Virus record (IMG/VR): IMGVR_UViG_3300030333_005399 | Coordinates: 7,830-71,829 of that record | Length of the DNA: 64,000 bases | Source: a virus | Reading direction: 5' to 3' (one strand) | Shown: positions 1 to 64,000 of the stretch, piece by piece | Layout: every line of letters starts with the position of its first letter | Numbering within the stretch: the first letter of the stretch is position 1 | The notes under the pieces: generated by a model | Told to the model about the DNA's origin: nothing | The model's database searches: none | Seen by the model: the letters and a program-made list of their open reading frames with translations, nothing else | Program-made: the position numbers and the translations under genes

Positions 1-26
1 TTACCTTTACCTTTATTTTATAAATA

Positions 27-1307
27 TTATATAACAAAACCTTGTGCCTTATCTATATCGTCTAATTCTATCATACATTCTTCAAGATCAACAGTTTGTG
101 AACTTAGCAATCTATCAAACTCATCTAACGATACATCATCATCTTCACCATCATCAAAGCCAGATTCTATACCGTCCAATCCAAATCCGAGTTCACCACC
201 TAAAGAATCTCCTAAATCTCCCAATCTTCTATCAACATAAATTCCACCAGCAGCTTCACATTGTTCTTTTGTCAAACCTGCTTCTGCACCTCTATTTGCT
301 GCACATTGGGCTAAAACTTTTTGCAACATTGCTAATAGCGATCTTAAAACCCGTTGAGAGTTTAACATATTTTCAGCAGCAGTTTGCAATAGTGCTGGAA
401 TTCCATTTACTACTTGTAAAACCATCAGATAAGATTCGACTATCCTTACTGGGGCAAATATCCACTTTAATAGTTTTATAATCTTTTTTAATTTTCTAAC
501 CAACCTATTTAAGGTTTTCAACAATCTGGATATTCTAGATATTACCCTTTCTACCCGTTGAATTAGTTTTATTAGTTTGTTAACATCTGGAATAAATTTA
601 CATGCATCATCCGGATCTAATTCAACCTTATCAACTAATGTTGTTACTTTGACCAAAAATTTATTTTGTACAGCCATCAAATCGTTGATCTTTTTTTGTA
701 TTTTAAACCACCACTTCATATCAAGATCTGGAATATCCAAATCTAATTCCATGGAAATTTCATCAAAAAATCCAGTTGGTCTATCTGCAGCTTGTGCACC
801 CAATTCTTGTAAACTACAGTAAGCTTCGTCATCGTCACTTCCATCTCCTGGAGAAACTACAGCACCATCATCTCCAACTGTAAAACCTTCGGATGATATA
901 CTTTGTGGTGCATCCAACCTAATTCCATTTTTGTCCAATACGTAACCGTTTAAAACAATATCTCCCTCTTTGAGTGCTGTACCAGGAGCAAAATTTCGAG
1001 CTTCTCCACCATACCCAGAATGTATTACTGTTACACCATCTTCATCAGCAGTAAATCCATTTTCACTTATAAACTCTCCAGCATAAACTCTTTCACCTAT
1101 AGAATAAATGTCTTCGTAATCTTCCCTTATTCCAAAAACCTGATTTGCAATTCTATTCTTCTCTAATTCCTCTTCGCTTACACCTACACCTTGACTAGCT
1201 GTTGTTTTTATGGCATTTCCTTCTAATATTTGGTCTCCCAATAACAGTGAAGATCCATGAGGTAAGAATCTTTTTGCCGATGTGATATTGTCGCAATTTA
1301 AAGCCAT
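27..1307 (-). CDS. Hypothetical protein with long coiled-coil/amphipathic C-terminal half, possibly virion-associated
   Basis: 426-aa ORF coupled (TAATG overlap) to the upstream gene; no diagnostic motif recognised. Confidence 0.4.
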   Translation of the reverse strand: MALNCDNITSAKRFLPHGSSLLLGDQILEGNAIKTTASQGVGVSEEELEKNRIANQVFGIREDYEDIYSIGERVYAGEFISENGFTADEDGVTVIHSGYGGEARNFAPGTALKEGDIVLNGYVLDKNGIRLDAPQSISSEGFTVGDDGAVVSPGDGSDDDEAYCSLQELGAQAADRPTGFFDEISMELDLDIPDLDMKWWFKIQKKINDLMAVQNKFLVKVTTLVDKVELDPDDACKFIPDVNKLIKLIQRVERVISRISRLLKTLNRLVRKLKKIIKLLKWIFAPVRIVESYLMVLQVVNGIPALLQTAAENMLNSQRVLRSLLAMLQKVLAQCAANRGAEAGLTKEQCEAAGGIYVDRRLGDLGDSLGGELGFGLDGIESGFDDGEDDDVSLDEFDRLLSSQTVDLEECMIELDDIDKAQGFVI

Positions 1308-2485
1308 TACAATCCGCTCTTAGGCCCTCTCGATATTTTTACATTTTTACTGAGTAGAAAATCTTTTAGTACTGATTCTGTCCATACTGCCGTTCCACTT
1401 TGTAATCCAGCTCCAGCACTCATAGCACCAAACACGGGAACTGGTATACCTATATTTCCTGTTCCTGTTGCTGCCATTATTTGACCACCAAACGAATTTA
1501 GTTGGTTTAAAATATTAACTAGGAATTTTACTAACTGGTCACCTAATACTGCTGGCTGTAAATTTTGATCTAAACTATCTCCTATATTAACTGATAGTCC
1601 AATAATGTTTGCTTGACCTTTTCCAACTACGTTGATATTTCTTCCACTAAAAACTCGTATATCACCACCTTCTTTAGAGTTAAATGTTATAGATTTGGAG
1701 TCCAACAATATTTGACCTCCAGTTAAATCTTCTGATGTTATATCTTGTGCAAATGGTACAACGTTTAAATCAACCTTTTCAGATCTGGTCATGTAAATAG
1801 AAGAAACATCTAAATTAATATTTTCTTCTCTTGGAGAAAGTAAATTTTCGGGTTTATTATCTTCGTCAGCTATTCTAAGTTTTATTACAGAATCTTTTTT
1901 TGATTCTTTAGTTTTTCCTATTCTTATAGATTGATCGTTTCTACCATTTATTGTTATATCTCCAGGAAAAAACTTTACTGGTCTAGGTGACCCAATATTT
2001 GGTTCGAACTCTCCTGTAGATGCAGCACCTTTTTTCTGATCTAAAGAACCATCTTCTGGGTTTGACGTTAAACCCTTCAACATGTTATTGTTTGGATTAT
2101 TGTAAAAATTTACAGGATTAAAGTAAAATGAAAACCCTCCTAAGTTTATTATAGAAACAAATTCACCAAGAACTGGATATTGAGAAACAAATGCAGTTAA
2201 TGGTTTTACATATCCTTTGCTGTTTGTTGGAAGTATTGGAAAATCAACTCCACCGGTATCCACTCTAATACAGCCTTGGTATGCAACTGGCAAGTTTACA
2301 GACTCAGGATCTGATACTACTTCAACAACTTCTGCAGTTACTATTTGTAAAGATACAGTTTGTGTAGCATCCAATATTTCCTGAGTAATGTCTCGTACAC
2401 GTTTTTCTGTTGGTATCTGATTCTTTATCTGAACCTTAGAATTTCTTGATACCTTTTCAGTGTACACACCCTGTACATCGGTCAT
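1307..2485 (-). CDS. Putative baseplate hub/spike protein (gp5/gpV-like)
   Basis: N-terminal OB-like YPVLGEFV segment, GDITINGR-x3-SIRIG motif, beta-rich repeats and C-terminal PAVLGD motif resembling myovirus spike proteins. Confidence 0.5.
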   Translation of the reverse strand: MTDVQGVYTEKVSRNSKVQIKNQIPTEKRVRDITQEILDATQTVSLQIVTAEVVEVVSDPESVNLPVAYQGCIRVDTGGVDFPILPTNSKGYVKPLTAFVSQYPVLGEFVSIINLGGFSFYFNPVNFYNNPNNNMLKGLTSNPEDGSLDQKKGAASTGEFEPNIGSPRPVKFFPGDITINGRNDQSIRIGKTKESKKDSVIKLRIADEDNKPENLLSPREENINLDVSSIYMTRSEKVDLNVVPFAQDITSEDLTGGQILLDSKSITFNSKEGGDIRVFSGRNINVVGKGQANIIGLSVNIGDSLDQNLQPAVLGDQLVKFLVNILNQLNSFGGQIMAATGTGNIGIPVPVFGAMSAGAGLQSGTAVWTESVLKDFLLSKNVKISRGPKSGL

Positions 2486-2486
2486 G

Positions 2487-2870
2487 TTACTGTCCTTCTG
2501 ATATTCCTAGAGAAATGTCGTCTACTTCTTTTTGAATATTTTCCGTAGCACTTTGAATCTTATCGAGTATTTCCGCCTTTTCAGTGTCAGATAATCCTAA
2601 TTCTCCACCTTCAAGTTTAGTTTCAGATTGTATAACCCTTTGGACGACGGCTGTTAGCTTTACTAGTAATTCATCATTACGAATATTTGCTTGCATAAAC
2701 TCGCTGATCATTGGAAACAACTGCATAGCAGAGTTTGGATCCTTGATGAATACCATCATTTCCTGAATCAATGATTCTATTTGTATTTTGTTACGCTTAG
2801 AGTTACCATCTATCTTCTTAAACATGTCAGATAGTTTAACTCCATCATATATTTCATAATCAGCAGACAT
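2487..2870 (-). CDS. Hypothetical helical phage protein
   Basis: 127-aa ORF with AGGA RBS. Confidence 0.5.
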   Translation of the reverse strand: MSADYEIYDGVKLSDMFKKIDGNSKRNKIQIESLIQEMMVFIKDPNSAMQLFPMISEFMQANIRNDELLVKLTAVVQRVIQSETKLEGGELGLSDTEKAEILDKIQSATENIQKEVDDISLGISEGQ

Positions 2871-2913
2871 AATTAGAACGTCCTTTGATCATAAATATGG
2901 CGTAAAGTAAAAA

Positions 2914-3657
2914 TTACTTATAAAGGTACGGAGACGATAGTTTATTTGTATTTAGTTGTTCGATATGACCCTCTACATCCCACTGTCGTTCTAAATTTTT
3001 ATAGTGTGATTTCATAGTATTTAAAACTTTAGTAATATGTTGAGTTTTTGCACCTGATATTTCCCTAAGTAAAATGTACAATGCCTTTTTATTGAATATT
3101 TCAATAGCATCAACTCTTGACATCAACTCAATTATTGAATATGCAATCCTTATATCTCTCTGTTTTTTAAAAACTACATCGATATTTTGTTCCCAATACT
3201 CAATAATAGATTTAAAGAATTGTTGACCTTCGTTCATAGTTGCAAATTCTGCATCATATGTAACCTTTCTAGCATCTTTATGTTTTAAATCAATAACATC
3301 TTCTGTCATTTTCATCTTTTTATAGTTATTGTTGTTATGGCAAATCAACCAATTTTTAACTACAACACTAAAGAAACTAAATGCCTTTCCTTTTCCAGGT
3401 TTGTATTTGTCCAATCTAGTTATCATAAATGATATGACTTCGTGTTTGACATCATTTAATGGAATATCAAAATAATAAAACTTAAATGTGTGTATTATAC
3501 TTTCTACGAGCTTTTCAAATGGTGCTCTTAAATGTTCGTTGTAAATATCATTTCTTTCCCGACTGGTACTAGCTGCATTATACGCAATAATTGCTTGCTC
3601 TGTTCCTTCGTGAAAATACATTTTATTAATTGATTTCTTTTTTGCTTTACGCGGCAT
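2914..3657 (-). CDS. Phage RNA polymerase sigma factor (gp55/sigma70 region 2-like)
   Basis: Region-2-like DVKHEVISFMITRLDKYKPGKGKAFSFFSVVVKN and C-terminal HTH-like LREISGAKTQHITKVL. Confidence 0.7.
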   Translation of the reverse strand: MPRKAKKKSINKMYFHEGTEQAIIAYNAASTSRERNDIYNEHLRAPFEKLVESIIHTFKFYYFDIPLNDVKHEVISFMITRLDKYKPGKGKAFSFFSVVVKNWLICHNNNNYKKMKMTEDVIDLKHKDARKVTYDAEFATMNEGQQFFKSIIEYWEQNIDVVFKKQRDIRIAYSIIELMSRVDAIEIFNKKALYILLREISGAKTQHITKVLNTMKSHYKNLERQWDVEGHIEQLNTNKLSSPYLYK

Positions 3658-3907
3658 CGTTTCGTTCTCCTATTAAGTTCTCTAATTGTTCTACTTCATT
3701 TAATAATTCTGTAAATGTTGAACCAGCCTCGTCATCTGATTCGAATGATCCTATGGAATCGATATCTCTCATATTTTGTATGGCTTTACCAATAGCAATA
3801 TATGTTCCATCTAAGGCTTGCTCTAAAAAATCTACCTTATAATATAGATTCCAAATAACATAACACAGAATCAATATGGTTAAACCCATTATTGTTTCAA
3901 TTATCAT
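3647..3907 (-). CDS. Small protein with N-terminal transmembrane helix
   Basis: Hydrophobic IMGLTILILCYVIW; overlaps both neighbours. Confidence 0.55.
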   Translation of the reverse strand: MIIETIMGLTILILCYVIWNLYYKVDFLEQALDGTYIAIGKAIQNMRDIDSIGSFESDDEAGSTFTELLNEVEQLENLIGERNDAA

Positions 3908-4650
3908 TTGAATAAATCTCCTAGTTTACCAACGTCCAAATCTGATAAAGGTTCCTTTTTCGTTGTAGTACCCTTCATTATTTTGGGAAAATCTACACTA
4001 CTTTCCCCAGAAAGCATATACTGTTCCTTTTCCCACCTTGTTGCACAAGAATCCCCATAATGTATTATGAAACCAATATTTGTTTTTATTGCTTTCCATT
4101 CAGAACCTTCAAAAAAGTATGGCTTATTTGCATCTTCATACAATCCATCTGCCATTCTTAATCCTAAAAATTCTTGTTGTGACATTGGAATGTTAAACTG
4201 ATTTAACAACCAAAATGCTCTATCTGTAACTGTCATCCAATGTAAATCAGGATTATGATCATACATTCTTCCCCACTTTTTTGCTTTCCACTCATCGGGA
4301 TTAGTGATATAATAATCATTTTCCATATCTCCTATTTTTCCAAGATCATGAAACATTGCACAGAATATTACGTTTTCTTCGTTTATGTCACTAACGTGCA
4401 TATCCATTTTCTTAAACATTTCATAATATTCAAGAGACCACTTTATTACGTTTAACACATGTGCCACATATCCACCTGGAAAAGCATTATGAAACCATTT
4501 TGTTCCTGATGCTGGAGCCAATGTCATTCTATCTTCAAAATGTTCGTGTAAAAGTTTTATGTTTTTTAGCCTATCACCCTCAAAGGTGTCTTCTATAATC
4601 TTGTTGAGCCCATCCCAATTTTCTCGTATTTGCTCAGCAGTTATTCTCAT
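3904..4650 (-). CDS. HD-domain phosphohydrolase (YhaM-like)
   Basis: APAS...HNAFPGGYVAH and AMFHDLGKIG motifs. Confidence 0.85.
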   Translation of the reverse strand: MRITAEQIRENWDGLNKIIEDTFEGDRLKNIKLLHEHFEDRMTLAPASGTKWFHNAFPGGYVAHVLNVIKWSLEYYEMFKKMDMHVSDINEENVIFCAMFHDLGKIGDMENDYYITNPDEWKAKKWGRMYDHNPDLHWMTVTDRAFWLLNQFNIPMSQQEFLGLRMADGLYEDANKPYFFEGSEWKAIKTNIGFIIHYGDSCATRWEKEQYMLSGESSVDFPKIMKGTTTKKEPLSDLDVGKLGDLFK

Positions 4651-5162
4651 ACTTTCTCCTTAGTCCAATTTAATTTAAAAATATCTACGTTTGTAAACTT
4701 ATAAGGTTTGACGCTTTCAGATTCTAATATATCTACAACGTTAACCCATTTGGCATTCATAGTATCTCTAACTTGATAAACGCCATCTTTTCCATCTGTA
4801 CCTTTTAACAAAATAAAATCACCATAATCAAAAGGTCCACCCCATCTTGCAAGTAGATTACGTGATAATGCAACAAACTTATATCTAGATGCATGATGTA
4901 CTCTAATTCTAGTTCCATCAGCCGTTACATCTGGTGTATCGTCACACTGTATTGTGTTTGGCTGATACATCGTTACATCAACTTTGATACCATGTTGATA
5001 AAACTCTGATAACCTTTCAGACAACTCTTTATTTTGATTAGCAAGAAACTCATAATGTTGATGATATGTTTCTTTGTTTGCTTTCATAAAACGAGTTGCT
5101 ACATATCCGTTTATTGTGGTTATTAATGCTAATACTATTAGATACTTACTTAGGCTTTGCAT
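4647..5162 (-). CDS. Membrane-anchored/exported 3D-domain protein (putative peptidoglycan lytic enzyme)
   Basis: Signal/TM helix, then VTMY...TADGT...VALSR...YGD...VRDTM...VDIL pattern. Confidence 0.75.
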   Translation of the reverse strand: MQSLSKYLIVLALITTINGYVATRFMKANKETYHQHYEFLANQNKELSERLSEFYQHGIKVDVTMYQPNTIQCDDTPDVTADGTRIRVHHASRYKFVALSRNLLARWGGPFDYGDFILLKGTDGKDGVYQVRDTMNAKWVNVVDILESESVKPYKFTNVDIFKLNWTKEKV

Positions 5163-5189
5163 GGCGTGCTCCTATTCTTGATTTATTAA

Positions 5190-5232
5190 TAGAATCTACA
5201 CGTAAACCGGCATATATGTACATGCTTTTTTT
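5190..5232 (-). promoter_or_regulatory. Conserved phage promoter motif, copy 1
   Basis: Minus strand A-tract-GCATGTAC-N19-TAGATTCTA upstream of 4647..5162. Confidence 0.8.
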
Positions 5233-5736
5233 ACTTTTTTTCTAATTTTTTTGAAGCATAATCCGTCAATACATCTGGATAAAAGGCATGAATTATCAAA
5301 GCCATAGCACAAGACATAGCCCTTAACCAGTGACGCAAATACGTTGTATTCGTTTCTTTTAAATGTTTAAACAAAATCGTTAATTTGCTTCTTTAATTCT
5401 AGTTTCTGTTCCTGTCTAGACTTACGTTTTTTCGTTTTGATTATTTTAGTCGTGGGTATCGGAAAGTCAGACATCTTTGGTTTGTAGACTTTTTTCATTC
5501 TTGAGCCTCCTCAAACCAAGGAATATCATCCCATTGATCATCATCGTCAAGTTGTAGATCTTCTAATAAAAGCTCAATATCTGCCCAATCTTTATTCTCC
5601 AATGCAGATTCTAAACGTAATATTATATCTTCTTTTTTCATGATGTAGGTCTCCGTCGTAGTTGCATTTAAATACGCTAACGGTTGACTTACTGATGTAG
5701 ATTTTTTATCGTAACCAATTGGTAAATTAATTTGCA

Positions 5737-5985
5737 TTATGATACCTCTTCTAATCCTTCAATTAATTTTTCTATTTCATTTGGATTTGGAAACCTATTT
5801 TCTACTTCTTTACTGAATAATAAAGATGTTGCATTATTAGTATGGTGATACATTACTCTAAATATACCTCCACTTCCCTTAATTAATTCGGCGTCAATTC
5901 CAAATCTAGATTTTAATGATTCTCTTACCCTAAGAGCTTCTAAATCGTAGCCTCAGGATGTACAATATTCTATAGATATTTGCAT
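5737..5985 (-). CDS. SelW/SelT/SelH (Rdx family) selenoprotein, 82 aa, UGA at codon 11 (not in ORF track)
   Basis: MQISIEYCTS-U-GYDLEALRVRESLKSRFGIDAELIKGSGGIFRV...LFSKEVENRFPNPNEI; CxxU, GSGGxF and SK-x4-RFP Rdx motifs; fills the gap exactly with TAATG overlaps at both ends. Confidence 0.88.
5917..5952 (-). promoter_or_regulatory. Candidate bacterial SECIS hairpin
   Basis: After the UGA: GGCTAC-GATT-TAGAAG-CTCTT-AGGGT-AAGAG-AATC; G-containing apical loop begins 21 nt after the UGA. Confidence 0.6.
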
Positions 5986-6215
5986 TATGCCTCCGCTATT
6001 TCAAATCCAAATTGTTTAACCGTATTTTCTTTGCTCTTTTTCATTCCCTTATGATAGTCCATCAATAAGGCAATAAACATGTTGGAGCACTCAACAGGAA
6101 AATCCACCGGAGTATCAGAGACACTATCTAACAAATCCTTATGTTTGTTGTACAACATTCTTGTTTCTAAGACAAACATTTCCCAATCCAATATTCTATT
6201 TTCCATTTTTAACAT
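5985..6215 (-). CDS. Hypothetical protein
   Basis: Coupled to the selenoprotein start; true start probably the second Met (MENR). Confidence 0.5.
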   Translation of the reverse strand: MLKMENRILDWEMFVLETRMLYNKHKDLLDSVSDTPVDFPVECSNMFIALLMDYHKGMKKSKENTVKQFGFEIAEA

Positions 6216-6552
6216 CCCTATACATTTCTTCAGTGTTTGCTATTAATTCATCAATTTCCAAATTTAAATCCTTTATTACGTCACTGACATCGTTAACCTT
6301 AGCTGTCTTAGTTACAGCATATACATTTTTCCTATCTAAAGATTTAGATCCATAAATGTATGAAGCCTGTGGAAAATCAACTTGTTCATATTGTCCTTGA
6401 TGAAACCAAGGTTCTGGTTTTCCTGCTTCGAAACCTAAAGTACGTACATCTCCACCTGGCAAAAATCCTGTATCAGGTTCACCACTGTCTGCTCCATAGT
6501 TTGCAGAATTAGATGCGACTTCATTTATTTTACTCATATATCTAAATATCAT
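6196..6552 (-). CDS. Hypothetical protein
   Basis: Tightly packed ORF. Confidence 0.5.
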   Translation of the reverse strand: MIFRYMSKINEVASNSANYGADSGEPDTGFLPGGDVRTLGFEAGKPEPWFHQGQYEQVDFPQASYIYGSKSLDRKNVYAVTKTAKVNDVSDVIKDLNLEIDELIANTEEMYRDVKNGK

Positions 6553-6772
6553 TGATTTCCTGTTTAGGTGTATCTGGCATCTTTATTATTTTTATTTTCA
6601 TTTCTTCAAGCTTACCAATCCACTCATCTAACAGTTCTATTATTTTATTTTTATTAACTTCTACGTCGTCGTTATCTAGTATTTTATCCACCCATTTTTT
6701 ATAGATACCTAAAAATCCAGACAACCACACAGCGATTTCCGCTCGCTCTTCGGGCCATGATCTATTAGCCAT
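6542..6772 (-). CDS. Hypothetical protein
   Basis: AGGAG RBS, tight packing. Confidence 0.55.
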   Translation of the reverse strand: MANRSWPEERAEIAVWLSGFLGIYKKWVDKILDNDDVEVNKNKIIELLDEWIGKLEEMKIKIIKMPDTPKQEINDI

Positions 6773-6781
6773 GATGATCTC

Positions 6782-7222
6782 CTATTTAAAGAATAGTTTG
6801 TACTTTAGTTTCCTTGTAACAAACGAAACGAATAAACAAATGTGAAGAATCCAATCCATAACTGCGCTTTTAGTTGTAAACGTTACTTCATCCTCTATCA
6901 TTGTCTTATCATCTGATATTGCTTTTAATTTGTGCCTGTGTGACCAAAACTTTATACCTAAAAAGTTTCCATCAACCAGTATATCGTTAAAAAATAAATC
7001 AGATTTAGATGTTTTGTATCCAACAACTTTAAACTTTACAATGTCCCCAAAAAAATCTATTTTTGTAACGGCACCCCTCCTTATACCCTTATGATGAACT
7101 ACACTAGTTCCTTTAGGACACAAGTATTTTAACAATTCCCCATCTCTGTCAACAAATGCAGATTTTACATCTTTGAATGAAGAATTGACGTTAGTCTTGA
7201 TATGTAGAATGCCTCTTTTCAT
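6782..7222 (-). CDS. SRPBCC/START-like protein
   Basis: WSHRHKL...TMIEDEVTF pattern plus C-terminal helix. Confidence 0.45.
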   Translation of the reverse strand: MKRGILHIKTNVNSSFKDVKSAFVDRDGELLKYLCPKGTSVVHHKGIRRGAVTKIDFFGDIVKFKVVGYKTSKSDLFFNDILVDGNFLGIKFWSHRHKLKAISDDKTMIEDEVTFTTKSAVMDWILHICLFVSFVTRKLKYKLFFK

Positions 7223-7234
7223 ATAATATAAGTA

Positions 7235-8173
7235 TTAATTCTTGAGACTAAAATCACTAGGAAATATCCACTCGTATGGTATACGCTTAGTGGGACTTTT
7301 TACTCCGTGATTTATTGCTATATGTTTATAGAAAAAACAAGTTTTATCTTCAACGTTTAGAAACTTTTGTTCAACCATTGGGTTCCTAGAATCGTATATT
7401 AACTCATCCATCTGATTCAACCATAACTCCGCATTATAGTTTAATGGAACAAATTTACCATCATTATCTATATCATATTTAACCTTATTCATTAAATTTT
7501 TTCCACCAAATATCTGGTGTAATCCATCAAAATGACCCGTGCCTCCAAACAATACTGATTCTGGATCATAATCTTTGGGCCATGTCATTGCCATATATCT
7601 AGCAAAATTCTTACAAGGATACATTGGTGCCCTAAATCCCTGATGCTCTTTATAGTATTCACAAAATACCTTTGCCAGTTCCATCATAGTCCATCGTTTA
7701 GTTCTACTAGCTAACACTTCAGTCATGTAATCTGCACATCTCTTAGGTCCATCTAACAACCACTCTCTTACGTTTGTACCTTTAGGGTAATATATTTGGA
7801 ATAGATCACTACGAGCATGTCGTTCTGTTACAAACCTTTCTCTCAACGATTCTATTCCCTGATCTTTTAATGTTTTAAATGTTAACCAATGTTCATTGCT
7901 AAATGAGAACACCATTGTGTACCATATTCGCGTATGTAAATCATCTACGTTTCTCATCTCATCGCAATATGGGTGCTCATGCCAATGAAGTCTATGAGAG
8001 AATATCTGATAATCCTCTTTTAACAAATCATCTTCACGCTTATCAAACACCCTACAAAATTCAAAGAACTTTTCCTTTCGTTGGTCCAATGTCCAATCTT
8101 CCATCCAACTATGGATAGGTTTATTCCTGTTGTTTAATTCTACAGGTCTAGTATTTTCGTACACAATATTCAT
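7235..8173 (-). CDS. Putative DNA base-hypermodification enzyme, aGPT-Pplase/glycosylase-fold-like (paralog A)
   Basis: N-terminal DDLL motif, GGTGHFDGL hairpin-like motif and C-terminal EDKTCFFYK resembling the E-x2-LC-x3-K signature; similar layout to 20519..21679. Confidence 0.5.
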   Translation of the reverse strand: MNIVYENTRPVELNNRNKPIHSWMEDWTLDQRKEKFFEFCRVFDKREDDLLKEDYQIFSHRLHWHEHPYCDEMRNVDDLHTRIWYTMVFSFSNEHWLTFKTLKDQGIESLRERFVTERHARSDLFQIYYPKGTNVREWLLDGPKRCADYMTEVLASRTKRWTMMELAKVFCEYYKEHQGFRAPMYPCKNFARYMAMTWPKDYDPESVLFGGTGHFDGLHQIFGGKNLMNKVKYDIDNDGKFVPLNYNAELWLNQMDELIYDSRNPMVEQKFLNVEDKTCFFYKHIAINHGVKSPTKRIPYEWIFPSDFSLKN

Positions 8174-8181
8174 ATACTGGT

Positions 8182-8301
8182 TCAGTCCTTATTTTGTTTT
8201 TTAAAAATTTTGTCCCAATTTTCATCGTATCTTTTTTTATTTGATACACGACTCTTATCTCCTTTTCCTGCATTTGAGTACTTCTTTTTATTCTTTCCCA
8301 C
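8182..8301 (-). CDS. Small basic phage protein (39 aa, GTG start)
   Basis: MGKNKKKYSNAGKGDKSRVSNKKRYDENWDKIFKKQNKD; GKGD..R...Y..NW..IF pattern familiar from aquatic phages. Confidence 0.5.
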   Translation of the reverse strand: MGKNKKKYSNAGKGDKSRVSNKKRYDENWDKIFKKQNKD

Positions 8302-8671
8302 TACAAATGCCAACCCATTATTATGAAATAAAAATAAGCCAGACCTGCTAATATCCAGAGTGTTATACTCACGTATAGCTTGTTTATGTCAGCTTGAGTC
8401 GCAGCTCTTTTCTTTTTTTCTACTTTATCCCAATCACCCATACAAAACTCACAAATTTATATAGTCCATACCAAGCAATTGCTGATCCAACTGGCAACAA
8501 TACTAAGTAAACAAATACTCGCATAACCTTATCTAATAGTGTTTCTTCCATTATAATCCTAATGTGTCTATTAATGTCCAGGTATCAAGTGATATACCAA
8601 TGAATATTCCCATCATTAGACCAATACATATACCAATAATGATATAGCTAATCTTTTCTTCATCTGATAAA

Positions 8672-9301
8672 TTACGTATCACTTAATTCCCATCCATCGT
8701 TTAAAAATTTCTGTGCCTTCTTATACTTCAACACCTTTACTGAATCACCCTTTTTAATGGTAACCAATTCATTTCTACCAATTTTCTTTTCTGCACGATA
8801 AGTCATATCAATCTTCCTATCCATACAAACTATTCCATTTAAATGGTCAATCTCGTGTTGAACACAAACAGATTCCAACAGTCTTAGTTGTTCATCATCT
8901 CCATCTCCTTGTTCCCAACTACCTTTTCCATCTGTAGATGCAGGAGCTCCACTAAAATACCAATCGGCTTCTGATTGTTCTGTAGATATAATTACATCTC
9001 TGTACCTTTTTGTTTGCACTCCCTTACCTGGAAACGATAAGCACCCTTCATAATAACTTATTTCATTCTCTTTAGAAAGTATCTTGGGGTTTATTAGAAC
9101 AAGAGGCTCCCTAACATTAACCACGGCAACATTCGCATCGATACCGACTTGATTAGCTGCCAAGCCAATGCCATCTTTTCGTTTGTTAAGAATCTCAAAT
9201 AGTTCCCTAGCAATCTCTACTCCTTCTTCAACAGTAACGTTTCTTAATTTTTTGTTGATCACTGGATTGTGATCTTTATTACAATTAATTACCTGTTTCA
9301 T
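8672..9301 (-). CDS. def: Peptide deformylase
   Basis: GIGLAANQ, EGCLS, QHEIDHL motifs. Confidence 0.95.
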   Translation of the reverse strand: MKQVINCNKDHNPVINKKLRNVTVEEGVEIARELFEILNKRKDGIGLAANQVGIDANVAVVNVREPLVLINPKILSKENEISYYEGCLSFPGKGVQTKRYRDVIISTEQSEADWYFSGAPASTDGKGSWEQGDGDDEQLRLLESVCVQHEIDHLNGIVCMDRKIDMTYRAEKKIGRNELVTIKKGDSVKVLKYKKAQKFLNDGWELSDT

Positions 9302-9804
9302 TTACTCTTGAATTTCTCCTCGATCTTATCTGCCAACCAATCTACAATATCAGTAGACATAGTTAGCAGACAAATTGCCATTGCCCAAACTAAACCTTCC
9401 ATTACTTATCACCCACTTTAATTCTGTACAACTCTGCATCCTTGTCATCGCGCGCTAAGAATTTTGTGCCGTCTTTTAGCTCAAATGTCTTGTAGCTTGC
9501 AAATTGACCTTTACTTTTCTTTTTTGCCATTATAACCCTCCTTAACTTCATTCCAAAGTTCGTTAATTTCTTTTTTAGAACCACCTTGTTTAATCAAGGC
9601 TTCTTCTCTCGTCATTATGGTGAGAGGAACATCAGCCAAACTTGGCGGACGTCCCCATTCATCACACATAATCTTCTCTTCTAGCCATTCCTTTTTAGTC
9701 ATTACTTTTCCTTTCGTATGTATACTTTACAGCAACATAAACAATAAAAAATGTAAGAGCAATTGGAGGCAAATTAAAATAAATAATTAATCCAAGATCC
9801 TGCA

Positions 9805-10284
9805 TTACTTACCTACCCTATGATCTAAGAAATCTTTTTGGGCTTCGATAGCTTTCTTCAGCTCTTTCTTTTCAGCTGCCATTTTTAACAATTTCTTGGT
9901 CTCATCTTTTTTCGCCTGAGCCTTTGCAGATTTCTGCTTTGCCTTTATTGCGACTACATCAGTTGGAGGTAACGTACCCTTAAGTTTGGGTTGTTCAACA
10001 CCCTTATGAAATACTGTACCATCTGCATCTACAAATACCTTTCTCCATCTCCAACCTCTAGGTCTACCAGTACTAGCTGTTCTACTTTTACTAGAAAACA
10101 ATCTATTACGTTCATCTTCTGGCATTAATGATAGACACCTATGAAGTAAAGCTCTACTACCCATTACAGATGTAGAAGTTAAACTAACATTGGCAACTGG
10201 TTCTCCAGTTTCTCTACAATCCATGTATGCTACTCCATCAATGAAGTAACCACCATTCTTTTTAAATGTAGCTTCTTGACTCAT
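9805..10284 (-). CDS. Hypothetical basic phage protein
   Basis: GRPRGW...FVDADGTVFHKGVEQPKLKGT motif, Lys-rich tail; coupled to upstream gene. Confidence 0.6.
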   Translation of the reverse strand: MSQEATFKKNGGYFIDGVAYMDCRETGEPVANVSLTSTSVMGSRALLHRCLSLMPEDERNRLFSSKSRTASTGRPRGWRWRKVFVDADGTVFHKGVEQPKLKGTLPPTDVVAIKAKQKSAKAQAKKDETKKLLKMAAEKKELKKAIEAQKDFLDHRVGK

Positions 10285-10565
10285 TACTTACTCCTATGTG
10301 TTAACAATGTTGGCGTACAATTATAAATACCTCTGATTAAACCGTCTTCATTCATAACTTTAACTTGCACGTTCTTACGCATAACTTTTTCAACTACACC
10401 AGGTGCAGTAGTTCTGCCATTCATCTTAACAGTAACTAGATCACCTTTCTTAAAGTTGAATCTATAGTTAGCAGTTAATTCATTAATACGACTGACAGCT
10501 AATTTATTTAGCATCCTCAAATCGTCTAAGTTCATGTTGTTGACTTGTTCTATTAATGTTGTCAT
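10284..10565 (-). CDS. Small SH3-like phage protein
   Basis: FKKGDLVTV...GVVEKVMRKNVQV; GAGG RBS and promoter motif upstream. Confidence 0.6.
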   Translation of the reverse strand: MTTLIEQVNNMNLDDLRMLNKLAVSRINELTANYRFNFKKGDLVTVKMNGRTTAPGVVEKVMRKNVQVKVMNEDGLIRGIYNCTPTLLTHRSK

Positions 10566-10589
10566 TTAGTAACCTCTTATTTATTATAC

Positions 10590-10652
10590 TAGAATCTACA
10601 CGATTTACCCGGTTAATGTACATGCTTTTTTTCACTTTTTTTCATTTTTTTT
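10590..10652 (-). promoter_or_regulatory. Conserved phage promoter motif, copy 2, with phased A-tracts
   Basis: GCATGTAC-N19-TAGATTCTA; three A7-9 tracts at about 10-nt spacing upstream. Confidence 0.8.
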
Positions 10653-11424
10653 ATAAAGTTATTTCGTGTTCATCCTCATATGTTTTCAAAATACGCTTAA
10701 CTAATGGGTGTCTAATACAATCATCTCTAGTAAATGCCATATGATCTACTCCTTCTATTTTCTTGAGTCTAAACCATACATCATAGAACCCACTTCTCTC
10801 GTAATCCATGACACCATTGTTTTTGTACTTGTCACATTGAGACATGTCTCCTTGTATTATCATTTTACAATCGTGAGATATTCTCGTCATCAGTGTTTTT
10901 ATCTGCATTGGCGAAACGTTTTGAGCTTCGTCTAAAATTACATAACAGCTTTCTAAGTTTACGCCTCGTAAAAAATTTAAAACTCCTATCTCAACTTTAC
11001 CATCAGAAACTAGCTTTTTGGCTTTATCCTTTCCAACGATACTATCAAGAATTGTAAATGTAGATTCATTATATTGTTGTATCTTTTTGTCTAATTCGCC
11101 AGGTAAATATCCAAGTTTATCCTCGTTTCCAACATCAACAGTTGGGTTTATTATGATTAACTTGTTGTACGGTGTTCCTCTTCTTAATACATCCTGTAGA
11201 GCCTTATAGATCGATACATATGTTTTACCAGTACCAGCAATTCCATGACACAAAATAAGCTGAGTATTGAAGTTACTTATCTTTTGATAAAATAATTGTT
11301 GATTATCTGTTAGTGGTTTGAAATTGTTAACGATCTTTGGAATTTGACCGACAGGGGATTTGTACATTTTACCATTGTGTTCATAACCATTTTGTAATCT
11401 AGGATTAATCTGCATATTCACCAT
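10651..11424 (-). CDS. phoH: PhoH-like ATPase
   Basis: GIAGTGKT, LGYLPG, LRG, DEAQN, GDMSQCD, RHPLV. Confidence 0.95.
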   Translation of the reverse strand: MVNMQINPRLQNGYEHNGKMYKSPVGQIPKIVNNFKPLTDNQQLFYQKISNFNTQLILCHGIAGTGKTYVSIYKALQDVLRRGTPYNKLIIINPTVDVGNEDKLGYLPGELDKKIQQYNESTFTILDSIVGKDKAKKLVSDGKVEIGVLNFLRGVNLESCYVILDEAQNVSPMQIKTLMTRISHDCKMIIQGDMSQCDKYKNNGVMDYERSGFYDVWFRLKKIEGVDHMAFTRDDCIRHPLVKRILKTYEDEHEITL

Positions 11425-11485
11425 CCTTATTTTATATTGTTAGTAACTGAGTAATTTAAACTAAATATCGATATATTCCTCCTTA

Positions 11486-12370
11486 TTAATCTTCCTTTTT
11501 GAGGTTTCTCAAATCTACACCACCTTTTAGTACAACTGATTCTTTTGGTTCTTCCTTTTCACCCATCATTAACTCATGAGCTGTAGGTGGCTTTTCACCT
11601 TCTTTATACATTTCCCACCATTTCTTTTTATTCTGCTTTCGTTCTTTCTTTACAGGAACACCTGCACCTATTTCAAATGCCATGTTTGCTGCAATAACTA
11701 GTGATACTGCTAGTGGATCAAATACGAATATCAATATGAATATAAAGAACTTTACGACTGTATCTATTTCAGTGTTAAAAACTCTAGCTAAATATATTGC
11801 AGGACCAACATCGATTCCTGTGTCTACAAGTATTGCTTTAAGATCTCCGATTTCCTGTTTAATATCTAACGTTGCTTGATTGATCTCGTCTATCTTTGGT
11901 TGATATTCTTCTCTTAACTTCTTGCGTGCTGTGCGATAATTGTCTGGTAGTTCTGCTATGGCATCTTCTAATTCTTGTTTTAGAAATATCTTATCTTCAT
12001 TTAATTGTTCTAAACGATCTTCTTTAAACATTAACACAGTAGATTGTTTTTCAAATTCTGTCGTTGCACCTTGATATGCATTTGACAGATAGCCGAATAT
12101 ACCAGCTGATGTAATTAAAATAAGAATTAATGTGCCGACTAATAAATAGTTTTTAAGAAACGTGGGTACCGTCTTCCAATATCTGTAGAGAAACGAGGCT
12201 GTAACAAGTTTTGCGAATTCCAAAGAGCCCGCCATAATAACAACACTCGTTTGAGCGCCGGCAAATAGTTTTGATAGTCCGAATACAGAGAAAAATGCTG
12301 CACTAATTGCAACAGCTCCAGCTGCAGCAGCGACTAAGTACGGAAATATTTTTGAGTTTACAAAATCCAT
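11486..12370 (-). CDS. Multi-pass membrane protein with central coiled coil
   Basis: Three N-terminal TM helices, coiled coil, IFVFDPLAV helix. Confidence 0.7.
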   Translation of the reverse strand: MDFVNSKIFPYLVAAAAGAVAISAAFFSVFGLSKLFAGAQTSVVIMAGSLEFAKLVTASFLYRYWKTVPTFLKNYLLVGTLILILITSAGIFGYLSNAYQGATTEFEKQSTVLMFKEDRLEQLNEDKIFLKQELEDAIAELPDNYRTARKKLREEYQPKIDEINQATLDIKQEIGDLKAILVDTGIDVGPAIYLARVFNTEIDTVVKFFIFILIFVFDPLAVSLVIAANMAFEIGAGVPVKKERKQNKKKWWEMYKEGEKPPTAHELMMGEKEEPKESVVLKGGVDLRNLKKED

Positions 12371-12372
12371 GA

Positions 12373-12561
12373 TTATAAGTCCTGATATTCAGCTATAATT
12401 ATGTCTCTACAGAAGTAATAACTGTCACCATTTCTCAAGACTGTGTCGGCTTTCCAACATTGTTTCCAATGGTCTAAGCCCTGAACCTCAACATCGGAGA
12501 CGATCATCCTACCAATTATGTAGTACATATCGTCTCCGACTTTTATGAGTCGTTTATTCAT
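12373..12561 (-). CDS. Hypothetical protein (start reassigned to ATG 12561)
   Basis: MNKRLIKVGDD...; the upstream TTG extension lies inside a structured segment. Confidence 0.5.
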   Translation of the reverse strand: MNKRLIKVGDDMYYIIGRMIVSDVEVQGLDHWKQCWKADTVLRNGDSYYFCRDIIIAEYQDL

Positions 12562-12642
12562 GCGAAGCCACCCTACAGCTACACTCAATCCCGTTTATCC
12601 TGATTCTATTGTTGAAAACGGAAATCACCTCTTCGCCTGAGT
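12562..12642 (-). ncRNA. Candidate structured RNA with pseudoknot
   Basis: Crossing helices ACTCA/TGAGT and GCGAAG/CTTCGC plus inner stem TTCCGTTT/AAACGGGA containing a G-U pair valid only on the minus strand. Confidence 0.4.
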
Positions 12643-12653
12643 AAACATATAAC

Positions 12654-13124
12654 CTAACTTATCTTAACGAAGTTCTTCTTAGGCATCTTTTCTTCATGCT
12701 TTGGAATCTCTATGGACAAGATACCATCCTTGAAGTTAGCCTTTACACTGTCACCGTCTAATGAATCTCCTAAAGTGAACTTGCGTTCGAAAGCAGAATG
12801 CTTCAACTCTCTACGCAATACAGTTGCATCACTATCTTCATCAAAACCATGTTTGCTACCCTTGATTGTCATAATTCCATCTTCAACCTCAACTTCTAGA
12901 TTCTTTTTATCGATTCCAGGAATTTCTGCAACTACACCAACTTTGTCATCGTATTCGTATACGTTAACCTTTGGATATGCTGTACCTTGAAATGGATTGA
13001 CACCAACAGTTTTAGCAACTTCTGGAAAGTTGTCTTCAAACATGCTGTCAAACAGTTTATCAAACGGTGTTAAAAAATTATCTCTTGAAATACCAGGAAA
13101 ACTGGTGTATCTAACTAAGCTCAT
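12654..13124 (-). CDS. Small heat shock protein Hsp20
   Basis: YPKVNVYE, AEIPG, FERKFTL, ANFKDGILSIEIPK. Confidence 0.95.
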   Translation of the reverse strand: MSLVRYTSFPGISRDNFLTPFDKLFDSMFEDNFPEVAKTVGVNPFQGTAYPKVNVYEYDDKVGVVAEIPGIDKKNLEVEVEDGIMTIKGSKHGFDEDSDATVLRRELKHSAFERKFTLGDSLDGDSVKANFKDGILSIEIPKHEEKMPKKNFVKIS

Positions 13125-13193
13125 TGTTTTTCTCCTTATGTTATTCTATGAACTAACTGAGTACCTAATCATTAGCGTACCCATATAGTATAG

Positions 13194-13275
13194 AGAAAAA
13201 ACCGTACCAAAAATATTTGTATGACAAAATGGCATTATACTTTTCATATGTGGCAAACAATTTGTCATATTGTCA
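13194..13275 (-). promoter_or_regulatory. Imperfect sigma54-like promoter with upstream repeat boxes, ahead of hsp20
   Basis: TGGTACGGTTTTTTCT at 13209-13194 (-12 reads TTTC); + strand boxes TGACAAAATGGCA 13222-13234 and TGTCATATTGTCA 13263-13275. Confidence 0.45.
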
Positions 13276-13557
13276 CTTAAACTCCAAACCGAAATGTTTA
13301 GAAATTTGTCTAAGCTTAGGATTCCACTTCATATTATTACAATCCTCTAAAAGCCTAATTGCTTCGTTTCTCTCCATCGGTTTCTTGAATGTTTTGCCCT
13401 TAAAATCTAAAGTGCTAGTATCAGACTTTGAACACAATTCCAAAATAGTCTTTAGCTCTTTATACGCATTAAATCCAGTGGCAGTCATTGGTATTTTACC
13501 ACTCTTAGATGCCATTAAAATGTACCTATCATAATCTGAAAGTTTATTAAAATCCAT
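13273..13557 (-). CDS. Hypothetical protein
   Basis: GAGG RBS. Confidence 0.5.
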   Translation of the reverse strand: MDFNKLSDYDRYILMASKSGKIPMTATGFNAYKELKTILELCSKSDTSTLDFKGKTFKKPMERNEAIRLLEDCNNMKWNPKLRQISKHFGLEFK

Positions 13558-13568
13558 TTATTGTTCCT

Positions 13569-13970
13569 CTATAGATTTGTTATTTGAATTAAAATTATTG
13601 CTGATGCTAGCATTATACTAATCACAGTTTTTATTGTTGGTATTTCACCTATAAACGCCCACGCCATTATTCCAAATATTATAGTTCCAACACCAAATCC
13701 TGCAAGTCTCATATTCCAAAATGCTCCGAAGTGTTCGTACGACCATTTAGTACTGTAGAAAAATAACGGTGCAATTACTAAACTTGTGAGATACATCCAC
13801 CACAGAGATTTCAGCCATGGTTTATCCCATACAACCCAAGCTTGTAACTGAAAAAATGCAAAAATTGAACCTATAACCTGTGCTATTAACGCTAATTGTA
13901 ATTTACTAAATTCCAAGTATTTCCTCATCTTCTTCAATGTCTGGTTCAGCGAAATCATATTGCTTATCAC
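13569..13970 (-). CDS. Small four-helix membrane protein (true start probably near 13928)
   Basis: Four hydrophobic segments. Confidence 0.6.
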   Translation of the reverse strand: MISNMISLNQTLKKMRKYLEFSKLQLALIAQVIGSIFAFFQLQAWVVWDKPWLKSLWWMYLTSLVIAPLFFYSTKWSYEHFGAFWNMRLAGFGVGTIIFGIMAWAFIGEIPTIKTVISIMLASAIILIQITNL

Positions 13971-14194
13971 CTATACCCTTTTTTGGATCATACGGATTTC
14001 CATGGATGTCATAGTATAGATCATCTTCCCATTTACCCTCGTGAAAGCCATCTGCAAAATGTTTAGTTTTATTTGGTTCTATTTTGTTTCTCCAAAACCA
14101 TTGTTCGAAGTGATACGTGCATACACTAATAACAGTTTTCAGTAAATCAGACAAACTATCATATAGTGTGTTTAATGTTGTCTTCATTGTGACC

Positions 14195-14728
14195 TCATTT
14201 ATGTGTGTGAAAAAATTTCTTTTTGTTCATAGTCTTCAACAGTTTATTGATTTCACTAACTTCATCTTCAATCATGTCAATAGATTTTATCATGGCTTTA
14301 TACTGTCTGTCTAGCTTAACATCTATTTCCTCTGTGGTGTCGAATAAATCATCTAGATCTACATTGATTGCTGCCATTCTATTTTGTGTTAAGTTTACTG
14401 ATGATGCAAACTCATCTATAGTTACCATTCTATTTAATTTGGCATCTATGTCCTTTTGCATTTTTATTAATGCTTCATCTGCAATCTGACCAGATTCTAT
14501 AAGTTTACCTAAGAACGTAATATCATCTAGTATTTTTCTCAACTGTTTGACATAACTCTGTATTGTTTTTGGATCATTTAAATCCGTGAACACTGCAACT
14601 TTATTATCAGTCTCTTTGTATTGCTCACCTAATTCTGCAACACGATCATTTGCTTTTTGTACACCAAGATATAATCCTGATGTAAAGCAAAATAACCCGC
14701 ATGCAATAATTGCTATCATCTGTTTCAT
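14195..14728 (-). CDS. Membrane-anchored coiled-coil protein
   Basis: N-terminal TM/signal segment and heptad-rich body. Confidence 0.55.
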   Translation of the reverse strand: MKQMIAIIACGLFCFTSGLYLGVQKANDRVAELGEQYKETDNKVAVFTDLNDPKTIQSYVKQLRKILDDITFLGKLIESGQIADEALIKMQKDIDAKLNRMVTIDEFASSVNLTQNRMAAINVDLDDLFDTTEEIDVKLDRQYKAMIKSIDMIEDEVSEINKLLKTMNKKKFFHTHK

Positions 14729-15318
14729 AATTTTACCTCAAATCCTATTTTAGCTTTATAAAATTCTTTACCTTGCAACTTTGATATTTCACCTAAGTTG
14801 TAAACTCTAATCTTTTCAGTAAGCTGATACGATACTTTAAATTTATCTTCAAATTCAAATGTATCTCTACCGTCATCTTGACTTGGTGGAAAGTATCCGT
14901 CAAATGAAATATCAACTTCTACTTTGTCATTCCAATATTTCTTTTTCTGTGACATACCAAAAGATACGAATGTTTCAAAGTTTTTACTAAACACATTCTT
15001 ATCGCTATTACGACTTGTAAAACCGAATGACCAATCCTTCCAACTTCGTCTAGAATCTATTTTCAAATATCTTACACCCTGACTTTCTTTGTTCATGTAT
15101 TCGGGTTTAAAATAAATACCGTTGTCAACCTTCAACCAAAACAAATCATCAATATAAAACTCTCCAAGTTCTCTTTCCCATTGTCTGTTAATATAAAAGT
15201 TGTCATCGCTTATTCCAACACTTACTTCATAATCGTCTGGATTGGGTTGCACGTTTGGTGTTCTTGCAGCAAACGATGTAAATAACATTACACCTGCTAA
15301 TAAACTATCTAATACCAT
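14725..15318 (-). CDS. Exported protein, possible small outer-membrane beta-barrel
   Basis: Signal-like N-terminus, alternating aromatic strands, C-terminal KAKIGFEVKL. Confidence 0.45.
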   Translation of the reverse strand: MVLDSLLAGVMLFTSFAARTPNVQPNPDDYEVSVGISDDNFYINRQWERELGEFYIDDLFWLKVDNGIYFKPEYMNKESQGVRYLKIDSRRSWKDWSFGFTSRNSDKNVFSKNFETFVSFGMSQKKKYWNDKVEVDISFDGYFPPSQDDGRDTFEFEDKFKVSYQLTEKIRVYNLGEISKLQGKEFYKAKIGFEVKL

Positions 15319-15491
15319 TATTCATCTCCTACTCCGAAGTATTCTAAAATACCCCAAACTACTACTATACTAATTGCAAAAAATAATATATAACTCATTA
15401 ATACTCTGGTCTCCTTCCAAAATTATTCTTTTCTATTCTCTTTTTTAGGTGACGTTTATACCACATTAAGAATAAAATCTTTTGCAGCCTA

Positions 15492-16427
15492 TCAACCATG
15501 TAACTCAAGATACTTTTCAACTGCTAACTCCTTCTTCTTTGCCTCGATCATAATGTCAACATCATTTCCATATGTGTCGATATAATCAAAGACATAATCT
15601 GAATGCGCTTGAGGTTTAATTTTAGGATCTTCTTTCTCTAAGCTTCTCGATTCTGAGTAGTGAACCGCTGGCGTAATGCCTTCAGGCCACGTCGACATAG
15701 CGAGCTCAAGTGCTTCACGTTCACTAAGCCCGCCATCACAAAACCTGTGGTGATGATAGTCGAACACGATGGGCACGCCAATACGATTGTATATTCCATT
15801 ATATAACTCCTTTACTGAATACATTGATTCCTTATCGTCATTCTCGACTGTCAATCGAGATCTAACTGATTCTGATAATAACTCGAAATTTTTGCAAAAC
15901 CTGTCCATTGCAGATTCTTTGTCACCGTATGCACCACCTAAATGTATATTAATTTTGTTGTATGGAGTTTTGCTTAGACCCATAAAGTCCATCATGTCTG
16001 CATGGTATTCCAAATCTTTAACACAGTTTTGTACAACGTGTTCGTGTGGAGAAGTTAGAACATTAAATGGACCAGGATGTGTAGTCAATCTAAGACCATG
16101 TGTGGTTGCTTTAATACCTGCAGAACGAAGATAACGTTTGATTTCCTCTAGATCAGGAAGATCTGTCCATTCATATTCTGATTTCCATGGTGCAAGTGTA
16201 GATGTCATGCGAAAAAACTTGTAGCCATTCAGAATATTCCAATCAATAATTTTATCTAGATCTTTTGCATTTTTAAGTGTGATTTCACTGGCATAACTAT
16301 GTCCTTTCTCTAGGAAAGTTCGTCTGATCATGGACCTACCAGTTGTGATTCGTTTAACACCTTTAGGCGGATATGATAATTTCATATTTATACATGCATA
16401 GCCATAATTCATAATAGATTGCTCCAT
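15492..16427 (-). CDS. uvsE: UV damage repair endonuclease
   Basis: GYACIN, FFRM, HPGPFNVL, HLGG, VENDD, FDYHH, HSD, MIEAKKKE. Confidence 0.93.
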   Translation of the reverse strand: MEQSIMNYGYACINMKLSYPPKGVKRITTGRSMIRRTFLEKGHSYASEITLKNAKDLDKIIDWNILNGYKFFRMTSTLAPWKSEYEWTDLPDLEEIKRYLRSAGIKATTHGLRLTTHPGPFNVLTSPHEHVVQNCVKDLEYHADMMDFMGLSKTPYNKINIHLGGAYGDKESAMDRFCKNFELLSESVRSRLTVENDDKESMYSVKELYNGIYNRIGVPIVFDYHHHRFCDGGLSEREALELAMSTWPEGITPAVHYSESRSLEKEDPKIKPQAHSDYVFDYIDTYGNDVDIMIEAKKKELAVEKYLELHG

Positions 16428-16651
16428 TTCATTAGTTTCATTTTTTTAAGAGACGCACCATTGTTTAGTTCCATATTGGTGATAATCTTATTTTCTACCA
16501 TCAGATCCATCATACATTTAACATCGCAAAGTTCTTGAATAAGCTTTTCATTCTTAGTGAATTCCTGTTTTCTTATTGCTTTACTACATTCCTGTATTAG
16601 TTCACCACATTCTTCCATGGTGATAACCATTAGTTCCTCTAACTTTTTCAT
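16409..16651 (-). CDS. MazG-like nucleotide pyrophosphohydrolase
   Basis: EECGELIQECSK...QELCDV. Confidence 0.75.
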   Translation of the reverse strand: MKKLEELMVITMEECGELIQECSKAIRKQEFTKNEKLIQELCDVKCMMDLMVENKIITNMELNNGASLKKMKLMKWSNLL

Positions 16652-16757
16652 TTAGACTTTTGTTTCCTTCTAGTATATCTTCGTTTGGGTTTATTCACTT
16701 TCGTTTTAACAACAACTTTCTTGCCCAATATAAAATCGATTACATTATTACATACGT

Positions 16758-17339
16758 TTAAAAATGTTCCCATTTGTTATCCTCTATTACTTTTTTTATT
16801 TTGTTTACTGCTTGACTTCCTATCCAACATTCGCCATCTTTAACTGCTCTATGATGATTGTAAAACATGTTGTATGGTCCTGGTTGGACATAACTTTCAA
16901 ATGATTTTGCATTTGCAATTGCTTTGATAAAAAAATCCCCTGTTGTTTCTTCTATATATGTGTTACATATAAAGTCTACGTTACCGGCCTGTGCATGATT
17001 ATAAAAGTGATCGTAGTTAACTGGTACCCACCAATCTTTATCCACTCTTGGACATTTTATTTCTATTCTAGATCCTTTCCATGCAGTTAGAGATGCAACA
17101 TCAAATGCATACGGTGGGTTTTTATGTCTACAAAACTGAGGAAACTTTCTAGTGAATGCAATTTCTGCTGCTACACCTCTCAATGCATCTAACGTAATCT
17201 TATCTTTACTTCTACTAGAATTTCTAGAATGTACACCTGTTGCGATGTTATCTATCTCAGTTAGTATATTATCTGGTATTGTTTCAGGATCGAATAGATA
17301 CGAAACGTTTATGCTAGTTGAAACTGCCGGAATTGCCAT
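16758..17339 (-). CDS. Putative PD-(D/E)xK endonuclease
   Basis: GVAAE...FDV...IEIK arrangement. Confidence 0.5.
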   Translation of the reverse strand: MAIPAVSTSINVSYLFDPETIPDNILTEIDNIATGVHSRNSSRSKDKITLDALRGVAAEIAFTRKFPQFCRHKNPPYAFDVASLTAWKGSRIEIKCPRVDKDWWVPVNYDHFYNHAQAGNVDFICNTYIEETTGDFFIKAIANAKSFESYVQPGPYNMFYNHHRAVKDGECWIGSQAVNKIKKVIEDNKWEHF

Positions 17340-17745
17340 CCCAATACTCCTTTATATATTGCTTTAAAACTTTATCTTTTACCATATCTGGATTTTTAGG
17401 TATATTCTCCATTTGAAATATTTCCCATGAATCCATTGCATATTCACCTATTCCTGGTAAATCGCCTACATGTACCCACGTTGGATCGTTTGTTACCCAC
17501 TGTATACTCATTTTTATTAGTGTTTCTGCACGTTTATTATAAAACCCAAGTGGCTTAAGTAGTTCTGCTAGTTCTGTTTCATTTGCGTACATCATCTTTT
17601 CAGGCGTAGGCCACTTACTAAATAACTCTTCTCGCACAGTATCTACTTGTCGTCTATGAGTTAAGTTGAGAAGTATACAGCAAACCAACATTTGCCATGG
17701 ATTATCTCTATATATTTCCTGTAAAAGTGGGCGTATTATTTTCAT
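17314..17745 (-). CDS. MBD4-like HhH-GPD DNA glycosylase
   Basis: PWQMLVCCILLNLT, LKPLGF, LPGIGEYAMDSWEIF, DKVL. Confidence 0.85.
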   Translation of the reverse strand: MKIIRPLLQEIYRDNPWQMLVCCILLNLTHRRQVDTVREELFSKWPTPEKMMYANETELAELLKPLGFYNKRAETLIKMSIQWVTNDPTWVHVGDLPGIGEYAMDSWEIFQMENIPKNPDMVKDKVLKQYIKEYWDGNSGSFN

Positions 17746-18280
17746 GTAATTTCATTATTAATTCTCTCATACCTTTTGTATAAGCTTTAGGGTTTTTAAA
17801 CTCTCCAGTAAAATGTTCTAAACAAACAGCTGCATCTTCCCAATCTGTTCTAGCAATAGTAGGACTTGGTACACCGTGAGCAACTTGATTTGCCAACTGC
17901 ATTACCCATTGTTGCATAACACCATCGATAATAGGTGCAATACCAATAACACATTCAATCTCACCATCTGAAAACGTTGCATACATTAGCATAACATTAT
18001 CTTCTATCCAATCAAGAGTCTTAGATTTTGGATAATCATGAAACTTTAGTAATCCATTGTACTTTTTAGCTTGACTTGTTTTGTACTCCAAGTAATCAAA
18101 CACCTTTCCACATGTAGATTCGAATGGACCTTGTCCATCCCATTTATGACCAAAACCTGTGTTACCTACATTAAGAAGTAAAGAAACCATTTCTTCTCTT
18201 CTATATGGGTCTTTACTTAACTCTCGCTTAATCCAAACAGATTCGTCTGGATTAAGCTTAGCTAATATCGATTCTAACAT
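17708..18280 (-). CDS. Hypothetical protein, weak nuclease-like EYK motif
   Basis: Coupled ORF; D...EYKT. Confidence 0.4.
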   Translation of the reverse strand: MLESILAKLNPDESVWIKRELSKDPYRREEMVSLLLNVGNTGFGHKWDGQGPFESTCGKVFDYLEYKTSQAKKYNGLLKFHDYPKSKTLDWIEDNVMLMYATFSDGEIECVIGIAPIIDGVMQQWVMQLANQVAHGVPSPTIARTDWEDAAVCLEHFTGEFKNPKAYTKGMRELIMKLHENNTPTFTGNI

Positions 18281-18534
18281 TAGAATATAAAATCCGCATG
18301 CCCATTAAGAGCAGCATTAAAATCTGGATGTTCATCTAAATACCTTTCAAACTCATCATCGCTAGAAGTAACAAATGGACCATCTTCATCAACGTCAACA
18401 TCAAAATTTCCAGTTATTAGATCTTCTTCACTAGGATCGAACATGTTATTATGTGCAAAAAACGCTTCATCACCTGGAACATCTCTGTCCAAGTCTACTT
18501 CAGTTGAAACGAAATCGTTATTTAAGTTTATCAT
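18280..18534 (-). CDS. Small highly acidic protein
   Basis: Asp/Glu-rich; first gene after a promoter motif; GAGG RBS. Confidence 0.6.
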   Translation of the reverse strand: MINLNNDFVSTEVDLDRDVPGDEAFFAHNNMFDPSEEDLITGNFDVDVDEDGPFVTSSDDEFERYLDEHPDFNAALNGHADFIF

Positions 18535-18559
18535 TAGTAACCTCTTTTATTTATTATAT

Positions 18560-18602
18560 TAGAATCTAAACGTAAAAGCCTGTTATTGTACATGCTTTTT
18601 TT
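18560..18602 (-). promoter_or_regulatory. Conserved phage promoter motif, copy 3
   Basis: GCATGTAC-N19-TAGATTCTA. Confidence 0.8.
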
Positions 18603-18611
18603 CAATTATTT

Positions 18612-18746
18612 TTAATTAAATCCAGTCGTTAATAAACTATCAACGTACGACTCTTCGTCTTCATCATCATAAACATCACAGTGTTCATGACAATCTGAAC
18701 ATATATCGTGTAGTATTATTGTAGCATCACAGCAATCACTATACAT
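18612..18746 (-). CDS. Small Cys-rich zinc-ribbon-like protein (44 aa)
   Basis: MYSDCCDATIILHDICSDCHEHCD...; AGGAG RBS. Confidence 0.6.
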   Translation of the reverse strand: MYSDCCDATIILHDICSDCHEHCDVYDDEDEESYVDSLLTTGFN

Positions 18747-18900
18747 ATATTACTCCTTTTCTAGTTCTATTATTAAATCTACAACTTTGCCATGAGCTTC
18801 ATCAATGTAATATAATGAATCACTATTGATCTCACCATCATGACCAGTATTATACGCATCAGTTAGCGTACCTTCTAAGTCTCTTAAAAACTCTAATATT

Positions 18901-19242
18901 TTATCTGTATCCATGTGCTAAATCTCCCCACATTAATAAAGAACAAACAACTAATTCATCGCCAGGTTTCCATAACCTATTTTCTGGTAGATCATTGTAC
19001 TCTCTGTAGATTTCACCAGTTGTACTATTCCAGATTTGGTCAATCTCAATATCATCACCATTAAGATGCCAATCCACTGTAATTTCATAATTCTTAGCAA
19101 TTGCTTCATCACGCTCTGGATGTGCAAGCATTTTACCTTCAAATAGTAATTGTGCAATTGTAACTTCTCTAACACCATTTCCAACTTCATCGACACCTAT
19201 ATTGTCGTTAGCGTTGAAAACTGTTTCTTTTGTATTTAACAT
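18901..19242 (-). CDS. Hypothetical acidic protein
   Basis: GAGG RBS and promoter motif upstream. Confidence 0.6.
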   Translation of the reverse strand: MLNTKETVFNANDNIGVDEVGNGVREVTIAQLLFEGKMLAHPERDEAIAKNYEITVDWHLNGDDIEIDQIWNSTTGEIYREYNDLPENRLWKPGDELVVCSLLMWGDLAHGYR

Positions 19243-19266
19243 TTAGTAACCTCTTGTATATTATAC

Positions 19267-19308
19267 TAGAATCTAAACGTTTCAGGGATTAAAGTACATG
19301 CTTTTTTT
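19267..19308 (-). promoter_or_regulatory. Conserved phage promoter motif, copy 4
   Basis: GCATGTAC-N18-TAGATTCTA. Confidence 0.8.
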
Positions 19309-19415
19309 CACTTTTTTTAAAGTTTTTTACTCTTTTAATTTGAAGCGTATTGATTAAAAATTTAATACTTTCTTGGACATCTTCGTCCATTGATCCAAAT
19401 AACTTCTGTATTTTT

Positions 19416-20015
19416 TTATTCACCGTGATTTGATAATAACCAAGTTGTTGCTATGTATTTGTTGTTACTAATAGGCATACTGCCTCTGTGAACATATGGA
19501 AAACCCGCAGGCCAAATACAAAATGTACCAGCTTTAGGTGTAACTTTAAAATCTGTATACAAAAAATCTGTAGTACCACCCTCGGTCACATCATTCAAGT
19601 AATACATAACTACAAACATTCTCTTACAAAACTTTTTTAGCTGTGGTTCTTCTGTATGCCATGCATTGTAGTGACCCTCATCTTTTATATATCTCTGTAT
19701 TTGCCACGATGGATAATGAGATCCTTCGATAAACATACAGAATGGATCCCACTCACTTAGCTTACCATAACCTTCTAAATATTTGTCAACGTATTCGTTA
19801 GACCTGACACAGAACAAATCAAACATGTGACCGTCCCACATGGTAAGATCTCTGGTATTTTTATAATCGTGCCTTACTCCTCCAGCTGTTTCGCCTTCGA
19901 ATGTGTTCTCTATATTATCTTCGAAGTGTTGTATAGCTGCATCACATTCTCCTTGCGTTAATGCATTTGGAAAGACACCTATCGTATCATTAAAATCGTA
20001 TATTCTTTTAAACAT
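19416..20015 (-). CDS. 2OG-Fe(II) oxygenase
   Basis: WHTE (HxD/E), YYLND, GGTTDF, HRG, KYIAT. Confidence 0.9.
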   Translation of the reverse strand: MFKRIYDFNDTIGVFPNALTQGECDAAIQHFEDNIENTFEGETAGGVRHDYKNTRDLTMWDGHMFDLFCVRSNEYVDKYLEGYGKLSEWDPFCMFIEGSHYPSWQIQRYIKDEGHYNAWHTEEPQLKKFCKRMFVVMYYLNDVTEGGTTDFLYTDFKVTPKAGTFCIWPAGFPYVHRGSMPISNNKYIATTWLLSNHGE

Positions 20016-20518
20016 TAATTTAACTCTGGTTCAACATCATATTTATCTAACACTGCAAACTTTAATATCCACTTCATATCTTCACCTTCGTCCCACTCTT
20101 CATACCCTACAAGCTTACAATTTTTAGTTGTCATTCTACTCACAACGTTATCAGTTTGTCTCTCTTTACTACAAATAACATATATCAAATCTCCTTCAGA
20201 TCTGACGAACACTTCATTTCCAGGTTTATTGTACGTTACTCCATCCTTCATGATTCCGGCTTTTCCGTGTCATTAACCCAAATGTTTTGTGTATAATCTA
20301 TTTCGTGTTCTCCGTATTTGACCAAAACACTTTGTAGCTCATCTTCGGTTCTATCTAAATCTTTCTCCAATTCTTTTACGTGCTTCCTATAAATCCTCTC
20401 TAATCTTTGAGCATAGAAGTACCAGGTAAAAAAACCCATTGAATAACCCATAATAATGTAGAACCATGGTTGAGAAGTTATTTGTATCGTGTAATCATAT
20501 ATATTCAACTTAACTCCT

Positions 20519-21679
20519 TTAGGATAAGTATAGTTTAACTTTCTCTTTATACTCGTCAACTGTCATATTATTCATATCTAAAACCTTAGTATCAGATGGG
20601 AATGATTTGAACTCGTTAAAGTCTTCTACCAACCCAAGATTCAACATCATTTTTTGTCTACCCGTTGGATGATCAACAATGTTAGATGTTCCCCACACTT
20701 TGTTAAAATCTAAATGATCGTACATTTCTCCAGGTCTAATATAATTTTCTATCCACCTAATGCTATCACACATGACATCTTCGGCATTATATGGTACAGA
20801 ACCTGTATCTCGATAAACCATTTCCATAACTTCGTCCATAAACTTCTCTTTATTCATCCTAGAAGTGGGCTTTGCCATATACTTAATGCATTCTACTGCG
20901 TTAGTGCCATAGTAGAACATAGACTCTCTAACGACATACTGTGGAAACCAATCAGCTATATCAGATATGAATGCAGCATATTGAAATTTGAACTTACGAA
21001 ATCCATTTTTCACGTTCCAATCAAATAACCAATCACCTATTTCTCGTATCTCTCTTTTGTTTCCCTGTTCCAACCATTCTGCTAACTCTCTCACCATTTT
21101 CGGAACGTGTTCAACCATGAAGTAATCACCGTTTCGTTTATACTCTGATCCTTCTGGTGGTTTAGGAAAAGCTGGAAATTGGTATCCTATAGATGTATAA
21201 AACGGTTCGTGCTTTCCACTCTTTATTCTATCGGTCATTTCTTCTATCGTACTATCCAAGTAAAAGTGAGGTATGATTGTATTGTGGTATCCTGAAGGTT
21301 TCTGCGCATAGTTGATTGCTGAACCAGTTAATCTATGTACCATAAAAACAAACAACCATTCTGGTAATCCAAAAATAGAACGCTTATCTTGCCATGCACG
21401 AGATACAACATTACGTTGAGGAGACATCAATCCTTTTTGCATCTTTGGCCAGTATGGATGATCCTCGTTATATCCGTAAAAAACATCGTTTACTAACTGA
21501 CTAAAACCTGCATACTTACGTTCTACAACATCGTATAGTTCCACTTGACACATTAAGTCATCTCCACCATCCCATTCCTGATGAGGTGTAAATCCTAAGT
21601 TACAGTCTTCTTGCTGCTTCTTGGCCAAGTCAAAGTATTTTAAAAAATTATCATAGTATTTGGTTGGTTCTATACTCAT
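20519..21679 (-). CDS. Putative DNA base-hypermodification enzyme, aGPT-Pplase/glycosylase-fold-like (paralog B)
   Basis: DDLM...YDVVER N-terminal motif; FQYAAFISD...GTNAVECI; C-terminal AEDVMCD; neighbours ThyX, a 2OG oxygenase and a PLP enzyme. Confidence 0.55.
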   Translation of the reverse strand: MSIEPTKYYDNFLKYFDLAKKQQEDCNLGFTPHQEWDGGDDLMCQVELYDVVERKYAGFSQLVNDVFYGYNEDHPYWPKMQKGLMSPQRNVVSRAWQDKRSIFGLPEWLFVFMVHRLTGSAINYAQKPSGYHNTIIPHFYLDSTIEEMTDRIKSGKHEPFYTSIGYQFPAFPKPPEGSEYKRNGDYFMVEHVPKMVRELAEWLEQGNKREIREIGDWLFDWNVKNGFRKFKFQYAAFISDIADWFPQYVVRESMFYYGTNAVECIKYMAKPTSRMNKEKFMDEVMEMVYRDTGSVPYNAEDVMCDSIRWIENYIRPGEMYDHLDFNKVWGTSNIVDHPTGRQKMMLNLGLVEDFNEFKSFPSDTKVLDMNNMTVDEYKEKVKLYLS

Positions 21680-22368
21680 ACCAATTTATCTCCTTCTCTC
21701 CAATGAGCTCTTGTAGTTTTCTCAGAAACTGGTTCATTATCGTAATAGTAGAAAGCTAAACTTCTCCTATCAATTTTAGTTGGGTTTGGGTGTCCATGTG
21801 GTGTACCATCAACATTGAATATAACCGCTCTGTTGAAAATGGGTTGTACTGAGATATGCTTAACTGCTAAGTCTTTGCTCCATATTTCCAACTCTCCTCC
21901 ATCTCCTGGTTTCCAATCCCTATTCAGGTAATACAGTATGTTTACCTTTCTCCACATATCTAATTCTTCGTGATACGAAAAATCTTTATGTATTTCCAAG
22001 TGACCATCTGGTAATGTATGATGATAACCTCCACCGTGATAGCTGTCATCAGCTACCAATCCAGAATTACCTGTTAATTTTCTCAGCCACTCCATAAACT
22101 TATCTCCATTGAAATACCGACACATATATTGCATGTTAGGAGGTAGTTTACTTATAGTCTTTACACCACGTTTTAAATTGCTGTGCTCATGATTGTCATA
22201 CTCACCATCACTGTTAACGTCGTAATCCTTTTCAGTTATAAGATCACACTCATCTGCTAATTTATGTGCTGTGCTTTCATCTAAAAAATCGTTTAATATT
22301 ATGTACGGAGATGGAGTCTGTGCTTTATAAACTCTACTCAGTGTTTGTATATCAAACTTATTTTTCAT
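21676..22368 (-). CDS. 2OG-Fe(II) oxygenase (prolyl-hydroxylase-like)
   Basis: GGGYH, HKDF, YYLN, GGELEIW, HGHP, RRSLA. Confidence 0.9.
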   Translation of the reverse strand: MKNKFDIQTLSRVYKAQTPSPYIILNDFLDESTAHKLADECDLITEKDYDVNSDGEYDNHEHSNLKRGVKTISKLPPNMQYMCRYFNGDKFMEWLRKLTGNSGLVADDSYHGGGYHHTLPDGHLEIHKDFSYHEELDMWRKVNILYYLNRDWKPGDGGELEIWSKDLAVKHISVQPIFNRAVIFNVDGTPHGHPNPTKIDRRSLAFYYYDNEPVSEKTTRAHWREGDKLV

Positions 22369-23050
22369 TTCTTGCGGTCCATGCTTTAGTAGTTTCTGGA
22401 AACTCTTTTTCCATTACTTTCAATAAAGCTTCGGCATAAACCTGTATTTCTACTTGTGCAGTCTTCTCGTACCTAAGTTCTATAAAGTTCATAATACCTT
22501 GAAAGCTAGCAGTCCAATAAACTTCAGTATATTGTGATAGTGGTAATATTGCTCGTGCTTGTTCTTTACCAACTCCAGCATCTAGTAAACTTTTGTAGTA
22601 AAGGTTTGCATACCAATGTGCATCTTTCCACGATTGCAATACACTTTCTTGATCTTCCACTGCACCTTCAGTTGCTTGTTTATTATCTTTAGATTGCTGT
22701 CTAAAAACCTCTGGTGTGTAGAAGTCTTTAACCTCTACATATCTGCCTGAGATCTCATTCCAAGCGTGGTCCTTTGTTGAGCTACTAGAAGATGTTTCTA
22801 TACCAACTACATGCTTATACCACTGTCGCATAACAAACTCTGGTGCTTTAATGTGGAACTGTGCTTGTATGTGCCTAAACGGTGAGAAGTGTTTATGTTT
22901 AGCTAAGTATCTTACTAAAGCCCTGTCTTGCTTATCGAAGCTAGTTTTTCTTTTACCGAATGAAACTCTTGCAGAATTAACAACAGTCAGATCTGAACCT
23001 AACGTATCTACTAGTTCTACAAATCCCTTATCTAATACTGAAATCTTCAT
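22358..23050 (-). CDS. thyX: FAD-dependent thymidylate synthase
   Basis: NSARVS, HFSPF, NEISGRY, EQARAILP, AQVEI; the usual RHR motif appears as YKH followed by an insertion. Confidence 0.92.
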   Translation of the reverse strand: MKISVLDKGFVELVDTLGSDLTVVNSARVSFGKRKTSFDKQDRALVRYLAKHKHFSPFRHIQAQFHIKAPEFVMRQWYKHVVGIETSSSSSTKDHAWNEISGRYVEVKDFYTPEVFRQQSKDNKQATEGAVEDQESVLQSWKDAHWYANLYYKSLLDAGVGKEQARAILPLSQYTEVYWTASFQGIMNFIELRYEKTAQVEIQVYAEALLKVMEKEFPETTKAWTARNEK

Positions 23051-23220
23051 ACTTCTTTATGAACTTCTCCGTTTCTTTGTCCTGACCATCATATGTGCTA
23101 CAATCCCAATACCAACCTTTCTTGCCATCTACTCCAACAGTCATATGAGCAACTATCAATTCAGCTAAAGTTCTAGTACTAAGATCATGATGTTTTACGT
23201 TGTACTTGTTAAGTACCTTT

Positions 23221-24129
23221 TCAATTAGATCCTTCATCTCTTATTTCTCCCCATTCTCTAAAGCTATCTATTCTATCGTAGATAGATTCGTCTATCAAAT
23301 CTGGCTCCGCTCCAACATTCCACATCCATGCACCTGTACTACCACCTACCGACTTTGTTCCTTTATGCTTCATGTATTTCCAAACCTTTGCATCGTAATT
23401 GTACACAGTTGGAAACGGAGGCCACCAATCTTTCTTTTCATTTTTTAAAAAGGGTAGCGGATCAGATATTACATCTGATCTACCTAGCTCGCCTTCTTTG
23501 AGGTTTCTAGATACAGCGACAGAATAGAACTTAGCGTTTGGCCACCCGATTTGTAATCCTCTTGAAAGGACTCCAGTTGATATGGCACACCATACCTCTT
23601 CGGGTTCTCCATGTTGTTTCGCTATAGTATCCGCCACCCTTACCACTCCAGCAACTACTAACGGGTGGTATAAACCGAGTGGTACAAAAAAACCACCCGT
23701 TGATTCGGCGTACTCTTTGGCCATTTTATTTAAATTAGGCATGGCCGCAATTCTCCTAAATTTTGGTACGGCCCCTCTCTCAATGCACACAGCTTGATGA
23801 TCCGATACTCGTTTTGATGAGGGCATGAATAATACAACCTTTTTACCGTACCTCTTCGCAGCTTCAAGTATTGAGACTCCTGCTAGTCCCTTCCTTGGCT
23901 GCACATAAACAATAGTGTCCTCCTTGACTTGGCTTATGAGGTAATCTCCAAACCTTGCTTTACTTCCCACTATCTTGTCGTCCCTAACCACATTGAATCC
24001 TTCGTGCTGAATTACCTCAGGTGTACCGTAAGGATCTTCCCATCCATCAGTCTGATTCAGGTACCACTCTCTCGTGTATTCCTGAAGATCCTTGTTCTTT
24101 CCATCAAGTATGTGATTATTATGAGACAC
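23221..24129 (-). CDS. PLP-dependent enzyme, fold type II (TrpB-like)
   Basis: VRDD...GSKAR (Schiff-base Lys), AISTGVLSRGL phosphate loop, YDAK and WNVG. Confidence 0.75.
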   Translation of the reverse strand: MSHNNHILDGKNKDLQEYTREWYLNQTDGWEDPYGTPEVIQHEGFNVVRDDKIVGSKARFGDYLISQVKEDTIVYVQPRKGLAGVSILEAAKRYGKKVVLFMPSSKRVSDHQAVCIERGAVPKFRRIAAMPNLNKMAKEYAESTGGFFVPLGLYHPLVVAGVVRVADTIAKQHGEPEEVWCAISTGVLSRGLQIGWPNAKFYSVAVSRNLKEGELGRSDVISDPLPFLKNEKKDWWPPFPTVYNYDAKVWKYMKHKGTKSVGGSTGAWMWNVGAEPDLIDESIYDRIDSFREWGEIRDEGSN

Positions 24130-24229
24130 TACTTAAACCTGTTGTGAATGTCTTCTAGTAAATGTATGAATGCTATACCAAACACCATCAGTCCACTGAA
24201 CTGAATCATGGATAGACCGTCTGCCCACA

Positions 24230-25201
24230 TTATAAAGTCACCCATTCTGAATTTCTCCTGTAGTATGGAGGTGCTGTGTGTACAGAACCACCTAGTTCCA
24301 TGTAAGTTTTAGCGTACTCTTCCCCATCCATAGTGTACCTCTCGACTGGTGGGGCAATCAAAGGAAAGTCCCACTGTTTAACAGTATTCATTATCTCAAA
24401 CGTCTTCTTAAACCTTTCATCCCTACTTCCGTAGAATGGTGTACCCTTAAAGAAACCAGTCTTAGGAATCTTACGACCTTCGAACTCGACGGGCACCGGG
24501 GCACCAATTTCGACGGTCACGCCGATACGGTCGCGCAAGCGATTAGCTTGTACACGGTACTCTTCTAACAGCTTACCGAGATCAACAGACTCGGGTCGAC
24601 AGAGGTGATGACGTACATCGATGCTTCCCAAACTGAGAGTTATTACCTCCACACTGGGTGCCACTTCGATATCGTCGAGCAACCTCTCCTTTAGTACACC
24701 GTAAAGCGTTCTTCCATCCTTCTTTAGAACAGCAGCTTTGGAAGGTGCGTAAGCAGGAGTATGAGAATCTCCCCAACACAACCACTCGTGACCCAAACCA
24801 GCATGATCCATGTAAGGTACGTGATAGCACCAATCGCTTAACTGCTTGCACCACTCTTCGGTAATCTTTTTACTCGTACTCGCAGCCTTGAGTCTCTTAG
24901 CCAAGAACGCACCGTAATCGGGCATCTCCCAATCCAAACTCGTGACGCGGTCGGGCGACACACCCATCAAACGGTCGAAGCGTTCCCAAACCTCGTCTCC
25001 AGCACCAGCAAACAGGTTTAAGGCACCGGACCAGTTAACTCCATGGTCGAGGTACACGGTATCGTAATTCAATACCTCTTCGGTACAGCGTTCGTTTATG
25101 TCCGCGTCCAAACGATCGGCCCATGTCAGAGACCAACCCCTTACGTGGGACTTCTCGTGCATGGGTATGTTAGTCGCGGGACTTGTTATAACCTTACTCA
25201 T
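24230..25201 (-). CDS. Protein with C-terminal SGNH/GDSL-like domain
   Basis: WGDSH, GRTLYG, LGSIDVRHH, SVH. Confidence 0.5.
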   Translation of the reverse strand: MSKVITSPATNIPMHEKSHVRGWSLTWADRLDADINERCTEEVLNYDTVYLDHGVNWSGALNLFAGAGDEVWERFDRLMGVSPDRVTSLDWEMPDYGAFLAKRLKAASTSKKITEEWCKQLSDWCYHVPYMDHAGLGHEWLCWGDSHTPAYAPSKAAVLKKDGRTLYGVLKERLLDDIEVAPSVEVITLSLGSIDVRHHLCRPESVDLGKLLEEYRVQANRLRDRIGVTVEIGAPVPVEFEGRKIPKTGFFKGTPFYGSRDERFKKTFEIMNTVKQWDFPLIAPPVERYTMDGEEYAKTYMELGGSVHTAPPYYRRNSEWVTL

Positions 25202-25249
25202 TAGAAACCTCTTTCTTTATTATATATATTACTCAAATCTCTCAAAATG

Positions 25250-25780
25250 CTATTTAATTTTCTCTAAGTCCCACTTGTCCCACAAAGCGTCTACGTAATC
25301 CTTAGCGGACTTGAGACTGACAGTGTGACCGTACCACTTATCGGTAAAGGCCCTGTACTCCTTGATAGCGGCTATCTTGTTCTTGGGGTAGAACTGCTTT
25401 AGACCCTCGGTGGCTGCGGTCTTTGGTACCGATAACCTACCGAACACTGCATACTTCTTCCACAGACAGTTAGCCTGAGTCTTCTCGGCCCTAGATAACC
25501 CGGTCTTGGAGTGCTCGAAGTTATCGAATACTACAGCCGAGTGTAGATCTGCTTTGAACTCGTCGGTGTGTAGGTAAAGCTGACCTGTCTTTTCAGACTT
25601 GGCCATCTCTGCCCAGCGGAGGATCCTGCGGATTAGGGTCTTGGTTAGAGGTTCTCCTGCCTCCTTGAGCACCGTGTTAGGGTTACGTCGGGCCCAAAGA
25701 TCGTCTAGGTTGTAAAGGCTTTTGTAGTCCATTATGTTAATGTTCCTCCATTTGTCTTTTCCACTACGCAAAACAGGCAA
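25250..25780 (-). CDS. Hypothetical protein with L7/L12-CTD-like tail (true start probably MDYK near 25733)
   Basis: KIAAIKEYR...SLKSAKDYVD. Confidence 0.5.
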   Translation of the reverse strand: MPVLRSGKDKWRNINIMDYKSLYNLDDLWARRNPNTVLKEAGEPLTKTLIRRILRWAEMAKSEKTGQLYLHTDEFKADLHSAVVFDNFEHSKTGLSRAEKTQANCLWKKYAVFGRLSVPKTAATEGLKQFYPKNKIAAIKEYRAFTDKWYGHTVSLKSAKDYVDALWDKWDLEKIK

Positions 25781-25964
25781 AGCTTAGGGTAGAATATCAT
25801 CCTGCCGTCTAGCCGTTTGCCGCACTGCGAGCATTTTTTATGTTTAGTAGGTTTCTTCATATTATATGAATGGGTGTATATATTCAACCTGGGGTAATAA
25901 AATCATCGTGGTGGTAAAATAGGCTTGTGCACGTATAAAAAAAGTAATTCGATTCCGATTTCCG

Positions 25965-25997
25965 CCAGGGGCGGCCCGATGTGGGCCACCTACCTGG
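25965..25997 (-). other. GC-rich hairpin downstream of the AAA gene
   Basis: CCAGG-TA-GGTGGCCC-ACATC-GGGCCGCC-CCTGG; T-run about 20 nt downstream. Confidence 0.55.
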
Positions 25998-26020
25998 GGA
26001 CTTGAGGTTACCAGTCTCAA

Positions 26021-27172
26021 TTAAGCTTCCTCGCTTACGTCTTCGAACAGCTCGTCGGATGAACCGTCGTCAGTGTACTTTTGCAGTAGCTGCTTGACGA
26101 AGGTTCTCTCCGACTCGACTCCACCGGCCGCATCGAACTTGGGAAGTACTGCTACCTCGGCAGACTCAGTCAGTGTAAACCCGTCGTAGAGCAAGCTTGC
26201 TATCTCTACTGTGGATCGGGTACTTATATGGGTGGATAACCTGCCCTCTTCCGAACTAGACTCGCTGCGTGTAATGAATGCAAGCTCTGCCACGTTTTCG
26301 ATTAATTCGGCTTTTACATTTGGGTATAACCCACTTAGTAAGCTTACTTCCTGTTCTTTGTTCAAGACGTCCATCTCAATCTGTGTGAACCTATCCAGTA
26401 GAGCTCTGTCGAGAACCCTTGTCGCGGTATACTCGTTACCGATGTTAGCAGTAGCGATAAAAGTAACGCCTTTTGCTACGTTAATAGTAGCCTGGCCGTC
26501 AGCCTCGTCTAACCTGAGATACCTCTGTCCTTCGTCTAGTACTGTCATAAGGATATTCCAAGCTTCAGGATGAGCTCTTGATAACTCGTCGAGTAATATA
26601 ACCGCGTTCTCAGTCTGGATAGCTTTAACGAAAAGCGCTTCTGAGAAGTAAGTGCCTTTCTCTTTGTTATAATGTGTATTACCGATAAGGGTAGCACGTG
26701 GATCCTGTGTGGAACCTAAGTTAAAGTAGAACTCAGGTCTGTCGAGAGATTTAACTAGACTCTTTGCAGCCATAGTCTTACCACACCCGGCGGGACCAGT
26801 CATCATAATGTTCTTACCTCTCATCGCAGATCTTACTAAGTACTTCCACTTAACCTCATTCATGATAAGACTATTTGGCTTAAGCTTGTAAGAACTGTGT
26901 ATATATGACAAAATGTCATTATGATCTTCGCTGACGTCTTCGGTAACCGTGACGACTACAGCTTGTTCATCCCACTCAGACTTAGTAGCAGGCCTCCAAA
27001 AGATACGCCCAGTGCTACCAGTCTTACGTACTGCATAACCAGTATCGGCTAAGATCTGTTTACGTTTATATGACGGCATCTCCTTAGAGTAGTCAGTGCC
27101 ATTTTGACATACTGCTCTGGTGCGACTGCCGACAGTTTCAATTTTTACTATTACATTTGTGTTTGAGTTCAT
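26021..27172 (-). CDS. MoxR/CbbQ/CobS-type AAA+ ATPase
   Basis: GPAGCGKT, LLDELSR, ATAN, DRALLDRF, STR. Confidence 0.92.
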   Translation of the reverse strand: MNSNTNVIVKIETVGSRTRAVCQNGTDYSKEMPSYKRKQILADTGYAVRKTGSTGRIFWRPATKSEWDEQAVVVTVTEDVSEDHNDILSYIHSSYKLKPNSLIMNEVKWKYLVRSAMRGKNIMMTGPAGCGKTMAAKSLVKSLDRPEFYFNLGSTQDPRATLIGNTHYNKEKGTYFSEALFVKAIQTENAVILLDELSRAHPEAWNILMTVLDEGQRYLRLDEADGQATINVAKGVTFIATANIGNEYTATRVLDRALLDRFTQIEMDVLNKEQEVSLLSGLYPNVKAELIENVAELAFITRSESSSEEGRLSTHISTRSTVEIASLLYDGFTLTESAEVAVLPKFDAAGGVESERTFVKQLLQKYTDDGSSDELFEDVSEEA

Positions 27173-27199
27173 TTGGTAACCTCTTTATTTAATTTCTAT

Positions 27200-27243
27200 T
27201 AGAATCTACACGTAAAAACCGGTTAATGTACATGCTTTTTTTT
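27200..27243 (-). promoter_or_regulatory. Conserved phage promoter motif, copy 5
   Basis: GCATGTAC-N19-TAGATTCTA. Confidence 0.8.
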
Positions 27244-27261
27244 AAAAAAATGCGTTTTTTT

Positions 27262-27621
27262 TCAATAAATATCGGGAGGCATATCTGAATAGTCTCGGGT
27301 GTCGGAGTACTCTTCATCATCAGGTTTGTCGTAGTAGTCATCGGATACACCGCGGGACTCCATACTACCAGTTACTACCCCGCCGCCGGGCTTAAAGCCT
27401 GAATTGTACACTATACCGTCGCCGTGCTTCCTTAGATGAGTGTTAACCTTACGCCGCTCCATAAAGTCTATCAGATCCTGCTCGTCGAATAAAACCTTGC
27501 TGTTGCTGCGTACGCCCATCTTTATATAGGGAAGGACTCCTTTCCTCCTGTACCCGTCTATGGTAGACTCGGTCATGTGCAACATTTCCGCGGCTTGCTT
27601 TTTTGTAAGATATTTTGGCAT
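27262..27621 (-). CDS. Excisionase/MerR-like HTH DNA-binding protein with acidic tail
   Basis: YLTKKQAAEMLHMTESTI..YRRKGVLPYIK...VLFDEQDL. Confidence 0.8.
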   Translation of the reverse strand: MPKYLTKKQAAEMLHMTESTIDGYRRKGVLPYIKMGVRSNSKVLFDEQDLIDFMERRKVNTHLRKHGDGIVYNSGFKPGGGVVTGSMESRGVSDDYYDKPDDEEYSDTRDYSDMPPDIY

Positions 27622-27943
27622 AGTATATATGACACCTTGGCTTAAAAAAATTTTCTCTGAACGAACGCGAGCTTACTCACCATACTCTCCTGGATCATAG
27701 ATTTTCTTATGAATAAGTATCGATTAGTCTACATTTTTCACAAAGACCAGTGCTGCTATATCGGCTCCATATTCGATTGGGGTGCGACAAACTCTATAAC
27801 CTCTAGACCTATATTAGCGGTACCATATACTCCATATTACTAGACTGATAAACCCGATAACGTGTACCCAAAACAGGACTTGCCACGCCATCCACAGTAC
27901 GGGGACCATTAGTACCGTGATACCTAGGATTACGAGTCCCTCT

Positions 27944-28168
27944 TTACTTTGCCAGCTCATTAGGATCCACCTCGGCTCCGCAGTCCCTACACACGTTTAC
28001 TTGAAGTTGAATTAGTTCGCTTTTACCCGTTGGGCTCTGTATAGCGGATATTCGTTTCATTCTAACGGCTGACTCGAATAAGAGGCATCCACACTCCTTG
28101 CATCCTACGTCTTCGAGTGTACTTGGATCTATCTGTAATGGTGTTCCTTGTTGCGGTATGTTCTGCAT
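27944..28168 (-). CDS. Small zinc-ribbon protein
   Basis: CKECG and CRDCG. Confidence 0.65.
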   Translation of the reverse strand: MQNIPQQGTPLQIDPSTLEDVGCKECGCLLFESAVRMKRISAIQSPTGKSELIQLQVNVCRDCGAEVDPNELAK

Positions 28169-28302
28169 TATTATCCTTTCGCTAACTGCAAATTTGTTAA
28201 CTCGTTACGGTTCTCCCACATAAGGATCACCCATTCTTCCACGCGATCCCATCTTACTTTCGTTCCACGGGTACCGGGGAGTTGAAATAGTATGCGCATC
28301 GT

Positions 28303-28560
28303 TTATCCCTGTAATAGGTCCTTGCCGTGCTCTCCGTACAAGTCCCATGTGCGCGGACCGTGTTGGATGTCCTCGTCGACCGTTATTCGGCCTTTGCCCG
28401 CGTCGACCGTGAAAACCTTATCACCCGTCGTCTTGTACACCTCGTTGAGTGCGGCTGTGAGGGAAGGATGTACCATAGATTCTCTTCCATCTAAAGTATC
28501 TTCCGTTAGGACCCATCTATCCCCTGGAGGGTGTCTCTCTGCTACTACTTTTATTGCCAT
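28303..28560 (-). CDS. Hypothetical protein
   Basis: AGGAG RBS; PPGDRW motif. Confidence 0.55.
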   Translation of the reverse strand: MAIKVVAERHPPGDRWVLTEDTLDGRESMVHPSLTAALNEVYKTTGDKVFTVDAGKGRITVDEDIQHGPRTWDLYGEHGKDLLQG

Positions 28561-28594
28561 TTGATTACTCCTTTAAAACCCTTATTGTAACTAG

Positions 28595-28876
28595 TTATGT
28601 AAACATCTCCCAAACCTTATCGATGATTAGTGCTACGAAACCCATTCCAATAACACCTCTCCACTTCTGTGAATTTTCTCTAAACTGTGTATTTTGTTTT
28701 GTCTCTGCCCATAACCCTTCGTTTGGATTGAATAAATTTTCTTTTAGAAAGCTCAGCGATGCATCGGTCTTACCGTGCGCCATAGACATATCGTGTCTCA
28801 TTTGATCCATCTTTTTATCAAGCTCGTCTAGACGGTAGTGTACTAGTTCGAGATCTTGTTTGTCTTTTGCATTCAT
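28595..28876 (-). CDS. Coiled-coil protein with C-terminal TM helix (holin/XhlA-like layout)
   Basis: Layout only. Confidence 0.4.
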   Translation of the reverse strand: MNAKDKQDLELVHYRLDELDKKMDQMRHDMSMAHGKTDASLSFLKENLFNPNEGLWAETKQNTQFRENSQKWRGVIGMGFVALIIDKVWEMFT

Positions 28877-28911
28877 GTGTAGTCCATAGATTTGAGATTC
28901 ATAAATAAATA

Positions 28912-30945
28912 CTAGCTAGCTAAGAATTTATTATTGAGAACCTTAGCTAAACTAATAAGATTTGTAGGATCAATGAATGTTGCATCTTGTCCGTACATTC
29001 TTTTGAAATCTCTTATTGAACTATCTCTCTCGTAACGACCATCAGTGATAAAGAATGATAAGATGTTAATTCCAGTCTTACGAAATTTATCAACTTGATT
29101 GCGAGTATGTTCGACTGCATCTCTTCCAGAGTAACTCATCTCACTGTTGCTGTAGTATGGCATACCGTCTGAAAGATTAAGGAAGAATGAATCTCTACCG
29201 TTTGAATCATTCATGATTTGCTTTTCGATAGCTGCGAAACATAGACCTTCGGGAGTAGTACCTTTAGCGTCTAAATACTTCCAATATTTTTTGATGTGTA
29301 CGATCTTGTTAACTTTTGAATCGTAGATTACTGCAAGTAATGGATCTTGTGAATCGTTTACTGTAGTTCTTAGGTTAACGTGTACGTGAATGTTACCAAC
29401 CATATCGGCTGCAGTTGCCATAGCAGCTGCACTTTTGATAGCGTTATTAAAGTTGCTACCACTCATAGATCCACTTGCATCGATTGAGATATGAAGATAA
29501 GCATCGTTGTACTTTGTAGTGAATGAGTGTGAGAATACGTTACCGTTGTTGAAACCTAACTCAGCAATTAATCTCTTGTCGATACGACCAGATTCTTGTC
29601 TTGTCCACTTAGTAGTACGTTCTTCGTTACGAACTTGTAACTTACGACCAAGTTTCTTACCAAGAAGGATACCATTTGATATGTTTGCTTCCATATCTTG
29701 TGATCTGTAACGTGACATGATTGAGTGAGCAATACTTCCATTTCTCCAACTACCTTCAACTTCGTCTACTAATTCTTGACCGATACGAGGTAGTACAACT
29801 ACTTTTACAGCTTTGTTAGTCTTATTACCGTAGTAGTCTTCAGCTTCTACTTCAACTTCTTTGTGATAAGCACCTGATTTCTCAACTGCACTAATTGCTT
29901 TTTGATCTTTCTTTGAAAGCTGTGTCTTCTTAATCTTACCGTCTGTGAACTGTTTTTGCTTTTCGATAGCTTTATCAATCTGATAGTGTTCTTTATCGGA
30001 AAGTTCTTGATCAGTTGAAGGAGCTGATTCACCTTCAGCTTCCATTGACTTATCGTCAGTATCAACTTCAGTACCACTACCATTAGATGAAGACGGTGAA
30101 TCTGAAGCAGTCTCAGCTCCATTTTCGTCGATGGTTGATTCACCGTCTTCTGAGGTTACATCTTCTTTTGGAGTCATATGCTTCATGATAATATCGTATA
30201 CGTCACACGCAACGTTGAAAGCATCTTCAGTCGAAGTCAGTCTAGAGATGTTTTTAAGATTAATAGTATTGTAAATGATTCTCAATCCTGGAAGAGCATC
30301 TAAGTCTGTATTAGGATTAGTAAAGTTAATGATACGAAACTCATAATGATCGTAGTCACTTGAATCACGATAGTCATTAGACTTAAGACCTTTATTGATA
30401 GCTCTGAAATTGAAATATTTATCATACATTGAGTGATAATAATTTTTGTATCCTGGAGCAGATTTAAATGTCATATAATCGATTCTACGATCTTCGATGT
30501 AGTTAAGAAGACTCTTGATTCTTGGAACCATATCTTGGTAATCTGACCATTCATCTGACTGATAAACAAGTCCACCGTAATCAATACCATATCTAGTATT
30601 GATATGAGTTTTAAGATCTCTTAAGAAATCAAAATCACTGTGTACAATATGACTACCTTCATGAAGAGCTAAACCAACTGAAGGATCAAAATTCTTATCG
30701 TTAAGATTAGAAGCTAGAGTTACAGTCTTACCATCGGTGTAACTATCTCTACCTTGAAATTTTACTTTAATATCACTACGACCAGTAACAATGTTGACAT
30801 AGTTAGAAATAGCTTTACGATAACCAGCGAGAGCGATTAAGTCTTTACCTTTTTTCTTGGTAACTTCTTCATCTCTCCACCAAGCATCGACACTACCTGT
30901 CATGTTGCCGATCCAATAGTTTGAGTTTTGATTTATTCTTGTCAT
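28912..30945 (-). CDS. CobT-like VWA protein with N-terminal metallopeptidase-like HExxH
   Basis: HEGSH, NYIEDRRI, acidic linker, MIDAS DASGSM, GTTP, SDGMP. Confidence 0.88.
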   Translation of the reverse strand: MTRINQNSNYWIGNMTGSVDAWWRDEEVTKKKGKDLIALAGYRKAISNYVNIVTGRSDIKVKFQGRDSYTDGKTVTLASNLNDKNFDPSVGLALHEGSHIVHSDFDFLRDLKTHINTRYGIDYGGLVYQSDEWSDYQDMVPRIKSLLNYIEDRRIDYMTFKSAPGYKNYYHSMYDKYFNFRAINKGLKSNDYRDSSDYDHYEFRIINFTNPNTDLDALPGLRIIYNTINLKNISRLTSTEDAFNVACDVYDIIMKHMTPKEDVTSEDGESTIDENGAETASDSPSSSNGSGTEVDTDDKSMEAEGESAPSTDQELSDKEHYQIDKAIEKQKQFTDGKIKKTQLSKKDQKAISAVEKSGAYHKEVEVEAEDYYGNKTNKAVKVVVLPRIGQELVDEVEGSWRNGSIAHSIMSRYRSQDMEANISNGILLGKKLGRKLQVRNEERTTKWTRQESGRIDKRLIAELGFNNGNVFSHSFTTKYNDAYLHISIDASGSMSGSNFNNAIKSAAAMATAADMVGNIHVHVNLRTTVNDSQDPLLAVIYDSKVNKIVHIKKYWKYLDAKGTTPEGLCFAAIEKQIMNDSNGRDSFFLNLSDGMPYYSNSEMSYSGRDAVEHTRNQVDKFRKTGINILSFFITDGRYERDSSIRDFKRMYGQDATFIDPTNLISLAKVLNNKFLAS

Positions 30946-30969
30946 TTAGTAACCTCTTTTAAATTATAA

Positions 30970-31042
30970 TAGAATCTACTAAACAAAACCGGTTATTGTA
31001 CATGCTTTTTTTCACTTTTTTTCATTTTTTTTCGCTTTTTTT
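30970..31042 (-). promoter_or_regulatory. Conserved phage promoter motif, copy 6, with four phased A-tracts
   Basis: GCATGTAC-N19-TAGATTCTA; + strand T7-8 tracts repeat every 10 nt. Confidence 0.8.
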
Positions 31043-31045
31043 CGC

Positions 31046-31534
31046 TTAAAAATCTCCATAATCTACTTGAAAACATGTTAATCCTTCCATTCTCCACATA
31101 TCAACCACTTTTTGTCTATCGTCAAATACACCCAAAACCTTACTTCTATCTGGACAATGATCTTCCAACATTCTATACTTTAAGACTTCATCAGAAATAT
31201 AGAGTTCCTTCTTGTTTGAAGGTCTCATAACCAATTTGTGATACTTAATGTCGTGTTCTTCTAACCATATCTTTGTGGCTAACTTAGTTCTATCAGATCT
31301 TCCACTGAATATGTATATGGATGCTCCACTATCGTAAAGTAACTTACACATAGTCACAACTGGAATATTTGGAACATCTAACTTTATATTTTTTGGATCG
31401 TGTAACACATTCCAATTTATTTTATTATAGTCGGCTTCTCTAGTCTTATTTGCTGTTGCTAACTTCATACGTTCATCTGTGTTAGCTAATGTTCCGTCTA
31501 AGTCGAAGATTACTATTTTATCTTTTACAGACAT
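31046..31534 (-). CDS. HAD phosphatase (PseT C-terminal domain-like)
   Basis: DLDGTL, SGR, MRP, FDDR, TCFQV. Confidence 0.9.
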   Translation of the reverse strand: MSVKDKIVIFDLDGTLANTDERMKLATANKTREADYNKINWNVLHDPKNIKLDVPNIPVVTMCKLLYDSGASIYIFSGRSDRTKLATKIWLEEHDIKYHKLVMRPSNKKELYISDEVLKYRMLEDHCPDRSKVLGVFDDRQKVVDMWRMEGLTCFQVDYGDF

Positions 31535-31553
31535 TTGATTCTCCTTTGATATG

Positions 31554-31907
31554 TTATTCTCTATGATTCCATGGACCTTGATACCACCTGTCGCCGTTAT
31601 TTGGAACCCTTACTAATTGATAATATTTGTCGTCCACTTGAAATGGTTCGTTTATTGCAAATGGACTTGTTTGTTCATACACAACTCTATCCCATAATAT
31701 TTCTATGATCTCACTTTTATATATATCGGGCAAATCTTTAAATGTTATTGGTTCAATAATCTCAATGGATATTTGACAGTAAACGTCTCCACTCGGAACC
31801 AATCTGTATGGTACAATTTCTAATGGTTCTTGTGCACTTAGTGCTTCGTATAAGAACACCAACAGAACTAAAATGATGTGAATTACTGAAAAGTTTAGTT
31901 TTTTCAT
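31554..31907 (-). CDS. Exported hypothetical protein
   Basis: Signal peptide MKKLNF...LSA. Confidence 0.5.
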   Translation of the reverse strand: MKKLNFSVIHIILVLLVFLYEALSAQEPLEIVPYRLVPSGDVYCQISIEIIEPITFKDLPDIYKSEIIEILWDRVVYEQTSPFAINEPFQVDDKYYQLVRVPNNGDRWYQGPWNHRE

Positions 31908-31987
31908 ATTATTTCCTTTAATATATAACGTTAATTACGTAATTATTTGTGAGACTAACATTAACCCCATTAAACCGGAGAAACAAA

Positions 31988-32320
31988 ATGAGGACATTAG
32001 GTTGTTTGTTATTGATGGGCATGGTGGCTGCCCAAAATCCTTCGGTCGAAGGAAGCCATCCACCCATACCAAAAAAACCATTTGAATTGAACGTATCAGA
32101 TTTACCATCCACTCACCAATACTATAAAGGTGGTACCATACATGTTGAATTTATCGTTAATGAGAATGGCGACGTTGAAGACGCTATCGTAGTAGACACT
32201 TTTGATGTACGTTACAGCACCGCTATTTTGGAGAAAGTAATGGATACTAAATATATTCCTGCTCATCAAAATGGCATTCCAGTTAGAGTTAGATATAAGT
32301 TACCTATTGCGTTTAGATAA
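31988..32320 (+). CDS. Signal peptide plus TonB C-terminal domain
   Basis: GTIHVEFIVNENGDVEDAIVV...KYIPAHQNGIPVRVRYKLPIAF; GGAG RBS before ATG 31988. Confidence 0.8.
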   Translation: MRTLGCLLLMGMVAAQNPSVEGSHPPIPKKPFELNVSDLPSTHQYYKGGTIHVEFIVNENGDVEDAIVVDTFDVRYSTAILEKVMDTKYIPAHQNGIPVRVRYKLPIAFR

Positions 32321-32339
32321 GAATGAATGGGAGGATTGA

Positions 32340-32621
32340 TCACTTCTTTCCTCCCTTCTTATCAGCTGGTTTCAAACCTAAATCACCTAAAAAATCTGCC
32401 CATCCGACTTCATCCTCTGGTGGTGCTTGTGGAATTCCTAACGAATCTAACAATTCCATATAGCTCATTTTCTTTGTTACTTCACTATGTAACCTCCCTA
32501 GTTTTATTAACATATCTTCATTTTCTTGAAATAATTCCATCATCATTTCTATTGCCCATATACACTGATTTAACTGATGACCAGTGATTAAAAACATATC
32601 GTCTTTTCTATAATACTTCAC
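32340..32621 (-). CDS. Hypothetical protein
   Basis: Overlaps the upstream stop. Confidence 0.5.
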   Translation of the reverse strand: MKYYRKDDMFLITGHQLNQCIWAIEMMMELFQENEDMLIKLGRLHSEVTKKMSYMELLDSLGIPQAPPEDEVGWADFLGDLGLKPADKKGGKK

Positions 32622-33153
32622 TCAACAATATCCTTTGCTGCTTTTTATTATGTGAATGTACAAATGTTAAATGGTTGTTTATATTAGACTTGGTGATCAA
32701 TGTGATTTCGTCTTTAGAATATAGATCATTAACATAGTCGACACTCTTATGATAACCATCTTTGATAAACATTTTAATAGCAGTTCTCATAACATCTTTG
32801 ATTGAGCGGGTGGACGGAATCGAACCGACAGCATCAGCTTGGAAGGCTGAGGTATTACCACTATACGACACCCGCAGTTTTTTCTTTTCTTTGTTAGCGT
32901 AATAATCTTTTAACCATCTATCCCATGATCCACTACCTTTTGCAACCTTACTACCACCAACACTACGTCTATCCATTCTACGTAGACTATTTTTAGTATC
33001 ACTACTTACTGGTTGTACATAACCACCAGTCTTGTGTGGATATACGATGTGAGCTGAATACTTCTCCACATCACTACATTTAGTACATTCTTTGTATCCT
33101 AAATGTATCCTTGTGTGTGGCATAAACTTACCACACGATTTGCAATTATTCAT
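32608..33153 (-). CDS. Zinc-finger phage protein containing an in-frame tRNA sequence
   Basis: CKSC and CTKC; GAGG RBS and promoter motif; no stop codon across the tRNA. Confidence 0.7.
   Translation of the reverse strand: MNNCKSCGKFMPHTRIHLGYKECTKCSDVEKYSAHIVYPHKTGGYVQPVSSDTKNSLRRMDRRSVGGSKVAKGSGSWDRWLKDYYANKEKKKLRVSYSGNTSAFQADAVGSIPSTRSIKDVMRTAIKMFIKDGYHKSVDYVNDLYSKDEITLITKSNINNHLTFVHSHNKKQQRILLSEVL
32805..32875 (-). tRNA. tRNA-Gly(TCC), CCA not encoded
   Basis: GCGGGTGTCGTATAGTGGTAATACCTCAGCCTTCCAAGCTGATGCTGTCGGTTCGATTCCGTCCACCCGCT; perfect acceptor, D and anticodon stems, one T-stem mismatch. Confidence 0.88.
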
Positions 33154-33172
33154 GTAACCTCTCTGGTATATA

Positions 33173-33215
33173 TAGAATCTACACGATTTACCCGGTTAAT
33201 GTACATGCTTTTTTT
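33173..33215 (-). promoter_or_regulatory. Conserved phage promoter motif, copy 7
   Basis: Identical to copy 2 across core and spacer. Confidence 0.8.
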
Positions 33216-33303
33216 CACTTTTTCTTAAAAATATACACATATTTAACCTTGAGAGGACTTTCGACAGGTCCTCTTTTTCTTTGGAACAAATGGAGAATAA
33301 CAA

Positions 33304-33525
33304 ATGAAAGAAGCCATAACAATGGTCAAGGTGTGGATAGATGATATTGTACATCTACTCATGTCCTTTGTGGCAGTAGGCGCAATGTCAGAAGTCCTCT
33401 TTGGCAGCGGTGTCTTCGGTGTAAATGTTATTGGTAACCTAACAGCAATAATAGGTAAATTCGGTGAATCTGGATTTGCTGGGTTAGTCGCTTTATTGCT
33501 ATTAGTTGGATTGTTCCGTAAATAA
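33304..33525 (+). CDS. Small hydrophobic membrane protein
   Basis: GGAG RBS; two hydrophobic helices; bounded by hairpins. Confidence 0.75.
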   Translation: MKEAITMVKVWIDDIVHLLMSFVAVGAMSEVLFGSGVFGVNVIGNLTAIIGKFGESGFAGLVALLLLVGLFRK

Positions 33526-33536
33526 ATAGGAAGTAT

Positions 33537-33567
33537 AGAGGGGACCTCTGGTCCCCTCTCCTATTTT
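33537..33567. terminator. Intrinsic terminator between convergent units
   Basis: AGAGGGGACC-TCT-GGTCCCCTCT stem-loop. Confidence 0.7.
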
Positions 33568-33808
33568 GGAAATACCTATATACATTTGGGAATGGTTATC
33601 AACTCTATTTTATATCTTCTTCGTATGTCTTCTGTGTAAGATGTGGTGGGATAACAGTTAAGATTTTTTATTATACTCTTTGATCCTAACACTGAGAGGT
33701 TTTCTATTATTCATCCATTCAAGTATACGTTCTCTATTACTATTGGAATTCCATAGTTTGAGATTGCTCAAATCATAAAACAAAACAGCATTTATCCAAA
33801 GAAATGCC

Positions 33809-34156
33809 TTATTCTTCATTTTTAGATTGATATTTTGACAAATCTAGGTTCGGTAATGGTTTTTCTATTTTCAAGTCTTTTAACTTTGAATTAGCCACTA
33901 CAAGTTTTGAACCACCTACTATTTGTCCGTTTACTACGTGGTATATGAAGAACACTGTCTTCCATAAACCGACCCTTACTATACGACCAGGATCGCCATC
34001 AACCTCAACAACGTCATCTTCATTATAGTCGTTCCCTAGAAAGATCATTAATCCATCGACTGCTTCTCGAATTGTATTTTGAAATAAAAGGAGGGCGATA
34101 CCACTTACAAGTAACCATGAATATTCACCTACAACCTTTTGTAGAATCTGTTCCAT
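33809..34156 (-). CDS. MscS beta-domain-like small membrane protein
   Basis: TM helix then YNEDDVVEVDGDPGRIVRVGLWKT...VANSKL. Confidence 0.6.
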   Translation of the reverse strand: MEQILQKVVGEYSWLLVSGIALLLFQNTIREAVDGLMIFLGNDYNEDDVVEVDGDPGRIVRVGLWKTVFFIYHVVNGQIVGGSKLVVANSKLKDLKIEKPLPNLDLSKYQSKNEE

Positions 34157-34173
34157 GATTTTTTCCTATGGTA

Positions 34174-34764
34174 TTAATTATATTGTTCGATTTTCTCCGC
34201 TATCATAGATAAATATTGGTCAACCTTTTCTGTTGTTTGCTTTTTGGAAATTAGTTGATCTCTTTTTAGCGTTAACTTACCGTATGCTTTTTGTAACTCT
34301 AATTTTGTTAATCTTTTCATCGATCTGCGATAATATAAATGTTCTAGTGCTTCATCTTCTGCTTCAGCTCCTCGAACACCTGCAACTGCTGTTATCTGTT
34401 CTGTTTCACCGTATACATCTGTAACGTCTTGAATTTCTTCCCATACAGTATTTTCCCACATAGCATCCATATCAAAATCAATGTTATCGTATTCTAATGA
34501 CTCTAAACTATCTTGTATTGCTTTTTCTCTTTGTCTCTTTCTAGATCTTTCTGCAAATTCTCTGTCTAAAGTTACCGTTTGGATTGAATCACATTCTGAT
34601 AACCACTTACCATAGTTTTTCCAGTTAGGTGTACCATTAGAATTCCTATATTCTGTATCATCACAGTCTTGTCCGTATACAAGACCTCTTTTTGTTTCTG
34701 ATACTTGAGTGATGTCTTGAGAATGTATAACACTTACGAATAATAGAAGTGTTAAATATCTCAT
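34174..34764 (-). CDS. Exported hypothetical protein
   Basis: Signal peptide; AVAGVRG motif. Confidence 0.55.
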   Translation of the reverse strand: MRYLTLLLFVSVIHSQDITQVSETKRGLVYGQDCDDTEYRNSNGTPNWKNYGKWLSECDSIQTVTLDREFAERSRKRQREKAIQDSLESLEYDNIDFDMDAMWENTVWEEIQDVTDVYGETEQITAVAGVRGAEAEDEALEHLYYRRSMKRLTKLELQKAYGKLTLKRDQLISKKQTTEKVDQYLSMIAEKIEQYN

Positions 34765-35213
34765 AATATGTCAACTTCTATATGGTAATTTCTAGTTGGA
34801 GACTTATCATAGTCTGTTCCTACTATGATCATGTATTCTCCGGGTGGGATTTGTGATGTCCATTCTGTGCGATAGAGTTTCCAAACATAAGTTTCTATTC
34901 TATCTCTACCATCTCTGAATGGATCATACGATATTGGTTGTTGATGGACCATTTTACCTTTTGTGTTTATCATGTACAAACGTGTGTTTTCTTTCTCAAC
35001 CCTATATCTGATCTTTACTGCATCACCACCACTTATATCAGTAGTCTGCCAAGCTTGAAGAGGAAAGTAGTTAAAATCTTCCATCGATGGTTCACTAGAA
35101 CGCAACATAGGCTCGTCATCTCCTGGTCTAAAGAAGATGACAAAGCCTAATACAAAGCATATTGCTGCAATTAAACCTATTTCAATTAATTCTTCGTTTT
35201 GTGATTTGTACAT
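34761..35213 (-). CDS. Membrane-anchored Ig/FlgD-like protein
   Basis: TM helix then beta-rich domain ending IPPGEY. Confidence 0.45.
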   Translation of the reverse strand: MYKSQNEELIEIGLIAAICFVLGFVIFFRPGDDEPMLRSSEPSMEDFNYFPLQAWQTTDISGGDAVKIRYRVEKENTRLYMINTKGKMVHQQPISYDPFRDGRDRIETYVWKLYRTEWTSQIPPGEYMIIVGTDYDKSPTRNYHIEVDIL

Positions 35214-35231
35214 AATTTATTTATAAATAAT

Positions 35232-35251
35232 AGGGGATAGAATTATCCCCT
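35232..35251 (-). terminator. Hairpin after the pilin genes
   Basis: AGGGGATA-GAAT-TATCCCCT inverted repeat. Confidence 0.55.
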
Positions 35252-35256
35252 ATCAA

Positions 35257-35700
35257 TTATTGTCCTTCGTATATTTGAGGTACTTCAGCTAACTCGAATG
35301 CAAGAGAATCGTAAGTGTAATACCATATCTCATCATTTCTGCGTTGGTGATATAATCTACCTTCACCATCAGATTCGATATTGTATTGCCATTCACCATC
35401 AACATCTGGGATTCCCAATAACATGTTGATCTGAACGTTACGACTCCTGTTGATCACTTCGAGTGGATTATATGGCCACGCCTCAAGTCCTGTAGACATT
35501 AATGTCTCAGCTGCATGTTCCTCTAATCCTGCCCAAATCATATCAGCGAATGCTTTCTCAGCTGATGCCTCAGCGTTATCGACTGTGTCTTGATAACGTG
35601 GTATAGCGACTGCTGCTAAGATTCCAAGAATGATTGTGACCATCACTAGCTCAATCAATGTGAAACCTTTTGATGTATTCTTTAATATGTTCATGTTCAT
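35257..35700 (-). CDS. Type IV pilin/pseudopilin
   Basis: Class III signal KG|FTLIELVMVTIILGILAAVAIPRY. Confidence 0.92.
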   Translation of the reverse strand: MNMNILKNTSKGFTLIELVMVTIILGILAAVAIPRYQDTVDNAEASAEKAFADMIWAGLEEHAAETLMSTGLEAWPYNPLEVINRSRNVQINMLLGIPDVDGEWQYNIESDGEGRLYHQRRNDEIWYYTYDSLAFELAEVPQIYEGQ

Positions 35701-35728
35701 TTCCTTTCTGGACTTTGTCCGTTGTAAA

Positions 35729-36397
35729 TTAAGGTACTAAAGTTTTATGTAATTTTGAAGGGTTTTCAGTGTCTATTACTACAAGAACTGGTGCTTGTGC
35801 ATCTGTACCTGAACCACTTCCTGGTATGACCAAGTATGCGTAAGAACCATCCTGAAATGGTGACGATAAACCGTTGTTACCAAAATCTTTCTTGAAGTCT
35901 AATGCTCCGACTTCTGAGTTTCCATCAAATGAAACAGATGATTCAAGACTCATCCAATCGTTTTGTAATGCATCATCGTCATCAACCGATGGTGAGAAAA
36001 CATAAACATACTCACTCAAGTCATCCGTATAAGATACTTTTTGTTCAAGAACAGTTTCGATGTACGCTTCAAGAGTTTCATCAGTTAGAGCTCCATCAGC
36101 TAAATCAACACCACCTACAGCGACGTCGTATTTTTCCTGTCCTGGAAATCTTCCTTTACCCTCTTCAGATAATGTTTGGTTATAGTAGTTGTTAGCAACC
36201 GTCAAAATCTTATCAATGTTAGCAATAGTTTTCTTTTCCTTTGCACCAGCACCGACTGCTCCAAATTTTGGTGCGGCTGTTGTTGCAAGAGTTGCCATCA
36301 TTGCAGTTGTAACTGCGAATTCAGCAAGAGAATTACCTCTTGTGCTTTTAATTGTTTTAAACATCTTTTTTATGATGTTAAGTAGTGTTTTGAACAT
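35729..36397 (-). CDS. Atypical pilin/pseudopilin
   Basis: Basic leader, RG|NSLAEFAVTTAMMATLATTAAPKF (E5 and P22 retained). Confidence 0.75.
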   Translation of the reverse strand: MFKTLLNIIKKMFKTIKSTRGNSLAEFAVTTAMMATLATTAAPKFGAVGAGAKEKKTIANIDKILTVANNYYNQTLSEEGKGRFPGQEKYDVAVGGVDLADGALTDETLEAYIETVLEQKVSYTDDLSEYVYVFSPSVDDDDALQNDWMSLESSVSFDGNSEVGALDFKKDFGNNGLSSPFQDGSYAYLVIPGSGSGTDAQAPVLVVIDTENPSKLHKTLVP

Positions 36398-36455
36398 TTC
36401 AGTTCTCCTTTTCCTCTTTTGAGGCGTTTTTTAATAGTCTTCCTATAGGGTATAG

Positions 36456-36471
36456 TGCAAAAAGTATGCCA
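36456..36471 (-). promoter_or_regulatory. Sigma54 (-24/-12) promoter of the pilin pair
   Basis: TGGCATACTTTTTGCA, exact GG-N10-GC, 58 nt before the ATG. Confidence 0.75.
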
Positions 36472-36618
36472 AAGTCCTCATTTTGGAGAATTATTTTTTA
36501 AATAAAGATATTGTTGGATTTATAACTGCAAAAAAATAGGGACATTTTAGTCCCCATTTTTCATAGTATAGTTTTGATACAGTAGAAATGTATCATTATT
36601 GAACAGTGTATTTAACTG

Positions 36619-37401
36619 TTACACATCTATTAAACCTTCTCCCTTCATCCAGTTTAGGTGATCATCCGACTCAGCAAATAGTGTAGAATGATTAGATGTG
36701 TCGCTACTTGGTTGTTTTGAATAGTAGTACGTAGCTAGTGATATTCTTTTCTTATCTTCTGGACATGCTAACGGTGTTGGATGACCGTGCCATGAGTTTT
36801 CACTAGTACCAAATATTATCATCTTGTTAAAATCTGGTCTTATCTTACTGACACACTCTCCACCCCTTTTGCGTGGTTTATCCCATAACTCTAAGTGACC
36901 TTCCCACTCATCTTTCCAATCGTGATTCATGTAAAGTAATACATTGACTCGTCTCCAATATCCATTAAATTTTTGATCATCATGTATACTAAAATCACAG
37001 TGTACACCTAACTTTCCACCTCGTGGGATTATATGCACACCACCTCCCGCAAAAGAATCATCACCTATCAAATCTTCTATTCCAGTTATGTGTCTAAGGA
37101 AACCTATAAACTCGTCACTGTTCAAATAATTTAAAACTCCATGGATTTCTGGATCTCCTGAAACGTTGTTTAATCCTCGTTTACCTTCCAAATCATTCCA
37201 AAATTCAGATGCACCCCATCTTTTTGAAGGGTTTGGTTCACTCATAGCATAATCCCATGCTTTTTGGATCTTGTCATAGTCAGCTATGTTATCCAGTACT
37301 GCACCATCTAACATACCATCAATCTGCCAGTACCGAAATGGTTTTTCAGTCATCCATGACTCGTGATTGTCTTTCCAATACTGTATATCTTTACTAATCA
37401 T
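36619..37401 (-). CDS. 2OG-Fe(II) oxygenase (paralog of 21676..22368)
   Basis: GGGVH, HCDF, GHLELW, WHGHP, RISLA. Confidence 0.9.
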   Translation of the reverse strand: MISKDIQYWKDNHESWMTEKPFRYWQIDGMLDGAVLDNIADYDKIQKAWDYAMSEPNPSKRWGASEFWNDLEGKRGLNNVSGDPEIHGVLNYLNSDEFIGFLRHITGIEDLIGDDSFAGGGVHIIPRGGKLGVHCDFSIHDDQKFNGYWRRVNVLLYMNHDWKDEWEGHLELWDKPRKRGGECVSKIRPDFNKMIIFGTSENSWHGHPTPLACPEDKKRISLATYYYSKQPSSDTSNHSTLFAESDDHLNWMKGEGLIDV

Positions 37402-37639
37402 GAGTCTATATCCAAATATGTTTCTTCATCATGCCACCATTCGTAATGACTTTGTCTATTTTGTAAGCTAGAATTAAATCCATCATTCCATTCTTTTTCT
37501 GACATGACTTTAAAATGTTTGTTAAATTCTGTTTCAGTGGTTTTACTTTTATTAATATAATAAAGAGATGCACCTTTCGCATCTACTGCATTAACTCGAC
37601 CTCTAATGTTATCAGTGGTCTTTTCAACTATATAATATT

Positions 37640-37792
37640 TCATTTTCCTTGACCCCTATATTTCTTTTTATAACGCTTACTACCAGATCTTGTACTGTAT
37701 TTCGTACCCTTTCCTAAACCTTGTCTTGTTTTCTTTCTTGCCTTTGTTCTACCGCTATCGTTACCTCCTAGTACTCCCTTAGGCTTCGCCAT
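37640..37792 (-). CDS. Small basic protein (50 aa)
   Basis: KKTRQG...KKKYRGQGK, a pattern seen in T4-like aquatic phages; AGGAG RBS. Confidence 0.65.
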   Translation of the reverse strand: MAKPKGVLGGNDSGRTKARKKTRQGLGKGTKYSTRSGSKRYKKKYRGQGK

Positions 37793-37802
37793 CTTTTTAC
37801 TC

Positions 37803-38321
37803 CTATCTTATTTCTATTCTCTGTGAATCAATAACTGTATTGGAAATAGACCACCACAACCACATGTGTTGACCAATCATTGACTGTACTGGAGCCAATA
37901 CATTTCTAAACTCTCCATCATCGTCAACTAATGAAACTTGATTTGTAACTGGAACATATACGTGTTCACTAAAAACATCTCTTGATGTTGTACCATCCTG
38001 ATCATACCATGTACCATCTTCACATTCTCTACAATCTAACCTAAAATATCCTGTATTATCTGTTATGTGCCAAAACATATCAGAATCCCATTCGACTCGT
38101 GTATACGTGACATCCATATCATTTGATTCGGCAAACCCCCACATGGTATAGAGAGTTTGCCAACTTGATCCTAAATCTATTTCTGGTATGTATTCAACCG
38201 TAACATAGACTGTTCCATGATTGTCATCGAGCGGCTCAGCCGGTGATTCACAACCTATGAAAAATAATAGTAAGCTACCGAGAACGATTCCGCTTATGTT
38301 TTTTAGGATATTTTGTTCCAT
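37803..38321 (-). CDS. Putative lipoprotein
   Basis: Lipobox-like LLLFFIG|C. Confidence 0.6.
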   Translation of the reverse strand: MEQNILKNISGIVLGSLLLFFIGCESPAEPLDDNHGTVYVTVEYIPEIDLGSSWQTLYTMWGFAESNDMDVTYTRVEWDSDMFWHITDNTGYFRLDCRECEDGTWYDQDGTTSRDVFSEHVYVPVTNQVSLVDDDGEFRNVLAPVQSMIGQHMWLWWSISNTVIDSQRIEIR

Positions 38322-38463
38322 TTCTTTTAGACTCCTTTAGTACTTTGTGTTTGGTGTAAGAAAGCTTTTTAGAAGATCTATGTCTCTTTTTTCTAACCTC
38401 ATCTATGTCACTGTTCTCGTATTCTTCCTCATAAAGGCTATAATCTATATTCATCATATTCTC

Positions 38464-38709
38464 CTAGTTAAACAAAACCTTTAATTTATTTAGATGATCT
38501 AAAAACTCTGTTATGGAGTATTTCGTACCTTGATCTGTTACAATTTCTGTATCCTTCAAGTGACTAGGACTCCGTTCTATTATTGTTTCCAAAGTTTGCA
38601 TACCTCTCTCAGCATAAAACGTACCAAAGCTTTCACGACCTAAAATATTAGCATCGTATTGTACTTGTGTTTTGTCATCGTCTGGTAGAAATATATAAAA
38701 CTCTGTCAT
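38464..38709 (-). CDS. Hypothetical protein, probably leaderless
   Basis: ATG only 5 nt after the TAGATT box; no RBS. Confidence 0.55.
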   Translation of the reverse strand: MTEFYIFLPDDDKTQVQYDANILGRESFGTFYAERGMQTLETIIERSPSHLKDTEIVTDQGTKYSITEFLDHLNKLKVLFN

Positions 38710-38711
38710 TC

Positions 38712-38749
38712 TAGAATCTAAACGTATTCTCGATTAATGTACATGTTTT
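38712..38749 (-). promoter_or_regulatory. Conserved phage promoter motif, copy 8
   Basis: ACATGTAC-N18-TAGATTCTA. Confidence 0.75.
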
Positions 38750-39240
38750 TATGCGTTTTCCTCTGCTTTTTTATCGACTAAGTCTTTCTTTTTAGCAGCT
38801 TTTTCCGTATCTATTTCTTCTTGAAATACCTTCTTCTTGCCACCGTCATACTCGTATGCGTGTCCCTCATTGATAAGAATATCGTTTATGCTAACCAATC
38901 CATCTGATGTCTTATCCACGTTCTCAGCTATCTCATGTCCAACTGCATCTGGTGAAACATATATCTCACCCAATACACGACCAAATTTACCAGTTCCGTG
39001 TGATATTATTTTAAAAACACCAGCTTCAAGTAACTCCTTGTTACGAGCTTTTGCAGCTAATCCCTTTTTCTTCTCTTCTAAATCACGAGTTCTACTTTCC
39101 CAAGTATCAATACCCATATACCTAATTCGTTTCTTTATCTTAAGATCGAAACCTAAATCAATGTAAGCATCAATTGTATCTCCATCTAAAACTCTAATCA
39201 GCGTCCCATTATATTCGAATGACGCAGGTTTTTTTGGCAT
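38749..39240 (-). CDS. Thermonuclease (SNase-like)
   Basis: RVLDGDTI, RIRYMGIDT, GKFGRVL, LINEGHA. Confidence 0.9.
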   Translation of the reverse strand: MPKKPASFEYNGTLIRVLDGDTIDAYIDLGFDLKIKKRIRYMGIDTWESRTRDLEEKKKGLAAKARNKELLEAGVFKIISHGTGKFGRVLGEIYVSPDAVGHEIAENVDKTSDGLVSINDILINEGHAYEYDGGKKKVFQEEIDTEKAAKKKDLVDKKAEENA

Positions 39241-39264
39241 AACAGTTCTCCGTTTAAACCTTTG

Positions 39265-39315
39265 TTAACAACAACCGCAATCGCAATTGCAATTTTCACA
39301 TTCACATTTTTTCAT
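39265..39315 (-). CDS. Metallothionein-like micropeptide MKKCECENCNCDCGCC
   Basis: 7 Cys in 16 aa; GGAG RBS 6 nt upstream. Confidence 0.6.
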   Translation of the reverse strand: MKKCECENCNCDCGCC

Positions 39316-39347
39316 TGCAGTCTCCATTATAATAATAAATAGAGTAT

Positions 39348-40130
39348 TTATACGCTTTTATCATTAGTTTTAGGGTCATGTTTTATGTAATCTCCCCACT
39401 TCCACTTAGCGTACTCATGACACTCTATCTCTGTCAACCTATTTGCTTCCTCCTGTTGTGTAGACTTCTGAGCTAACGACACGAAATGGTAGAAGTGAGA
39501 TCGATATGATCTCATCATTCTTAAACCTGATAGCTTAGCCTTTAAAAAGAAATCCCAATCGGCGACTAACCCAGCTTGAGAAGGATAGTTTGTATCCCAT
39601 CCTCCAAGATATAAAAATGCGTTCTTAGAAATTAACACGGGAAATGTTGAACCTGTAACATCAGTTTCTTTCTCAGATATACTGTCTTCGTAATCCCAAA
39701 ATTTTTCCAAATCAAATGTTTTTGGATCTCGTCCTAAATCTTTTATGTGAAACTGTTCAAATATAGAATCGTACGGTTCTATATGATTTGGTGCTACAAC
39801 CCAATTTTCATTACAATATAAAACTAACTTCTTATCCCAATCTCTTGGAAATACGTTATCGTCATTAACAATTAAAACGTATGGTTGTGTTGCAGAACTA
39901 ACACCGATATTGATTGCATGTCCTGTACCGTAGTTTTCATCTAACACGATATACTTTACCGTTTCGTATTTGTCAAGTACTTCTTTATTTATATCATACG
40001 TACCATCTACGACTACTATAATTTCTTCGTAGTTAGTCTTCATTCCTTCTACTGCAGATCGTAAACAAAGATCTAAAGCTTCTGGTTCCTTATATGTTGG
40101 TATTATTACAGAAATCATTGTGCACTCCAA
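39348..40130 (-). CDS. GT2 glycosyltransferase
   Basis: ISVIIPTY, VVDG, NDD, ADWDF. Confidence 0.88.
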   Translation of the reverse strand: MECTMISVIIPTYKEPEALDLCLRSAVEGMKTNYEEIIVVVDGTYDINKEVLDKYETVKYIVLDENYGTGHAINIGVSSATQPYVLIVNDDNVFPRDWDKKLVLYCNENWVVAPNHIEPYDSIFEQFHIKDLGRDPKTFDLEKFWDYEDSISEKETDVTGSTFPVLISKNAFLYLGGWDTNYPSQAGLVADWDFFLKAKLSGLRMMRSYRSHFYHFVSLAQKSTQQEEANRLTEIECHEYAKWKWGDYIKHDPKTNDKSV

Positions 40131-40807
40131 TCAGTTAGTGGAGACAACCATGCCGTTTCTCCATGAGTGGAAAAACCTGGAATCGATGATATTAGTAAAT
40201 GTCCATTCTCTCTTAAATCTAAAAACATTTTAAAATCTTCTGGATATGTTGCAGTTGTCCACTTTCTTAGTATAGGTTCTGTCTCTCTCAACACATCCAC
40301 TCTTGCAGCAAATGTCATTGTTGTAGAGTTCGTTACTTTCCAATGACATGTCTTCGTTAAATAAACTCTTGTATCTTCAGCACCACCTTCACAGTATGGA
40401 TTACCACCTTTACTTGGATCTAAGTATTTGTCTGGATGATCGTACAATGCAACAAAAGATGCTCCGAGATCTATACCTTCTTGAAGTACTTCTCGAGCTT
40501 GTCCTTTGTGGAGATAATCGTTTTCTAAAAAGTAAATATAATCTTCACCTTTAAACTGATCCAATGCCATATCTAAAGCAATGTTAAATGTACCTGCGCC
40601 ATGACCAACCTGCACTTTAGTTATACTACTCTTTGGAAACTCTTTACGTATCATCTTCATAGTTCTTGGTCCACAACCATCTGCAATTACATGAATGTTA
40701 CTAGAACCAAACCTGAGTGATGCGTTAAATAAACATTTTTCGTTATTTATATAGTCTGGTTTTTCCTTTGCGTAACCACCATCAGATATTCTATATATTA
40801 CTTTCAT
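40115..40807 (-). CDS. GT-A fold glycosyltransferase
   Basis: IYFLENDYLH (DxD-like), PGFSTH. Confidence 0.7.
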   Translation of the reverse strand: MKVIYRISDGGYAKEKPDYINNEKCLFNASLRFGSSNIHVIADGCGPRTMKMIRKEFPKSSITKVQVGHGAGTFNIALDMALDQFKGEDYIYFLENDYLHKGQAREVLQEGIDLGASFVALYDHPDKYLDPSKGGNPYCEGGAEDTRVYLTKTCHWKVTNSTTMTFAARVDVLRETEPILRKWTTATYPEDFKMFLDLRENGHLLISSIPGFSTHGETAWLSPLTDWSAQ

Positions 40808-41939
40808 TGTATGTCCTCAATAATTCTTCTATGTATATGTTTTTAGCACAAAAATCTATTCCACCAGCAAGTGTTGTCTTTATAAATTCTCTATCTTGTT
40901 CGAAACTGTTAACTATTTCTATCATGTCGACTTCAGTTGGATCAACCAAATAATTGTAATCGTAAAAATTACCGACCTGTCCAGTTCCTTCAATTACTAT
41001 CGTTCTCTTACCAAACTGTATAGGTTTAAACGCCAACGTTGATAATGCGCTCACCACGACATTCGAATTTGCAACTAATGTGTTTATATCATCGCTATCT
41101 ACAACAACCTTTCCATTTGGAATCAAATCCATTACGTACTCAATATTCTTTTCTCTGTTTGGATCGTCTAATCGTGACTTAATTTTTGTGACTATTGGCA
41201 ATCCATATTCTTGTGACATCTGTTCTAATTGCGTATCTCTCACAAACTGTTCATCTAATGCTCTAGAAAATGGATGAGATCTGTTACCTAAAAAATTAGG
41301 TATAACCAATATGTGTTTGTCTACATATCCGATACTAGTTTGATGTTCGTAATATAAATCAAACATTAAATCGTTAGCTGGTATTCCACCAACTAAAACA
41401 TCGTTTGTATCGAAAACTTGCGAGAATATTTGTTTCTCTTTTTCCCCAAATACAAATATTTTGTCAAATGATTTCTTCATTCCATTATGACCGAATATTC
41501 CAGATTCGTTGAACTCTTGATTTCCATGGTGATTACCAATAACCAAACATCCGTTTTCTTTTGCCTTTCTATACAACGCTGGCATCTTTAGTTCTGGCAT
41601 TTCCTTACAGTCATCAAATATTATTAATGGAAAATCTTGTACATCAACCCAATCATTTAAGTCATCTGCAAATCTATCCCCGTGAAACCTAAATCCTGGA
41701 CCATTTATGATATTCTTACAGTATACTTTGTACTTTTCCATATCTACAACTCTAGGATCTGAATCTCCATTCCACGGAGTCTTTGAACTATACTCACCTA
41801 TCCTGAAGATTGTAATCTCAAATGTTTTAGATAATTTTGGAATTATTGGTAATATCTTTTCGCATACTCTTGGGTTGCTGAGTATCAATAAACATTTAGA
41901 GTATGGAGGATTTTTGAATACAAACTTTTTATCCGACAT
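40791..41939 (-). CDS. GT-B-like capsule/sialyl- or glycerophosphotransferase-like protein
   Basis: HHG, FVFGE, GGIP, VVSALSTL; cluster context. Confidence 0.45.
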   Translation of the reverse strand: MSDKKFVFKNPPYSKCLLILSNPRVCEKILPIIPKLSKTFEITIFRIGEYSSKTPWNGDSDPRVVDMEKYKVYCKNIINGPGFRFHGDRFADDLNDWVDVQDFPLIIFDDCKEMPELKMPALYRKAKENGCLVIGNHHGNQEFNESGIFGHNGMKKSFDKIFVFGEKEKQIFSQVFDTNDVLVGGIPANDLMFDLYYEHQTSIGYVDKHILVIPNFLGNRSHPFSRALDEQFVRDTQLEQMSQEYGLPIVTKIKSRLDDPNREKNIEYVMDLIPNGKVVVDSDDINTLVANSNVVVSALSTLAFKPIQFGKRTIVIEGTGQVGNFYDYNYLVDPTEVDMIEIVNSFEQDREFIKTTLAGGIDFCAKNIYIEELLRTYNESNI

Positions 41940-42654
41940 GTCTCATCGCCCTCGGTAGTGTAGCAAACTCATCAGTTTTCTCTAAATTATTTTGTGGTTG
42001 ATGAGCTATAAATGTTTTATTAATTCTGTTAACCTTAATTTCTGGCATCTTCCATAGAGAATAACAAAAAGATATTTGATCTTCTGTGTTCCACTTAGCC
42101 GTCTCTTCAAACCACATCTCATTAAATTTTACAACGTTGTCATTGTTTCGTCTAAACAATATTCCATTCTCGTACAAGCCACGTCCTTCTGCGTAACCAT
42201 CTTTTTTGTATTGTTCTGCTTGATTTATGACCATCTCAGCAGTATCTCTCTTTGTTCCTGGTCTCTGAAGAGCTGCTTGAGTTTCTTGATATATGCAAGT
42301 CCTATCACTGTGTGAATGTACAGCTACATCATGGTTTTCTAAATACTTCTCGGCTAACGATACTGGATCGTATGCGAAATATATCTGTGCGTCCATCCAA
42401 AGCCATGCATCATAATCTGGTAACACTCTATGTGGAGCAGTTTTTATTTTTCTAGCTGACCATCTACCATCTCTCCAAACATCTGTCTTTCTTACATCCC
42501 AAAAATCTTCACTTATGTAGTCACTGTTTGTGTAGCAAATGTAATCTACACCATCCTTATCGTGTTCATAATGAATTATGTCACCGTATAATTTGTTTGG
42601 ATCATCAGTGTATAAAGCAGTAACAACTGCTAGCTTCATGACATTCCCCTCCAT
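41929..42654 (-). CDS. DUF616-like glycosyltransferase
   Basis: YICYT, KTAPH, WMDA, HSDRTCIYQE, DQISF. Confidence 0.75.
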   Translation of the reverse strand: MEGNVMKLAVVTALYTDDPNKLYGDIIHYEHDKDGVDYICYTNSDYISEDFWDVRKTDVWRDGRWSARKIKTAPHRVLPDYDAWLWMDAQIYFAYDPVSLAEKYLENHDVAVHSHSDRTCIYQETQAALQRPGTKRDTAEMVINQAEQYKKDGYAEGRGLYENGILFRRNNDNVVKFNEMWFEETAKWNTEDQISFCYSLWKMPEIKVNRINKTFIAHQPQNNLEKTDEFATLPRAMRHVG

Positions 42655-43283
42655 GTTGCTCCGTTATTGGTGTAATAGTGATGAGCTCTAAGTTCTGGCC
42701 AATATAAGAATTCCTCTCCTCTACCAACCATATCTATTGCCCAATACCTATCTTCCTTACCCGAATATGATTCTGGCATAGGATACTGCATTAATGTATC
42801 ACGTCTATAAAAGCAAAAAGCATTATGTAGAAACAACCTATCTTCTATTTTGGAATGCATGTTAACTACGTCTTTTTCTCCGAAGTGTGACCAAATATAA
42901 CGAGGTGTAATTTTCTTTCCCATGTAAATCGGAATTTGCTTTCCAAACACTGCACAATATGCATTTAGTTTCTTATAAAAGTTCCAACCAACTAAAGCCT
43001 TTATTTGACAATGAGCAGATAAAACTAAACATACTTCTTGATTGGCTTCCTTTACACCCATGTTTATAGATCTTCCAGGGGTGTACTTGTCTTTTTCAAT
43101 TGATATTATTTTAATATCTGCTCTGTCAACGAATAAATTTACTACTCCTAACGTATCATCAGTTGATTCATTGTCTACAACAATTATTTCTGGATCGTTT
43201 AGATGATCCAAACATGATTGTATTGCAAAACCTATATGATCTTGTTCGTTCTTAGAACGTATTATAACCGATACATTATCCAT
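42636..43283 (-). CDS. GT2 glycosyltransferase
   Basis: VSVIIRSKNE, VDNESTDDT, EDRYW. Confidence 0.88.
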   Translation of the reverse strand: MDNVSVIIRSKNEQDHIGFAIQSCLDHLNDPEIIVVDNESTDDTLGVVNLFVDRADIKIISIEKDKYTPGRSINMGVKEANQEVCLVLSAHCQIKALVGWNFYKKLNAYCAVFGKQIPIYMGKKITPRYIWSHFGEKDVVNMHSKIEDRLFLHNAFCFYRRDTLMQYPMPESYSGKEDRYWAIDMVGRGEEFLYWPELRAHHYYTNNGATWRGMS

Positions 43284-44076
43284 CGAATCTCCCAGTCATT
43301 ATGTCTCTTGCTTCCTGTTCACACGGTAAATAATTATCACCATGACTGTAATTCATTTTTTCATACATGTCAATATAATCCCTTAACTTTCTTAGATCTT
43401 CTGGTAAAATGCTAAACTTATTATCCCTACCAGGTAAGGATTGATCTATCGTAAAATGTTTTTCTATTACGGTTGGATTGTATCCTAATGCTACCTTTGA
43501 ACCTTCTATTCCTGGTGTATGATCGCTGTACCCTACTTCTGGAAAATATTTCCTTAGTGAGGCAATACGTGGTAGATTACAGTTTTCATAGTCTAATGGA
43601 TACGCAGATATACAATGCAATATTACAAACTTTCCAACATCTAAACTTCTTAACGTATCTCGTATTTCATTAACTGAAGACGTACCAGTCGATAAGTATA
43701 TTTTATCAAAGTTATAGTAACAGTAAGTTATGAGTTCCACGTTACGTGATTCGAAGCTAGCTATTTTTACAGTGTCGACTCCTATACTAGCTAGTAGTTT
43801 TGCATCTTCAATACTAAACACTGATGAGAAGAACGGTATACCGTATGATTCACTAAAATTCTTTAATGATATATGGTCGTCTTTAGATAATTCTGCTTTC
43901 TTGTATATTTCTAACCTACCGTCATCGTCCCATGGTCCATGTTTAAGTCTTTGAACCGACCACGTTTGAAACTTTACAAAGTCAGCACCATTATCCTTTG
44001 CCTTTTGTATCATTTGTTTCGCTAAAGCTAAATCACCCATGTGATTCCAACCTATTTCTGCTATTATCTTTGTCAT
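43276..44076 (-). CDS. neuB: N-acetylneuraminate/nonulosonate synthase (short form, no C-terminal SAF domain)
   Basis: IAEIGWNHMG, VKFQ, KIAS, LHCISAYP, GYSDH, IEKHFT. Confidence 0.92.
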   Translation of the reverse strand: MTKIIAEIGWNHMGDLALAKQMIQKAKDNGADFVKFQTWSVQRLKHGPWDDDGRLEIYKKAELSKDDHISLKNFSESYGIPFFSSVFSIEDAKLLASIGVDTVKIASFESRNVELITYCYYNFDKIYLSTGTSSVNEIRDTLRSLDVGKFVILHCISAYPLDYENCNLPRIASLRKYFPEVGYSDHTPGIEGSKVALGYNPTVIEKHFTIDQSLPGRDNKFSILPEDLRKLRDYIDMYEKMNYSHGDNYLPCEQEARDIMTGRFDG

Positions 44077-44618
44077 TGTATTGCCTCTAAATCTTCTTTG
44101 TAATGTATGTCTACTGCTGAATCTTTAATGATACCCATTCTTTTCGAAACTGTTCCGTTTACTAAGTCATCGTATTTGAATATTCTGACAGATCCACTTC
44201 TTTTATATTTTTCATTCACTGTAACCAGGTCGTCGTATTTATTCGATACCATATAATCCAAACATTCGTCTAATGTGTTACTACGATTTGGGTTATCTGG
44301 TTGGAGACACACTACATAATCGTAATACGTATCTGAATTTTTTACGACAGCTAAATATACTTCTACTACCTCAACATCTCCACAAAGCGAAGAGTCCCGA
44401 TAATGATGATACACTCCACGTGGTATCATCGAAGCTAATTTTGCACTTTCGGTAGATACAACTATAGTATTTAAATGACGTGTGTCCTTTGCGTAATCTA
44501 TACTATGATGAAACAGAGGTTTGCCATCTAATTGCTGAATGTTCTTTTCTTTTAGTCTCGTGGAATCTAACTTAGCTGGTATGATCGTTAATATTTTATA
44601 ACGTCGTTTGCTTTTCAT
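44073..44618 (-). CDS. neuA: Acylneuraminate cytidylyltransferase family
   Basis: IIPAKLDSTRLKEKN, VSTE, LQPDNP, VDIH. Confidence 0.8.
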   Translation of the reverse strand: MKSKRRYKILTIIPAKLDSTRLKEKNIQQLDGKPLFHHSIDYAKDTRHLNTIVVSTESAKLASMIPRGVYHHYRDSSLCGDVEVVEVYLAVVKNSDTYYDYVVCLQPDNPNRSNTLDECLDYMVSNKYDDLVTVNEKYKRSGSVRIFKYDDLVNGTVSKRMGIIKDSAVDIHYKEDLEAIQ

Positions 44619-45285
44619 GAAATTGTCCTCTTTTAGATTTGTCTATCCATAAATCGTGTTCGCTCATCGATTCGTATTCTAATTCTACACAGTTTGGTAT
44701 TATATCCCTTTGATAGTTCTTCCACATAGAATAGAAAGCATTTAGGTAGTATGAGTTTTTATCGACTACCTTATCAAATACTTCTCCAGCTTTTGAATCT
44801 AATCTACAGTAATGATAACGTTCTACGTCAAACATTGTTTCCTGTAATATCCAATCACTTAATCTACCATTCTTTCTGTACACTGATTTTATAATATCTG
44901 ACCACTTTCGATGCATAAAAATAATCATATCATCTTCAGTTGCCAAACTGTGTATATGTGGTGTCATAGCTGGAGCTTGTACAACAATTCTATCCTTATT
45001 TCGTATTATATCTGTAAACTTATCAACATCAATAACATCAAATGCATCTTCATCTACCACTTCCCATCCCATGGTCCATGCGAATGCTTTAGATGTAAAT
45101 GTAGTTCCACTTCTCTGTGGACCAACAATGATTATTCTTTTGCAATCCTTTATTGACCACCTCTCATGATAAACCATAGGATCCATTTCTATTTGAAACT
45201 GGTCTATCTCTTCAAATGCTTTTTGTATAGTTTCCTCATCTAACCATACTTTTGGTGGTAATTCTAGAGTTTGTTTATTGCCCAT
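44596..45285 (-). CDS. Sulfotransferase-like P-loop protein
   Basis: IIVGPQRSGTT, R-x7-S, LEYE. Confidence 0.7.
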   Translation of the reverse strand: MGNKQTLELPPKVWLDEETIQKAFEEIDQFQIEMDPMVYHERWSIKDCKRIIIVGPQRSGTTFTSKAFAWTMGWEVVDEDAFDVIDVDKFTDIIRNKDRIVVQAPAMTPHIHSLATEDDMIIFMHRKWSDIIKSVYRKNGRLSDWILQETMFDVERYHYCRLDSKAGEVFDKVVDKNSYYLNAFYSMWKNYQRDIIPNCVELEYESMSEHDLWIDKSKRGQFHEKQTTL

Positions 45286-46220
45286 GTGTATGCCTTTTCT
45301 TGTCCTTCAAATGTCATACCTCCTATGTGAGGCGTTATTATAACGTTATGTCCATCTCTAGCTGCGTTAACAATTGGTGAATCGTTTATGTCTCCAAACT
45401 CATCTTCTAAAACATCAGTTCCATAACCTAAAATTTTACCAGATTTTAAACCATCTACAACATCTGGTTCTTTTACTATTTCTCCTCTCGAAGTATTAAT
45501 CAAATAAAAACCTTTTTTTGATTTGTTAATCAATTCTTTGTTTACCATTCCTATTGTTGTATCATTAACATGAACGTGTAAACTTATAACATCACAATCC
45601 GTAAACATTTTTTCTAACGTACAGTTGTTATAATGCAACGTTGGATCATTCATTATGTCAGGATCTCTATCATAAATATATACGTCAATCCCGAAAGCAT
45701 GAAAATAATTAGCCATCATTGAACCCAATCTTCCATAACCTATAATTCCAGCCTTCATTCCTCTCATCTGTCTTCCAACATATGGTGTGTAGCTCCATTC
45801 ACCTTTTATCACAGATTGAGATGACTTTGTAATGTTTCTGAGTAAGTCACATGTTAACCCAAACGCCAACTCTGCAGTTGAAGGCAAATGTTGTAATAAA
45901 TCATGATCGTTAGTTAAGGATAAAACGTTTATGTTCCATAATTTACACCAATCCATGTCTATGTGATTCAACCCTGTAGAACATGTTAATATTGTTTTTA
46001 TTCCATTACTTAATATTCTTGAACCTATCTTAAATTGCTGTTCATTGGGATTGCATATAAGTGTGTCTATTTTTGCTCTTTGTACAAAATTTACAACGTT
46101 CCCTTCAGTCACTTTACCTTGTAAATAGTACACATTATTGTCACCTAATTTTTTATCAATGAGCTTCTTTACGTTTGGTAAGTGATCAACTGGTGTTATA
46201 ACTGCTGCTCTCATGTCCAT
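45264..46220 (-). CDS. D-2-hydroxyacid dehydrogenase family
   Basis: GIIGYGRLG, INTSRG, TPHIGG. Confidence 0.9.
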   Translation of the reverse strand: MDMRAAVITPVDHLPNVKKLIDKKLGDNNVYYLQGKVTEGNVVNFVQRAKIDTLICNPNEQQFKIGSRILSNGIKTILTCSTGLNHIDMDWCKLWNINVLSLTNDHDLLQHLPSTAELAFGLTCDLLRNITKSSQSVIKGEWSYTPYVGRQMRGMKAGIIGYGRLGSMMANYFHAFGIDVYIYDRDPDIMNDPTLHYNNCTLEKMFTDCDVISLHVHVNDTTIGMVNKELINKSKKGFYLINTSRGEIVKEPDVVDGLKSGKILGYGTDVLEDEFGDINDSPIVNAARDGHNVIITPHIGGMTFEGQEKAYTWAINKL

Positions 46221-47194
46221 GCCTCAATTATTTCGTCCATAACATCCTCTGTTGTCTTAGTTACTTTGTAGTTTAATAATTTCTTAGCTTTGTCTAAATT
46301 TGCAAACCTAACCCTTATTTCTGGGTATCCTTTAAATCGTTCTTCCATCGGCATATATTTTATGTCACCTGAATATCGTATTCTGTCAGTAATATATTCA
46401 GCTATATACTTTATTGTTGTTTGTTGATCGGTTCCTAAATTTATTATTTCTCCATTTGTTCGAACACTATTATCCATCACTGCATAAAAACCTTTTACAA
46501 CATCTTCAGCATGAGATATAGATCTCGTTTGTAGTCCATCGTCAAATATTGTTATTTCTTCACCTTTAATTGCTTGTACTGTAAACAATGCAACATGCAT
46601 TCCCAAATAACTCTTAGCCGATCTCTTCGATGCACAACCAAATACACGTATTATTGTTGCATTCAATTTTCGTTTATTAACTAAGTTCAAAATGTATTGT
46701 TCACTATGTAGTTTTGACATTGCATAAGAATATCTTTCTATATTTGAAGGACCAATTGCTATCGGATCTGATTCTAAAAATGTATCGTGATTTCCGTATA
46801 CATCAGAAGTGGATGCAAATACTAAATGAGCATTGTTTTTTATTGCTAAATCTACAACTCGTTTTGTCATTCTAAAATTTACATCTAAAATATTTGTTTC
46901 ATCTATATCATTCCATAATTTTTTTACTGACGCAAAATGATATATGAAATCTATATCAGTTATATCACAACCACACGAAACTTCACACATACAACTATTC
47001 GATAATCTTGTAAAATCAGTTGAACAATCGGATTCAATAAATTCTACGTTTTCATTAATGTTATCGATGTTACCATAAGAAAGGTCATCAACTGCAATTA
47101 CTTCATGACCATTACTTACTAGTAAGTCACACATGTGGCTACCAATTAATCCTGCTGCTCCAGTTACCAATACTTTCATTTTAATACTCTCCAA
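46211..47194 (-). CDS. NAD-dependent nucleotide-sugar epimerase/dehydratase/decarboxylase
   Basis: TGAAGLIG, ASTSDVYG, YAMSK. Confidence 0.9.
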   Translation of the reverse strand: MESIKMKVLVTGAAGLIGSHMCDLLVSNGHEVIAVDDLSYGNIDNINENVEFIESDCSTDFTRLSNSCMCEVSCGCDITDIDFIYHFASVKKLWNDIDETNILDVNFRMTKRVVDLAIKNNAHLVFASTSDVYGNHDTFLESDPIAIGPSNIERYSYAMSKLHSEQYILNLVNKRKLNATIIRVFGCASKRSAKSYLGMHVALFTVQAIKGEEITIFDDGLQTRSISHAEDVVKGFYAVMDNSVRTNGEIINLGTDQQTTIKYIAEYITDRIRYSGDIKYMPMEERFKGYPEIRVRFANLDKAKKLLNYKVTKTTEDVMDEIIEAWT

Positions 47195-48158
47195 AGTCGT
47201 ACGTTTTTAATGGTCCTTTATCGTAATCGTGGTGATAGTAATCGTAAATTAACGTTCCTTCATAATTGTGCTTTATAGCTTCAAATGTTCCGTATACATT
47301 CTCATAGTCCCAACCCCATCTCTCTTTCCATGCAGTAAAATGATCACCATAACTACCGAAATGGTATGAGTCTCCCTGTTGTGCTCCAACTGCACTATTA
47401 TAATTCATTCCATATTTCTCTTTAAGCCACTGATTGTTATAACAATACAATCTTGGAAGCTGAACTATTGGAAAGTTATTATAGTTCAATTGCATTGCTA
47501 CATCTGGATACCAAATGTGAAATTGATAGTCTTCACTAGCTATGACTTTATCCTTCCATACATTTACATTTAACCCTACCACCGGCCACATTGCGAATTC
47601 ACATATAAAGGGATTTTTAAATAGTTCAGGTTTATTTCTAACCGTTAAATTTTTTCCTGTTGCCAACCATCTTCCACTATTATCTGATATACCTAGGTGT
47701 CCAAACCCAATGCCACCAATTGGCATCTCACCCCTTTGGAATAGTTCCCAAGCATTTCCAGCATAATCACCCTTATCCAATATATTAAACCCTACTCCAC
47801 CAAATTCGTCTAACTGTCCAGTCTCTATTAATGCTGATAATCTAGAAAAGAAGTTCTTACTAACTGGATAAATGTCATGTTGAAAACAAATAATCCACTT
47901 ACAATTTGGTCTATTATCAGATATAAAATCAACAACAGTATCTGTGGCCATTTGTACACCTCTGGATTTATTCTCTAAGAATACAACACCAGCAGTTTCA
48001 CACATTTGTTTACCCTTTTGTACTTCCTCTTCTGATGACTTATCGTCTACATTTATTAGTTCAAACCCTTCTCTATCTATATTCTTAAACACTTCACCTT
48101 CTAACATGTCATAATTGTTTCTAGATGAAACGTATATTATAATGTTTTCATTGTTCAT
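47181..48158 (-). CDS. GT2-like glycosyltransferase
   Basis: NVDDKS, FQHD. Confidence 0.7.
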   Translation of the reverse strand: MNNENIIIYVSSRNNYDMLEGEVFKNIDREGFELINVDDKSSEEEVQKGKQMCETAGVVFLENKSRGVQMATDTVVDFISDNRPNCKWIICFQHDIYPVSKNFFSRLSALIETGQLDEFGGVGFNILDKGDYAGNAWELFQRGEMPIGGIGFGHLGISDNSGRWLATGKNLTVRNKPELFKNPFICEFAMWPVVGLNVNVWKDKVIASEDYQFHIWYPDVAMQLNYNNFPIVQLPRLYCYNNQWLKEKYGMNYNSAVGAQQGDSYHFGSYGDHFTAWKERWGWDYENVYGTFEAIKHNYEGTLIYDYYHHDYDKGPLKTYDFGEY

Positions 48159-49051
48159 TTTTTAGAGTTCCTTATTTGATGTACAAGTTTTAGTGAAGGT
48201 TCTGCATCGTCTATTGTAAACCCTTTACCATTCAATATGTTCCTATAACTTTCTGTGTGTAAATCTGTAAATCCATCTGAAAATTCTATTTCTTTTCCAT
48301 CTATAGTAATTGACCTGTAAGCTTTCCATTCTCTTATTATACCCATTTTAGGTATGTCGTTTGCATCGATACTTAGTCTCCACTGTACATTTGCCCTTTC
48401 TAACTCTAGATGTCCACTAGCTTTTGTATCTGTGTGATAGTCAACATAACTGTTTTGAACTGATCCAAATATCCAAAGTAACATATCAAAGAAGTGTATA
48501 CCAATATTTGTTGCAACTCCTCCTGATTTGTCATGGTTTCCCTTCCATGAATAGTTATACCATTTTCCTCTGGGTGTAACATAATCTAATACAATTTGAT
48601 GAGAATTGGAAACACTTTTTTCAATTTTTTTCTTAAGCTTTACAATACTTGGGTGTAATCTTAATTGTAGTATTGGATATACACTTTTACCAGTTTCTTG
48701 TTCTAACTGTTTGAGTGAATTTAACGCGTATGGGTTCATAACTAAAGGCTTTTCACATATTGCATGTGCATCAGTCTTTAAGGCAAATCTCATATGGGAA
48801 TCATGTAAATAATTTGGTGAAGCTATACTAATATAGTCTACACCCTTTCCCATTCTTCTAGATCTGTCTAAGTGTCTATCAAACCGTTCAAATTCTGAAA
48901 AATATGAAGCCTCTGGAAAATGACTATCTATTATACCGACTGAATCATTTGGATCCAATATCGACACTAAATCGTTTCCTGTATCCTTTATTGCTCTCAT
49001 ATGTTTTGGAGCTATGTATCCTGCGGCTCCTATCAATCCGAATCTATGCAT
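48155..49051 (-). CDS. wbpB: WbpB-like UDP-GlcNAcA 3-dehydrogenase (Gfo/Idh/MocA)
   Basis: GAAGYIAPKH, PNYLHDSH, CEKP, SGGVATNIGIHFFD, GFTDLH. Confidence 0.85.
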   Translation of the reverse strand: MHRFGLIGAAGYIAPKHMRAIKDTGNDLVSILDPNDSVGIIDSHFPEASYFSEFERFDRHLDRSRRMGKGVDYISIASPNYLHDSHMRFALKTDAHAICEKPLVMNPYALNSLKQLEQETGKSVYPILQLRLHPSIVKLKKKIEKSVSNSHQIVLDYVTPRGKWYNYSWKGNHDKSGGVATNIGIHFFDMLLWIFGSVQNSYVDYHTDTKASGHLELERANVQWRLSIDANDIPKMGIIREWKAYRSITIDGKEIEFSDGFTDLHTESYRNILNGKGFTIDDAEPSLKLVHQIRNSKK

Positions 49052-50063
49052 TCATTATCTCCGTTATTCTGTGCGCTGCGTCACCATATCCTAATAGGTT
49101 CTTAACCATAAACGATGGTGTATCTAGTTTGTCTATATTATTTACGCAACGTAAAATTTTATTATAATCAGCTCTCATACAATAATTGTGTTCCTCTAAA
49201 ACTGGATAAACTAAATCCTTTAGTACGACGATGCTTTTCTTTTTCATCCAATATGCTTCTTTTGGTATACCTCCGCTATCTGAAATAACATACTCACATC
49301 CTTTGATGTATTGTAAAGTTTGTAATTGTGACATGGTGTCATGTGTTGGAAACTCTACACTTATATCATATTCGTCTATTGCAGCTTGTGTTCTAGGATG
49401 AACTGGAAAAACTATATCAATAGTCTTACTAAGCTGATTTAACTGTTCTATAATAAATGTTAATTCTCTTTTACGTGTATTTTCTTCTCTATGTATTGTT
49501 ACAAAAACATAAGGCATAGTACCATAAAATGGAGACCCTGAAACTTCTCTATGTAAAAAATTATCGTACATAATATCACCAACTACGTGCACATCTCCAT
49601 TTACATGGGATAGATTCTTCGCATCTGATTCGGATATACAATACAAATGATCAGATATTTCGTCTACCATTCTACGTATTCTTTCCTCTGGCATTTGTAA
49701 ACTTGGTAGTCTTAAACCAGATTCTACATGGTGAAGTGTTTTACCATTAAAACTTGCTGCTAAAGCTCCAGCTAATGTTGAAAGTGTATCACCATAAACT
49801 ACAATATCCGAGTATTGGTTTATATGATAACTAATATCCTCAATCATATCGGATAACAATTCTGGATATGGCTTACCATTATGATTCAACAAATAATCTG
49901 GTTCTTTAATTCCTAATTCTTTGAAAAAATTATCAGACATATCATAATCGTAATGTTGACCAGTATGTAATATGTCGTAACTCATTTCCTTCTTTTCAAA
50001 CTGTTGTGCAAGTGGAGCTAACTTCATAAACTGAGGTCTAGCACCTACAACATGAAGGAACAT
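49044..50063 (-). CDS. UDP-GlcNAc 2-epimerase (WecB/WbpI family)
   Basis: GARPQF, HTGQH, YGDT, HVESGLR, PEE, HREEN, DSGG. Confidence 0.92.
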   Translation of the reverse strand: MFLHVVGARPQFMKLAPLAQQFEKKEMSYDILHTGQHYDYDMSDNFFKELGIKEPDYLLNHNGKPYPELLSDMIEDISYHINQYSDIVVYGDTLSTLAGALAASFNGKTLHHVESGLRLPSLQMPEERIRRMVDEISDHLYCISESDAKNLSHVNGDVHVVGDIMYDNFLHREVSGSPFYGTMPYVFVTIHREENTRKRELTFIIEQLNQLSKTIDIVFPVHPRTQAAIDEYDISVEFPTHDTMSQLQTLQYIKGCEYVISDSGGIPKEAYWMKKKSIVVLKDLVYPVLEEHNYCMRADYNKILRCVNNIDKLDTPSFMVKNLLGYGDAAHRITEIMNA

Positions 50064-50764
50064 CAGATTTGTATCCTATCTATCATCTTTCTAAATCTTT
50101 TCATCAGTCTCATTTCGTGCTGATGTGACATTCTCCTGTGTGCTTCAGATTTTGATGTTGATAATTCGTGTGTAAGATCAGCTGTTTTAATATCTTCTAG
50201 TGCATCGACTAACATATTGATTTCCATATCGTACTGTCTTCGAGCTACACTGTGAAATGTATCCCACGAATAGAGTGGAACAAACTCTCTTTTTATCAGA
50301 ATACCAGCATCACACTCATCTGATATTATGTGTGAAGTAACACCAATAGGTTTACCATCATATATTGCCCATTTTAAAGAGTCCAACCCTCTAACGTATG
50401 GTAAGTAAGCTGGATGTGAATTTATAACTCTGTTTGTATCGCACAGCTCTTTTGGTAATATTCCTGCTCCACCTATTAATAAATGTATATTACTATACAC
50501 ATCCAGTTGAGTAATAACAGTTTCTATGGGTATTGGACTGTAAACATATCCTAATCGTTTACATAAATCTTCAGTACTAACGTTAATTGGTTCAAAATGT
50601 CTGTGTGGTATTAGCGATTTAAAATTCTTTCTTTCTACCCACGGTGTAGCATAAACTATTACATCATCGTAACCTTTTGTTTTTAGATTCAACAATATGT
50701 CTTGTGTTTTCTTATGCACAATACCGTCTGGTGTATCATACGTTAAAACAAATGTATCAAGCAT
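50063..50764 (-). CDS. Formyltransferase-like protein
   Basis: INSHPAYLPYVRG, CDAG. Confidence 0.8.
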   Translation of the reverse strand: MLDTFVLTYDTPDGIVHKKTQDILLNLKTKGYDDVIVYATPWVERKNFKSLIPHRHFEPINVSTEDLCKRLGYVYSPIPIETVITQLDVYSNIHLLIGGAGILPKELCDTNRVINSHPAYLPYVRGLDSLKWAIYDGKPIGVTSHIISDECDAGILIKREFVPLYSWDTFHSVARRQYDMEINMLVDALEDIKTADLTHELSTSKSEAHRRMSHQHEMRLMKRFRKMIDRIQI

Positions 50765-51623
50765 TTATTTCCTTCCTTATATAATCCTTTAGTACGTCCT
50801 TTGGTTCATAACCTAATACTTCTTCGGCATGAGATATGTCACACAATGTAGAGTCGTACTCACCTTTTCTTTTTGGTACATATTCTCGTGGATGATCTGG
50901 TGGGAACATGTCAGCTAATTCATTTATAGAGTGATTACTACCTGTTCCTAATTCAAACGTTTCACCCTCAATAAGTGTATTGTTTAAAAGTCCGTGTGCA
51001 CAGCGAGCCAATCCTTCTACAATAAAGTCTACGTGTGTAAAATCACGTCTTTGTTCACCATCTGATGTTATTGTCAACGGCTTTCCTTCTCTAAATTGTT
51101 TTAGAAATATTCCAACAACTGTTGCATAGTCTCCATCTTCCAGTTGATGATCTCCATATACATTATAAAATCTACATATAGCAGTTTTTAAACCAAATGC
51201 TTCTGTGTACAATCTACAAAGTTCTTCACCACCAAACTTTGACCATGCGTAAGGACTTCCGTATAATCCATGATGCATTGATGATGAACCAGCGTAAACT
51301 AATGGGATACCGTTTAGTCTACACCATTCTACAACATTAAATGTACCATTAAAGTTGTTTTCTATACATTTTCGTGGATCCTTTAATGAAGGCTGTATTC
51401 TTGCTAATGCTGCCAAATGAAATACCACATCTGGTTTAATATAAGCCGTATAGCTTGTAACCTTTGCTACATCTAAATTATGATACTTTGCCTTTATGTT
51501 ATGATTCTCAGTAAAGCCAGTTGAATAGTTATCTATACTGACTACTTCGTGACCATCTTTTATGAGCTTATTTATTAGGTTTGTTCCTACAAACCCTGCT
51601 CCACCTGTTACTAATGCTTTCAT
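50757..51623 (-). CDS. NAD-dependent nucleotide-sugar epimerase
   Basis: TGGAGFVG, YAWSK, RFYNVYG, RRDFTHV. Confidence 0.92.
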   Translation of the reverse strand: MKALVTGGAGFVGTNLINKLIKDGHEVVSIDNYSTGFTENHNIKAKYHNLDVAKVTSYTAYIKPDVVFHLAALARIQPSLKDPRKCIENNFNGTFNVVEWCRLNGIPLVYAGSSSMHHGLYGSPYAWSKFGGEELCRLYTEAFGLKTAICRFYNVYGDHQLEDGDYATVVGIFLKQFREGKPLTITSDGEQRRDFTHVDFIVEGLARCAHGLLNNTLIEGETFELGTGSNHSINELADMFPPDHPREYVPKRKGEYDSTLCDISHAEEVLGYEPKDVLKDYIRKEINA

Positions 51624-52249
51624 CTCATTATCCTACTATAGTGTTCGTTTTGTTGTTCCTGTTTGGTTATTGTTTTATGATGATAGAAACACCACTCTTC
51701 TTCAAATGGTAAATACGCATCTTGTGCTGCACCAATCAATCGTTCATGAACTGGTCTAACCCATTGAATATGATCAGCATTTTTATAAATTCTTTGCTGT
51801 GGATCTGGCCAATTTACCCATCCCTTATCACTAACATTCCATCCCCACAATCTAACATGTTCTGGAGTTATACCATCTACTGTGTTAACTCTTGGAACCC
51901 AATATAATTCTACAGTTGGATTAGTCTCAATCAATGGTTTTATATTCTCCATTAACGATTTGTTTGGCATCTCATCTGCATCAAGGTTAACTATCCAATC
52001 TCCACTACACTGTGAATTTAAAAAGTTTTTATGCGCAGCAAAATCATTTGCTAAAGATCGTTCGAAAAACTTTATATTATATGCATCATCGTGAATATAC
52101 GTATCGAAAACTTCCCAAGTCTTGTAATCTGAATGATCATCGACTATTACTAATTCGTCTTCGATCTGCATATTACTTAATAAAAATGGTATTAGTTTGG
52201 ATAACTCTTTATGTTCATTGTGTGTTGTAACTGCGTAACTTATTTTCAT
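51620..52249 (-). CDS. GT2 glycosyltransferase
   Basis: VDD, LDADE, VHE. Confidence 0.88.
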   Translation of the reverse strand: MKISYAVTTHNEHKELSKLIPFLLSNMQIEDELVIVDDHSDYKTWEVFDTYIHDDAYNIKFFERSLANDFAAHKNFLNSQCSGDWIVNLDADEMPNKSLMENIKPLIETNPTVELYWVPRVNTVDGITPEHVRLWGWNVSDKGWVNWPDPQQRIYKNADHIQWVRPVHERLIGAAQDAYLPFEEEWCFYHHKTITKQEQQNEHYSRIMR

Positions 52250-52264
52250 TTATTATATATATTG

Positions 52265-52858
52265 TTATCTTTTTCCAGAAGCTAAAACAATTTGACATAT
52301 ATGCTCTAGTCTTTCTATGTGTTCAAATGCATCCCATGGGTTTCGACCAACTGCACATACACCGTGTGCTTTTTGTCCTACAATATCATACTTTATACTG
52401 TCTTCACCTTCACGTGTTCCAATTGCTTCAGCAGTTGCTAATCCCAATTCTTCAGTTATTGGTGGAATAATTGGAACTGTTGGTCCTACTTTAGTATATC
52501 TACTAATTTCTGGAAAATCCTTTGCAACCTGTTGTAGATCATATCCTGCATGCATTGCTGCTATCGTATAAGTTGGATGTAAGTGTACAACAGATGTAGT
52601 ACTTAATGTTCCAGATTGAATCAAATGATGCATGTGCAACTCACCACTAGCATTATTTTTTCGTACTATCAGTTTCGTATTGTCTTCATACCTTAATTTT
52701 ACTACGTGTTCTGGGTGGATTATTGTTTTTCTCCATCCAGACGGGGTAATATACAGAGTCTTTCTACCTCTCATCTTTACAGAGATATTACCGTCTCTTG
52801 TTGTTATCCATCCTCGGGTGTATGCTTCCCGCATTACATCGCCAATTGCTGTTAACAC
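52265..52858 (-). CDS. Class II aldolase/adducin family
   Basis: GNIS, ITPSG, SGELHMH, HLHP, AHG. Confidence 0.9.
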   Translation of the reverse strand: MLTAIGDVMREAYTRGWITTRDGNISVKMRGRKTLYITPSGWRKTIIHPEHVVKLRYEDNTKLIVRKNNASGELHMHHLIQSGTLSTTSVVHLHPTYTIAAMHAGYDLQQVAKDFPEISRYTKVGPTVPIIPPITEELGLATAEAIGTREGEDSIKYDIVGQKAHGVCAVGRNPWDAFEHIERLEHICQIVLASGKR

Positions 52859-52866
52859 ATAACCTC

Positions 52867-53370
52867 CTATTTATCTACTGAATAAGTTCTACCACCCGGT
52901 GTTTTAAATTTCCGTTTCAGTTCTTCTATCAACTGTCTTGGCCACGGATAATCTGTATCTAACCTAACCGGATACCTCTTAGCTTTATCATACCTATACG
53001 TTCTATAGTTACCATATCTAGAAACTAGGTTCTTAATCTGTGAATACTGAGATCTTGGAGTACCTTCAACAATAGCTATTCTTTCTACCGATGTATCCAG
53101 CTCTCTCCACTCCAGTCCCCTTTGCTCTGCAGCAGCAGTAACCATATCAGATCTTTCCCTTGTTGTCAATGCTCCTGACTTTGCCGGAACTGCTTTTAAT
53201 TCCATACCGTGAATCAGTCTAACGGTTCCTCCAGATTTTACATCTTTGAGATGTCTTGGGTTCAATATTAAAACTGTTCTAATTCTAGCCTTAGCATTTG
53301 GTCTAGATCCTTTATACCTAAACTGGACTAGATCTCCTTGTCTTATTCTGTTCCAAGCAATGTTTTTCAT
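52867..53370 (-). CDS. Hypothetical basic protein
   Basis: Coupled ORF, YRTY motif. Confidence 0.5.
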   Translation of the reverse strand: MKNIAWNRIRQGDLVQFRYKGSRPNAKARIRTVLILNPRHLKDVKSGGTVRLIHGMELKAVPAKSGALTTRERSDMVTAAAEQRGLEWRELDTSVERIAIVEGTPRSQYSQIKNLVSRYGNYRTYRYDKAKRYPVRLDTDYPWPRQLIEELKRKFKTPGGRTYSVDK

Positions 53371-53548
53371 TATTTAAACAATTCCATTTTGTACCACTTT
53401 TCAGATACATTTAAATAAAAGCTTAGCGTATTCCAAACACATATAAGAGTATAGTTTCTTCCAAAAGCAAAAGCAGATATAACTCTATAGTTATCTTCAT
53501 CCGGATGCTTTGGATCATATCCATAGTATTTGTTCCACCAAATATTAA

Positions 53549-53986
53549 TCATTTTATATCTTTAGCTATTCCCATATCCTTACACGCACTCAAGAAATCC
53601 ATACGATCGTAAGCTTTAGCATTATCTACGTCTAACATGTAATCGTGATTTCCCATTGCGGCTTTTCTATCTTCTGGAATCTCGACTGTTTTTGCGTATT
53701 TCCATTGCCAGTTATTTTCGTCTCCATCAGGAAATATCATTCCTAACTTTTGTCCCATGTTTAGTACTGTTGGAAACCAATATATTTCCCTAACTTGATC
53801 GTACCAACTTAACTTATTAATAAGTATGCTAGTGTCCCTCTCCATCTTTGCTTCATTTTCCTCTGTGAATCTTGTATCACTCATAAATCCACAATTGAAA
53901 CACATGAAGCTACTATATCCTTCTTGCATTTCTTCAAAACACCTATCCTCATCACCACAGTGTGAACATTGTACAACTCTTTCCAT
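53549..53986 (-). CDS. Zinc-ribbon hypothetical protein
   Basis: CSHCG and CFNCG. Confidence 0.6.
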   Translation of the reverse strand: MERVVQCSHCGDEDRCFEEMQEGYSSFMCFNCGFMSDTRFTEENEAKMERDTSILINKLSWYDQVREIYWFPTVLNMGQKLGMIFPDGDENNWQWKYAKTVEIPEDRKAAMGNHDYMLDVDNAKAYDRMDFLSACKDMGIAKDIK

Positions 53987-55281
53987 TATGCCTTCTCCAA
54001 TTTTGGTAACTTCTTAGGTAATTTTTTTAGATTTGGTAATTTAACGTCAACAGTTTGAGTAAACTTAGGTAAGCTCTGATTTAAGACATTATCTAGGTGT
54101 TTTACCATAGCATTAAACGAGAACTTTCGTGCATTCTGTTTCATTAATTTTTTAGCTGAAATCTTAAAACGTCTGTAATTACGCTTAACATTTTTCATTG
54201 TAGATATAGCTTGTTTATGATTAACCATGTACCACTTCATTTCCTTCATCCACATTTTTTCTGGAAGTGCATCTTGACCAACATCAACTAAACCTCCACC
54301 TAAAAGTATAGCGTGTTTTTTATCTAAAAAGTCAACGTGACCACTCCAATGTGGAGCAATAATTGGTTTTCCAGATAAAGAAGCTTCCAACAACGGTCTA
54401 CCAAATCCTTCACCGTGTGTAAATGTAACATGTGCAGAAACTTTTGGGTGATTGTATAGTTGATTCATCTCGTAATCGTGAAGATCACCGTGAAGTAAAT
54501 AAATGTTTGGTGGATCTGGATTTTTAACTAATGCTTTTATTTCACCAATTTTCATCATCAGATCTTCGTGATCTATCTTTGATGGTGTAGCACTGGATGT
54601 TTTCATAATTAATCCAACGTTGTGCACAGACTTATAAGACTCCAAAAACGATTTAACCAACATACCAACGTCTTTTCTATCTCTTCCTAATCCACCTTGT
54701 AACCAATGACCTACAAATAGAAAGTTAAAGTTTTCTTTTATCTGACTTAATGTATCGTTCAATGGTTTACTACACTCACTTGTAACCTTATATAGATTAG
54801 TATCTGCTCCTTCAAATAACACTCCAACAGGTTTAGTAATCTTCAAAACTTCTTTTGTTTGATCGTTTCTAAATTCTGTTGATAGCATAGTTTGTGCAGA
54901 AAAGTTAGAACTAGCCAAAACTAAATCCATTCTGTTACAACCATCTATCCAATCTTGTGGTATTAATGTAGTTTCTAATCCTGCAGTTATTCCAATGTTA
55001 AACTTCCCAGCTGGAGTAAACTCATTTGGAACAACTATGTGAATGTGCACATCTGGTTGAAAGTTAATATTATAATTTATTCGATCGATAATAATTTTAT
55101 CACGTGGATCGTCAAGACTTAGTGCGTTTTGAGGTGTACCTCCCCATGGAACTAGATTGACATGTACGTCGTACTTATCTAATGCCACTAACGCTCTGAT
55201 TACATCTCTAGCTCTAGAACCATAACCAGATCTAGTTGCAGCTGGTGAAGTTACTACTACAGTTGGTTTATACATTTGCAA
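53986..55281 (-). CDS. GT4 glycosyltransferase
   Basis: SGYG, RKD, GEGFGRPLLEA. Confidence 0.88.
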   Translation of the reverse strand: MQMYKPTVVVTSPAATRSGYGSRARDVIRALVALDKYDVHVNLVPWGGTPQNALSLDDPRDKIIIDRINYNINFQPDVHIHIVVPNEFTPAGKFNIGITAGLETTLIPQDWIDGCNRMDLVLASSNFSAQTMLSTEFRNDQTKEVLKITKPVGVLFEGADTNLYKVTSECSKPLNDTLSQIKENFNFLFVGHWLQGGLGRDRKDVGMLVKSFLESYKSVHNVGLIMKTSSATPSKIDHEDLMMKIGEIKALVKNPDPPNIYLLHGDLHDYEMNQLYNHPKVSAHVTFTHGEGFGRPLLEASLSGKPIIAPHWSGHVDFLDKKHAILLGGGLVDVGQDALPEKMWMKEMKWYMVNHKQAISTMKNVKRNYRRFKISAKKLMKQNARKFSFNAMVKHLDNVLNQSLPKFTQTVDVKLPNLKKLPKKLPKLEKA

Positions 55282-56758
55282 CTATCTCCTTACTATTGGT
55301 TAATCCATTAAACTCTGGCAATTTTTTCTCATAGGTTGTAGCATTTGTTAATTCAAATCTTGATCTTGGTTTGAAGTTTTTCAACGTATCATCTATATCG
55401 TTTATGAATCTTTTACCCATTTCAGATGCTGTAAATCCAAATTCTGGATTCATCACATACTTATGACCTTCCATACCTCTTCGTTTTAGATCGTCAGTTC
55501 CACACTTATACGCAGTTAACAATTGAATTGCAACGTCTTGATAATCTGGTCTATCGTCTGAAATAAACGGTGTAGGGATAGATCCTTGTATTGATCTACT
55601 AGTTGGCCATACTGGAAACACCCATTCACCGTGATCTTTGTATCTACCATCGTGATTCGATCCCCATTCCATTGTGTAATCATCAGCAGTTAGGTAAGAC
55701 CCGTCTTCCTTTTTAAATCCACAGTAATCTTGCATACCACCAGAAACATTCACAATTAGCGGTACACCACACATAAGAGTCTCTGCACCCATTAATCCAA
55801 ACCCTTCATTTGAACTAATCAATATAGATGCGTTAGCACAGTTATACAACCAATTCATCTGTTCACGTTCATACTTATCATCTGAAAATGCTACATCGTA
55901 TTTGGGACATAAATTATTGACCAACGCTGGCAAATCAGTACCGTTCTCATCTCTTGGTGCACAATGCATCAACAATAAACATTCAGCTGCTTCCTCTTCG
56001 GTAAGCTGATCGCAAAAAGTTCTATATGCATACACTATATCACCTGGTAATTTTCTTCTAATATTTCTAGCATTATAAAATACTACAAATTTTTTCTTTC
56101 CGTCTCTGGTAACTTGAGATTTAAACTTTAAAAACTCATCATATTTCTCATAAGACTTATCAATTGGGAAATACTCTGTTTCGTCTATTCCATGCGGTAT
56201 ATAAGTTACTTGCCATGGTTCATAGGAAGATCGAACTTGCTTCACTATATTAACAGTTTGTTTAGATATGTTAAACAAAGAATCCACTGAATCATAATAC
56301 TTTTGGTTCCATGTTGGGTATGGTAAATCATCCCAAATATTATAGTACATGATTGGAATGTTTGTTCGTATTTCTCGTTCCATTTGAAACAACCATTCCC
56401 AAAATCTAGGGTCTGTATAAATCATAATTCCATGTGGATTATAATGTCCCATTATTCCTCTAACCAACATTTGATCACCGTATCCATTAACTGGGTGAAT
56501 TTTGACTTCACAATCTGGAACACCTGTTCTTTTTGTAAGGTCTTCATTCATGTCTACATTTTTTCCGTTATCTGGATGATTTATAGCTCCACCGATCTGA
56601 ACCCAATTAAACCTATGAACAGTTTGTACAACAATTTCTCTGGACATATTTCCAACCCCAGATGTCATACGCATGTCATCACTCAACAAGAGAATGGTCT
56701 TGCGTTCTTTCTTCGGTAGTACTTCGTATCCATTACGAACATCACCGATCTTATACAT
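55268..56758 (-). CDS. GT4 glycosyltransferase
   Basis: SGVG, IPHGID, RNIRRK, NEGFGLMGAE. Confidence 0.88.
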   Translation of the reverse strand: MYKIGDVRNGYEVLPKKERKTILLLSDDMRMTSGVGNMSREIVVQTVHRFNWVQIGGAINHPDNGKNVDMNEDLTKRTGVPDCEVKIHPVNGYGDQMLVRGIMGHYNPHGIMIYTDPRFWEWLFQMEREIRTNIPIMYYNIWDDLPYPTWNQKYYDSVDSLFNISKQTVNIVKQVRSSYEPWQVTYIPHGIDETEYFPIDKSYEKYDEFLKFKSQVTRDGKKKFVVFYNARNIRRKLPGDIVYAYRTFCDQLTEEEAAECLLLMHCAPRDENGTDLPALVNNLCPKYDVAFSDDKYEREQMNWLYNCANASILISSNEGFGLMGAETLMCGVPLIVNVSGGMQDYCGFKKEDGSYLTADDYTMEWGSNHDGRYKDHGEWVFPVWPTSRSIQGSIPTPFISDDRPDYQDVAIQLLTAYKCGTDDLKRRGMEGHKYVMNPEFGFTASEMGKRFINDIDDTLKNFKPRSRFELTNATTYEKKLPEFNGLTNSKEIVANV

Positions 56759-56768
56759 TGAATCTCCT

Positions 56769-56972
56769 TTAATAACCGTTTTTGTAATTTTCTTTTAGAT
56801 CTTTTACACTTTGTATTTTCTCTGCAAAATCACTATCGTTTAAGTACATATACATTGACCTATTAACTAATTTTTGTAATGTAATGTTATTACTCTTTCC
56901 TTGATCTTTAAATTTCTTATAAACATCAGATAATACCTTAATTGATGTGAGTTTCCATATATCGTTTATCAT
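56769..56972 (-). CDS. Small ribbon-helix-helix-like protein
   Basis: LTSIKV strand followed by two helices. Confidence 0.5.
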   Translation of the reverse strand: MINDIWKLTSIKVLSDVYKKFKDQGKSNNITLQKLVNRSMYMYLNDSDFAEKIQSVKDLKENYKNGY

Positions 56973-57024
56973 AACATTCCTCTTAGTATATATAGTATAT
57001 ATATTGTTGAATGTGCTTAAAATG

Positions 57025-57465
57025 TCACTTTTTATTGTAATCGTATTCGTTTGAATCGTTTCTTTTTTGTTTTTTAGACAATTCAGCTAATGTTTTACCC
57101 TGATTTTCGGTAAACGATCTATGTTTATCCATAAAGTCTATGGCTTTTATTAAGTTTAATGGCGCAGGTGCTGATATTTTAAACCTGTAATCTGTGGATC
57201 CCAAAGGTTCTTCTGAGTTTTCAACCTCTAAAAATACTCTTTGTTTCATAGCACTAGATTCCACTTCAATATGTGTTCTATAAACTAAAGCATCATCATG
57301 TTTCATAATTGCTTTTGTAATATCGTTCATACTGTCAACATCTTTAACGTAAAATAATATTTTAAATTTTGACTTTTTCTTACAGTCTTTTAACTTGTCC
57401 CAAATCATATTTTCATAATCTGTACCTATGAAATCACCTGTATTGAATCTAACTGTCTGTATCAT
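57025..57465 (-). CDS. Hypothetical protein
   Basis: ATGA overlap with the nuclease gene. Confidence 0.5.
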   Translation of the reverse strand: MIQTVRFNTGDFIGTDYENMIWDKLKDCKKKSKFKILFYVKDVDSMNDITKAIMKHDDALVYRTHIEVESSAMKQRVFLEVENSEEPLGSTDYRFKISAPAPLNLIKAIDFMDKHRSFTENQGKTLAELSKKQKRNDSNEYDYNKK

Positions 57466-58364
57466 TTATCTTCCCTCTCAACATAAAGCTTATCGCATAT
57501 ATCTGGTTTATCTGCAAATTCACACCATTTGCATTTGTTCAACACTCCACGCTTTTTGAAATCTTGATCTACTTTGTAACTTCCATCTTTATTAAAACAA
57601 TCATCTATAAATACGTCAACTGTTTTAAATGTTTTGTTAATAGATACATTAGCAGAAGGTGGTTCAAATTTTTGGATGTACTTTTGTGGAAAATCAGACT
57701 TTTCCCATAATAAACGTTTAACTATGAAAAATTCTACATCAATATCTGAAATATCTACATCATATTTTTCAGCTATAAATTTTTTGTAAAAAAGCAATTG
57801 ACCTCTTTTCATTGGGTCTTTCTTTTCGTACTTCCAACCTCTTGTAGATGTTTTAATGTCTATCAATCTAAACTTACCTGTTTGTTTATTTCTCAATAAC
57901 ACATCGATAAAACCTAAAACCTTAACACCGTTATATTCGGTGTTTAGTGGAACTTCTATACCCATCAACTCCCAATTCTTCTTTGAGAAATATTGACCTC
58001 TCCTCTTCTTAAACCAATCCAAAGCCTTTGCACCCTGCATACAAAACTCAGTTAGTTCTCCTTGTGTTGAAAAATGAGAACCCTTTCTTGCTTCTACAGC
58101 ATCTCCATAATAAAACTTAACTCTGTCAACCAATAGGTTTGGTAAGTCTAACTTATCTGCTGTAGTAATTGAATCATTATACATCTCAGTTAAATAGGTT
58201 TGTAAAACCTCATGAAGAGCTTTACCGTATATTGTGTAAATAGAATCGCTTACTGGTCTTATTTTGTCAATATAATTTAGCTTCCACTTGAATGGACATT
58301 GATTATAAATTTGAACCTGTGACCAACTTATTTTTTCCATTATACTGTTGACTCCTCGTAACAT
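57462..58364 (-). CDS. PD-(D/E)xK exonuclease (RecB/Cas4-like)
   Basis: CP, GKALH, GFID, IDIKT, QLLFY, C-terminal CKWC...C cluster. Confidence 0.88.
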   Translation of the reverse strand: MLRGVNSIMEKISWSQVQIYNQCPFKWKLNYIDKIRPVSDSIYTIYGKALHEVLQTYLTEMYNDSITTADKLDLPNLLVDRVKFYYGDAVEARKGSHFSTQGELTEFCMQGAKALDWFKKRRGQYFSKKNWELMGIEVPLNTEYNGVKVLGFIDVLLRNKQTGKFRLIDIKTSTRGWKYEKKDPMKRGQLLFYKKFIAEKYDVDISDIDVEFFIVKRLLWEKSDFPQKYIQKFEPPSANVSINKTFKTVDVFIDDCFNKDGSYKVDQDFKKRGVLNKCKWCEFADKPDICDKLYVEREDK

Positions 58365-58560
58365 TCAGTATTACAATAATAACCAGTTTTAGCACCTGGT
58401 AAATCTCTGTTTTTGGTTCCTTCTTCAATTGGTGTTGACGTTATGAAACCAGTTCTAACTAATTCAATATGAATGTAAGGTTGTGTTAAATCTTTACCAC
58501 ATGTATCACACTCACACTCAATTGTTGGTCTTACATATTTCTTTTTTCTTCCTCTTGGCA

Positions 58561-58944
58561 TTACTTACCCCACTTTCCTCGAGCTACAACTTGTGCCATA
58601 ACTCCATAATTTGAAATATCACTATAACTATCTACTAAACCTTCACCTTCTAAAGAACCATTATCACCTCGCATTAGTATAGTCTTTATTCGTTCTACTT
58701 TATCATTTATCCTAAACCATATACCCATTAAAGATAATCTTTTTTCCTCTTCATTAACCAATTGTTGTCCAACTGCAATATTCTGTGGACCATAATCGTG
58801 CTGTTTATGAAGAAACAATTCATACTGTTCTCTTTGTATCTTTTTAAACTCAGATGTCATATCTGGATATTGTTTCTCCATATATGTTACAATATCTGTA
58901 GATTCTTCGTTTGTTCCTTTAGGTGTGTCGTTTATTACTTTCAT
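58561..58944 (-). CDS. Nucleotide-modification-associated domain 1 (DUF1599-like)
   Basis: KQHDYG, RINDKVER, DSYSDISNY. Confidence 0.8.
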   Translation of the reverse strand: MKVINDTPKGTNEESTDIVTYMEKQYPDMTSEFKKIQREQYELFLHKQHDYGPQNIAVGQQLVNEEEKRLSLMGIWFRINDKVERIKTILMRGDNGSLEGEGLVDSYSDISNYGVMAQVVARGKWGK

Positions 58945-61373
58945 GCTGAAACTCCTTTATATCTTTCTACAACATCTTTTACTGAAGGTATTTCAGAGAA
59001 CTCTTCGATTTGATCTAAGATTTGTTTCTGAAACCATGTGTCGTAGTCAATTTCAAATTTATCTGTATTCGTATCAATCAAGTTAAGCTGTTCTTCGTTT
59101 AAGCAAATTGCTGTGTTTCGTTCTCTAGGTTTCAAATCATCTTGACATTTAGATTTTACATAGAATAGCAAAGGCTTATCCATGTGATCTACACCTGCAT
59201 CCATAATTTCATTAGACCACATTGCTGCCGTTAGATGTTGTGGTTTGTTTTTGTTGTACATAAAGAACTTTTTAGTGAATGACTTTGTGATACCGATTTG
59301 TTCGTATGGTACAGTTAGAATCTTTTGTCTTAAATTTGTTAGATCTTCCAACGTTAGTTGCTGTCTAACTGCTTTTTCAGCTAAGTCATCTAATACACTC
59401 TTTGCAAACTTAGGTGCATCTTTACGAATGATGTTTAAACCTTTGATGTAACTTTTACCAGATCCACGTTCGATTGCATAGTAACGTTTCTTAGCACTAC
59501 CAAAATACATGTATTCTAAATCCATTTCGAACTTTAGATCCATCATAAAATACTCTTCGTTTAGTGTATTGCTGTACTGTTTGAAGAAATCATTTTTTAG
59601 CATTTCAGTAAAATCATCTAGTTTAGTTTTGATTTGATCTACGCTATAACCATTTTGTTTAATCATGATTGAATCAGTATCACCGTAAATTACTGGATGA
59701 TCCATACTTGTATGCCACTTTACAACTGCATATTTCAATGCTTCTCTAGCAAAAAATGTTATTGCGTCTGCACATTCAGGTTTGTAAAGTCTGAAGTAGT
59801 TAAAGCCCATAGCACCGTAAGCAGAGTTTAATATCAACTTAATTGCTTTTTGTTTAACATTCAATGATAACTTTTCTGCTTCTGGTGTAGTATCCAATTT
59901 GAGTTTTTTATTGGCTTCAACTCTTTGTAGAAACAACTTTTTAAGTAGAAAAGGCATAAGACCAAGCTTATATTCATGTGCGTAAAATAAATAACGCTTA
60001 CCAAACAGATCCTCGTGATGACCAGTATCTATGAATGGTATATTTTCACTGTTTAGAGATTCTATAACATCATCAATTTTCATACCTGCTTGTGTACACT
60101 GATCTTCAGATGCAATAAACGTTTCAGGTGATATGTTAAATGCCATAATAGTTGTTGGATACAGTGATGTATAATCTAAGATTGACATATCTTCGTGTAC
60201 ACCTGGTTCAACTGGATCTAGTACGATAGCACCCATATACTTTTGTTTTGGTAGAGTAACACGTGTTGGAAACACAATATTGCCACTGAATGCTGTCTTA
60301 ATATAAGAATCAACTACAACTGACTTACTCATAACTAGACTCATATTAACAAGACCAGCTGTTTCTTGTAGTGATGTGTACAAATCAAATATCTTTACTT
60401 TCTTTTCGATCTCAACTAGTATTTCTACATCTCGTACTGCATATTCAATGAAGCCTTTATAATCATCTAACCAATTCTGCCACGTTACTTCTTTCAACTT
60501 TTCAACGTCTGTATTTTTCACAATTGTTTCAGCTGCAGTTGCTAGCTTCCAGTTTGGAAGATTGTAACCTAAGTCTTGTAATGCATCTTGCATATCGATG
60601 TGATCTACACCTTGAAGATAGATTCTCCAATAGTCACCTTTCTTGTACATTCTTATTTCGTTGATTGGAGATATTGCTTTATGGTTCAATCCAATATTTT
60701 TAGCACGATTGATAATATATGGTAAATCATATTGACTTGAATACCAACCTGTTAGAACATCGACGTGAGACAATCTAACGAAGTCCATAAATGAAGCTAA
60801 CATAGTTTGTTCATCACTGAAGAATGAATAGTTGATACCATCTTTACTTATGAGCTTTGGTTCTGTGTAATCTTTAGTCTTTTCAGGATTCCATGAGAAG
60901 ACGAAGTATTCTTTATCAAGTGTTGAATAACCAACAATTGCTGTTATAGGTTGACGTGCAGCATCTGGCATATTACCATCAGGATCATCTGCGTCATACC
61001 ATGTTTCAATATCGAAGAACATAATGTTACGATAAGTAGACCATTCTAACTTATTGTCTAGTATGTACTTTTGTTCTGGAAGAATATCTGCTTCGAATAT
61101 TCTTTCTGGTTTTGCTTTTACCAATTGATTCTTAGCTTTTATAGAACGATAAAAAACTTTGACAACGTCTTTACCGTATAAACTTGGATACGACTTACCT
61201 TCTTCTACTCTGAATCCATATTGAGCAACATCTTTTATGTGTTCTTTATCATAATAAAAGTAATCTTCATACAACACTTTCTTACTGACTGGTGTGTTGT
61301 TTTCATCATAGCCAAACAGACTAAGATTCCACTTACCTTTATTGAACTTAGAACAGACTCTTGATAATTTCAT
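58941..61373 (-). CDS. Family B DNA polymerase
   Basis: FDIET, YDLPY, DYTSLYP, KLILNSAYG, YGDTDS, KKRY; no intein evident. Confidence 0.97.
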   Translation of the reverse strand: MKLSRVCSKFNKGKWNLSLFGYDENNTPVSKKVLYEDYFYYDKEHIKDVAQYGFRVEEGKSYPSLYGKDVVKVFYRSIKAKNQLVKAKPERIFEADILPEQKYILDNKLEWSTYRNIMFFDIETWYDADDPDGNMPDAARQPITAIVGYSTLDKEYFVFSWNPEKTKDYTEPKLISKDGINYSFFSDEQTMLASFMDFVRLSHVDVLTGWYSSQYDLPYIINRAKNIGLNHKAISPINEIRMYKKGDYWRIYLQGVDHIDMQDALQDLGYNLPNWKLATAAETIVKNTDVEKLKEVTWQNWLDDYKGFIEYAVRDVEILVEIEKKVKIFDLYTSLQETAGLVNMSLVMSKSVVVDSYIKTAFSGNIVFPTRVTLPKQKYMGAIVLDPVEPGVHEDMSILDYTSLYPTTIMAFNISPETFIASEDQCTQAGMKIDDVIESLNSENIPFIDTGHHEDLFGKRYLFYAHEYKLGLMPFLLKKLFLQRVEANKKLKLDTTPEAEKLSLNVKQKAIKLILNSAYGAMGFNYFRLYKPECADAITFFAREALKYAVVKWHTSMDHPVIYGDTDSIMIKQNGYSVDQIKTKLDDFTEMLKNDFFKQYSNTLNEEYFMMDLKFEMDLEYMYFGSAKKRYYAIERGSGKSYIKGLNIIRKDAPKFAKSVLDDLAEKAVRQQLTLEDLTNLRQKILTVPYEQIGITKSFTKKFFMYNKNKPQHLTAAMWSNEIMDAGVDHMDKPLLFYVKSKCQDDLKPRERNTAICLNEEQLNLIDTNTDKFEIDYDTWFQKQILDQIEEFSEIPSVKDVVERYKGVSA

Positions 61374-61392
61374 TATAACCTCATTGATTTAT

Positions 61393-61434
61393 TAGAATCT
61401 AAACGATTCAGAATTAAAAGTACATGCTTTTTTT
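61393..61434 (-). promoter_or_regulatory. Conserved phage promoter motif, copy 9
   Basis: GCATGTAC-N18-TAGATTCTA upstream of polB. Confidence 0.8.
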
Positions 61435-61440
61435 ATTTTT

Positions 61441-61875
61441 TTATACACCTGTTGAACCAAATCCACCATCACCTCTTGTTGATTCTTCAGAAAATAACTC
61501 TCCATCTTCAACTTCTTCAACACCATCATAAAACATTGGAACCAAAATAAACTGCATAATCTTTTCACCAGCTTTTATTTCTTGTGGTACTTGACTAAGA
61601 TTGATAACATGAATATGCAATTCACCTTGATAACCTTCGTCTACAACACATGCTCCACCCAATAACTGCCTTTTTACTGCAACACCAGATTTGTTAAATG
61701 CAATCAATGCATGATTGTCTGGAACATTAACTCTAACACCTGACGGTATCAATATTCCTTCGTTCTTTCCTAACCACTTACCTTCAAAATCATTAGGAAC
61801 AAAAAAGTCAATACCTGCATCATTAGCATTTGCTCGCTGTGGAAGTTTGACATCTCTTATTCTACTTACTTTCAT
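61441..61875 (-). CDS. dut: Trimeric dUTPase family
   Basis: AGIDF, KSG, VVDEGYQGE, RGDGGFGSTG. Confidence 0.93.
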   Translation of the reverse strand: MKVSRIRDVKLPQRANANDAGIDFFVPNDFEGKWLGKNEGILIPSGVRVNVPDNHALIAFNKSGVAVKRQLLGGACVVDEGYQGELHIHVINLSQVPQEIKAGEKIMQFILVPMFYDGVEEVEDGELFSEESTRGDGGFGSTGV

Positions 61876-62194
61876 TGGATTGTTCTCCTAATTCAACTTG
61901 CTTTTCTGTATCTTTATAACCGAATTCGTCAACATAGTTATCGAGAGCACCTAAGTATGCACACGCATCTAATAGATTGTCTCGTTTATATGAATATGAA
62001 TGACGACTTAACTTAAGAGCAACCATAGCAGCGTATATGTCAGAACCAGTAAACTCTTTACCAGTCATACCAGTTGCTATCATAGCAGCACGACGCATAC
62101 CTTCAGAGAAAGGACCATACATTCTTTCTTTCTCTTCTGATCTATCGTTTATGATGCTATCTGCTTGTTGCAATATTGATTGTTTTTTAGCCAT
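61862..62194 (-). CDS. DUF6378-like all-alpha nucleotide pyrophosphatase-like protein
   Basis: R...YG, MVALKLSR, KRDNLLDACAY. Confidence 0.7.
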   Translation of the reverse strand: MAKKQSILQQADSIINDRSEEKERMYGPFSEGMRRAAMIATGMTGKEFTGSDIYAAMVALKLSRHSYSYKRDNLLDACAYLGALDNYVDEFGYKDTEKQVELGEQSNESK

Positions 62195-63041
62195 TTGGAA
62201 CCTCTTCTAATAACATTTTTGATAACTCTAAAGATTTTTCTTTTATTTCGTCTTTTGACATAGAAACTCGGGGAAGATAGAGTTCCTTTGATAATATATA
62301 TTGTAATGTAACGTGAGAATGCAATTTAATTTTAGGTAATTCCTTTTTGTAATATACAGCTGCATCATTCTTAATTATCTTATTTGCCATGTCGTAATGT
62401 CTTTCGTATATGTGCATACTACCTGCATGGTGATGATATTCACCCAATTCTACATTAACACCTAAATTTTTTAGATCATTGCACATTAACTGATGAAACA
62501 GTGAAAACGTAAATATATCATTACAAAAACCATAAACGACATCGTTAGATCTCATATACACACCCATATCCAATCTATTGTTACGAATAAAAAATTGAAT
62601 GTACTGTGTACATGGAATATCTTTTGGATTCTTACCTTTATGATATGGTTGATTAATTGCAATAGTTGCACGTCTGGAATCTGGATCACTTATTAGTTCG
62701 TTTGTAACCCAACTCCATTGACCTGAAGGAATTAGATACTCACCATAGTTTGATTCACATTCGCCATTTTCATCTTTAATCATATCCCATATTTTAGCCA
62801 TCTTACCAATATTCTCAGTACTTTTATGCTGAGATAGATACCATAACCATTCTGTTATAGCATATTGTGGATTGAATTTTCTATCTGGATATGCAATCAA
62901 TAAATCAGTTGGATCTTCAATAACACACTTATAGAATGTTATTTCTTTTTGTTTTGTACCTCTAGCTTCAACATCGTTACCACGTCTCATAACGTCTGAT
63001 ACAATGGTGAATAGAGTTCTATTTAAGTTTGGTTCATACAT
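62187..63041 (-). CDS. Thymidylate-synthase-fold enzyme, probable dCMP/dUMP hydroxymethylase
   Basis: SRR, IPCT, MRSNDVVYGFCND, SMHIYERH; Asp at the ThyA Asn177-equivalent position. Confidence 0.8.
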   Translation of the reverse strand: MYEPNLNRTLFTIVSDVMRRGNDVEARGTKQKEITFYKCVIEDPTDLLIAYPDRKFNPQYAITEWLWYLSQHKSTENIGKMAKIWDMIKDENGECESNYGEYLIPSGQWSWVTNELISDPDSRRATIAINQPYHKGKNPKDIPCTQYIQFFIRNNRLDMGVYMRSNDVVYGFCNDIFTFSLFHQLMCNDLKNLGVNVELGEYHHHAGSMHIYERHYDMANKIIKNDAAVYYKKELPKIKLHSHVTLQYILSKELYLPRVSMSKDEIKEKSLELSKMLLEEVPNG

Positions 63042-63065
63042 AGTTATAACTCTCTATTTTAATAT

Positions 63066-63108
63066 TAGAATCTACTAAATAACCGGCATATAAGTACATG
63101 CTTTTTTT
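63066..63108 (-). promoter_or_regulatory. Conserved phage promoter motif, copy 10
   Basis: GCATGTAC-N19-TAGATTCTA. Confidence 0.8.
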
Positions 63109-63118
63109 CATTTTTTTG

Positions 63119-63191
63119 TGGAGCTGATAGGGATCGAACCTACGACCTCCGCAGTGCAAGTGCGGCGCTCTCCCAACTGAGCTACAGCCCC
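63119..63191 (-). tRNA. tRNA-Ala(TGC), CCA not encoded
   Basis: GGGGCTGTAGCTCAGTTGGGAGAGCGCCGCACTTGCACTGCGGAGGTCGTAGGTTCGATCCCTATCAGCTCCA; cloverleaf with G3-U70. Confidence 0.95.
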
Positions 63192-63202
63192 AAATTACCG
63201 TT

Positions 63203-64000
63203 CTAAAAATTAACCGTAATTCCTACATTAGCATATCTTGGTGTTCCAAGAAATACTTCTGCGTTATGAGCAGCGTGAACTTTGTCACCATACCCATTGT
63301 ACTGACTATTGTCAGTTGCATCTTGTACATAAACTGCATCAAGTGCATTAAAGACATGTGCTGATAATGTCATATCAACTGCGTCTATTGGAAGCTTATA
63401 TGATAAATGTAAATCAAGCTTACTGTAACCAGGTGCTTTCCAAACCTGTGATCTATCAGGATCTCCGTCTATTTCACGATCATCTGGACTCCAATCTGCA
63501 TAATTGTCATCATACATCTTATACAATGCTTGCATTTGTAAACCCTTAATTGGTTTTAATGTTAATCCACCAACGTAAGCTGTTTGTGGCATATCACCAA
63601 CCCAAAGGTTATTAAGTGCGTAAGCATAATCAGTAGTCTTCATACCGATGACTTCATCATTATCATTGAACTCCTGTTCTTGATAAGTTCCTTCTGCATC
63701 TCCTGCGAATTTCCATGTTCCTTTACTTAAGGCTAGATCAACATCCAACATATCGTTGATAGCAATTTTACTTTCAACTTCCCATCCTGTATGATCTTGT
63801 TGCACACCTCTTAAGAAGATAACATCTGTATCGCCCGAGTCACCTTGACCTGTTGAAACAGCTTTAGTGATATTCCTATCAATCCACTTAGTATTGTAAG
63901 AACTCAACTTAACAGCTACTTTATCACTATTATACTTACCACCGAATTCAAAGCTCTTAAACTTCTCATTATCAGGGTCAGTAGCTACTGTTCCATCATA
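63203..64000 (-). CDS. TonB-dependent receptor, C-terminal part (5' end outside the window)
   Basis: Frame open to the window edge; amphipathic strands, VFNALD, GTPRYANVGITVNF with terminal Phe. Confidence 0.85.
   Translation of the reverse strand, partial: YDGTVATDPDNEKFKSFEFGGKYNSDKVAVKLSSYNTKWIDRNITKAVSTGQGDSGDTDVIFLRGVQQDHTGWEVESKIAINDMLDVDLALSKGTWKFAGDAEGTYQEQEFNDNDEVIGMKTTDYAYALNNLWVGDMPQTAYVGGLTLKPIKGLQMQALYKMYDDNYADWSPDDREIDGDPDRSQVWKAPGYSKLDLHLSYKLPIDAVDMTLSAHVFNALDAVYVQDATDNSQYNGYGDKVHAAHNAEVFLGTPRYANVGITVNF

Follow-up and report, generated by a model that had tools for sequence, protein, structure and literature searches.

A 249-nt stretch of phage DNA is very probably a working gene for a SelW-like oxidoreductase, in which a UGA codon is read as selenocysteine (Sec) by the machinery of the host and which the phage carries as an accessory cassette. 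It lies in the window, the whole 64,000-nt stretch of DNA that was analysed and to which all positions refer. In the mechanism that we propose, a conserved GGAGG would direct ribosomes to the ATG at 5985, and host SelB with Sec-tRNA(Sec) would bind a hairpin 17-31 nt past the UGA, so that Sec would be inserted at codon 11. The product would have 82 residues, and strand beta1 and helix alpha1 would flank its C-x-x-U centre. The phage would supply the mRNA signal only, and selA, selB, selC and selD are assumed to come from the host; an alternative source of these genes would be the unsequenced ~60% of the phage genome.

Gene frame, junctions and neighbouring genes

The initial annotation, made from the letters of the window, had described a minus-strand frame that exactly fills the gap between two ORFs. 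We found this frame as described (Table 1): it reads MQISIEYCTS(TGA)GYDLEAL...EEVS, and the TGA is the only one in it. The TAATG coupling that had been noted at both of its ends is also present: the upstream ORF ends where SelW starts in one TAATG, and the SelW stop overlaps the downstream ATG in another. The downstream ORF has its own GAGG 8 nt 5' of its ATG. This signal, together with the direct coupling of the ORF to the upstream gene in natural SelW-less strains, weakens the proposal of the initial annotation that readthrough could make translation of the downstream ORF selenium-dependent. As had been predicted, gene callers miss or shorten the gene, and translation table 11 yields no more than a 38-aa fragment (5853..5737). 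The sequence observations of the initial annotation were confirmed as a whole, and its interpretation is supported by the family, by the conservation of the TGA and by the comparison of the hairpin with those of relatives. A scan of 5000-8800 for promoters and terminators was uninformative, with fewer promoter-like sites than in shuffled sequences and no terminators on the minus strand. Among the RNA sequencing runs listed, none matched the stretch.

Table 1. Features of the SelW-like gene and its surroundings (positions in the window)
Feature	Position	Strand	Remarks
Upstream ORF	5985..6215	(-)	76 aa; TAATG overlap with SelW gene; without family match
SD-like GCGGAGG	5990..5996	(-)	4 nt 5' of start codon; TAGCGGAGGC kept in 5/5 clade copies
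12-nt direct repeat CATAATGCAAAT, upstream copy	5978..5989	(-)	upstream-ORF stop, SelW start codon, next five bases CAA AT
SelW-like (Rdx family) selenoprotein gene	5737..5985	(-)	82 codons + TAA; redox motif C8-T-S-U11
In-frame UGA, proposed selenocysteine codon	5953..5955	(-)	codon 11
Possible lower stem, 5948-5943 with 5921-5916	5916..5948	(-)	6-nt 5' bulge; RNAalifold, 5 clade copies
Candidate SECIS upper hairpin CUCUU-AGGGU-AAGAG	5922..5936	(-)	5 bp/5-nt loop or 6 bp/3-nt loop
12-nt direct repeat, downstream copy	5730..5741	(-)	SelW stop, start of next ORF
Downstream ORF	5495..5737	(-)	80 aa, acidic C-terminus; TAATG overlap; without family match

Family and fold

The proposed membership in the Rdx/SelW family with a CxxU motif stands, since curated cut-offs were passed and the fold agrees. 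In the search that the initial annotation had suggested, against PF10262, the protein scored 60.5 bits, with a cut-off of 22.6; the match covers residues 2-76 of 82 and runs across the TGA. NCBIfam model TIGR02174 (CXXU_selWTH) gave 40.2 bits (cut-off 34.2). The best-scoring NCBIfam model was NF041051 (SelTWH_Campy; 65.6 bits, residues 3-75), and membership in this equivalog was rejected because the score lies below the curated cut-off of 88. A profile built from relatives matched eight Rdx or SelW entries of the PDB.

The AF2 model (pLDDT 94.1, pTM 0.83) has the thioredoxin-like order beta-alpha-beta-beta-beta-alpha, and places CxxU between beta1 (strand 2-8) and alpha1 (helix 14-28). Foldseek ranks 1-15 were all SelW-related (2fa8, 2ojl, 2oka, 2obk, 2p0g and 3dex; TM 0.75-0.78), with 2fa8 as the best PDB match (TM 0.78). 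Residue C8 was invariant in 32/32 aligned relatives. Among the known phages of INPHARED there was no match either to the DNA of 5000-7000 or to the protein (tblastn), and the protein was without a family in PHROGs. From its family only, we infer that the product may serve the infecting phage as a small redox protein.

An accessory cassette of a marine phage

The carrier is an uncultured marine myovirus, distantly T4-like. Its marks of a phage are the IMG/VR virus record and baseplate wedge proteins, and its family B DNA polymerase shares 27% identity with gp43 of a T4-like phage. Contigs of 3/4 marine runs joined 5728 directly to 5977 (248 nt skipped), with no other letters in the flanks, and a contig of the fourth run spanned the SelW gene with one other letter. 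The uncovered parts in X5, X6 and X17 (5744-5891) were read only together with this bridging joint. In the SelW-less strain the downstream ORF is intact, in frame and coupled directly to the upstream gene. The SelW gene is an accessory cassette: sea water contains strains that carry it and strains that lack it but are otherwise identical. It is dispensable, because strains without it are common. A presence/absence cassette bounded by a 12-nt repeat is new here.

These observations also touch on a further reading, which we regard as unlikely: a mobile, selenium-gated module whose SECIS is matched to SelB from a single group of hosts, in which UGA decoding sets downstream translation and repeat recombination acts as a switch. 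The weak, AU-rich SECIS would then mark a Sec-using host. The selenium status of that host would determine the efficiency of UGA decoding and thereby the ribosomes that reach the next TAATG-coupled gene, and recombination at the 12-nt repeats, by adding or removing the cassette, would toggle selenium dependence between otherwise identical strains. On this reading, a share of what ocean metagenomes show as the most abundant marine selenoprotein family would be viral.

Conservation of the TGA

The reading that we prefer, a working SelW-like gene whose UGA is decoded as Sec by the host, draws on the comparison of this codon among relatives. TGA occupied codon 11 in all five DNA copies of the clade, with neither second stops nor frameshifts, and the same column in all seven further viral contigs whose SelW-like genes were read (40-60% identity to the clade). 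It was also found at this column in 12/12 loci fetched from bacterial MAGs; the selection of these loci relied on the peptide pattern MQISIEYC, and the bacterial sample is therefore biased. All three tested genomes of the 12 loci had selB above cut-off.

The initial annotation had named two kinds of observation that would speak against it: the lack of an Rdx match downstream of the TGA, and close relatives with scattered stops, frameshifts or Trp at this column. Neither occurred. In homologues the column is Cys or TGA, and every readable DNA copy has TGA without scattered stops. In the 32 aligned relatives the Sec column held C in 13, W in 18 and S in one, and the W of eight database proteins is most likely a gene call that took TGA as W. 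In the contigs of the sequencing runs none of the differences listed fell on TGA 5953-5955; the list is five differences short and contigs drop rare variants, and we did not count this as evidence.

The candidate SECIS hairpin

A hairpin CTCTT-AGGGT-AAGAG had been claimed downstream of the TGA, and it is indeed present, with its first base 17 nt after the TGA. The apical loop begins 21-22 nt past the UGA, as AGGGU on 5 bp (21 nt) or as GGG on 6 bp (22 nt). By itself the hairpin is unremarkable: of the 1369 TGA triplets on the same strand, 372 have a loose bSECIS-like hairpin after them, and the local folding energy at the hairpin is among the best 4.8%. Its weight comes from the comparison with relatives.

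MFE folds had a hairpin at the same post-UGA offset in most of 17 sequences. For an 8-pair helix, 82.4% of the cells were paired, whereas shuffled sequences gave 68.6% (0/500) and sliding the helix gave 37-51%; for the 6-pair core in 19 sequences, the values were 93.0%, 76.3% (0/500) and 39-53%. In the 11 distinct viral rows the 6-pair core was paired in 100% of 66 cells, with UA<->CG double changes at two pairs and no one-sided breaks. None of the four synonymous sites (four- to six-fold codons) in the hairpin varied, versus 17/23 elsewhere (Fisher P 0.012). Covariance model R2, built from 12 bacterial and two other-clade viral sites, placed 5955-5911 first among eight window matches (21.8 bits, E 0.023). 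Relatedness enters both R2 and the pair counts, because the sequences behind them are homologous to the target at the coding level. The bacterial-only model R1 missed the site with default filters and gave 9.3 bits (E 4.6, rank 6/8) with filters off; it was rejected as independent proof.

The lower stem that may enclose the hairpin has one compensatory pair, but the same pair is mismatched in 2/5 copies, and we treat this stem as a weakly supported candidate. An 81-nt MFE fold that pairs the UGA region with CUUAGGGU was dropped, as a G-to-U change in 3/5 relatives breaks the pairing. Nothing was found at the site in Rfam, which says little because bacterial SECIS elements are poorly represented there, according to a passage of an Actinomarina preprint (10.64898/2026.04.03.716425).

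[quoted passage not shown] The hairpin lies within the constraints on loop, stem and spacing (i-iii). Its energy was -4.2 kcal/mol alone, -6.1 over 31 nt and -6.8 over 48 nt; over 60 nt from the UGA it was -8.7 in the window and L003 and -5.0 to -5.7 in L002, L004 and L005. The energies thus fall mostly short of the limit, because the value of -8.7 in the window and L003 arises only through non-conserved pairs and the other copies are weaker.

Sec machinery, host and readthrough

The window had been said to contain no sel genes, and this extends to the whole 71.8-kb record, from which selA, selB, selD and tRNA-Sec are absent. SelB and tRNA-Sec genes are likewise absent from three other SelW-bearing viral records, where all four records searched are incomplete and this contig represents ~40% of its genome. 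The best match to the tRNA-Sec model was a tRNA-Gly(UCC) with 35.4 bits (cut-off 47). A putative use of the host's Sec machinery is consistent with these absences from incomplete records.

The closest cellular homologues are just 33-43% identical and are spread over many phyla. In a sample of Acidimicrobiia, 51/401 genomes had matches (32-49% identity), among them ~1-Mb Acidimicrobiia with a GC content of 31% in which the SECIS has moved ~5 nt upstream; these sequences give no sign of a recent donor among Acidimicrobiia. The tmRNA of two relatives matched only in its last 30-36 nt when compared with 167 genomes of one phylum. The tag GNDQPTYAYAA might point to Bacteroidota.

It is improbable that the UGA is read through without Sec, by near-cognate tRNA-Trp or tRNA-Cys or by a phage suppressor tRNA, to give CxxW or CxxC, for example in a host that lacks Sec machinery. 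Such readthrough would agree with a contig that has no Sec genes, with the thermodynamic weakness of the hairpin, with the W at this column in database gene calls and with the report, in part of a preprint, that abundant marine hosts such as Pelagibacter are without selC (10.64898/2026.04.03.716425). However, the UGA falls precisely on the Sec/Cys position, the genomes of TGA-bearing bacterial members have selB, and the hairpin aligns in position with the bacterial ones and covaries. A tRNA with anticodon UCA was found neither in the window nor in the other 7.9 kb of the contig nor in the scanned stretches of relatives, where the only tRNAs were tRNA-Gly(UCC) and tRNA-Ala. Moreover, TGT and TGG are one mutation away, yet they occur in 0/12 phage-type DNA copies. 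UGA codon 11 is most likely read as selenocysteine, aided by the conserved hairpin.

Selection, internal starts and the genetic code

The strains that lack precisely this gene in 3/4 runs might suggest that the UGA is a true stop and the frame is what remains of a captured SelW gene, now decaying or silent and about to be lost. We give this little chance, as pairwise comparison of three diverged lineages of the clade yielded dN/dS of 0.19-0.26 at dS of 0.57-0.76, five copies are without a second stop or frameshift, the start region is conserved along with its Shine-Dalgarno sequence, and the same layout recurs in the seven further viral contigs. A remnant would not keep one TGA and a paired hairpin for so long. 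Judging from these comparisons, the TGA is kept under purifying selection.

It is hardly plausible that translation ends at the UGA with a 10-residue peptide and that the C-terminal part is made from an internal start. Gene callers do give SelW-like genes as forms of 68 aa and 49 aa that begin at internal Met codons. Met codon 15, however, is present in some relatives only, and the first in-frame ATG after the TGA of the window is codon 45. No Shine-Dalgarno sequence precedes these Met codons, and directly 3' of the SelW TGA there is no SD-like signal equivalent to the 5' GCGGAGG. A product without beta1 and CxxU would lose the active site of the family. In codons 2-10, synonymous changes exceeded non-synonymous ones per site in most lineage pairs, with only 0-3 changes per count.

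A code that reads TGA as sense (table 4 or 25) has next to no chance: it would raise the ORF coverage of the minus strand from 89.4% to 92.3%, but the genetic code is standard, because 28/88 minus-strand ORFs of at least 80 aa end in TGA, with another stop within 0-41 codons, many TGA-ending ORFs tightly abut the next gene, Trp is TGG 346 times, and of seven TGA-containing frames with >100 nt otherwise uncovered, SelW, the sole one scanned against families, matched.

Discussion

If the preferred reading of a phage-borne SelW-like selenoprotein is true, phages can exploit the UGA recoding of their hosts with nothing beyond a 15-nt hairpin. The SelW gene would then be a host-range marker, as the host must use selenocysteine, and this would argue against hosts reported without selC, such as Pelagibacter in the portion of the preprint that deals with it (10.64898/2026.04.03.716425). 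Marine surveys may have counted viral genes among the SelW-like ones, and phage gene callers would systematically shorten such genes or mis-read their TGA as W. The exact presence and absence in otherwise identical strains offers a natural comparison for the benefit of the gene to the phage.

In a literature search of main texts, we found no report of a phage selenoprotein. A term search of a 2026 review of the prokaryotic selenoproteome, as far as its text was covered, returned no mention of phages or viruses (PMC13188914). In the reviews covered, viral selenoproteins are described for a few poxviruses only, and the part of PMC8310308 that treats them does not name phages. These are the GPx selenoproteins of molluscum contagiosum and fowlpox viruses, which depend on the Sec machinery of the host (PMC8310308, same part). 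The fowlpox gene resembles the one described here in being a virus-borne selenoprotein gene with its SECIS within the coding region; unlike the phage SelW, the poxvirus cases concern eukaryotic viruses with a eukaryotic SECIS, SBP2 and the GPx family (same part of PMC8310308). Basilisk-like Bacillus phages likewise carry a component of the Sec system on the phage genome, a tRNA-SeC gene; in the section of PMC6145125 concerned a tRNA is described and a selenoprotein gene is not reported, whereas here we find a selenoprotein gene on a contig without tRNA-Sec.

The prototype of the bacterial element, E. coli fdhF with its bSECIS, has its stem-loop within the coding sequence and immediately 3' of the UGA, as here. 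The phage loop fits the bSECIS pattern N1-G-[G|U]-N-N2 stated in a section of PMC13188914 and is a putative SelB site, whereas an MFE <= -7.5 kcal/mol as in the bSECIS model is reached only in the window and L003, through long-range pairs that relatives do not conserve. SelW-like is the most abundant selenoprotein family of ocean metagenomes, with 11.3% of selenoprotein genes in the data summarized in part of PMC9402790. Bacterial SelW-like selenoproteins have the same fold and length, CxxU between beta1 and alpha1 and the same UGA column, and in their genes, too, 21-22 nt separate the UGA from the apical loop of a hairpin, which is of A-G-U type. In contrast to these, the gene described here is phage-borne, with at most 43% identity to the 12 loci fetched. 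Its AU-rich stem (CUCUU/AAGAG versus the bacterial GCCGCC/GGCGGC) is much weaker, its loop in the window is AGGGU versus AGU(U/G)U in most relatives, and an insertion of 7-8 residues (HHTNNATS) extends the beta3-beta4 hairpin of the phage clade.

The seven further IMG/VR viral contigs with SelW-like genes (L022, of 131 kb, L023, L054, L057, L059, L060 and L116) have a low GC content. They lack HHTNNATS, and their loop is AGUUU versus AG(G/U)GU in this clade. They have in common with it CxxU, the same TGA column and, at the same offset, a hairpin GCUCU(U/C)-AGUUU-(A/G)AGAGA, and L054 and L057 share with this gene the motif CTSUGY.

Results

A SelW-like frame in a 249-nt gap

The initial annotation had placed a phage-encoded selenoprotein of the SelW/Rdx family between two ORFs, and its statements on the frame, the TGA, the TAATG junctions and the hairpin were all correct on re-reading (see table). 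Gene calling with table 11 yielded only a 38-aa fragment in the 249-nt gap that holds the frame. The frame starts within the TAATG ending an upstream 76-aa ORF and ends in the TAATG that starts a downstream 80-aa ORF. GCGGAGG lies 4 nt ahead of its ATG and is kept in 5/5 copies of the clade, i.e. the window, a further contig from IMG/VR (L002/L020) and three more contigs from metagenomes (L003-L005).

Features of the window, in window coordinates
Feature	Position	Strand	Remarks
SelW frame	5985..5737	-	MQISIEYCTS-TGA-GYDLEALRVRESLKSRFGIDAELIKGSGGIFRVMYHHTNNATSLLFSKEVENRFPNPNEIEKLIEGLEEVS-TAA; 82 codons, single TGA
In-frame TGA	5955-5953	-	sole TGA in the SelW frame
Hairpin CTCTT-AGGGT-AAGAG	5936-5922	-	3' of the TGA
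Direct repeat CATAATGCAAAT, 12 nt	5989-5978 and 5741-5730		on both sides of the SelW gene
Frame with TGA at codon 15	8420-8629	-	fills an otherwise uncovered 210-nt gap
CobS-like AAA ATPase (phrog_249) and weak CobT-like match (phrog_5298)	26021-27172 and 28912-30945	-
tRNA-Gly(UCC)	32805-32875	-	within listed ORF 32608-33153
About 16 tightly overlapping ORFs	39348-53370	-
Two glycosyltransferase-like genes (phrog_2170)	53986-56758	-
Hairpin AGCUUCC-AGUUU-GGAAGAU	60544-60562	+	antisense to the DNA polymerase gene

The product belongs to the Rdx family and resembles SelW. When Cys was put in place of the TGA, residues 2-76 matched Pfam Rdx at 60.5 bits (cut-off 22.6), and NCBIfam TIGR02174 CXXU_selWTH was matched at 40.2 bits (cut-off 34.2). 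The score for NF041051, the Campylobacter equivalog, was 65.6 bits, under its cut-off of 88. A profile of relatives matched eight solved Rdx or SelW structures. AlphaFold (pLDDT 94.1) modelled, from N- to C-terminus, beta1(2-8), CxxU, alpha1(14-28), beta2, beta3, beta4 and alpha2, and the best PDB matches of this model were all SelW-related proteins (TM 0.75-0.78). An HHTNNATS insertion in the beta3-beta4 hairpin is found in the clade only and is missing from other relatives.

The replicon and its genetic code

The replicon is a phage with standard code. The IMG/VR virus record is 71,829 nt long (CheckV completeness about 40%) and contains the window at 7830-71829, with a GC content of 35% and all long ORFs on one strand. 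Its remaining 7.9 kb outside the window encode baseplate wedge proteins (phrog_6, 219, 261 and 43); genes in the window itself include those for CobS/CobT-like proteins, glycosyltransferases and a family B DNA polymerase (phrog_262, E 1e-97) that shares 27% identity with the gp43 proteins of T4-like cyanophages and an Ochrobactrum phage. The CobS/CobT-like pair is one that occurs in marine T4-like phages, and thioredoxin or glutaredoxin-type genes are carried by T4-like phages. No close relative was found among 50,697 deposited phage records. The run of overlapping ORFs and the two glycosyltransferase-like genes that follow it look like a sugar or surface-modification block, three of these ORFs having been compared with families.

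TGA is an ordinary stop in this replicon: the 88 ORFs on the minus strand with 80 aa or more end in TAA (40), TGA (28) or TAG (20), and TGG occurs 346 times. When TGA was read as sense, the SelW frame and six others appeared with more than 100 nt uncovered; SelW, the only one compared with families, has matches. In the 210-nt gap whose frame has its TGA at codon 15, a 43-aa membrane peptide beginning with the Met past the TGA is more probable than a TGA-containing gene.

Conservation of the frame and of the UGA

In a large protein database the clade comprised 13 clusters with 101 member sequences, eight clusters being full-length with W at the TGA column and five starting at a Met past it. The W forms are what gene calling with TGA as W would produce, and the shorter forms what table-11 gene calling would. 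At the nucleotide level, the TGA occupies the column in 5/5 copies, the proteins of L002/L020 and L003-L005 being 74-95% identical. Among three diverged lineages dS was 0.57-0.76 and dN/dS 0.19-0.26; in codons 2-10, before the TGA, synonymous exceeded non-synonymous change per site in most pairs, though on counts of just 0-3 changes each.

Among 1.84 billion representatives searched, 65 matched; the clade formed one 50% cluster, and the next matches were at most 56% identical. In an alignment of 32 of the 65, near full-length and picked by eye with long, fused and short ones left out, the TGA column held C (13), W (18) or S (1), and C8 was invariant. All 12 bacterial MAG loci read had TGA at the column, in a sample biased by its selection through the peptide pattern MQISIEYC; selB scored above the curated cut-off in 3/3 genomes checked from among these loci. 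SelW matches occurred in 51 of 401 sampled Acidimicrobiia genomes, with one TGA in 51 of 52 matched places, and the eight Acidimicrobiia loci that were read had TGA at the CxxU column. These data show that the frame encodes a SelW fold, is conserved and under selection, and has, at the Sec/Cys position, a single UGA that is conserved as well.

In one protein from the database, P0017, residues 1-47 form a SelW-like N-terminus and are followed by a C-terminal piece of 25 residues. Since this piece occurs alone in more than 60 IMG/VR contigs (L051-L053, L055, L056, L061-L130), P0017 probably stems from gene calling on a chimera or across a frameshift; the common piece may adjoin a SelW gene in some phages.

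The hairpin as a candidate SECIS

Taken alone, the hairpin is weak (-4.2 kcal/mol). By local folding energy the SelW TGA fell within the best 4.8% of the 1369 TGA triplets of its strand, and a loose hairpin like the bacterial SECIS (bSECIS) followed 372 of these 1369. The weight of the SelW hairpin comes from the comparison with relatives.

In minimum free energy folds of 17 sequences (5 phage-clade, 12 bacterial) most had the hairpin at an equal post-UGA offset; its apical loop is A-G-(G/U)-G-U in the phage clade, most of the bacteria having A-G-U-U-U or A-G-U-C-U instead. In an ungapped alignment of the 8-pair helix, 82.4% of cells were paired, compared with 68.6% after shuffling (82.4% reached in 0/500 shuffles) and 37-51% in slid registers. 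SelW-like CxxU genes are also present on several other viral contigs. Two of them, L022 (131 kb) and L023, were found with the representative protein P0019, which is 49% identical to that of the window; their genes, at 99% and 59% identity to P0019, retain the TGA and carry the hairpins GCCCUU-AGU-UUAAGGG and GCUCUU-AGU-UUAAGAG. With both added, the 6-pair core was 93.0% paired (shuffled 76.3%, 0/500; slid 39-53%). Five further viral contigs (L054, L057, L059, L060 and L116) have the stem CUCUC/GAGAG. Across 12 phage-type sequences (11 distinct rows), 66/66 cells were paired, compared with 26-65% in slid registers, and two pairs switch between UA and CG on both sides without any one-sided break.

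A covariance model from the 12 bacterial sites alone did not set the site apart (rank 6/8, 9.3 bits, E 4.6; default filters miss it) and one with L022 and L023 added ranked it 1/8 in the window (21.8 bits, E 0.023), both models having homologous coding sequence in common with the target. Among four- to six-fold codons of invariant residues, 0/4 inside the hairpin vary in the five copies and 17/23 elsewhere (Fisher P 0.012). Of the bSECIS consensus, as the Fig. 2 legend of PMC13188914 gives it, the hairpin has the loop size, G position, N1-G-[G|U]-N-N2, stem length and a spacing of 21-22 nt. The energy limit of -7.5 kcal/mol in the same legend is reached by the window and L003 (-8.7), but only via pairs that are not conserved; L002, L004 and L005 fall short of it (-5.0 to -5.7). 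We conclude that a covarying hairpin lies 3' of the UGA in the same register as in bacterial SelW-like selenoprotein genes.

Elsewhere in the window, the plus-strand hairpin at 60544-60562 fits both models in their stem-loop part, at 15.3 and 15.9 bits (E 0.3). This is probably a chance match, since no aligned UGA context accompanies it.

A presence/absence cassette in marine populations

Twenty marine or seawater metagenome runs from seven studies contained at least 58% of sampled words of 5300-6400; none of the 20 was an RNA run. Contigs were compared from four runs of four studies. The X2 contig carries the SelW gene, with 1 other letter over 5300-6387. Those of X5, X6 and X17 jump from 5728 to 5977, skipping 248 nt, and agree with both flanking stretches but for 0 or 1 letters. 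This short form retains the upstream stop and TAATG and leaves the downstream protein unchanged; the SelW gene is dispensable and varies between strains. Selenium-dependent translation of the downstream gene through decoding of the UGA, which the initial annotation raised as a possibility, is not supported: that ORF has a GAGG of its own and, in the short form, is coupled straight to the upstream gene.

Copies of a 12-nt direct repeat lie on either side of the SelW gene. The window's SelW N-terminus is MQI, like that of the downstream ORF, and MK(I/V) in 4/4 clade relatives, suggesting that recombination at the junction shaped the window's copy. Diverged gene-carrying relatives in the same runs appear as records over 5914-5990 with 7-8 other letters; among the differences listed there, 5947, 5950 and 5959 are synonymous third-position changes.

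Sec machinery and host

Profile searches of the whole 71.8-kb record gave no match to selA, selB or selD, and the tRNA-Sec model matched only the tRNA-Gly(UCC) (35.4 bits, cut-off 47). Nor was selB found in three other SelW-bearing viral records (131, 31 and 14 kb), where the tRNA-Sec model again matched only tRNA-Gly(UCC). As all records are incomplete, the missing sel genes fit the use of host machinery without proving it. Of the SelW-bearing viral records, L049 (1499-1571) and L050 (1500-1572) carry a tRNA-Gly(UCC) as the window does; in all three it is the best, sub-threshold tRNA-Sec match.

A full-length tmRNA gene lies about 240 nt downstream of SelW in L020 (2019-2441) and L005 (2428-2850) (Rfam RF00023, 73.6 and 73.3 bits, gathering threshold 47; ARAGORN tag GNDQPTYAYAA); Rfam and ARAGORN found none in the window, 4600-5750 included.

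At 33-43% identity, the closest homologues in cells are spread across many phyla. A 2026 preprint (10.64898/2026.04.03.716425) describes universal Sec machinery in Actinomarina, a low-GC marine genus, and selC as missing from 135 Pelagibacter genomes. Five Acidimicrobiia genomes (L038, L039, L040, L042 and L044; about 0.7-1.1 Mb, GC 31%) encode an 81-aa SelW-like selenoprotein, MKIKLEFCIV-U-NY..., 32-38% identical to the phage protein. It may correspond to the 78-aa family that the Actinomarina preprint leaves uncharacterised. The hairpin of these five genomes, CCGUGC-AGUUA-GUACGG, lies about 5 nt nearer the UGA than in other bacteria and the phages. These Acidimicrobiia of about 1 Mb are possible hosts, though not indicated as such.

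Discussion

The reading as a phage SelW/Rdx selenoprotein was upheld by a selected SelW-fold frame, a conserved UGA at the Sec/Cys position and a covarying hairpin, and in the natural host this UGA is likely to be decoded as selenocysteine. Host SelB and Sec-tRNA(Sec) would bind the hairpin and insert Sec at the UGA, and the product would act as a small redox protein during infection.

Full-text literature searches, supplements aside, returned no report of a phage selenoprotein. In the sections available, a recoding review names poxvirus GPx genes alone (PMC8310308), and a 2026 review of the prokaryotic selenoproteome lacks the words phage, virus and viral (PMC13188914). An ocean survey ranks SelW-like first among selenoprotein families and attributes none or very few viral sequences to families outside RNR II, plastocyanin and Cu-Zn SOD (PMC9402790). 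For Basilisk-like Bacillus phages a tRNA-SeC gene is reported, and no selenoprotein (PMC6145125). Both the protein family and the recoding mechanism are known; what is new is their presence on a phage.

What the first reader, a model, noticed from the sequence alone, without database searches (positions are those of the whole stretch)
32608..33153. Complete tRNA-Gly nested in frame inside a same-strand protein gene
Seen: the 71-nt tRNA-Gly(TCC) at 32875-32805 is translated as LRVSYSGNTSAFQADAVGSIPSTRS between a Zn-finger N-terminal part and a helical C-terminal part. There is no stop, and the ORF has its own promoter motif and RBS. Inference: one transcript could yield either protein or tRNA, because RNase P/Z processing would cut the mRNA, giving a processing-based switch. 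Alternatively the tRNA was inserted into a linker and may be decaying (one T-stem mismatch, followed by CAA not CCA).
Basis: partly seen in the sequence, partly recalled or inferred. Interest (0 to 1): 0.8.

Follow-up and report, generated by a model that had tools for sequence, protein, structure and literature searches.

The report
Working tRNA gene inside a protein gene
In this marine phage a complete glycine tRNA gene also serves, read in frame, as the flexible linker of a conserved two-domain protein, and related phages carry other tRNAs at the same spot, which is a rare case of one stretch of DNA kept for two different products.

Summary
A tRNA-Gly(UCC) at 32805-32875 (-) scores 62.1 bits in Rfam. 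It lies in frame inside a 181-aa ORF, 32608-33153 (-).

Homologues are single proteins of about 165-200 aa, so both flanks belong to one protein. It has an N-terminal C4 zinc ribbon and a C-terminal four-helix domain. The tRNA encodes residues 93-117, which AlphaFold predicts as a coil between the domains.

The case is not isolated. Of 180 related loci, 27 carry a sense-strand tRNA at the same linker position with the frame open through it: Gly 16, Cys 6, Ala 3, Trp 2. One clade keeps only a 12-bp acceptor-type hairpin. Most relatives have a plain Lys/Pro-rich linker.

The tRNAs evolve as RNA. They show compensatory pair changes, and their synonymous sites are nearly frozen. The flanks evolve as protein, with pN well below pS. 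Twelve of 23 distinct carriers have no possible internal start for the C-domain.

Both products therefore appear to be under selection. The tRNA is not decaying. A processing "switch" is plausible but untested. I found no description of this arrangement in phages in 8 literature searches. The closest known cases are mitochondrial.

The parts
32608..33153 (-). ORF of 181 aa (ATG 33153-33151, stop TAG 32610-32608): two-domain phage protein of unknown function that reads through the tRNA
   Evidence: 617 homologues with E <= 0.001; both halves align to single proteins
33158..33163 (-). Shine-Dalgarno-like GAGAGG, 4 nt before the ATG
   Evidence: read from the sequence; not tested further
32878..33153 (-). 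N-terminal part, residues 1-92: CxxC-x15-CxxC zinc ribbon, invariant YSAH.VYPHKTG, DRR and SWDRW motifs, helix 76-94
   Evidence: invariant columns; AlphaFold model; pN well below pS between carriers
32805..32875 (-). tRNA-Gly(UCC), 71 nt up to discriminator U73; read in frame as residues 93-117, the inter-domain linker
   Evidence: covariation; synonymous sites frozen; coil with pLDDT < 50 at residues 99-110
32611..32802 (-). C-terminal part, residues 118-181: four-helix domain with invariant G133, Y134, I150
   Evidence: pLDDT above 90; conserved columns; pN/pS about 0.1-0.55 between carriers
32340..32621 (-). next ORF of the same strand (93 aa, GTG start), overlapping the end of the tRNA-bearing ORF by 14 nt; probably the same transcription unit
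   Evidence: no Pfam family

Best explanation
The locus is a dual-product gene. It encodes a conserved phage protein with an N-terminal zinc ribbon, a flexible linker and a C-terminal four-helix domain. The linker is encoded by a functional tRNA-Gly(UCC) gene lying in frame on the same strand. Ribosomes that read the whole mRNA turn the tRNA sequence into a 25-residue disordered linker. Transcript copies in which the tRNA folds are cut by the host's tRNA-processing enzymes: RNase P at G1, a 3' endonuclease or exonucleases after U73, then the CCA-adding enzyme. This releases tRNA-Gly, which reads GGA, 39% of this phage's glycine codons, and ends that mRNA copy. Most likely a transcript is translated for a while and then consumed to give the tRNA, so the ratio of products depends on ribosome traffic. 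In this protein family the linker is an exchangeable tRNA slot: relatives hold Gly, Cys, Ala or a Trp-type derivative of the Gly tRNA, a minihelix relic, or plain linker sequence. Shown here: the anatomy, selection on the RNA structure, selection on both protein domains, and maintenance of the frame. Inferred: the processing steps, the order of events, and any regulatory meaning.
For: tRNA quality: the window's tRNA scores 62.1 bits. Sixteen of 18 embedded tRNAs searched scored 52.1-70.9 bits, and L112, run alone, scored 55.3 bits.

RNA-level selection: in 9 distinct Gly/Trp sequences 93.7% of cells pair, against 35-54% when partners are slid. Four pairs changed on both sides and none on one side only, and 0 of 500 shuffles reached the covariation score. 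In 5 distinct Cys sequences 92.4% pair and 8 pairs changed on both sides. Several compensatory changes alter the amino acid on both sides: S to P with D to G in the anticodon stem, and V to A with S to A in the T stem. Synonymous divergence in the tRNA codons is 0.00-0.15 in the 11 Gly-Gly pairs (0.33 for Gly against Trp). In the flanks of the same pairs it is 0.28-0.95.

Protein-level selection: the flanks have pN 0.01-0.44 with pN below pS in all 12 pairs computed.

Frame maintenance: all 27 embedded tRNAs are on the sense strand with the ORF open through them (3 of the 27 genes are cut by a contig end). Ten distinct spacer/tRNA/spacer architectures each sum to a multiple of 3, including a 74-nt tRNA-Cys offset by a different upstream spacer. 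Twelve of 23 distinct carriers have no in-frame ATG, GTG or TTG between the tRNA and the conserved GY of the C-domain.

Linker: residues 95-117 are coil and 99-110 have pLDDT below 50, between a helix (76-94) and a confident C-domain. P0005, 76% identical, has an ordinary 21-residue stretch instead.

tRNA identity features are read; the rules themselves are recalled. Gly: G1-C72, C2-G71, G3-C70, U73. Ala: G3.U70, A73. Cys: U73. Trp type: A1-U72, G73, loop CUCCAAA.

The window's free-standing tRNA-Ala is 97% identical to the one nested in L116, so the same phage tRNAs occur free or nested. Codon use: GGA is 39% of 951 Gly codons in 57 long ORFs.
Against: There is no direct evidence of expression, processing, aminoacylation or the full-length protein. 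The one RNA run matched only the tRNA part, and with differences, so it probably shows other organisms' tRNA-Gly.

The window's tRNA has a U50.U64 mismatch and no encoded CCA.

The window, and 11 of the 23 distinct carriers, have an in-frame ATG, GTG or TTG shortly after the tRNA, so separate translation of the C-domain cannot be excluded for them. Some pipelines call that piece as its own 70-aa gene (P0278).

Cutting at the tRNA would leave a 5' mRNA piece without a stop codon, which is a cost. The protein's function is unknown, so the benefit of the linkage cannot be judged. Covariation rests on few sequences (9 and 5), which are related to each other.
Confidence: 0.75

Rival explanations
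1. Regulated switch. Processing of the tRNA and translation of the mRNA are set against each other on purpose, so the phage tunes protein against tRNA, for example by feedback through ribosome stalling or by timing during infection.
For: The arrangement makes the two fates of a transcript exclusive at any one moment (inference from the anatomy). One clade keeps only a 12-bp acceptor-type helix, with 2 compensatory pair changes, after losing the rest of the tRNA. This hints that the cut itself may be selected. The gene lies beside tRNA clusters in other lineages: 5 tRNAs end 46 nt before it in L020.
Against: Nothing measured bears on regulation. Close relatives do without any tRNA (P0005, L117, L125), so the protein does not need the coupling. 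The window's ORF has only 2 GGA among 8 Gly codons upstream of the tRNA, which gives no sign of a codon-sensing leader.
Confidence: 0.25
2. The tRNA is the only working product of the middle of the gene. The long ORF is a leftover of an insertion: only the N-domain is made, or the two domains are made separately, and read-through of the tRNA is not used.
For: The window and 10 other distinct carriers have an in-frame start codon soon after the tRNA. Gene callers of some sources list the C-part alone (P0278, 70 aa, on 10 contigs). A tRNA has no stop in about two of its three frames, so an open frame alone is weak evidence.
Against: Twelve of 23 distinct carriers have no ATG, GTG or TTG between the tRNA and the conserved C-domain, yet their C-domains show pN/pS of about 0.17-0.31 (L110/L119, L002/L109, L108/L114). 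All 10 architectures keep the frame. No carrier has a stop before the tRNA. None of the candidate starts has a clear Shine-Dalgarno motif.
Confidence: 0.1
3. The tRNA no longer works in translation. It survives as a linker-coding insert, or only as a structured processing site in the mRNA, like plant mitochondrial t-elements.
For: The window's tRNA has a U.U mismatch in the T stem and lacks CCA. The Trp-type derivatives have two T-stem mismatches and a C.A at 31-39. A relic hairpin exists in one clade.
Against: The anticodon loop, D loop and T loop are invariant in the 7 distinct Gly sequences while the flanks diverge to pS of 0.7 and above. Compensatory changes keep all four helices. Scores are 52-71 bits. 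The relic clade shows what is left when only a helix is kept, and the anticodon arm is then lost. The mismatch became a C-G pair in L119/L121.
Confidence: 0.08
4. Artefact: a chimeric assembly at a repeated tRNA, or a chance ORF.
For: Short-read contigs break inside the tRNA because it is a repeat in metagenomes. The mosaic pattern of N and C halves among short contigs could be assembly chimeras.
Against: The same arrangement is found in many independent records and collections, on contigs up to 134-141 kb. Both halves belong to one protein family. A chimera would still need a parent with the tRNA in the same gene.
Confidence: 0.01

Closest known systems
Mitochondrial tRNAs lying fully inside mRNAs in the isopod Armadillidium vulgare (Doublet et al. 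2015). I saw only the citing passage in PMC11571959; the paper itself is not held.
   Same: A tRNA gene lies wholly within a protein-coding transcript on the same strand, so tRNA release and an intact mRNA exclude each other.
   Different: That case concerns a tiny animal mitochondrial genome with reduced, edited tRNAs under extreme compaction. Here the tRNAs are canonical 71-74-nt cloverleaves in a large phage genome. They sit in frame in a disordered linker of a conserved protein, and different tRNAs occupy the same slot in relatives.
Plant mitochondrial t-elements: tRNA-like structures that direct RNase P or RNase Z cuts in mRNAs, including reading-frame-internal ends of nad6 and ccmC (PMC1920247; abstract and passages read).
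   Same: A tRNA-shaped RNA inside or beside an ORF serves as a cleavage signal. This is the best analogue for the 12-bp hairpin relic in L122-L126.
   Different: t-elements are not working tRNAs and are not described there as conserved protein linkers. In the window the element is a full tRNA with a conserved anticodon arm.
Co-transcription of tRNAs and mRNAs in bacteria and phages, such as the E. coli thrU-tyrU-glyT-thrT-tufB operon and the T4 tRNA cluster (recalled; no paper read here).
   Same: tRNAs are cut out of a transcript that also carries protein-coding sequence, by host RNase P and 3' enzymes. Related phages have this ordinary form, with tRNAs just upstream of the homologous gene (L020, L098-L100).
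   Different: In those operons the tRNAs lie between cistrons, so cutting does not destroy an ORF.
tmRNA (recalled).
   Same: One RNA with both a tRNA-like part and a translated part.
   Different: tmRNA is a dedicated rescue RNA with an alanine-accepting tRNA-like domain and a short tag ORF outside that domain. ARAGORN reports no tmRNA here, and here the tRNA body itself is translated.

Membership tests
tRNA (Rfam RF00005) | Cloverleaf of four helices scored by the covariance model above the gathering score | tested here: met
   62.1 bits against a gathering score of 29, full-length match 1-71; ARAGORN call
tRNA (Rfam RF00005) | Helices kept by compensatory change among relatives | tested here: met
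   4 pairs changed on both sides, 93.7% of cells paired, 0 of 500 shuffles as high; Cys set has 8 such pairs
tRNA (Rfam RF00005) | Seven-base anticodon loop with U33 and a purine at 37, and a conserved T loop | tested here: met
   Loop CUUCCAA and T loop UUCGAUU are invariant in the 7 distinct Gly sequences; the rule itself is recalled
tRNA-Gly of bacterial type | Identity elements U73, G1-C72, C2-G71, G3-C70, C35, C36 (recalled rule) | tested here: met
   All are present in the window's sequence
tRNA (functional) | Encoded or added 3' CCA, mature ends, aminoacylation | not testable with these tools
   CCA is not encoded (U73 followed by CAA); only L103 encodes CCA. The RNA run was uninformative
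DksA/TraR C4 zinc finger (PF01258) | Match to the Pfam model | tested here: not met
   No Pfam family for the window protein at E <= 1. PF01258 is not among the 25 families most often hit by the 114 members. There is only an Atlas lead at 0.87
tmRNA | tRNA-Ala-like domain with a tag reading frame | tested here: not met
   ARAGORN, which also searches for tmRNA, reports only two tRNAs
Intein or self-splicing intron insert | Splicing domain or ribozyme that removes the insert | tested here: not met
   The insert is 71 nt (25 residues). Rfam finds only the tRNA in 32000-34000 at E <= 1, and there is no Pfam domain
t-element-like processing signal | tRNA-like fold that is cut by RNase P or RNase Z but is not a working tRNA | not testable with these tools
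   The fold is present. Cleavage was not measured. The conserved anticodon arm argues for more than a signal

The most novel reading that the evidence does not exclude
The linker of this protein family is a dedicated, exchangeable tRNA slot, and the mRNA is built to be consumed by RNase P. Protein output and tRNA output are then coupled, as a timer or as feedback through ribosome traffic. In the relic clade selection has kept only the RNase P-type minihelix, which would mean that the cut in the mRNA is itself the selected function. The protein, which in other lineages sits at the end of tRNA arrays, would then act in tRNA or translation takeover.
Probability: 0.25. Interest if true: 0.9.

Novelty: new variant of a known kind. 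Interest (0 to 1): 0.8.

Why it matters
Sequence that serves both as a structured RNA and as protein-coding sequence is rare. Here the two constraints can be separated cleanly. In the tRNA stretch synonymous sites are frozen and amino acids drift; the flanks show the reverse.

The locus gives a natural system in which to study competition between ribosomes and RNase P on one transcript. It shows that a disordered linker can host a whole RNA gene. It documents tRNA replacement, and a Gly-to-Trp-type remoulding, at one fixed position.

It also matters for annotation. Pipelines that forbid overlap of a CDS with a tRNA split or truncate such genes (P0278, 70 aa), so similar cases may be hidden in phage genomes. 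The family has 617 members with E <= 0.001 in the protein collection and no cultured representative.

Tried and rejected
**Protein function.**
- Pfam gave nothing for the window protein. For the 114 members it gave only weak generic zinc-ribbon hits, best E 0.0038.
- PHROGs gave only phrog_30175, on the tRNA-coded residues 101-117.
- A PDB profile search had a best E of 0.37.
- Foldseek found no hit with E <= 0.001 against PDB or BFVD.
- The Atlas returned only unnamed viral clusters.

**Cultured relatives.** tblastn against 50,697 phage records found no match. blastn matched only the tRNA part, in 58 records, none of which covered 80% of the query.

**Search with the C-part alone in viral contigs.** None was found. 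This was a limit of the close-relative search, since the C-part is present in all homologues.

**Are plain linkers decayed tRNAs?** DNA alignments of L125 with L129, L117 with L112, and L117 with the window show no convincing remnant. My first guess that P0015 and P0031 were decayed was wrong: their loci hold intact tRNA-Cys genes.

**Donor or host of the tRNA.** The exact tRNA-Gly pattern (two D-loop bases free) has no match in one genome each of 185,579 species. The protein family was found on just two contigs binned as bacterial MAGs, which is not enough to name a host.

**Expression.** The only RNA run (X20) covered only the tRNA, with differences, and says nothing about this locus. Contigs cannot show RNA ends.

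**Promoter.** The number of sites was no more than chance.

**Mosaic N and C halves.** P0001/P0003 are N 100%, C 56% identical. P0001/P0006 are N 55%, C 100%. P0003/P0011 are N 55%, C 100%. P0006/P0011 are N 99%, C 56%. This pattern suggests recombination at the tRNA. Those proteins come from short metagenome contigs, however, and a 72-nt shared repeat can make assembly chimeras, so I do not count it as shown.

**Literature.** Eight searches found no paper describing an in-frame tRNA inside a phage or bacterial protein gene. The library lacks most subscription journals, and supplements were closed.

**Tools and steps not available or not done.**
- I did not run the 'shorter' protein search for split forms. 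The statement that no split form was seen rests on the 180 loci only.
Full report
**1. The observation**

The window is part of a 71.8-kb virus record, estimated at about 40% complete. It has 33-36% G+C, and nearly all its genes lie on the minus strand. Its gene content is that of a large marine tailed phage: a family-B DNA polymerase, CobS-type ATPase, glycosyltransferases and a PNKP-type phosphatase.

ARAGORN reports two tRNAs: Gly(tcc) at 32804-32875 (-) and Ala(tgc) at 63118-63191 (-). The whole record holds just these two. Rfam's tRNA model matches 32805-32875 end to end with 62.1 bits (gathering score 29, E 1.4e-12) and one non-standard pair in the T stem.

The ORF 32608-33153 (-) has 181 aa and contains the tRNA on the same strand. 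The tRNA runs from the third base of codon 93 to the first base of codon 117 and reads LRVSYSGNTSAFQADAVGSIPSTRS. The discriminator U is followed by CAA. GAGAGG lies 4 nt before the ATG. A sigma-70-type promoter is not supported: 8 sites were found against 7.5 expected, and none is in the right place.

**2. Not an assembly artefact**

- The identical protein is on record from 19 contigs.
- Other records carry the same arrangement, namely L102 at 100% and L105 at 98% identity.
- Nineteen DNA runs from 8 studies hold at least half of the sampled words of the stretch.
- Laid contigs break inside the tRNA, as expected for a repeat. They cross the 5' junction without a difference in three runs. At the 3' junction they reach only 27 nt into the tRNA, short of the tool's 31-nt rule.

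**3. Both flanks are one protein**

A search with the N-part found 20 viral loci. In all 20 the ORF runs on for 161-200 aa and includes a C-terminal part that aligns with the window's. Invariant residues lie on both sides: C4, C7, C23, C26, the YSAH.VYPHKTG block, DRR and W80 in the N-part, and G133, Y134, I150 and K155 in the C-part.

The protein collection holds 617 homologues with E <= 0.001 among proteins of 99-317 aa. At 50% identity there are 340 representatives, many of them fragments. None is in cultured phages. Public names are 'hypothetical protein', plus one automatic zinc-ribbon name.

AlphaFold (114-row alignment, mean pLDDT 73.7) gives a small N-terminal zinc-ribbon region and a helix at residues 76-94. 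Residues 95-117 are coil, with pLDDT below 50 at 99-110. Residues 118-180 form a four-helix domain with pLDDT above 90. The tRNA therefore codes for the flexible linker. No family or fold match gives a function.

**4. The same slot holds tRNAs in many relatives**

I collected 181 loci and examined them together with the window's own stretch. The window's duplicate locus L021 was left out. The gene was found in 180 of the 181 stretches examined.

Twenty-seven of these have a sense-strand tRNA inside the ORF at the linker: Gly(TCC) 16, Cys(GCA) 6, Ala(TGC) 3, Trp(CCA) 2. This count includes the window. L002 and L022 are one contig, and L102 is identical to the window. The ORF is open through the tRNA in all 27, and 3 of the genes are cut by a contig end. 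No locus has a tRNA following a truncated N-part.

Rfam reported 16 of the 18 embedded tRNAs searched, at 52.1-70.9 bits. L112 scored 55.3 bits when run alone. L113 was not re-run.

Among the 123 distinct full-length proteins from these loci, the linker types are:

| Linker type | Proteins |
|---|---|
| plain | 98 |
| Gly | 11 |
| Cys | 6 |
| relic hairpin | 4 |
| Trp | 2 |
| Ala | 2 |

Among the best 120 of the 617 database proteins, 27 carry a tRNA-coded peptide (Gly 21, Cys 3, Ala 2, Trp 1), 5 carry the relic and 88 carry neither.

Very close relatives differ only in the slot. P0005 is 76% identical to the window protein and has EPPKKREYKVVERPKPVPVKM in place of the tRNA.

**5. The tRNAs evolve as RNA**

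*Gly/Trp set (9 distinct sequences).* 93.7% of cells form standard pairs, against 35-54% when partners are slid. Four pairs changed on both sides and none on one side only. None of 500 shuffles reached the covariation score.

*Cys set (5 sequences).* 92.4% of cells are paired, and 8 pairs changed on both sides.

The changes ignore the protein. The anticodon-stem U-A to C-G change costs S to P and D to G. The T-stem change to C-G in L119 and L121 costs V to A and S to A.

| Region, same sequence pairs | pS | pN |
|---|---|---|
| tRNA codons, 11 Gly-Gly pairs | 0.00-0.15 | sometimes above pS (window against L119: pS 0.05, pN 0.18) |
| tRNA codons, Gly against Trp | 0.33 | 0.19 |
| Flanks | 0.28-0.95 | 0.01-0.44 |

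Only L103 encodes CCA.

Identity features fit the anticodons. The rules are recalled; the bases are read.
- Gly: G1-C72, C2-G71, G3-C70, U73.
- Ala: G3.U70 and A73.
- Cys: U73.

The two Trp-type genes have the Gly backbone, but with A1-U72, G73 and the loop CUCCAAA. This is a remoulding of Gly into Trp type by a one-base shift in the loop. They also have two T-stem mismatches and a C.A at 31-39, so their function is less sure.

The window's free-standing tRNA-Ala is 97% identical to the one nested in L116. The exact tRNA-Gly is in none of 185,579 species' genomes. These are therefore tRNAs of the phage lineage.

**6. The ORF is kept as protein**

In all 12 carrier pairs computed, both flanks have pN below pS. 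In the window against L104, for example, the N-part has pS 0.43 and pN 0.04, and the C-part has pS 0.38 and pN 0.10.

There are ten distinct architectures of upstream spacer, tRNA length and downstream spacer, and each sums to a multiple of three. Spacer differences are multiples of three, and the 74-nt tRNA-Cys of L042 is offset by its upstream spacer. Indels in non-coding spacers would not behave so.

Twelve of the 23 distinct carriers have no in-frame ATG, GTG or TTG between the tRNA and the conserved GY. Their C-domain can be made only by reading through the tRNA. The window itself does have an ATG five codons after the tRNA, without a clear Shine-Dalgarno motif. Some pipelines call such a C-part as a separate gene (P0278). 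For the window alone, separate initiation cannot be excluded.

**7. History**

I built a tree of the 123 distinct proteins with the linker columns removed. Twenty-one rows form one clade (SH-aLRT 80): Gly 11, Cys 4, Ala 2, Trp 2 and plain 2. Inside it a well-supported group of 8 (98) joins the window's Gly group with 3 Cys carriers and 1 plain form.

The relic clade (4 rows, support 99) lies next to it. So does a plain clade in which tRNA arrays end just upstream of the gene. Two further Cys carriers (L032, L042) sit in a distant clade (support 95) among plain forms.

At least 5 gains or losses of a structured insert are needed, and 11 changes of type. The root is unknown, so gain and loss cannot be told apart. 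The tree may also be blurred by recombination between the halves.

The relic in L122, L123 and L126 is a 60-nt hairpin. Its outer 12 bp begin with the acceptor stem of the L106-type tRNA-Gly and end with the same discriminator. Two pairs show compensatory change. L124 has lost 18 nt of the loop but keeps the outer stem. Twelve base pairs is the length of a stacked acceptor stem plus T arm, which I recall as the part of a tRNA that RNase P recognises.

**8. How it most likely works**

*Shown:* one DNA stretch is under selection both as a tRNA and as part of an ORF whose two domains are under selection.

*From established knowledge of bacterial tRNA maturation (recalled):* a tRNA embedded in a longer transcript is released by RNase P at its 5' end, by endo- or exonucleases at its 3' end, and by the CCA-adding enzyme. 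The flanks here are A-rich, and the tRNA arms form in the predicted fold with 30 or 60 nt of context.

*Inferred:* each transcript is translated while ribosomes keep the tRNA unfolded. It is cut when the tRNA folds, giving one tRNA and ending that mRNA. The tRNA reads GGA, which is 39% of the phage's Gly codons. This fits the usual role of phage tRNAs (recalled).

The relic hairpin and the gene's frequent place beside tRNA arrays are hints only.

**9. Comparison with what is known**

The nearest precedents are mitochondrial:
- tRNAs fully integrated in mRNAs in Armadillidium vulgare. I saw this only as a passage in PMC11571959.
- Plant t-elements, which direct RNase P/Z cuts, some inside reading frames (PMC1920247; passages read).

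Ordinary tRNA-mRNA operons and tmRNA are more distant (recalled).

Eight full-text searches found no report of an in-frame canonical tRNA inside a phage or bacterial protein gene. The library lacks most subscription journals, and supplements were closed.

**10. Verdict**

The dual-product reading is well supported by comparative evidence but has no expression data. The decay reading is rejected, and the switch is untested. I rate this a new variant of nested or dual-coding genes, of high interest.

Noticed in passing
63118-63191 (-): The window's free-standing tRNA-Ala(TGC), in a short spacer between two minus-strand ORFs, is 97% identical to the tRNA-Ala nested in the homologous gene of L116. 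The same phage tRNA therefore occurs both free and nested.
   Followed up: partly
L122:1777-1836, L123:1777-1836, L126:1777-1836, L124:1777-1818: In one clade the linker encodes a hairpin of 60 nt (42 nt in L124). Its 12-bp outer stem starts with the tRNA-Gly acceptor stem and shows two compensatory pair changes. It may be an RNase P-type minihelix.
   Followed up: partly
L114:1489-1559, L115:269-339: Two nested tRNAs have the tRNA-Gly backbone but anticodon CCA, A1-U72 and G73. This is a Gly-to-Trp-type remoulding by a one-base shift in the anticodon loop, with the reading frame restored within three codons.
   Followed up: partly
about 24000-28000: A G+C-rich island (0.44-0.47 against 0.33-0.36 elsewhere). 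It holds a CobS/porphyrin-type AAA ATPase (26021-27172), a phrog_13881 protein (24230-25201) and a threonine-dehydratase-like protein (23221-24129). These are probably host-derived metabolic genes.
   Followed up: no
31046-31534 (-): A protein with a polynucleotide kinase-phosphatase (HAD_PNKP) phosphatase domain, E 2e-31, lies about 1 kb downstream of the tRNA-bearing gene. In T4 such an enzyme takes part in tRNA repair (recalled).
   Followed up: no
31949-32320 (+) and 35257-35700 (-): A lone plus-strand gene has a TonB C-terminal domain (E 1.7e-07), and another gene carries a prepilin N-methylation motif (E 3.5e-07). Both point to a Gram-negative host.
   Followed up: no
residues 101-117 of the ORF (32803-32853): PHROG family phrog_30175 matches only the tRNA-coded peptide (E 0.0058). 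The family may be built from ORFs called across tRNA-Gly genes.
   Followed up: no
P0278 (cluster of P0015), P0288, P0290: Some sources list only the part of the gene after the tRNA as a short protein, for example 70 aa on 10 contigs. This is probably because their pipelines do not let a CDS overlap a tRNA, so such genes are split in public annotation.
   Followed up: partly
P0059; P0258, P0264: P0059 leaves the family in the middle of the tRNA-Gly peptide; the cause is unknown because its DNA could not be fetched. P0258 and P0264 are distant homologues whose called ORFs begin inside the T arm of an upstream tRNA.
   Followed up: no
L182, L183: The only two family members in the genome collection lie on contigs binned as bacterial MAGs, one labelled Gammaproteobacteria. 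They are probably phage contigs in bins, and at best a weak hint of the host.
   Followed up: no
all 27 nested tRNAs: The base after the discriminator is C in every nested tRNA, whatever its type, and the base after that varies (A, C or T). This may be a Ser/Thr/Ala codon constraint or a partial CCA.
   Followed up: no
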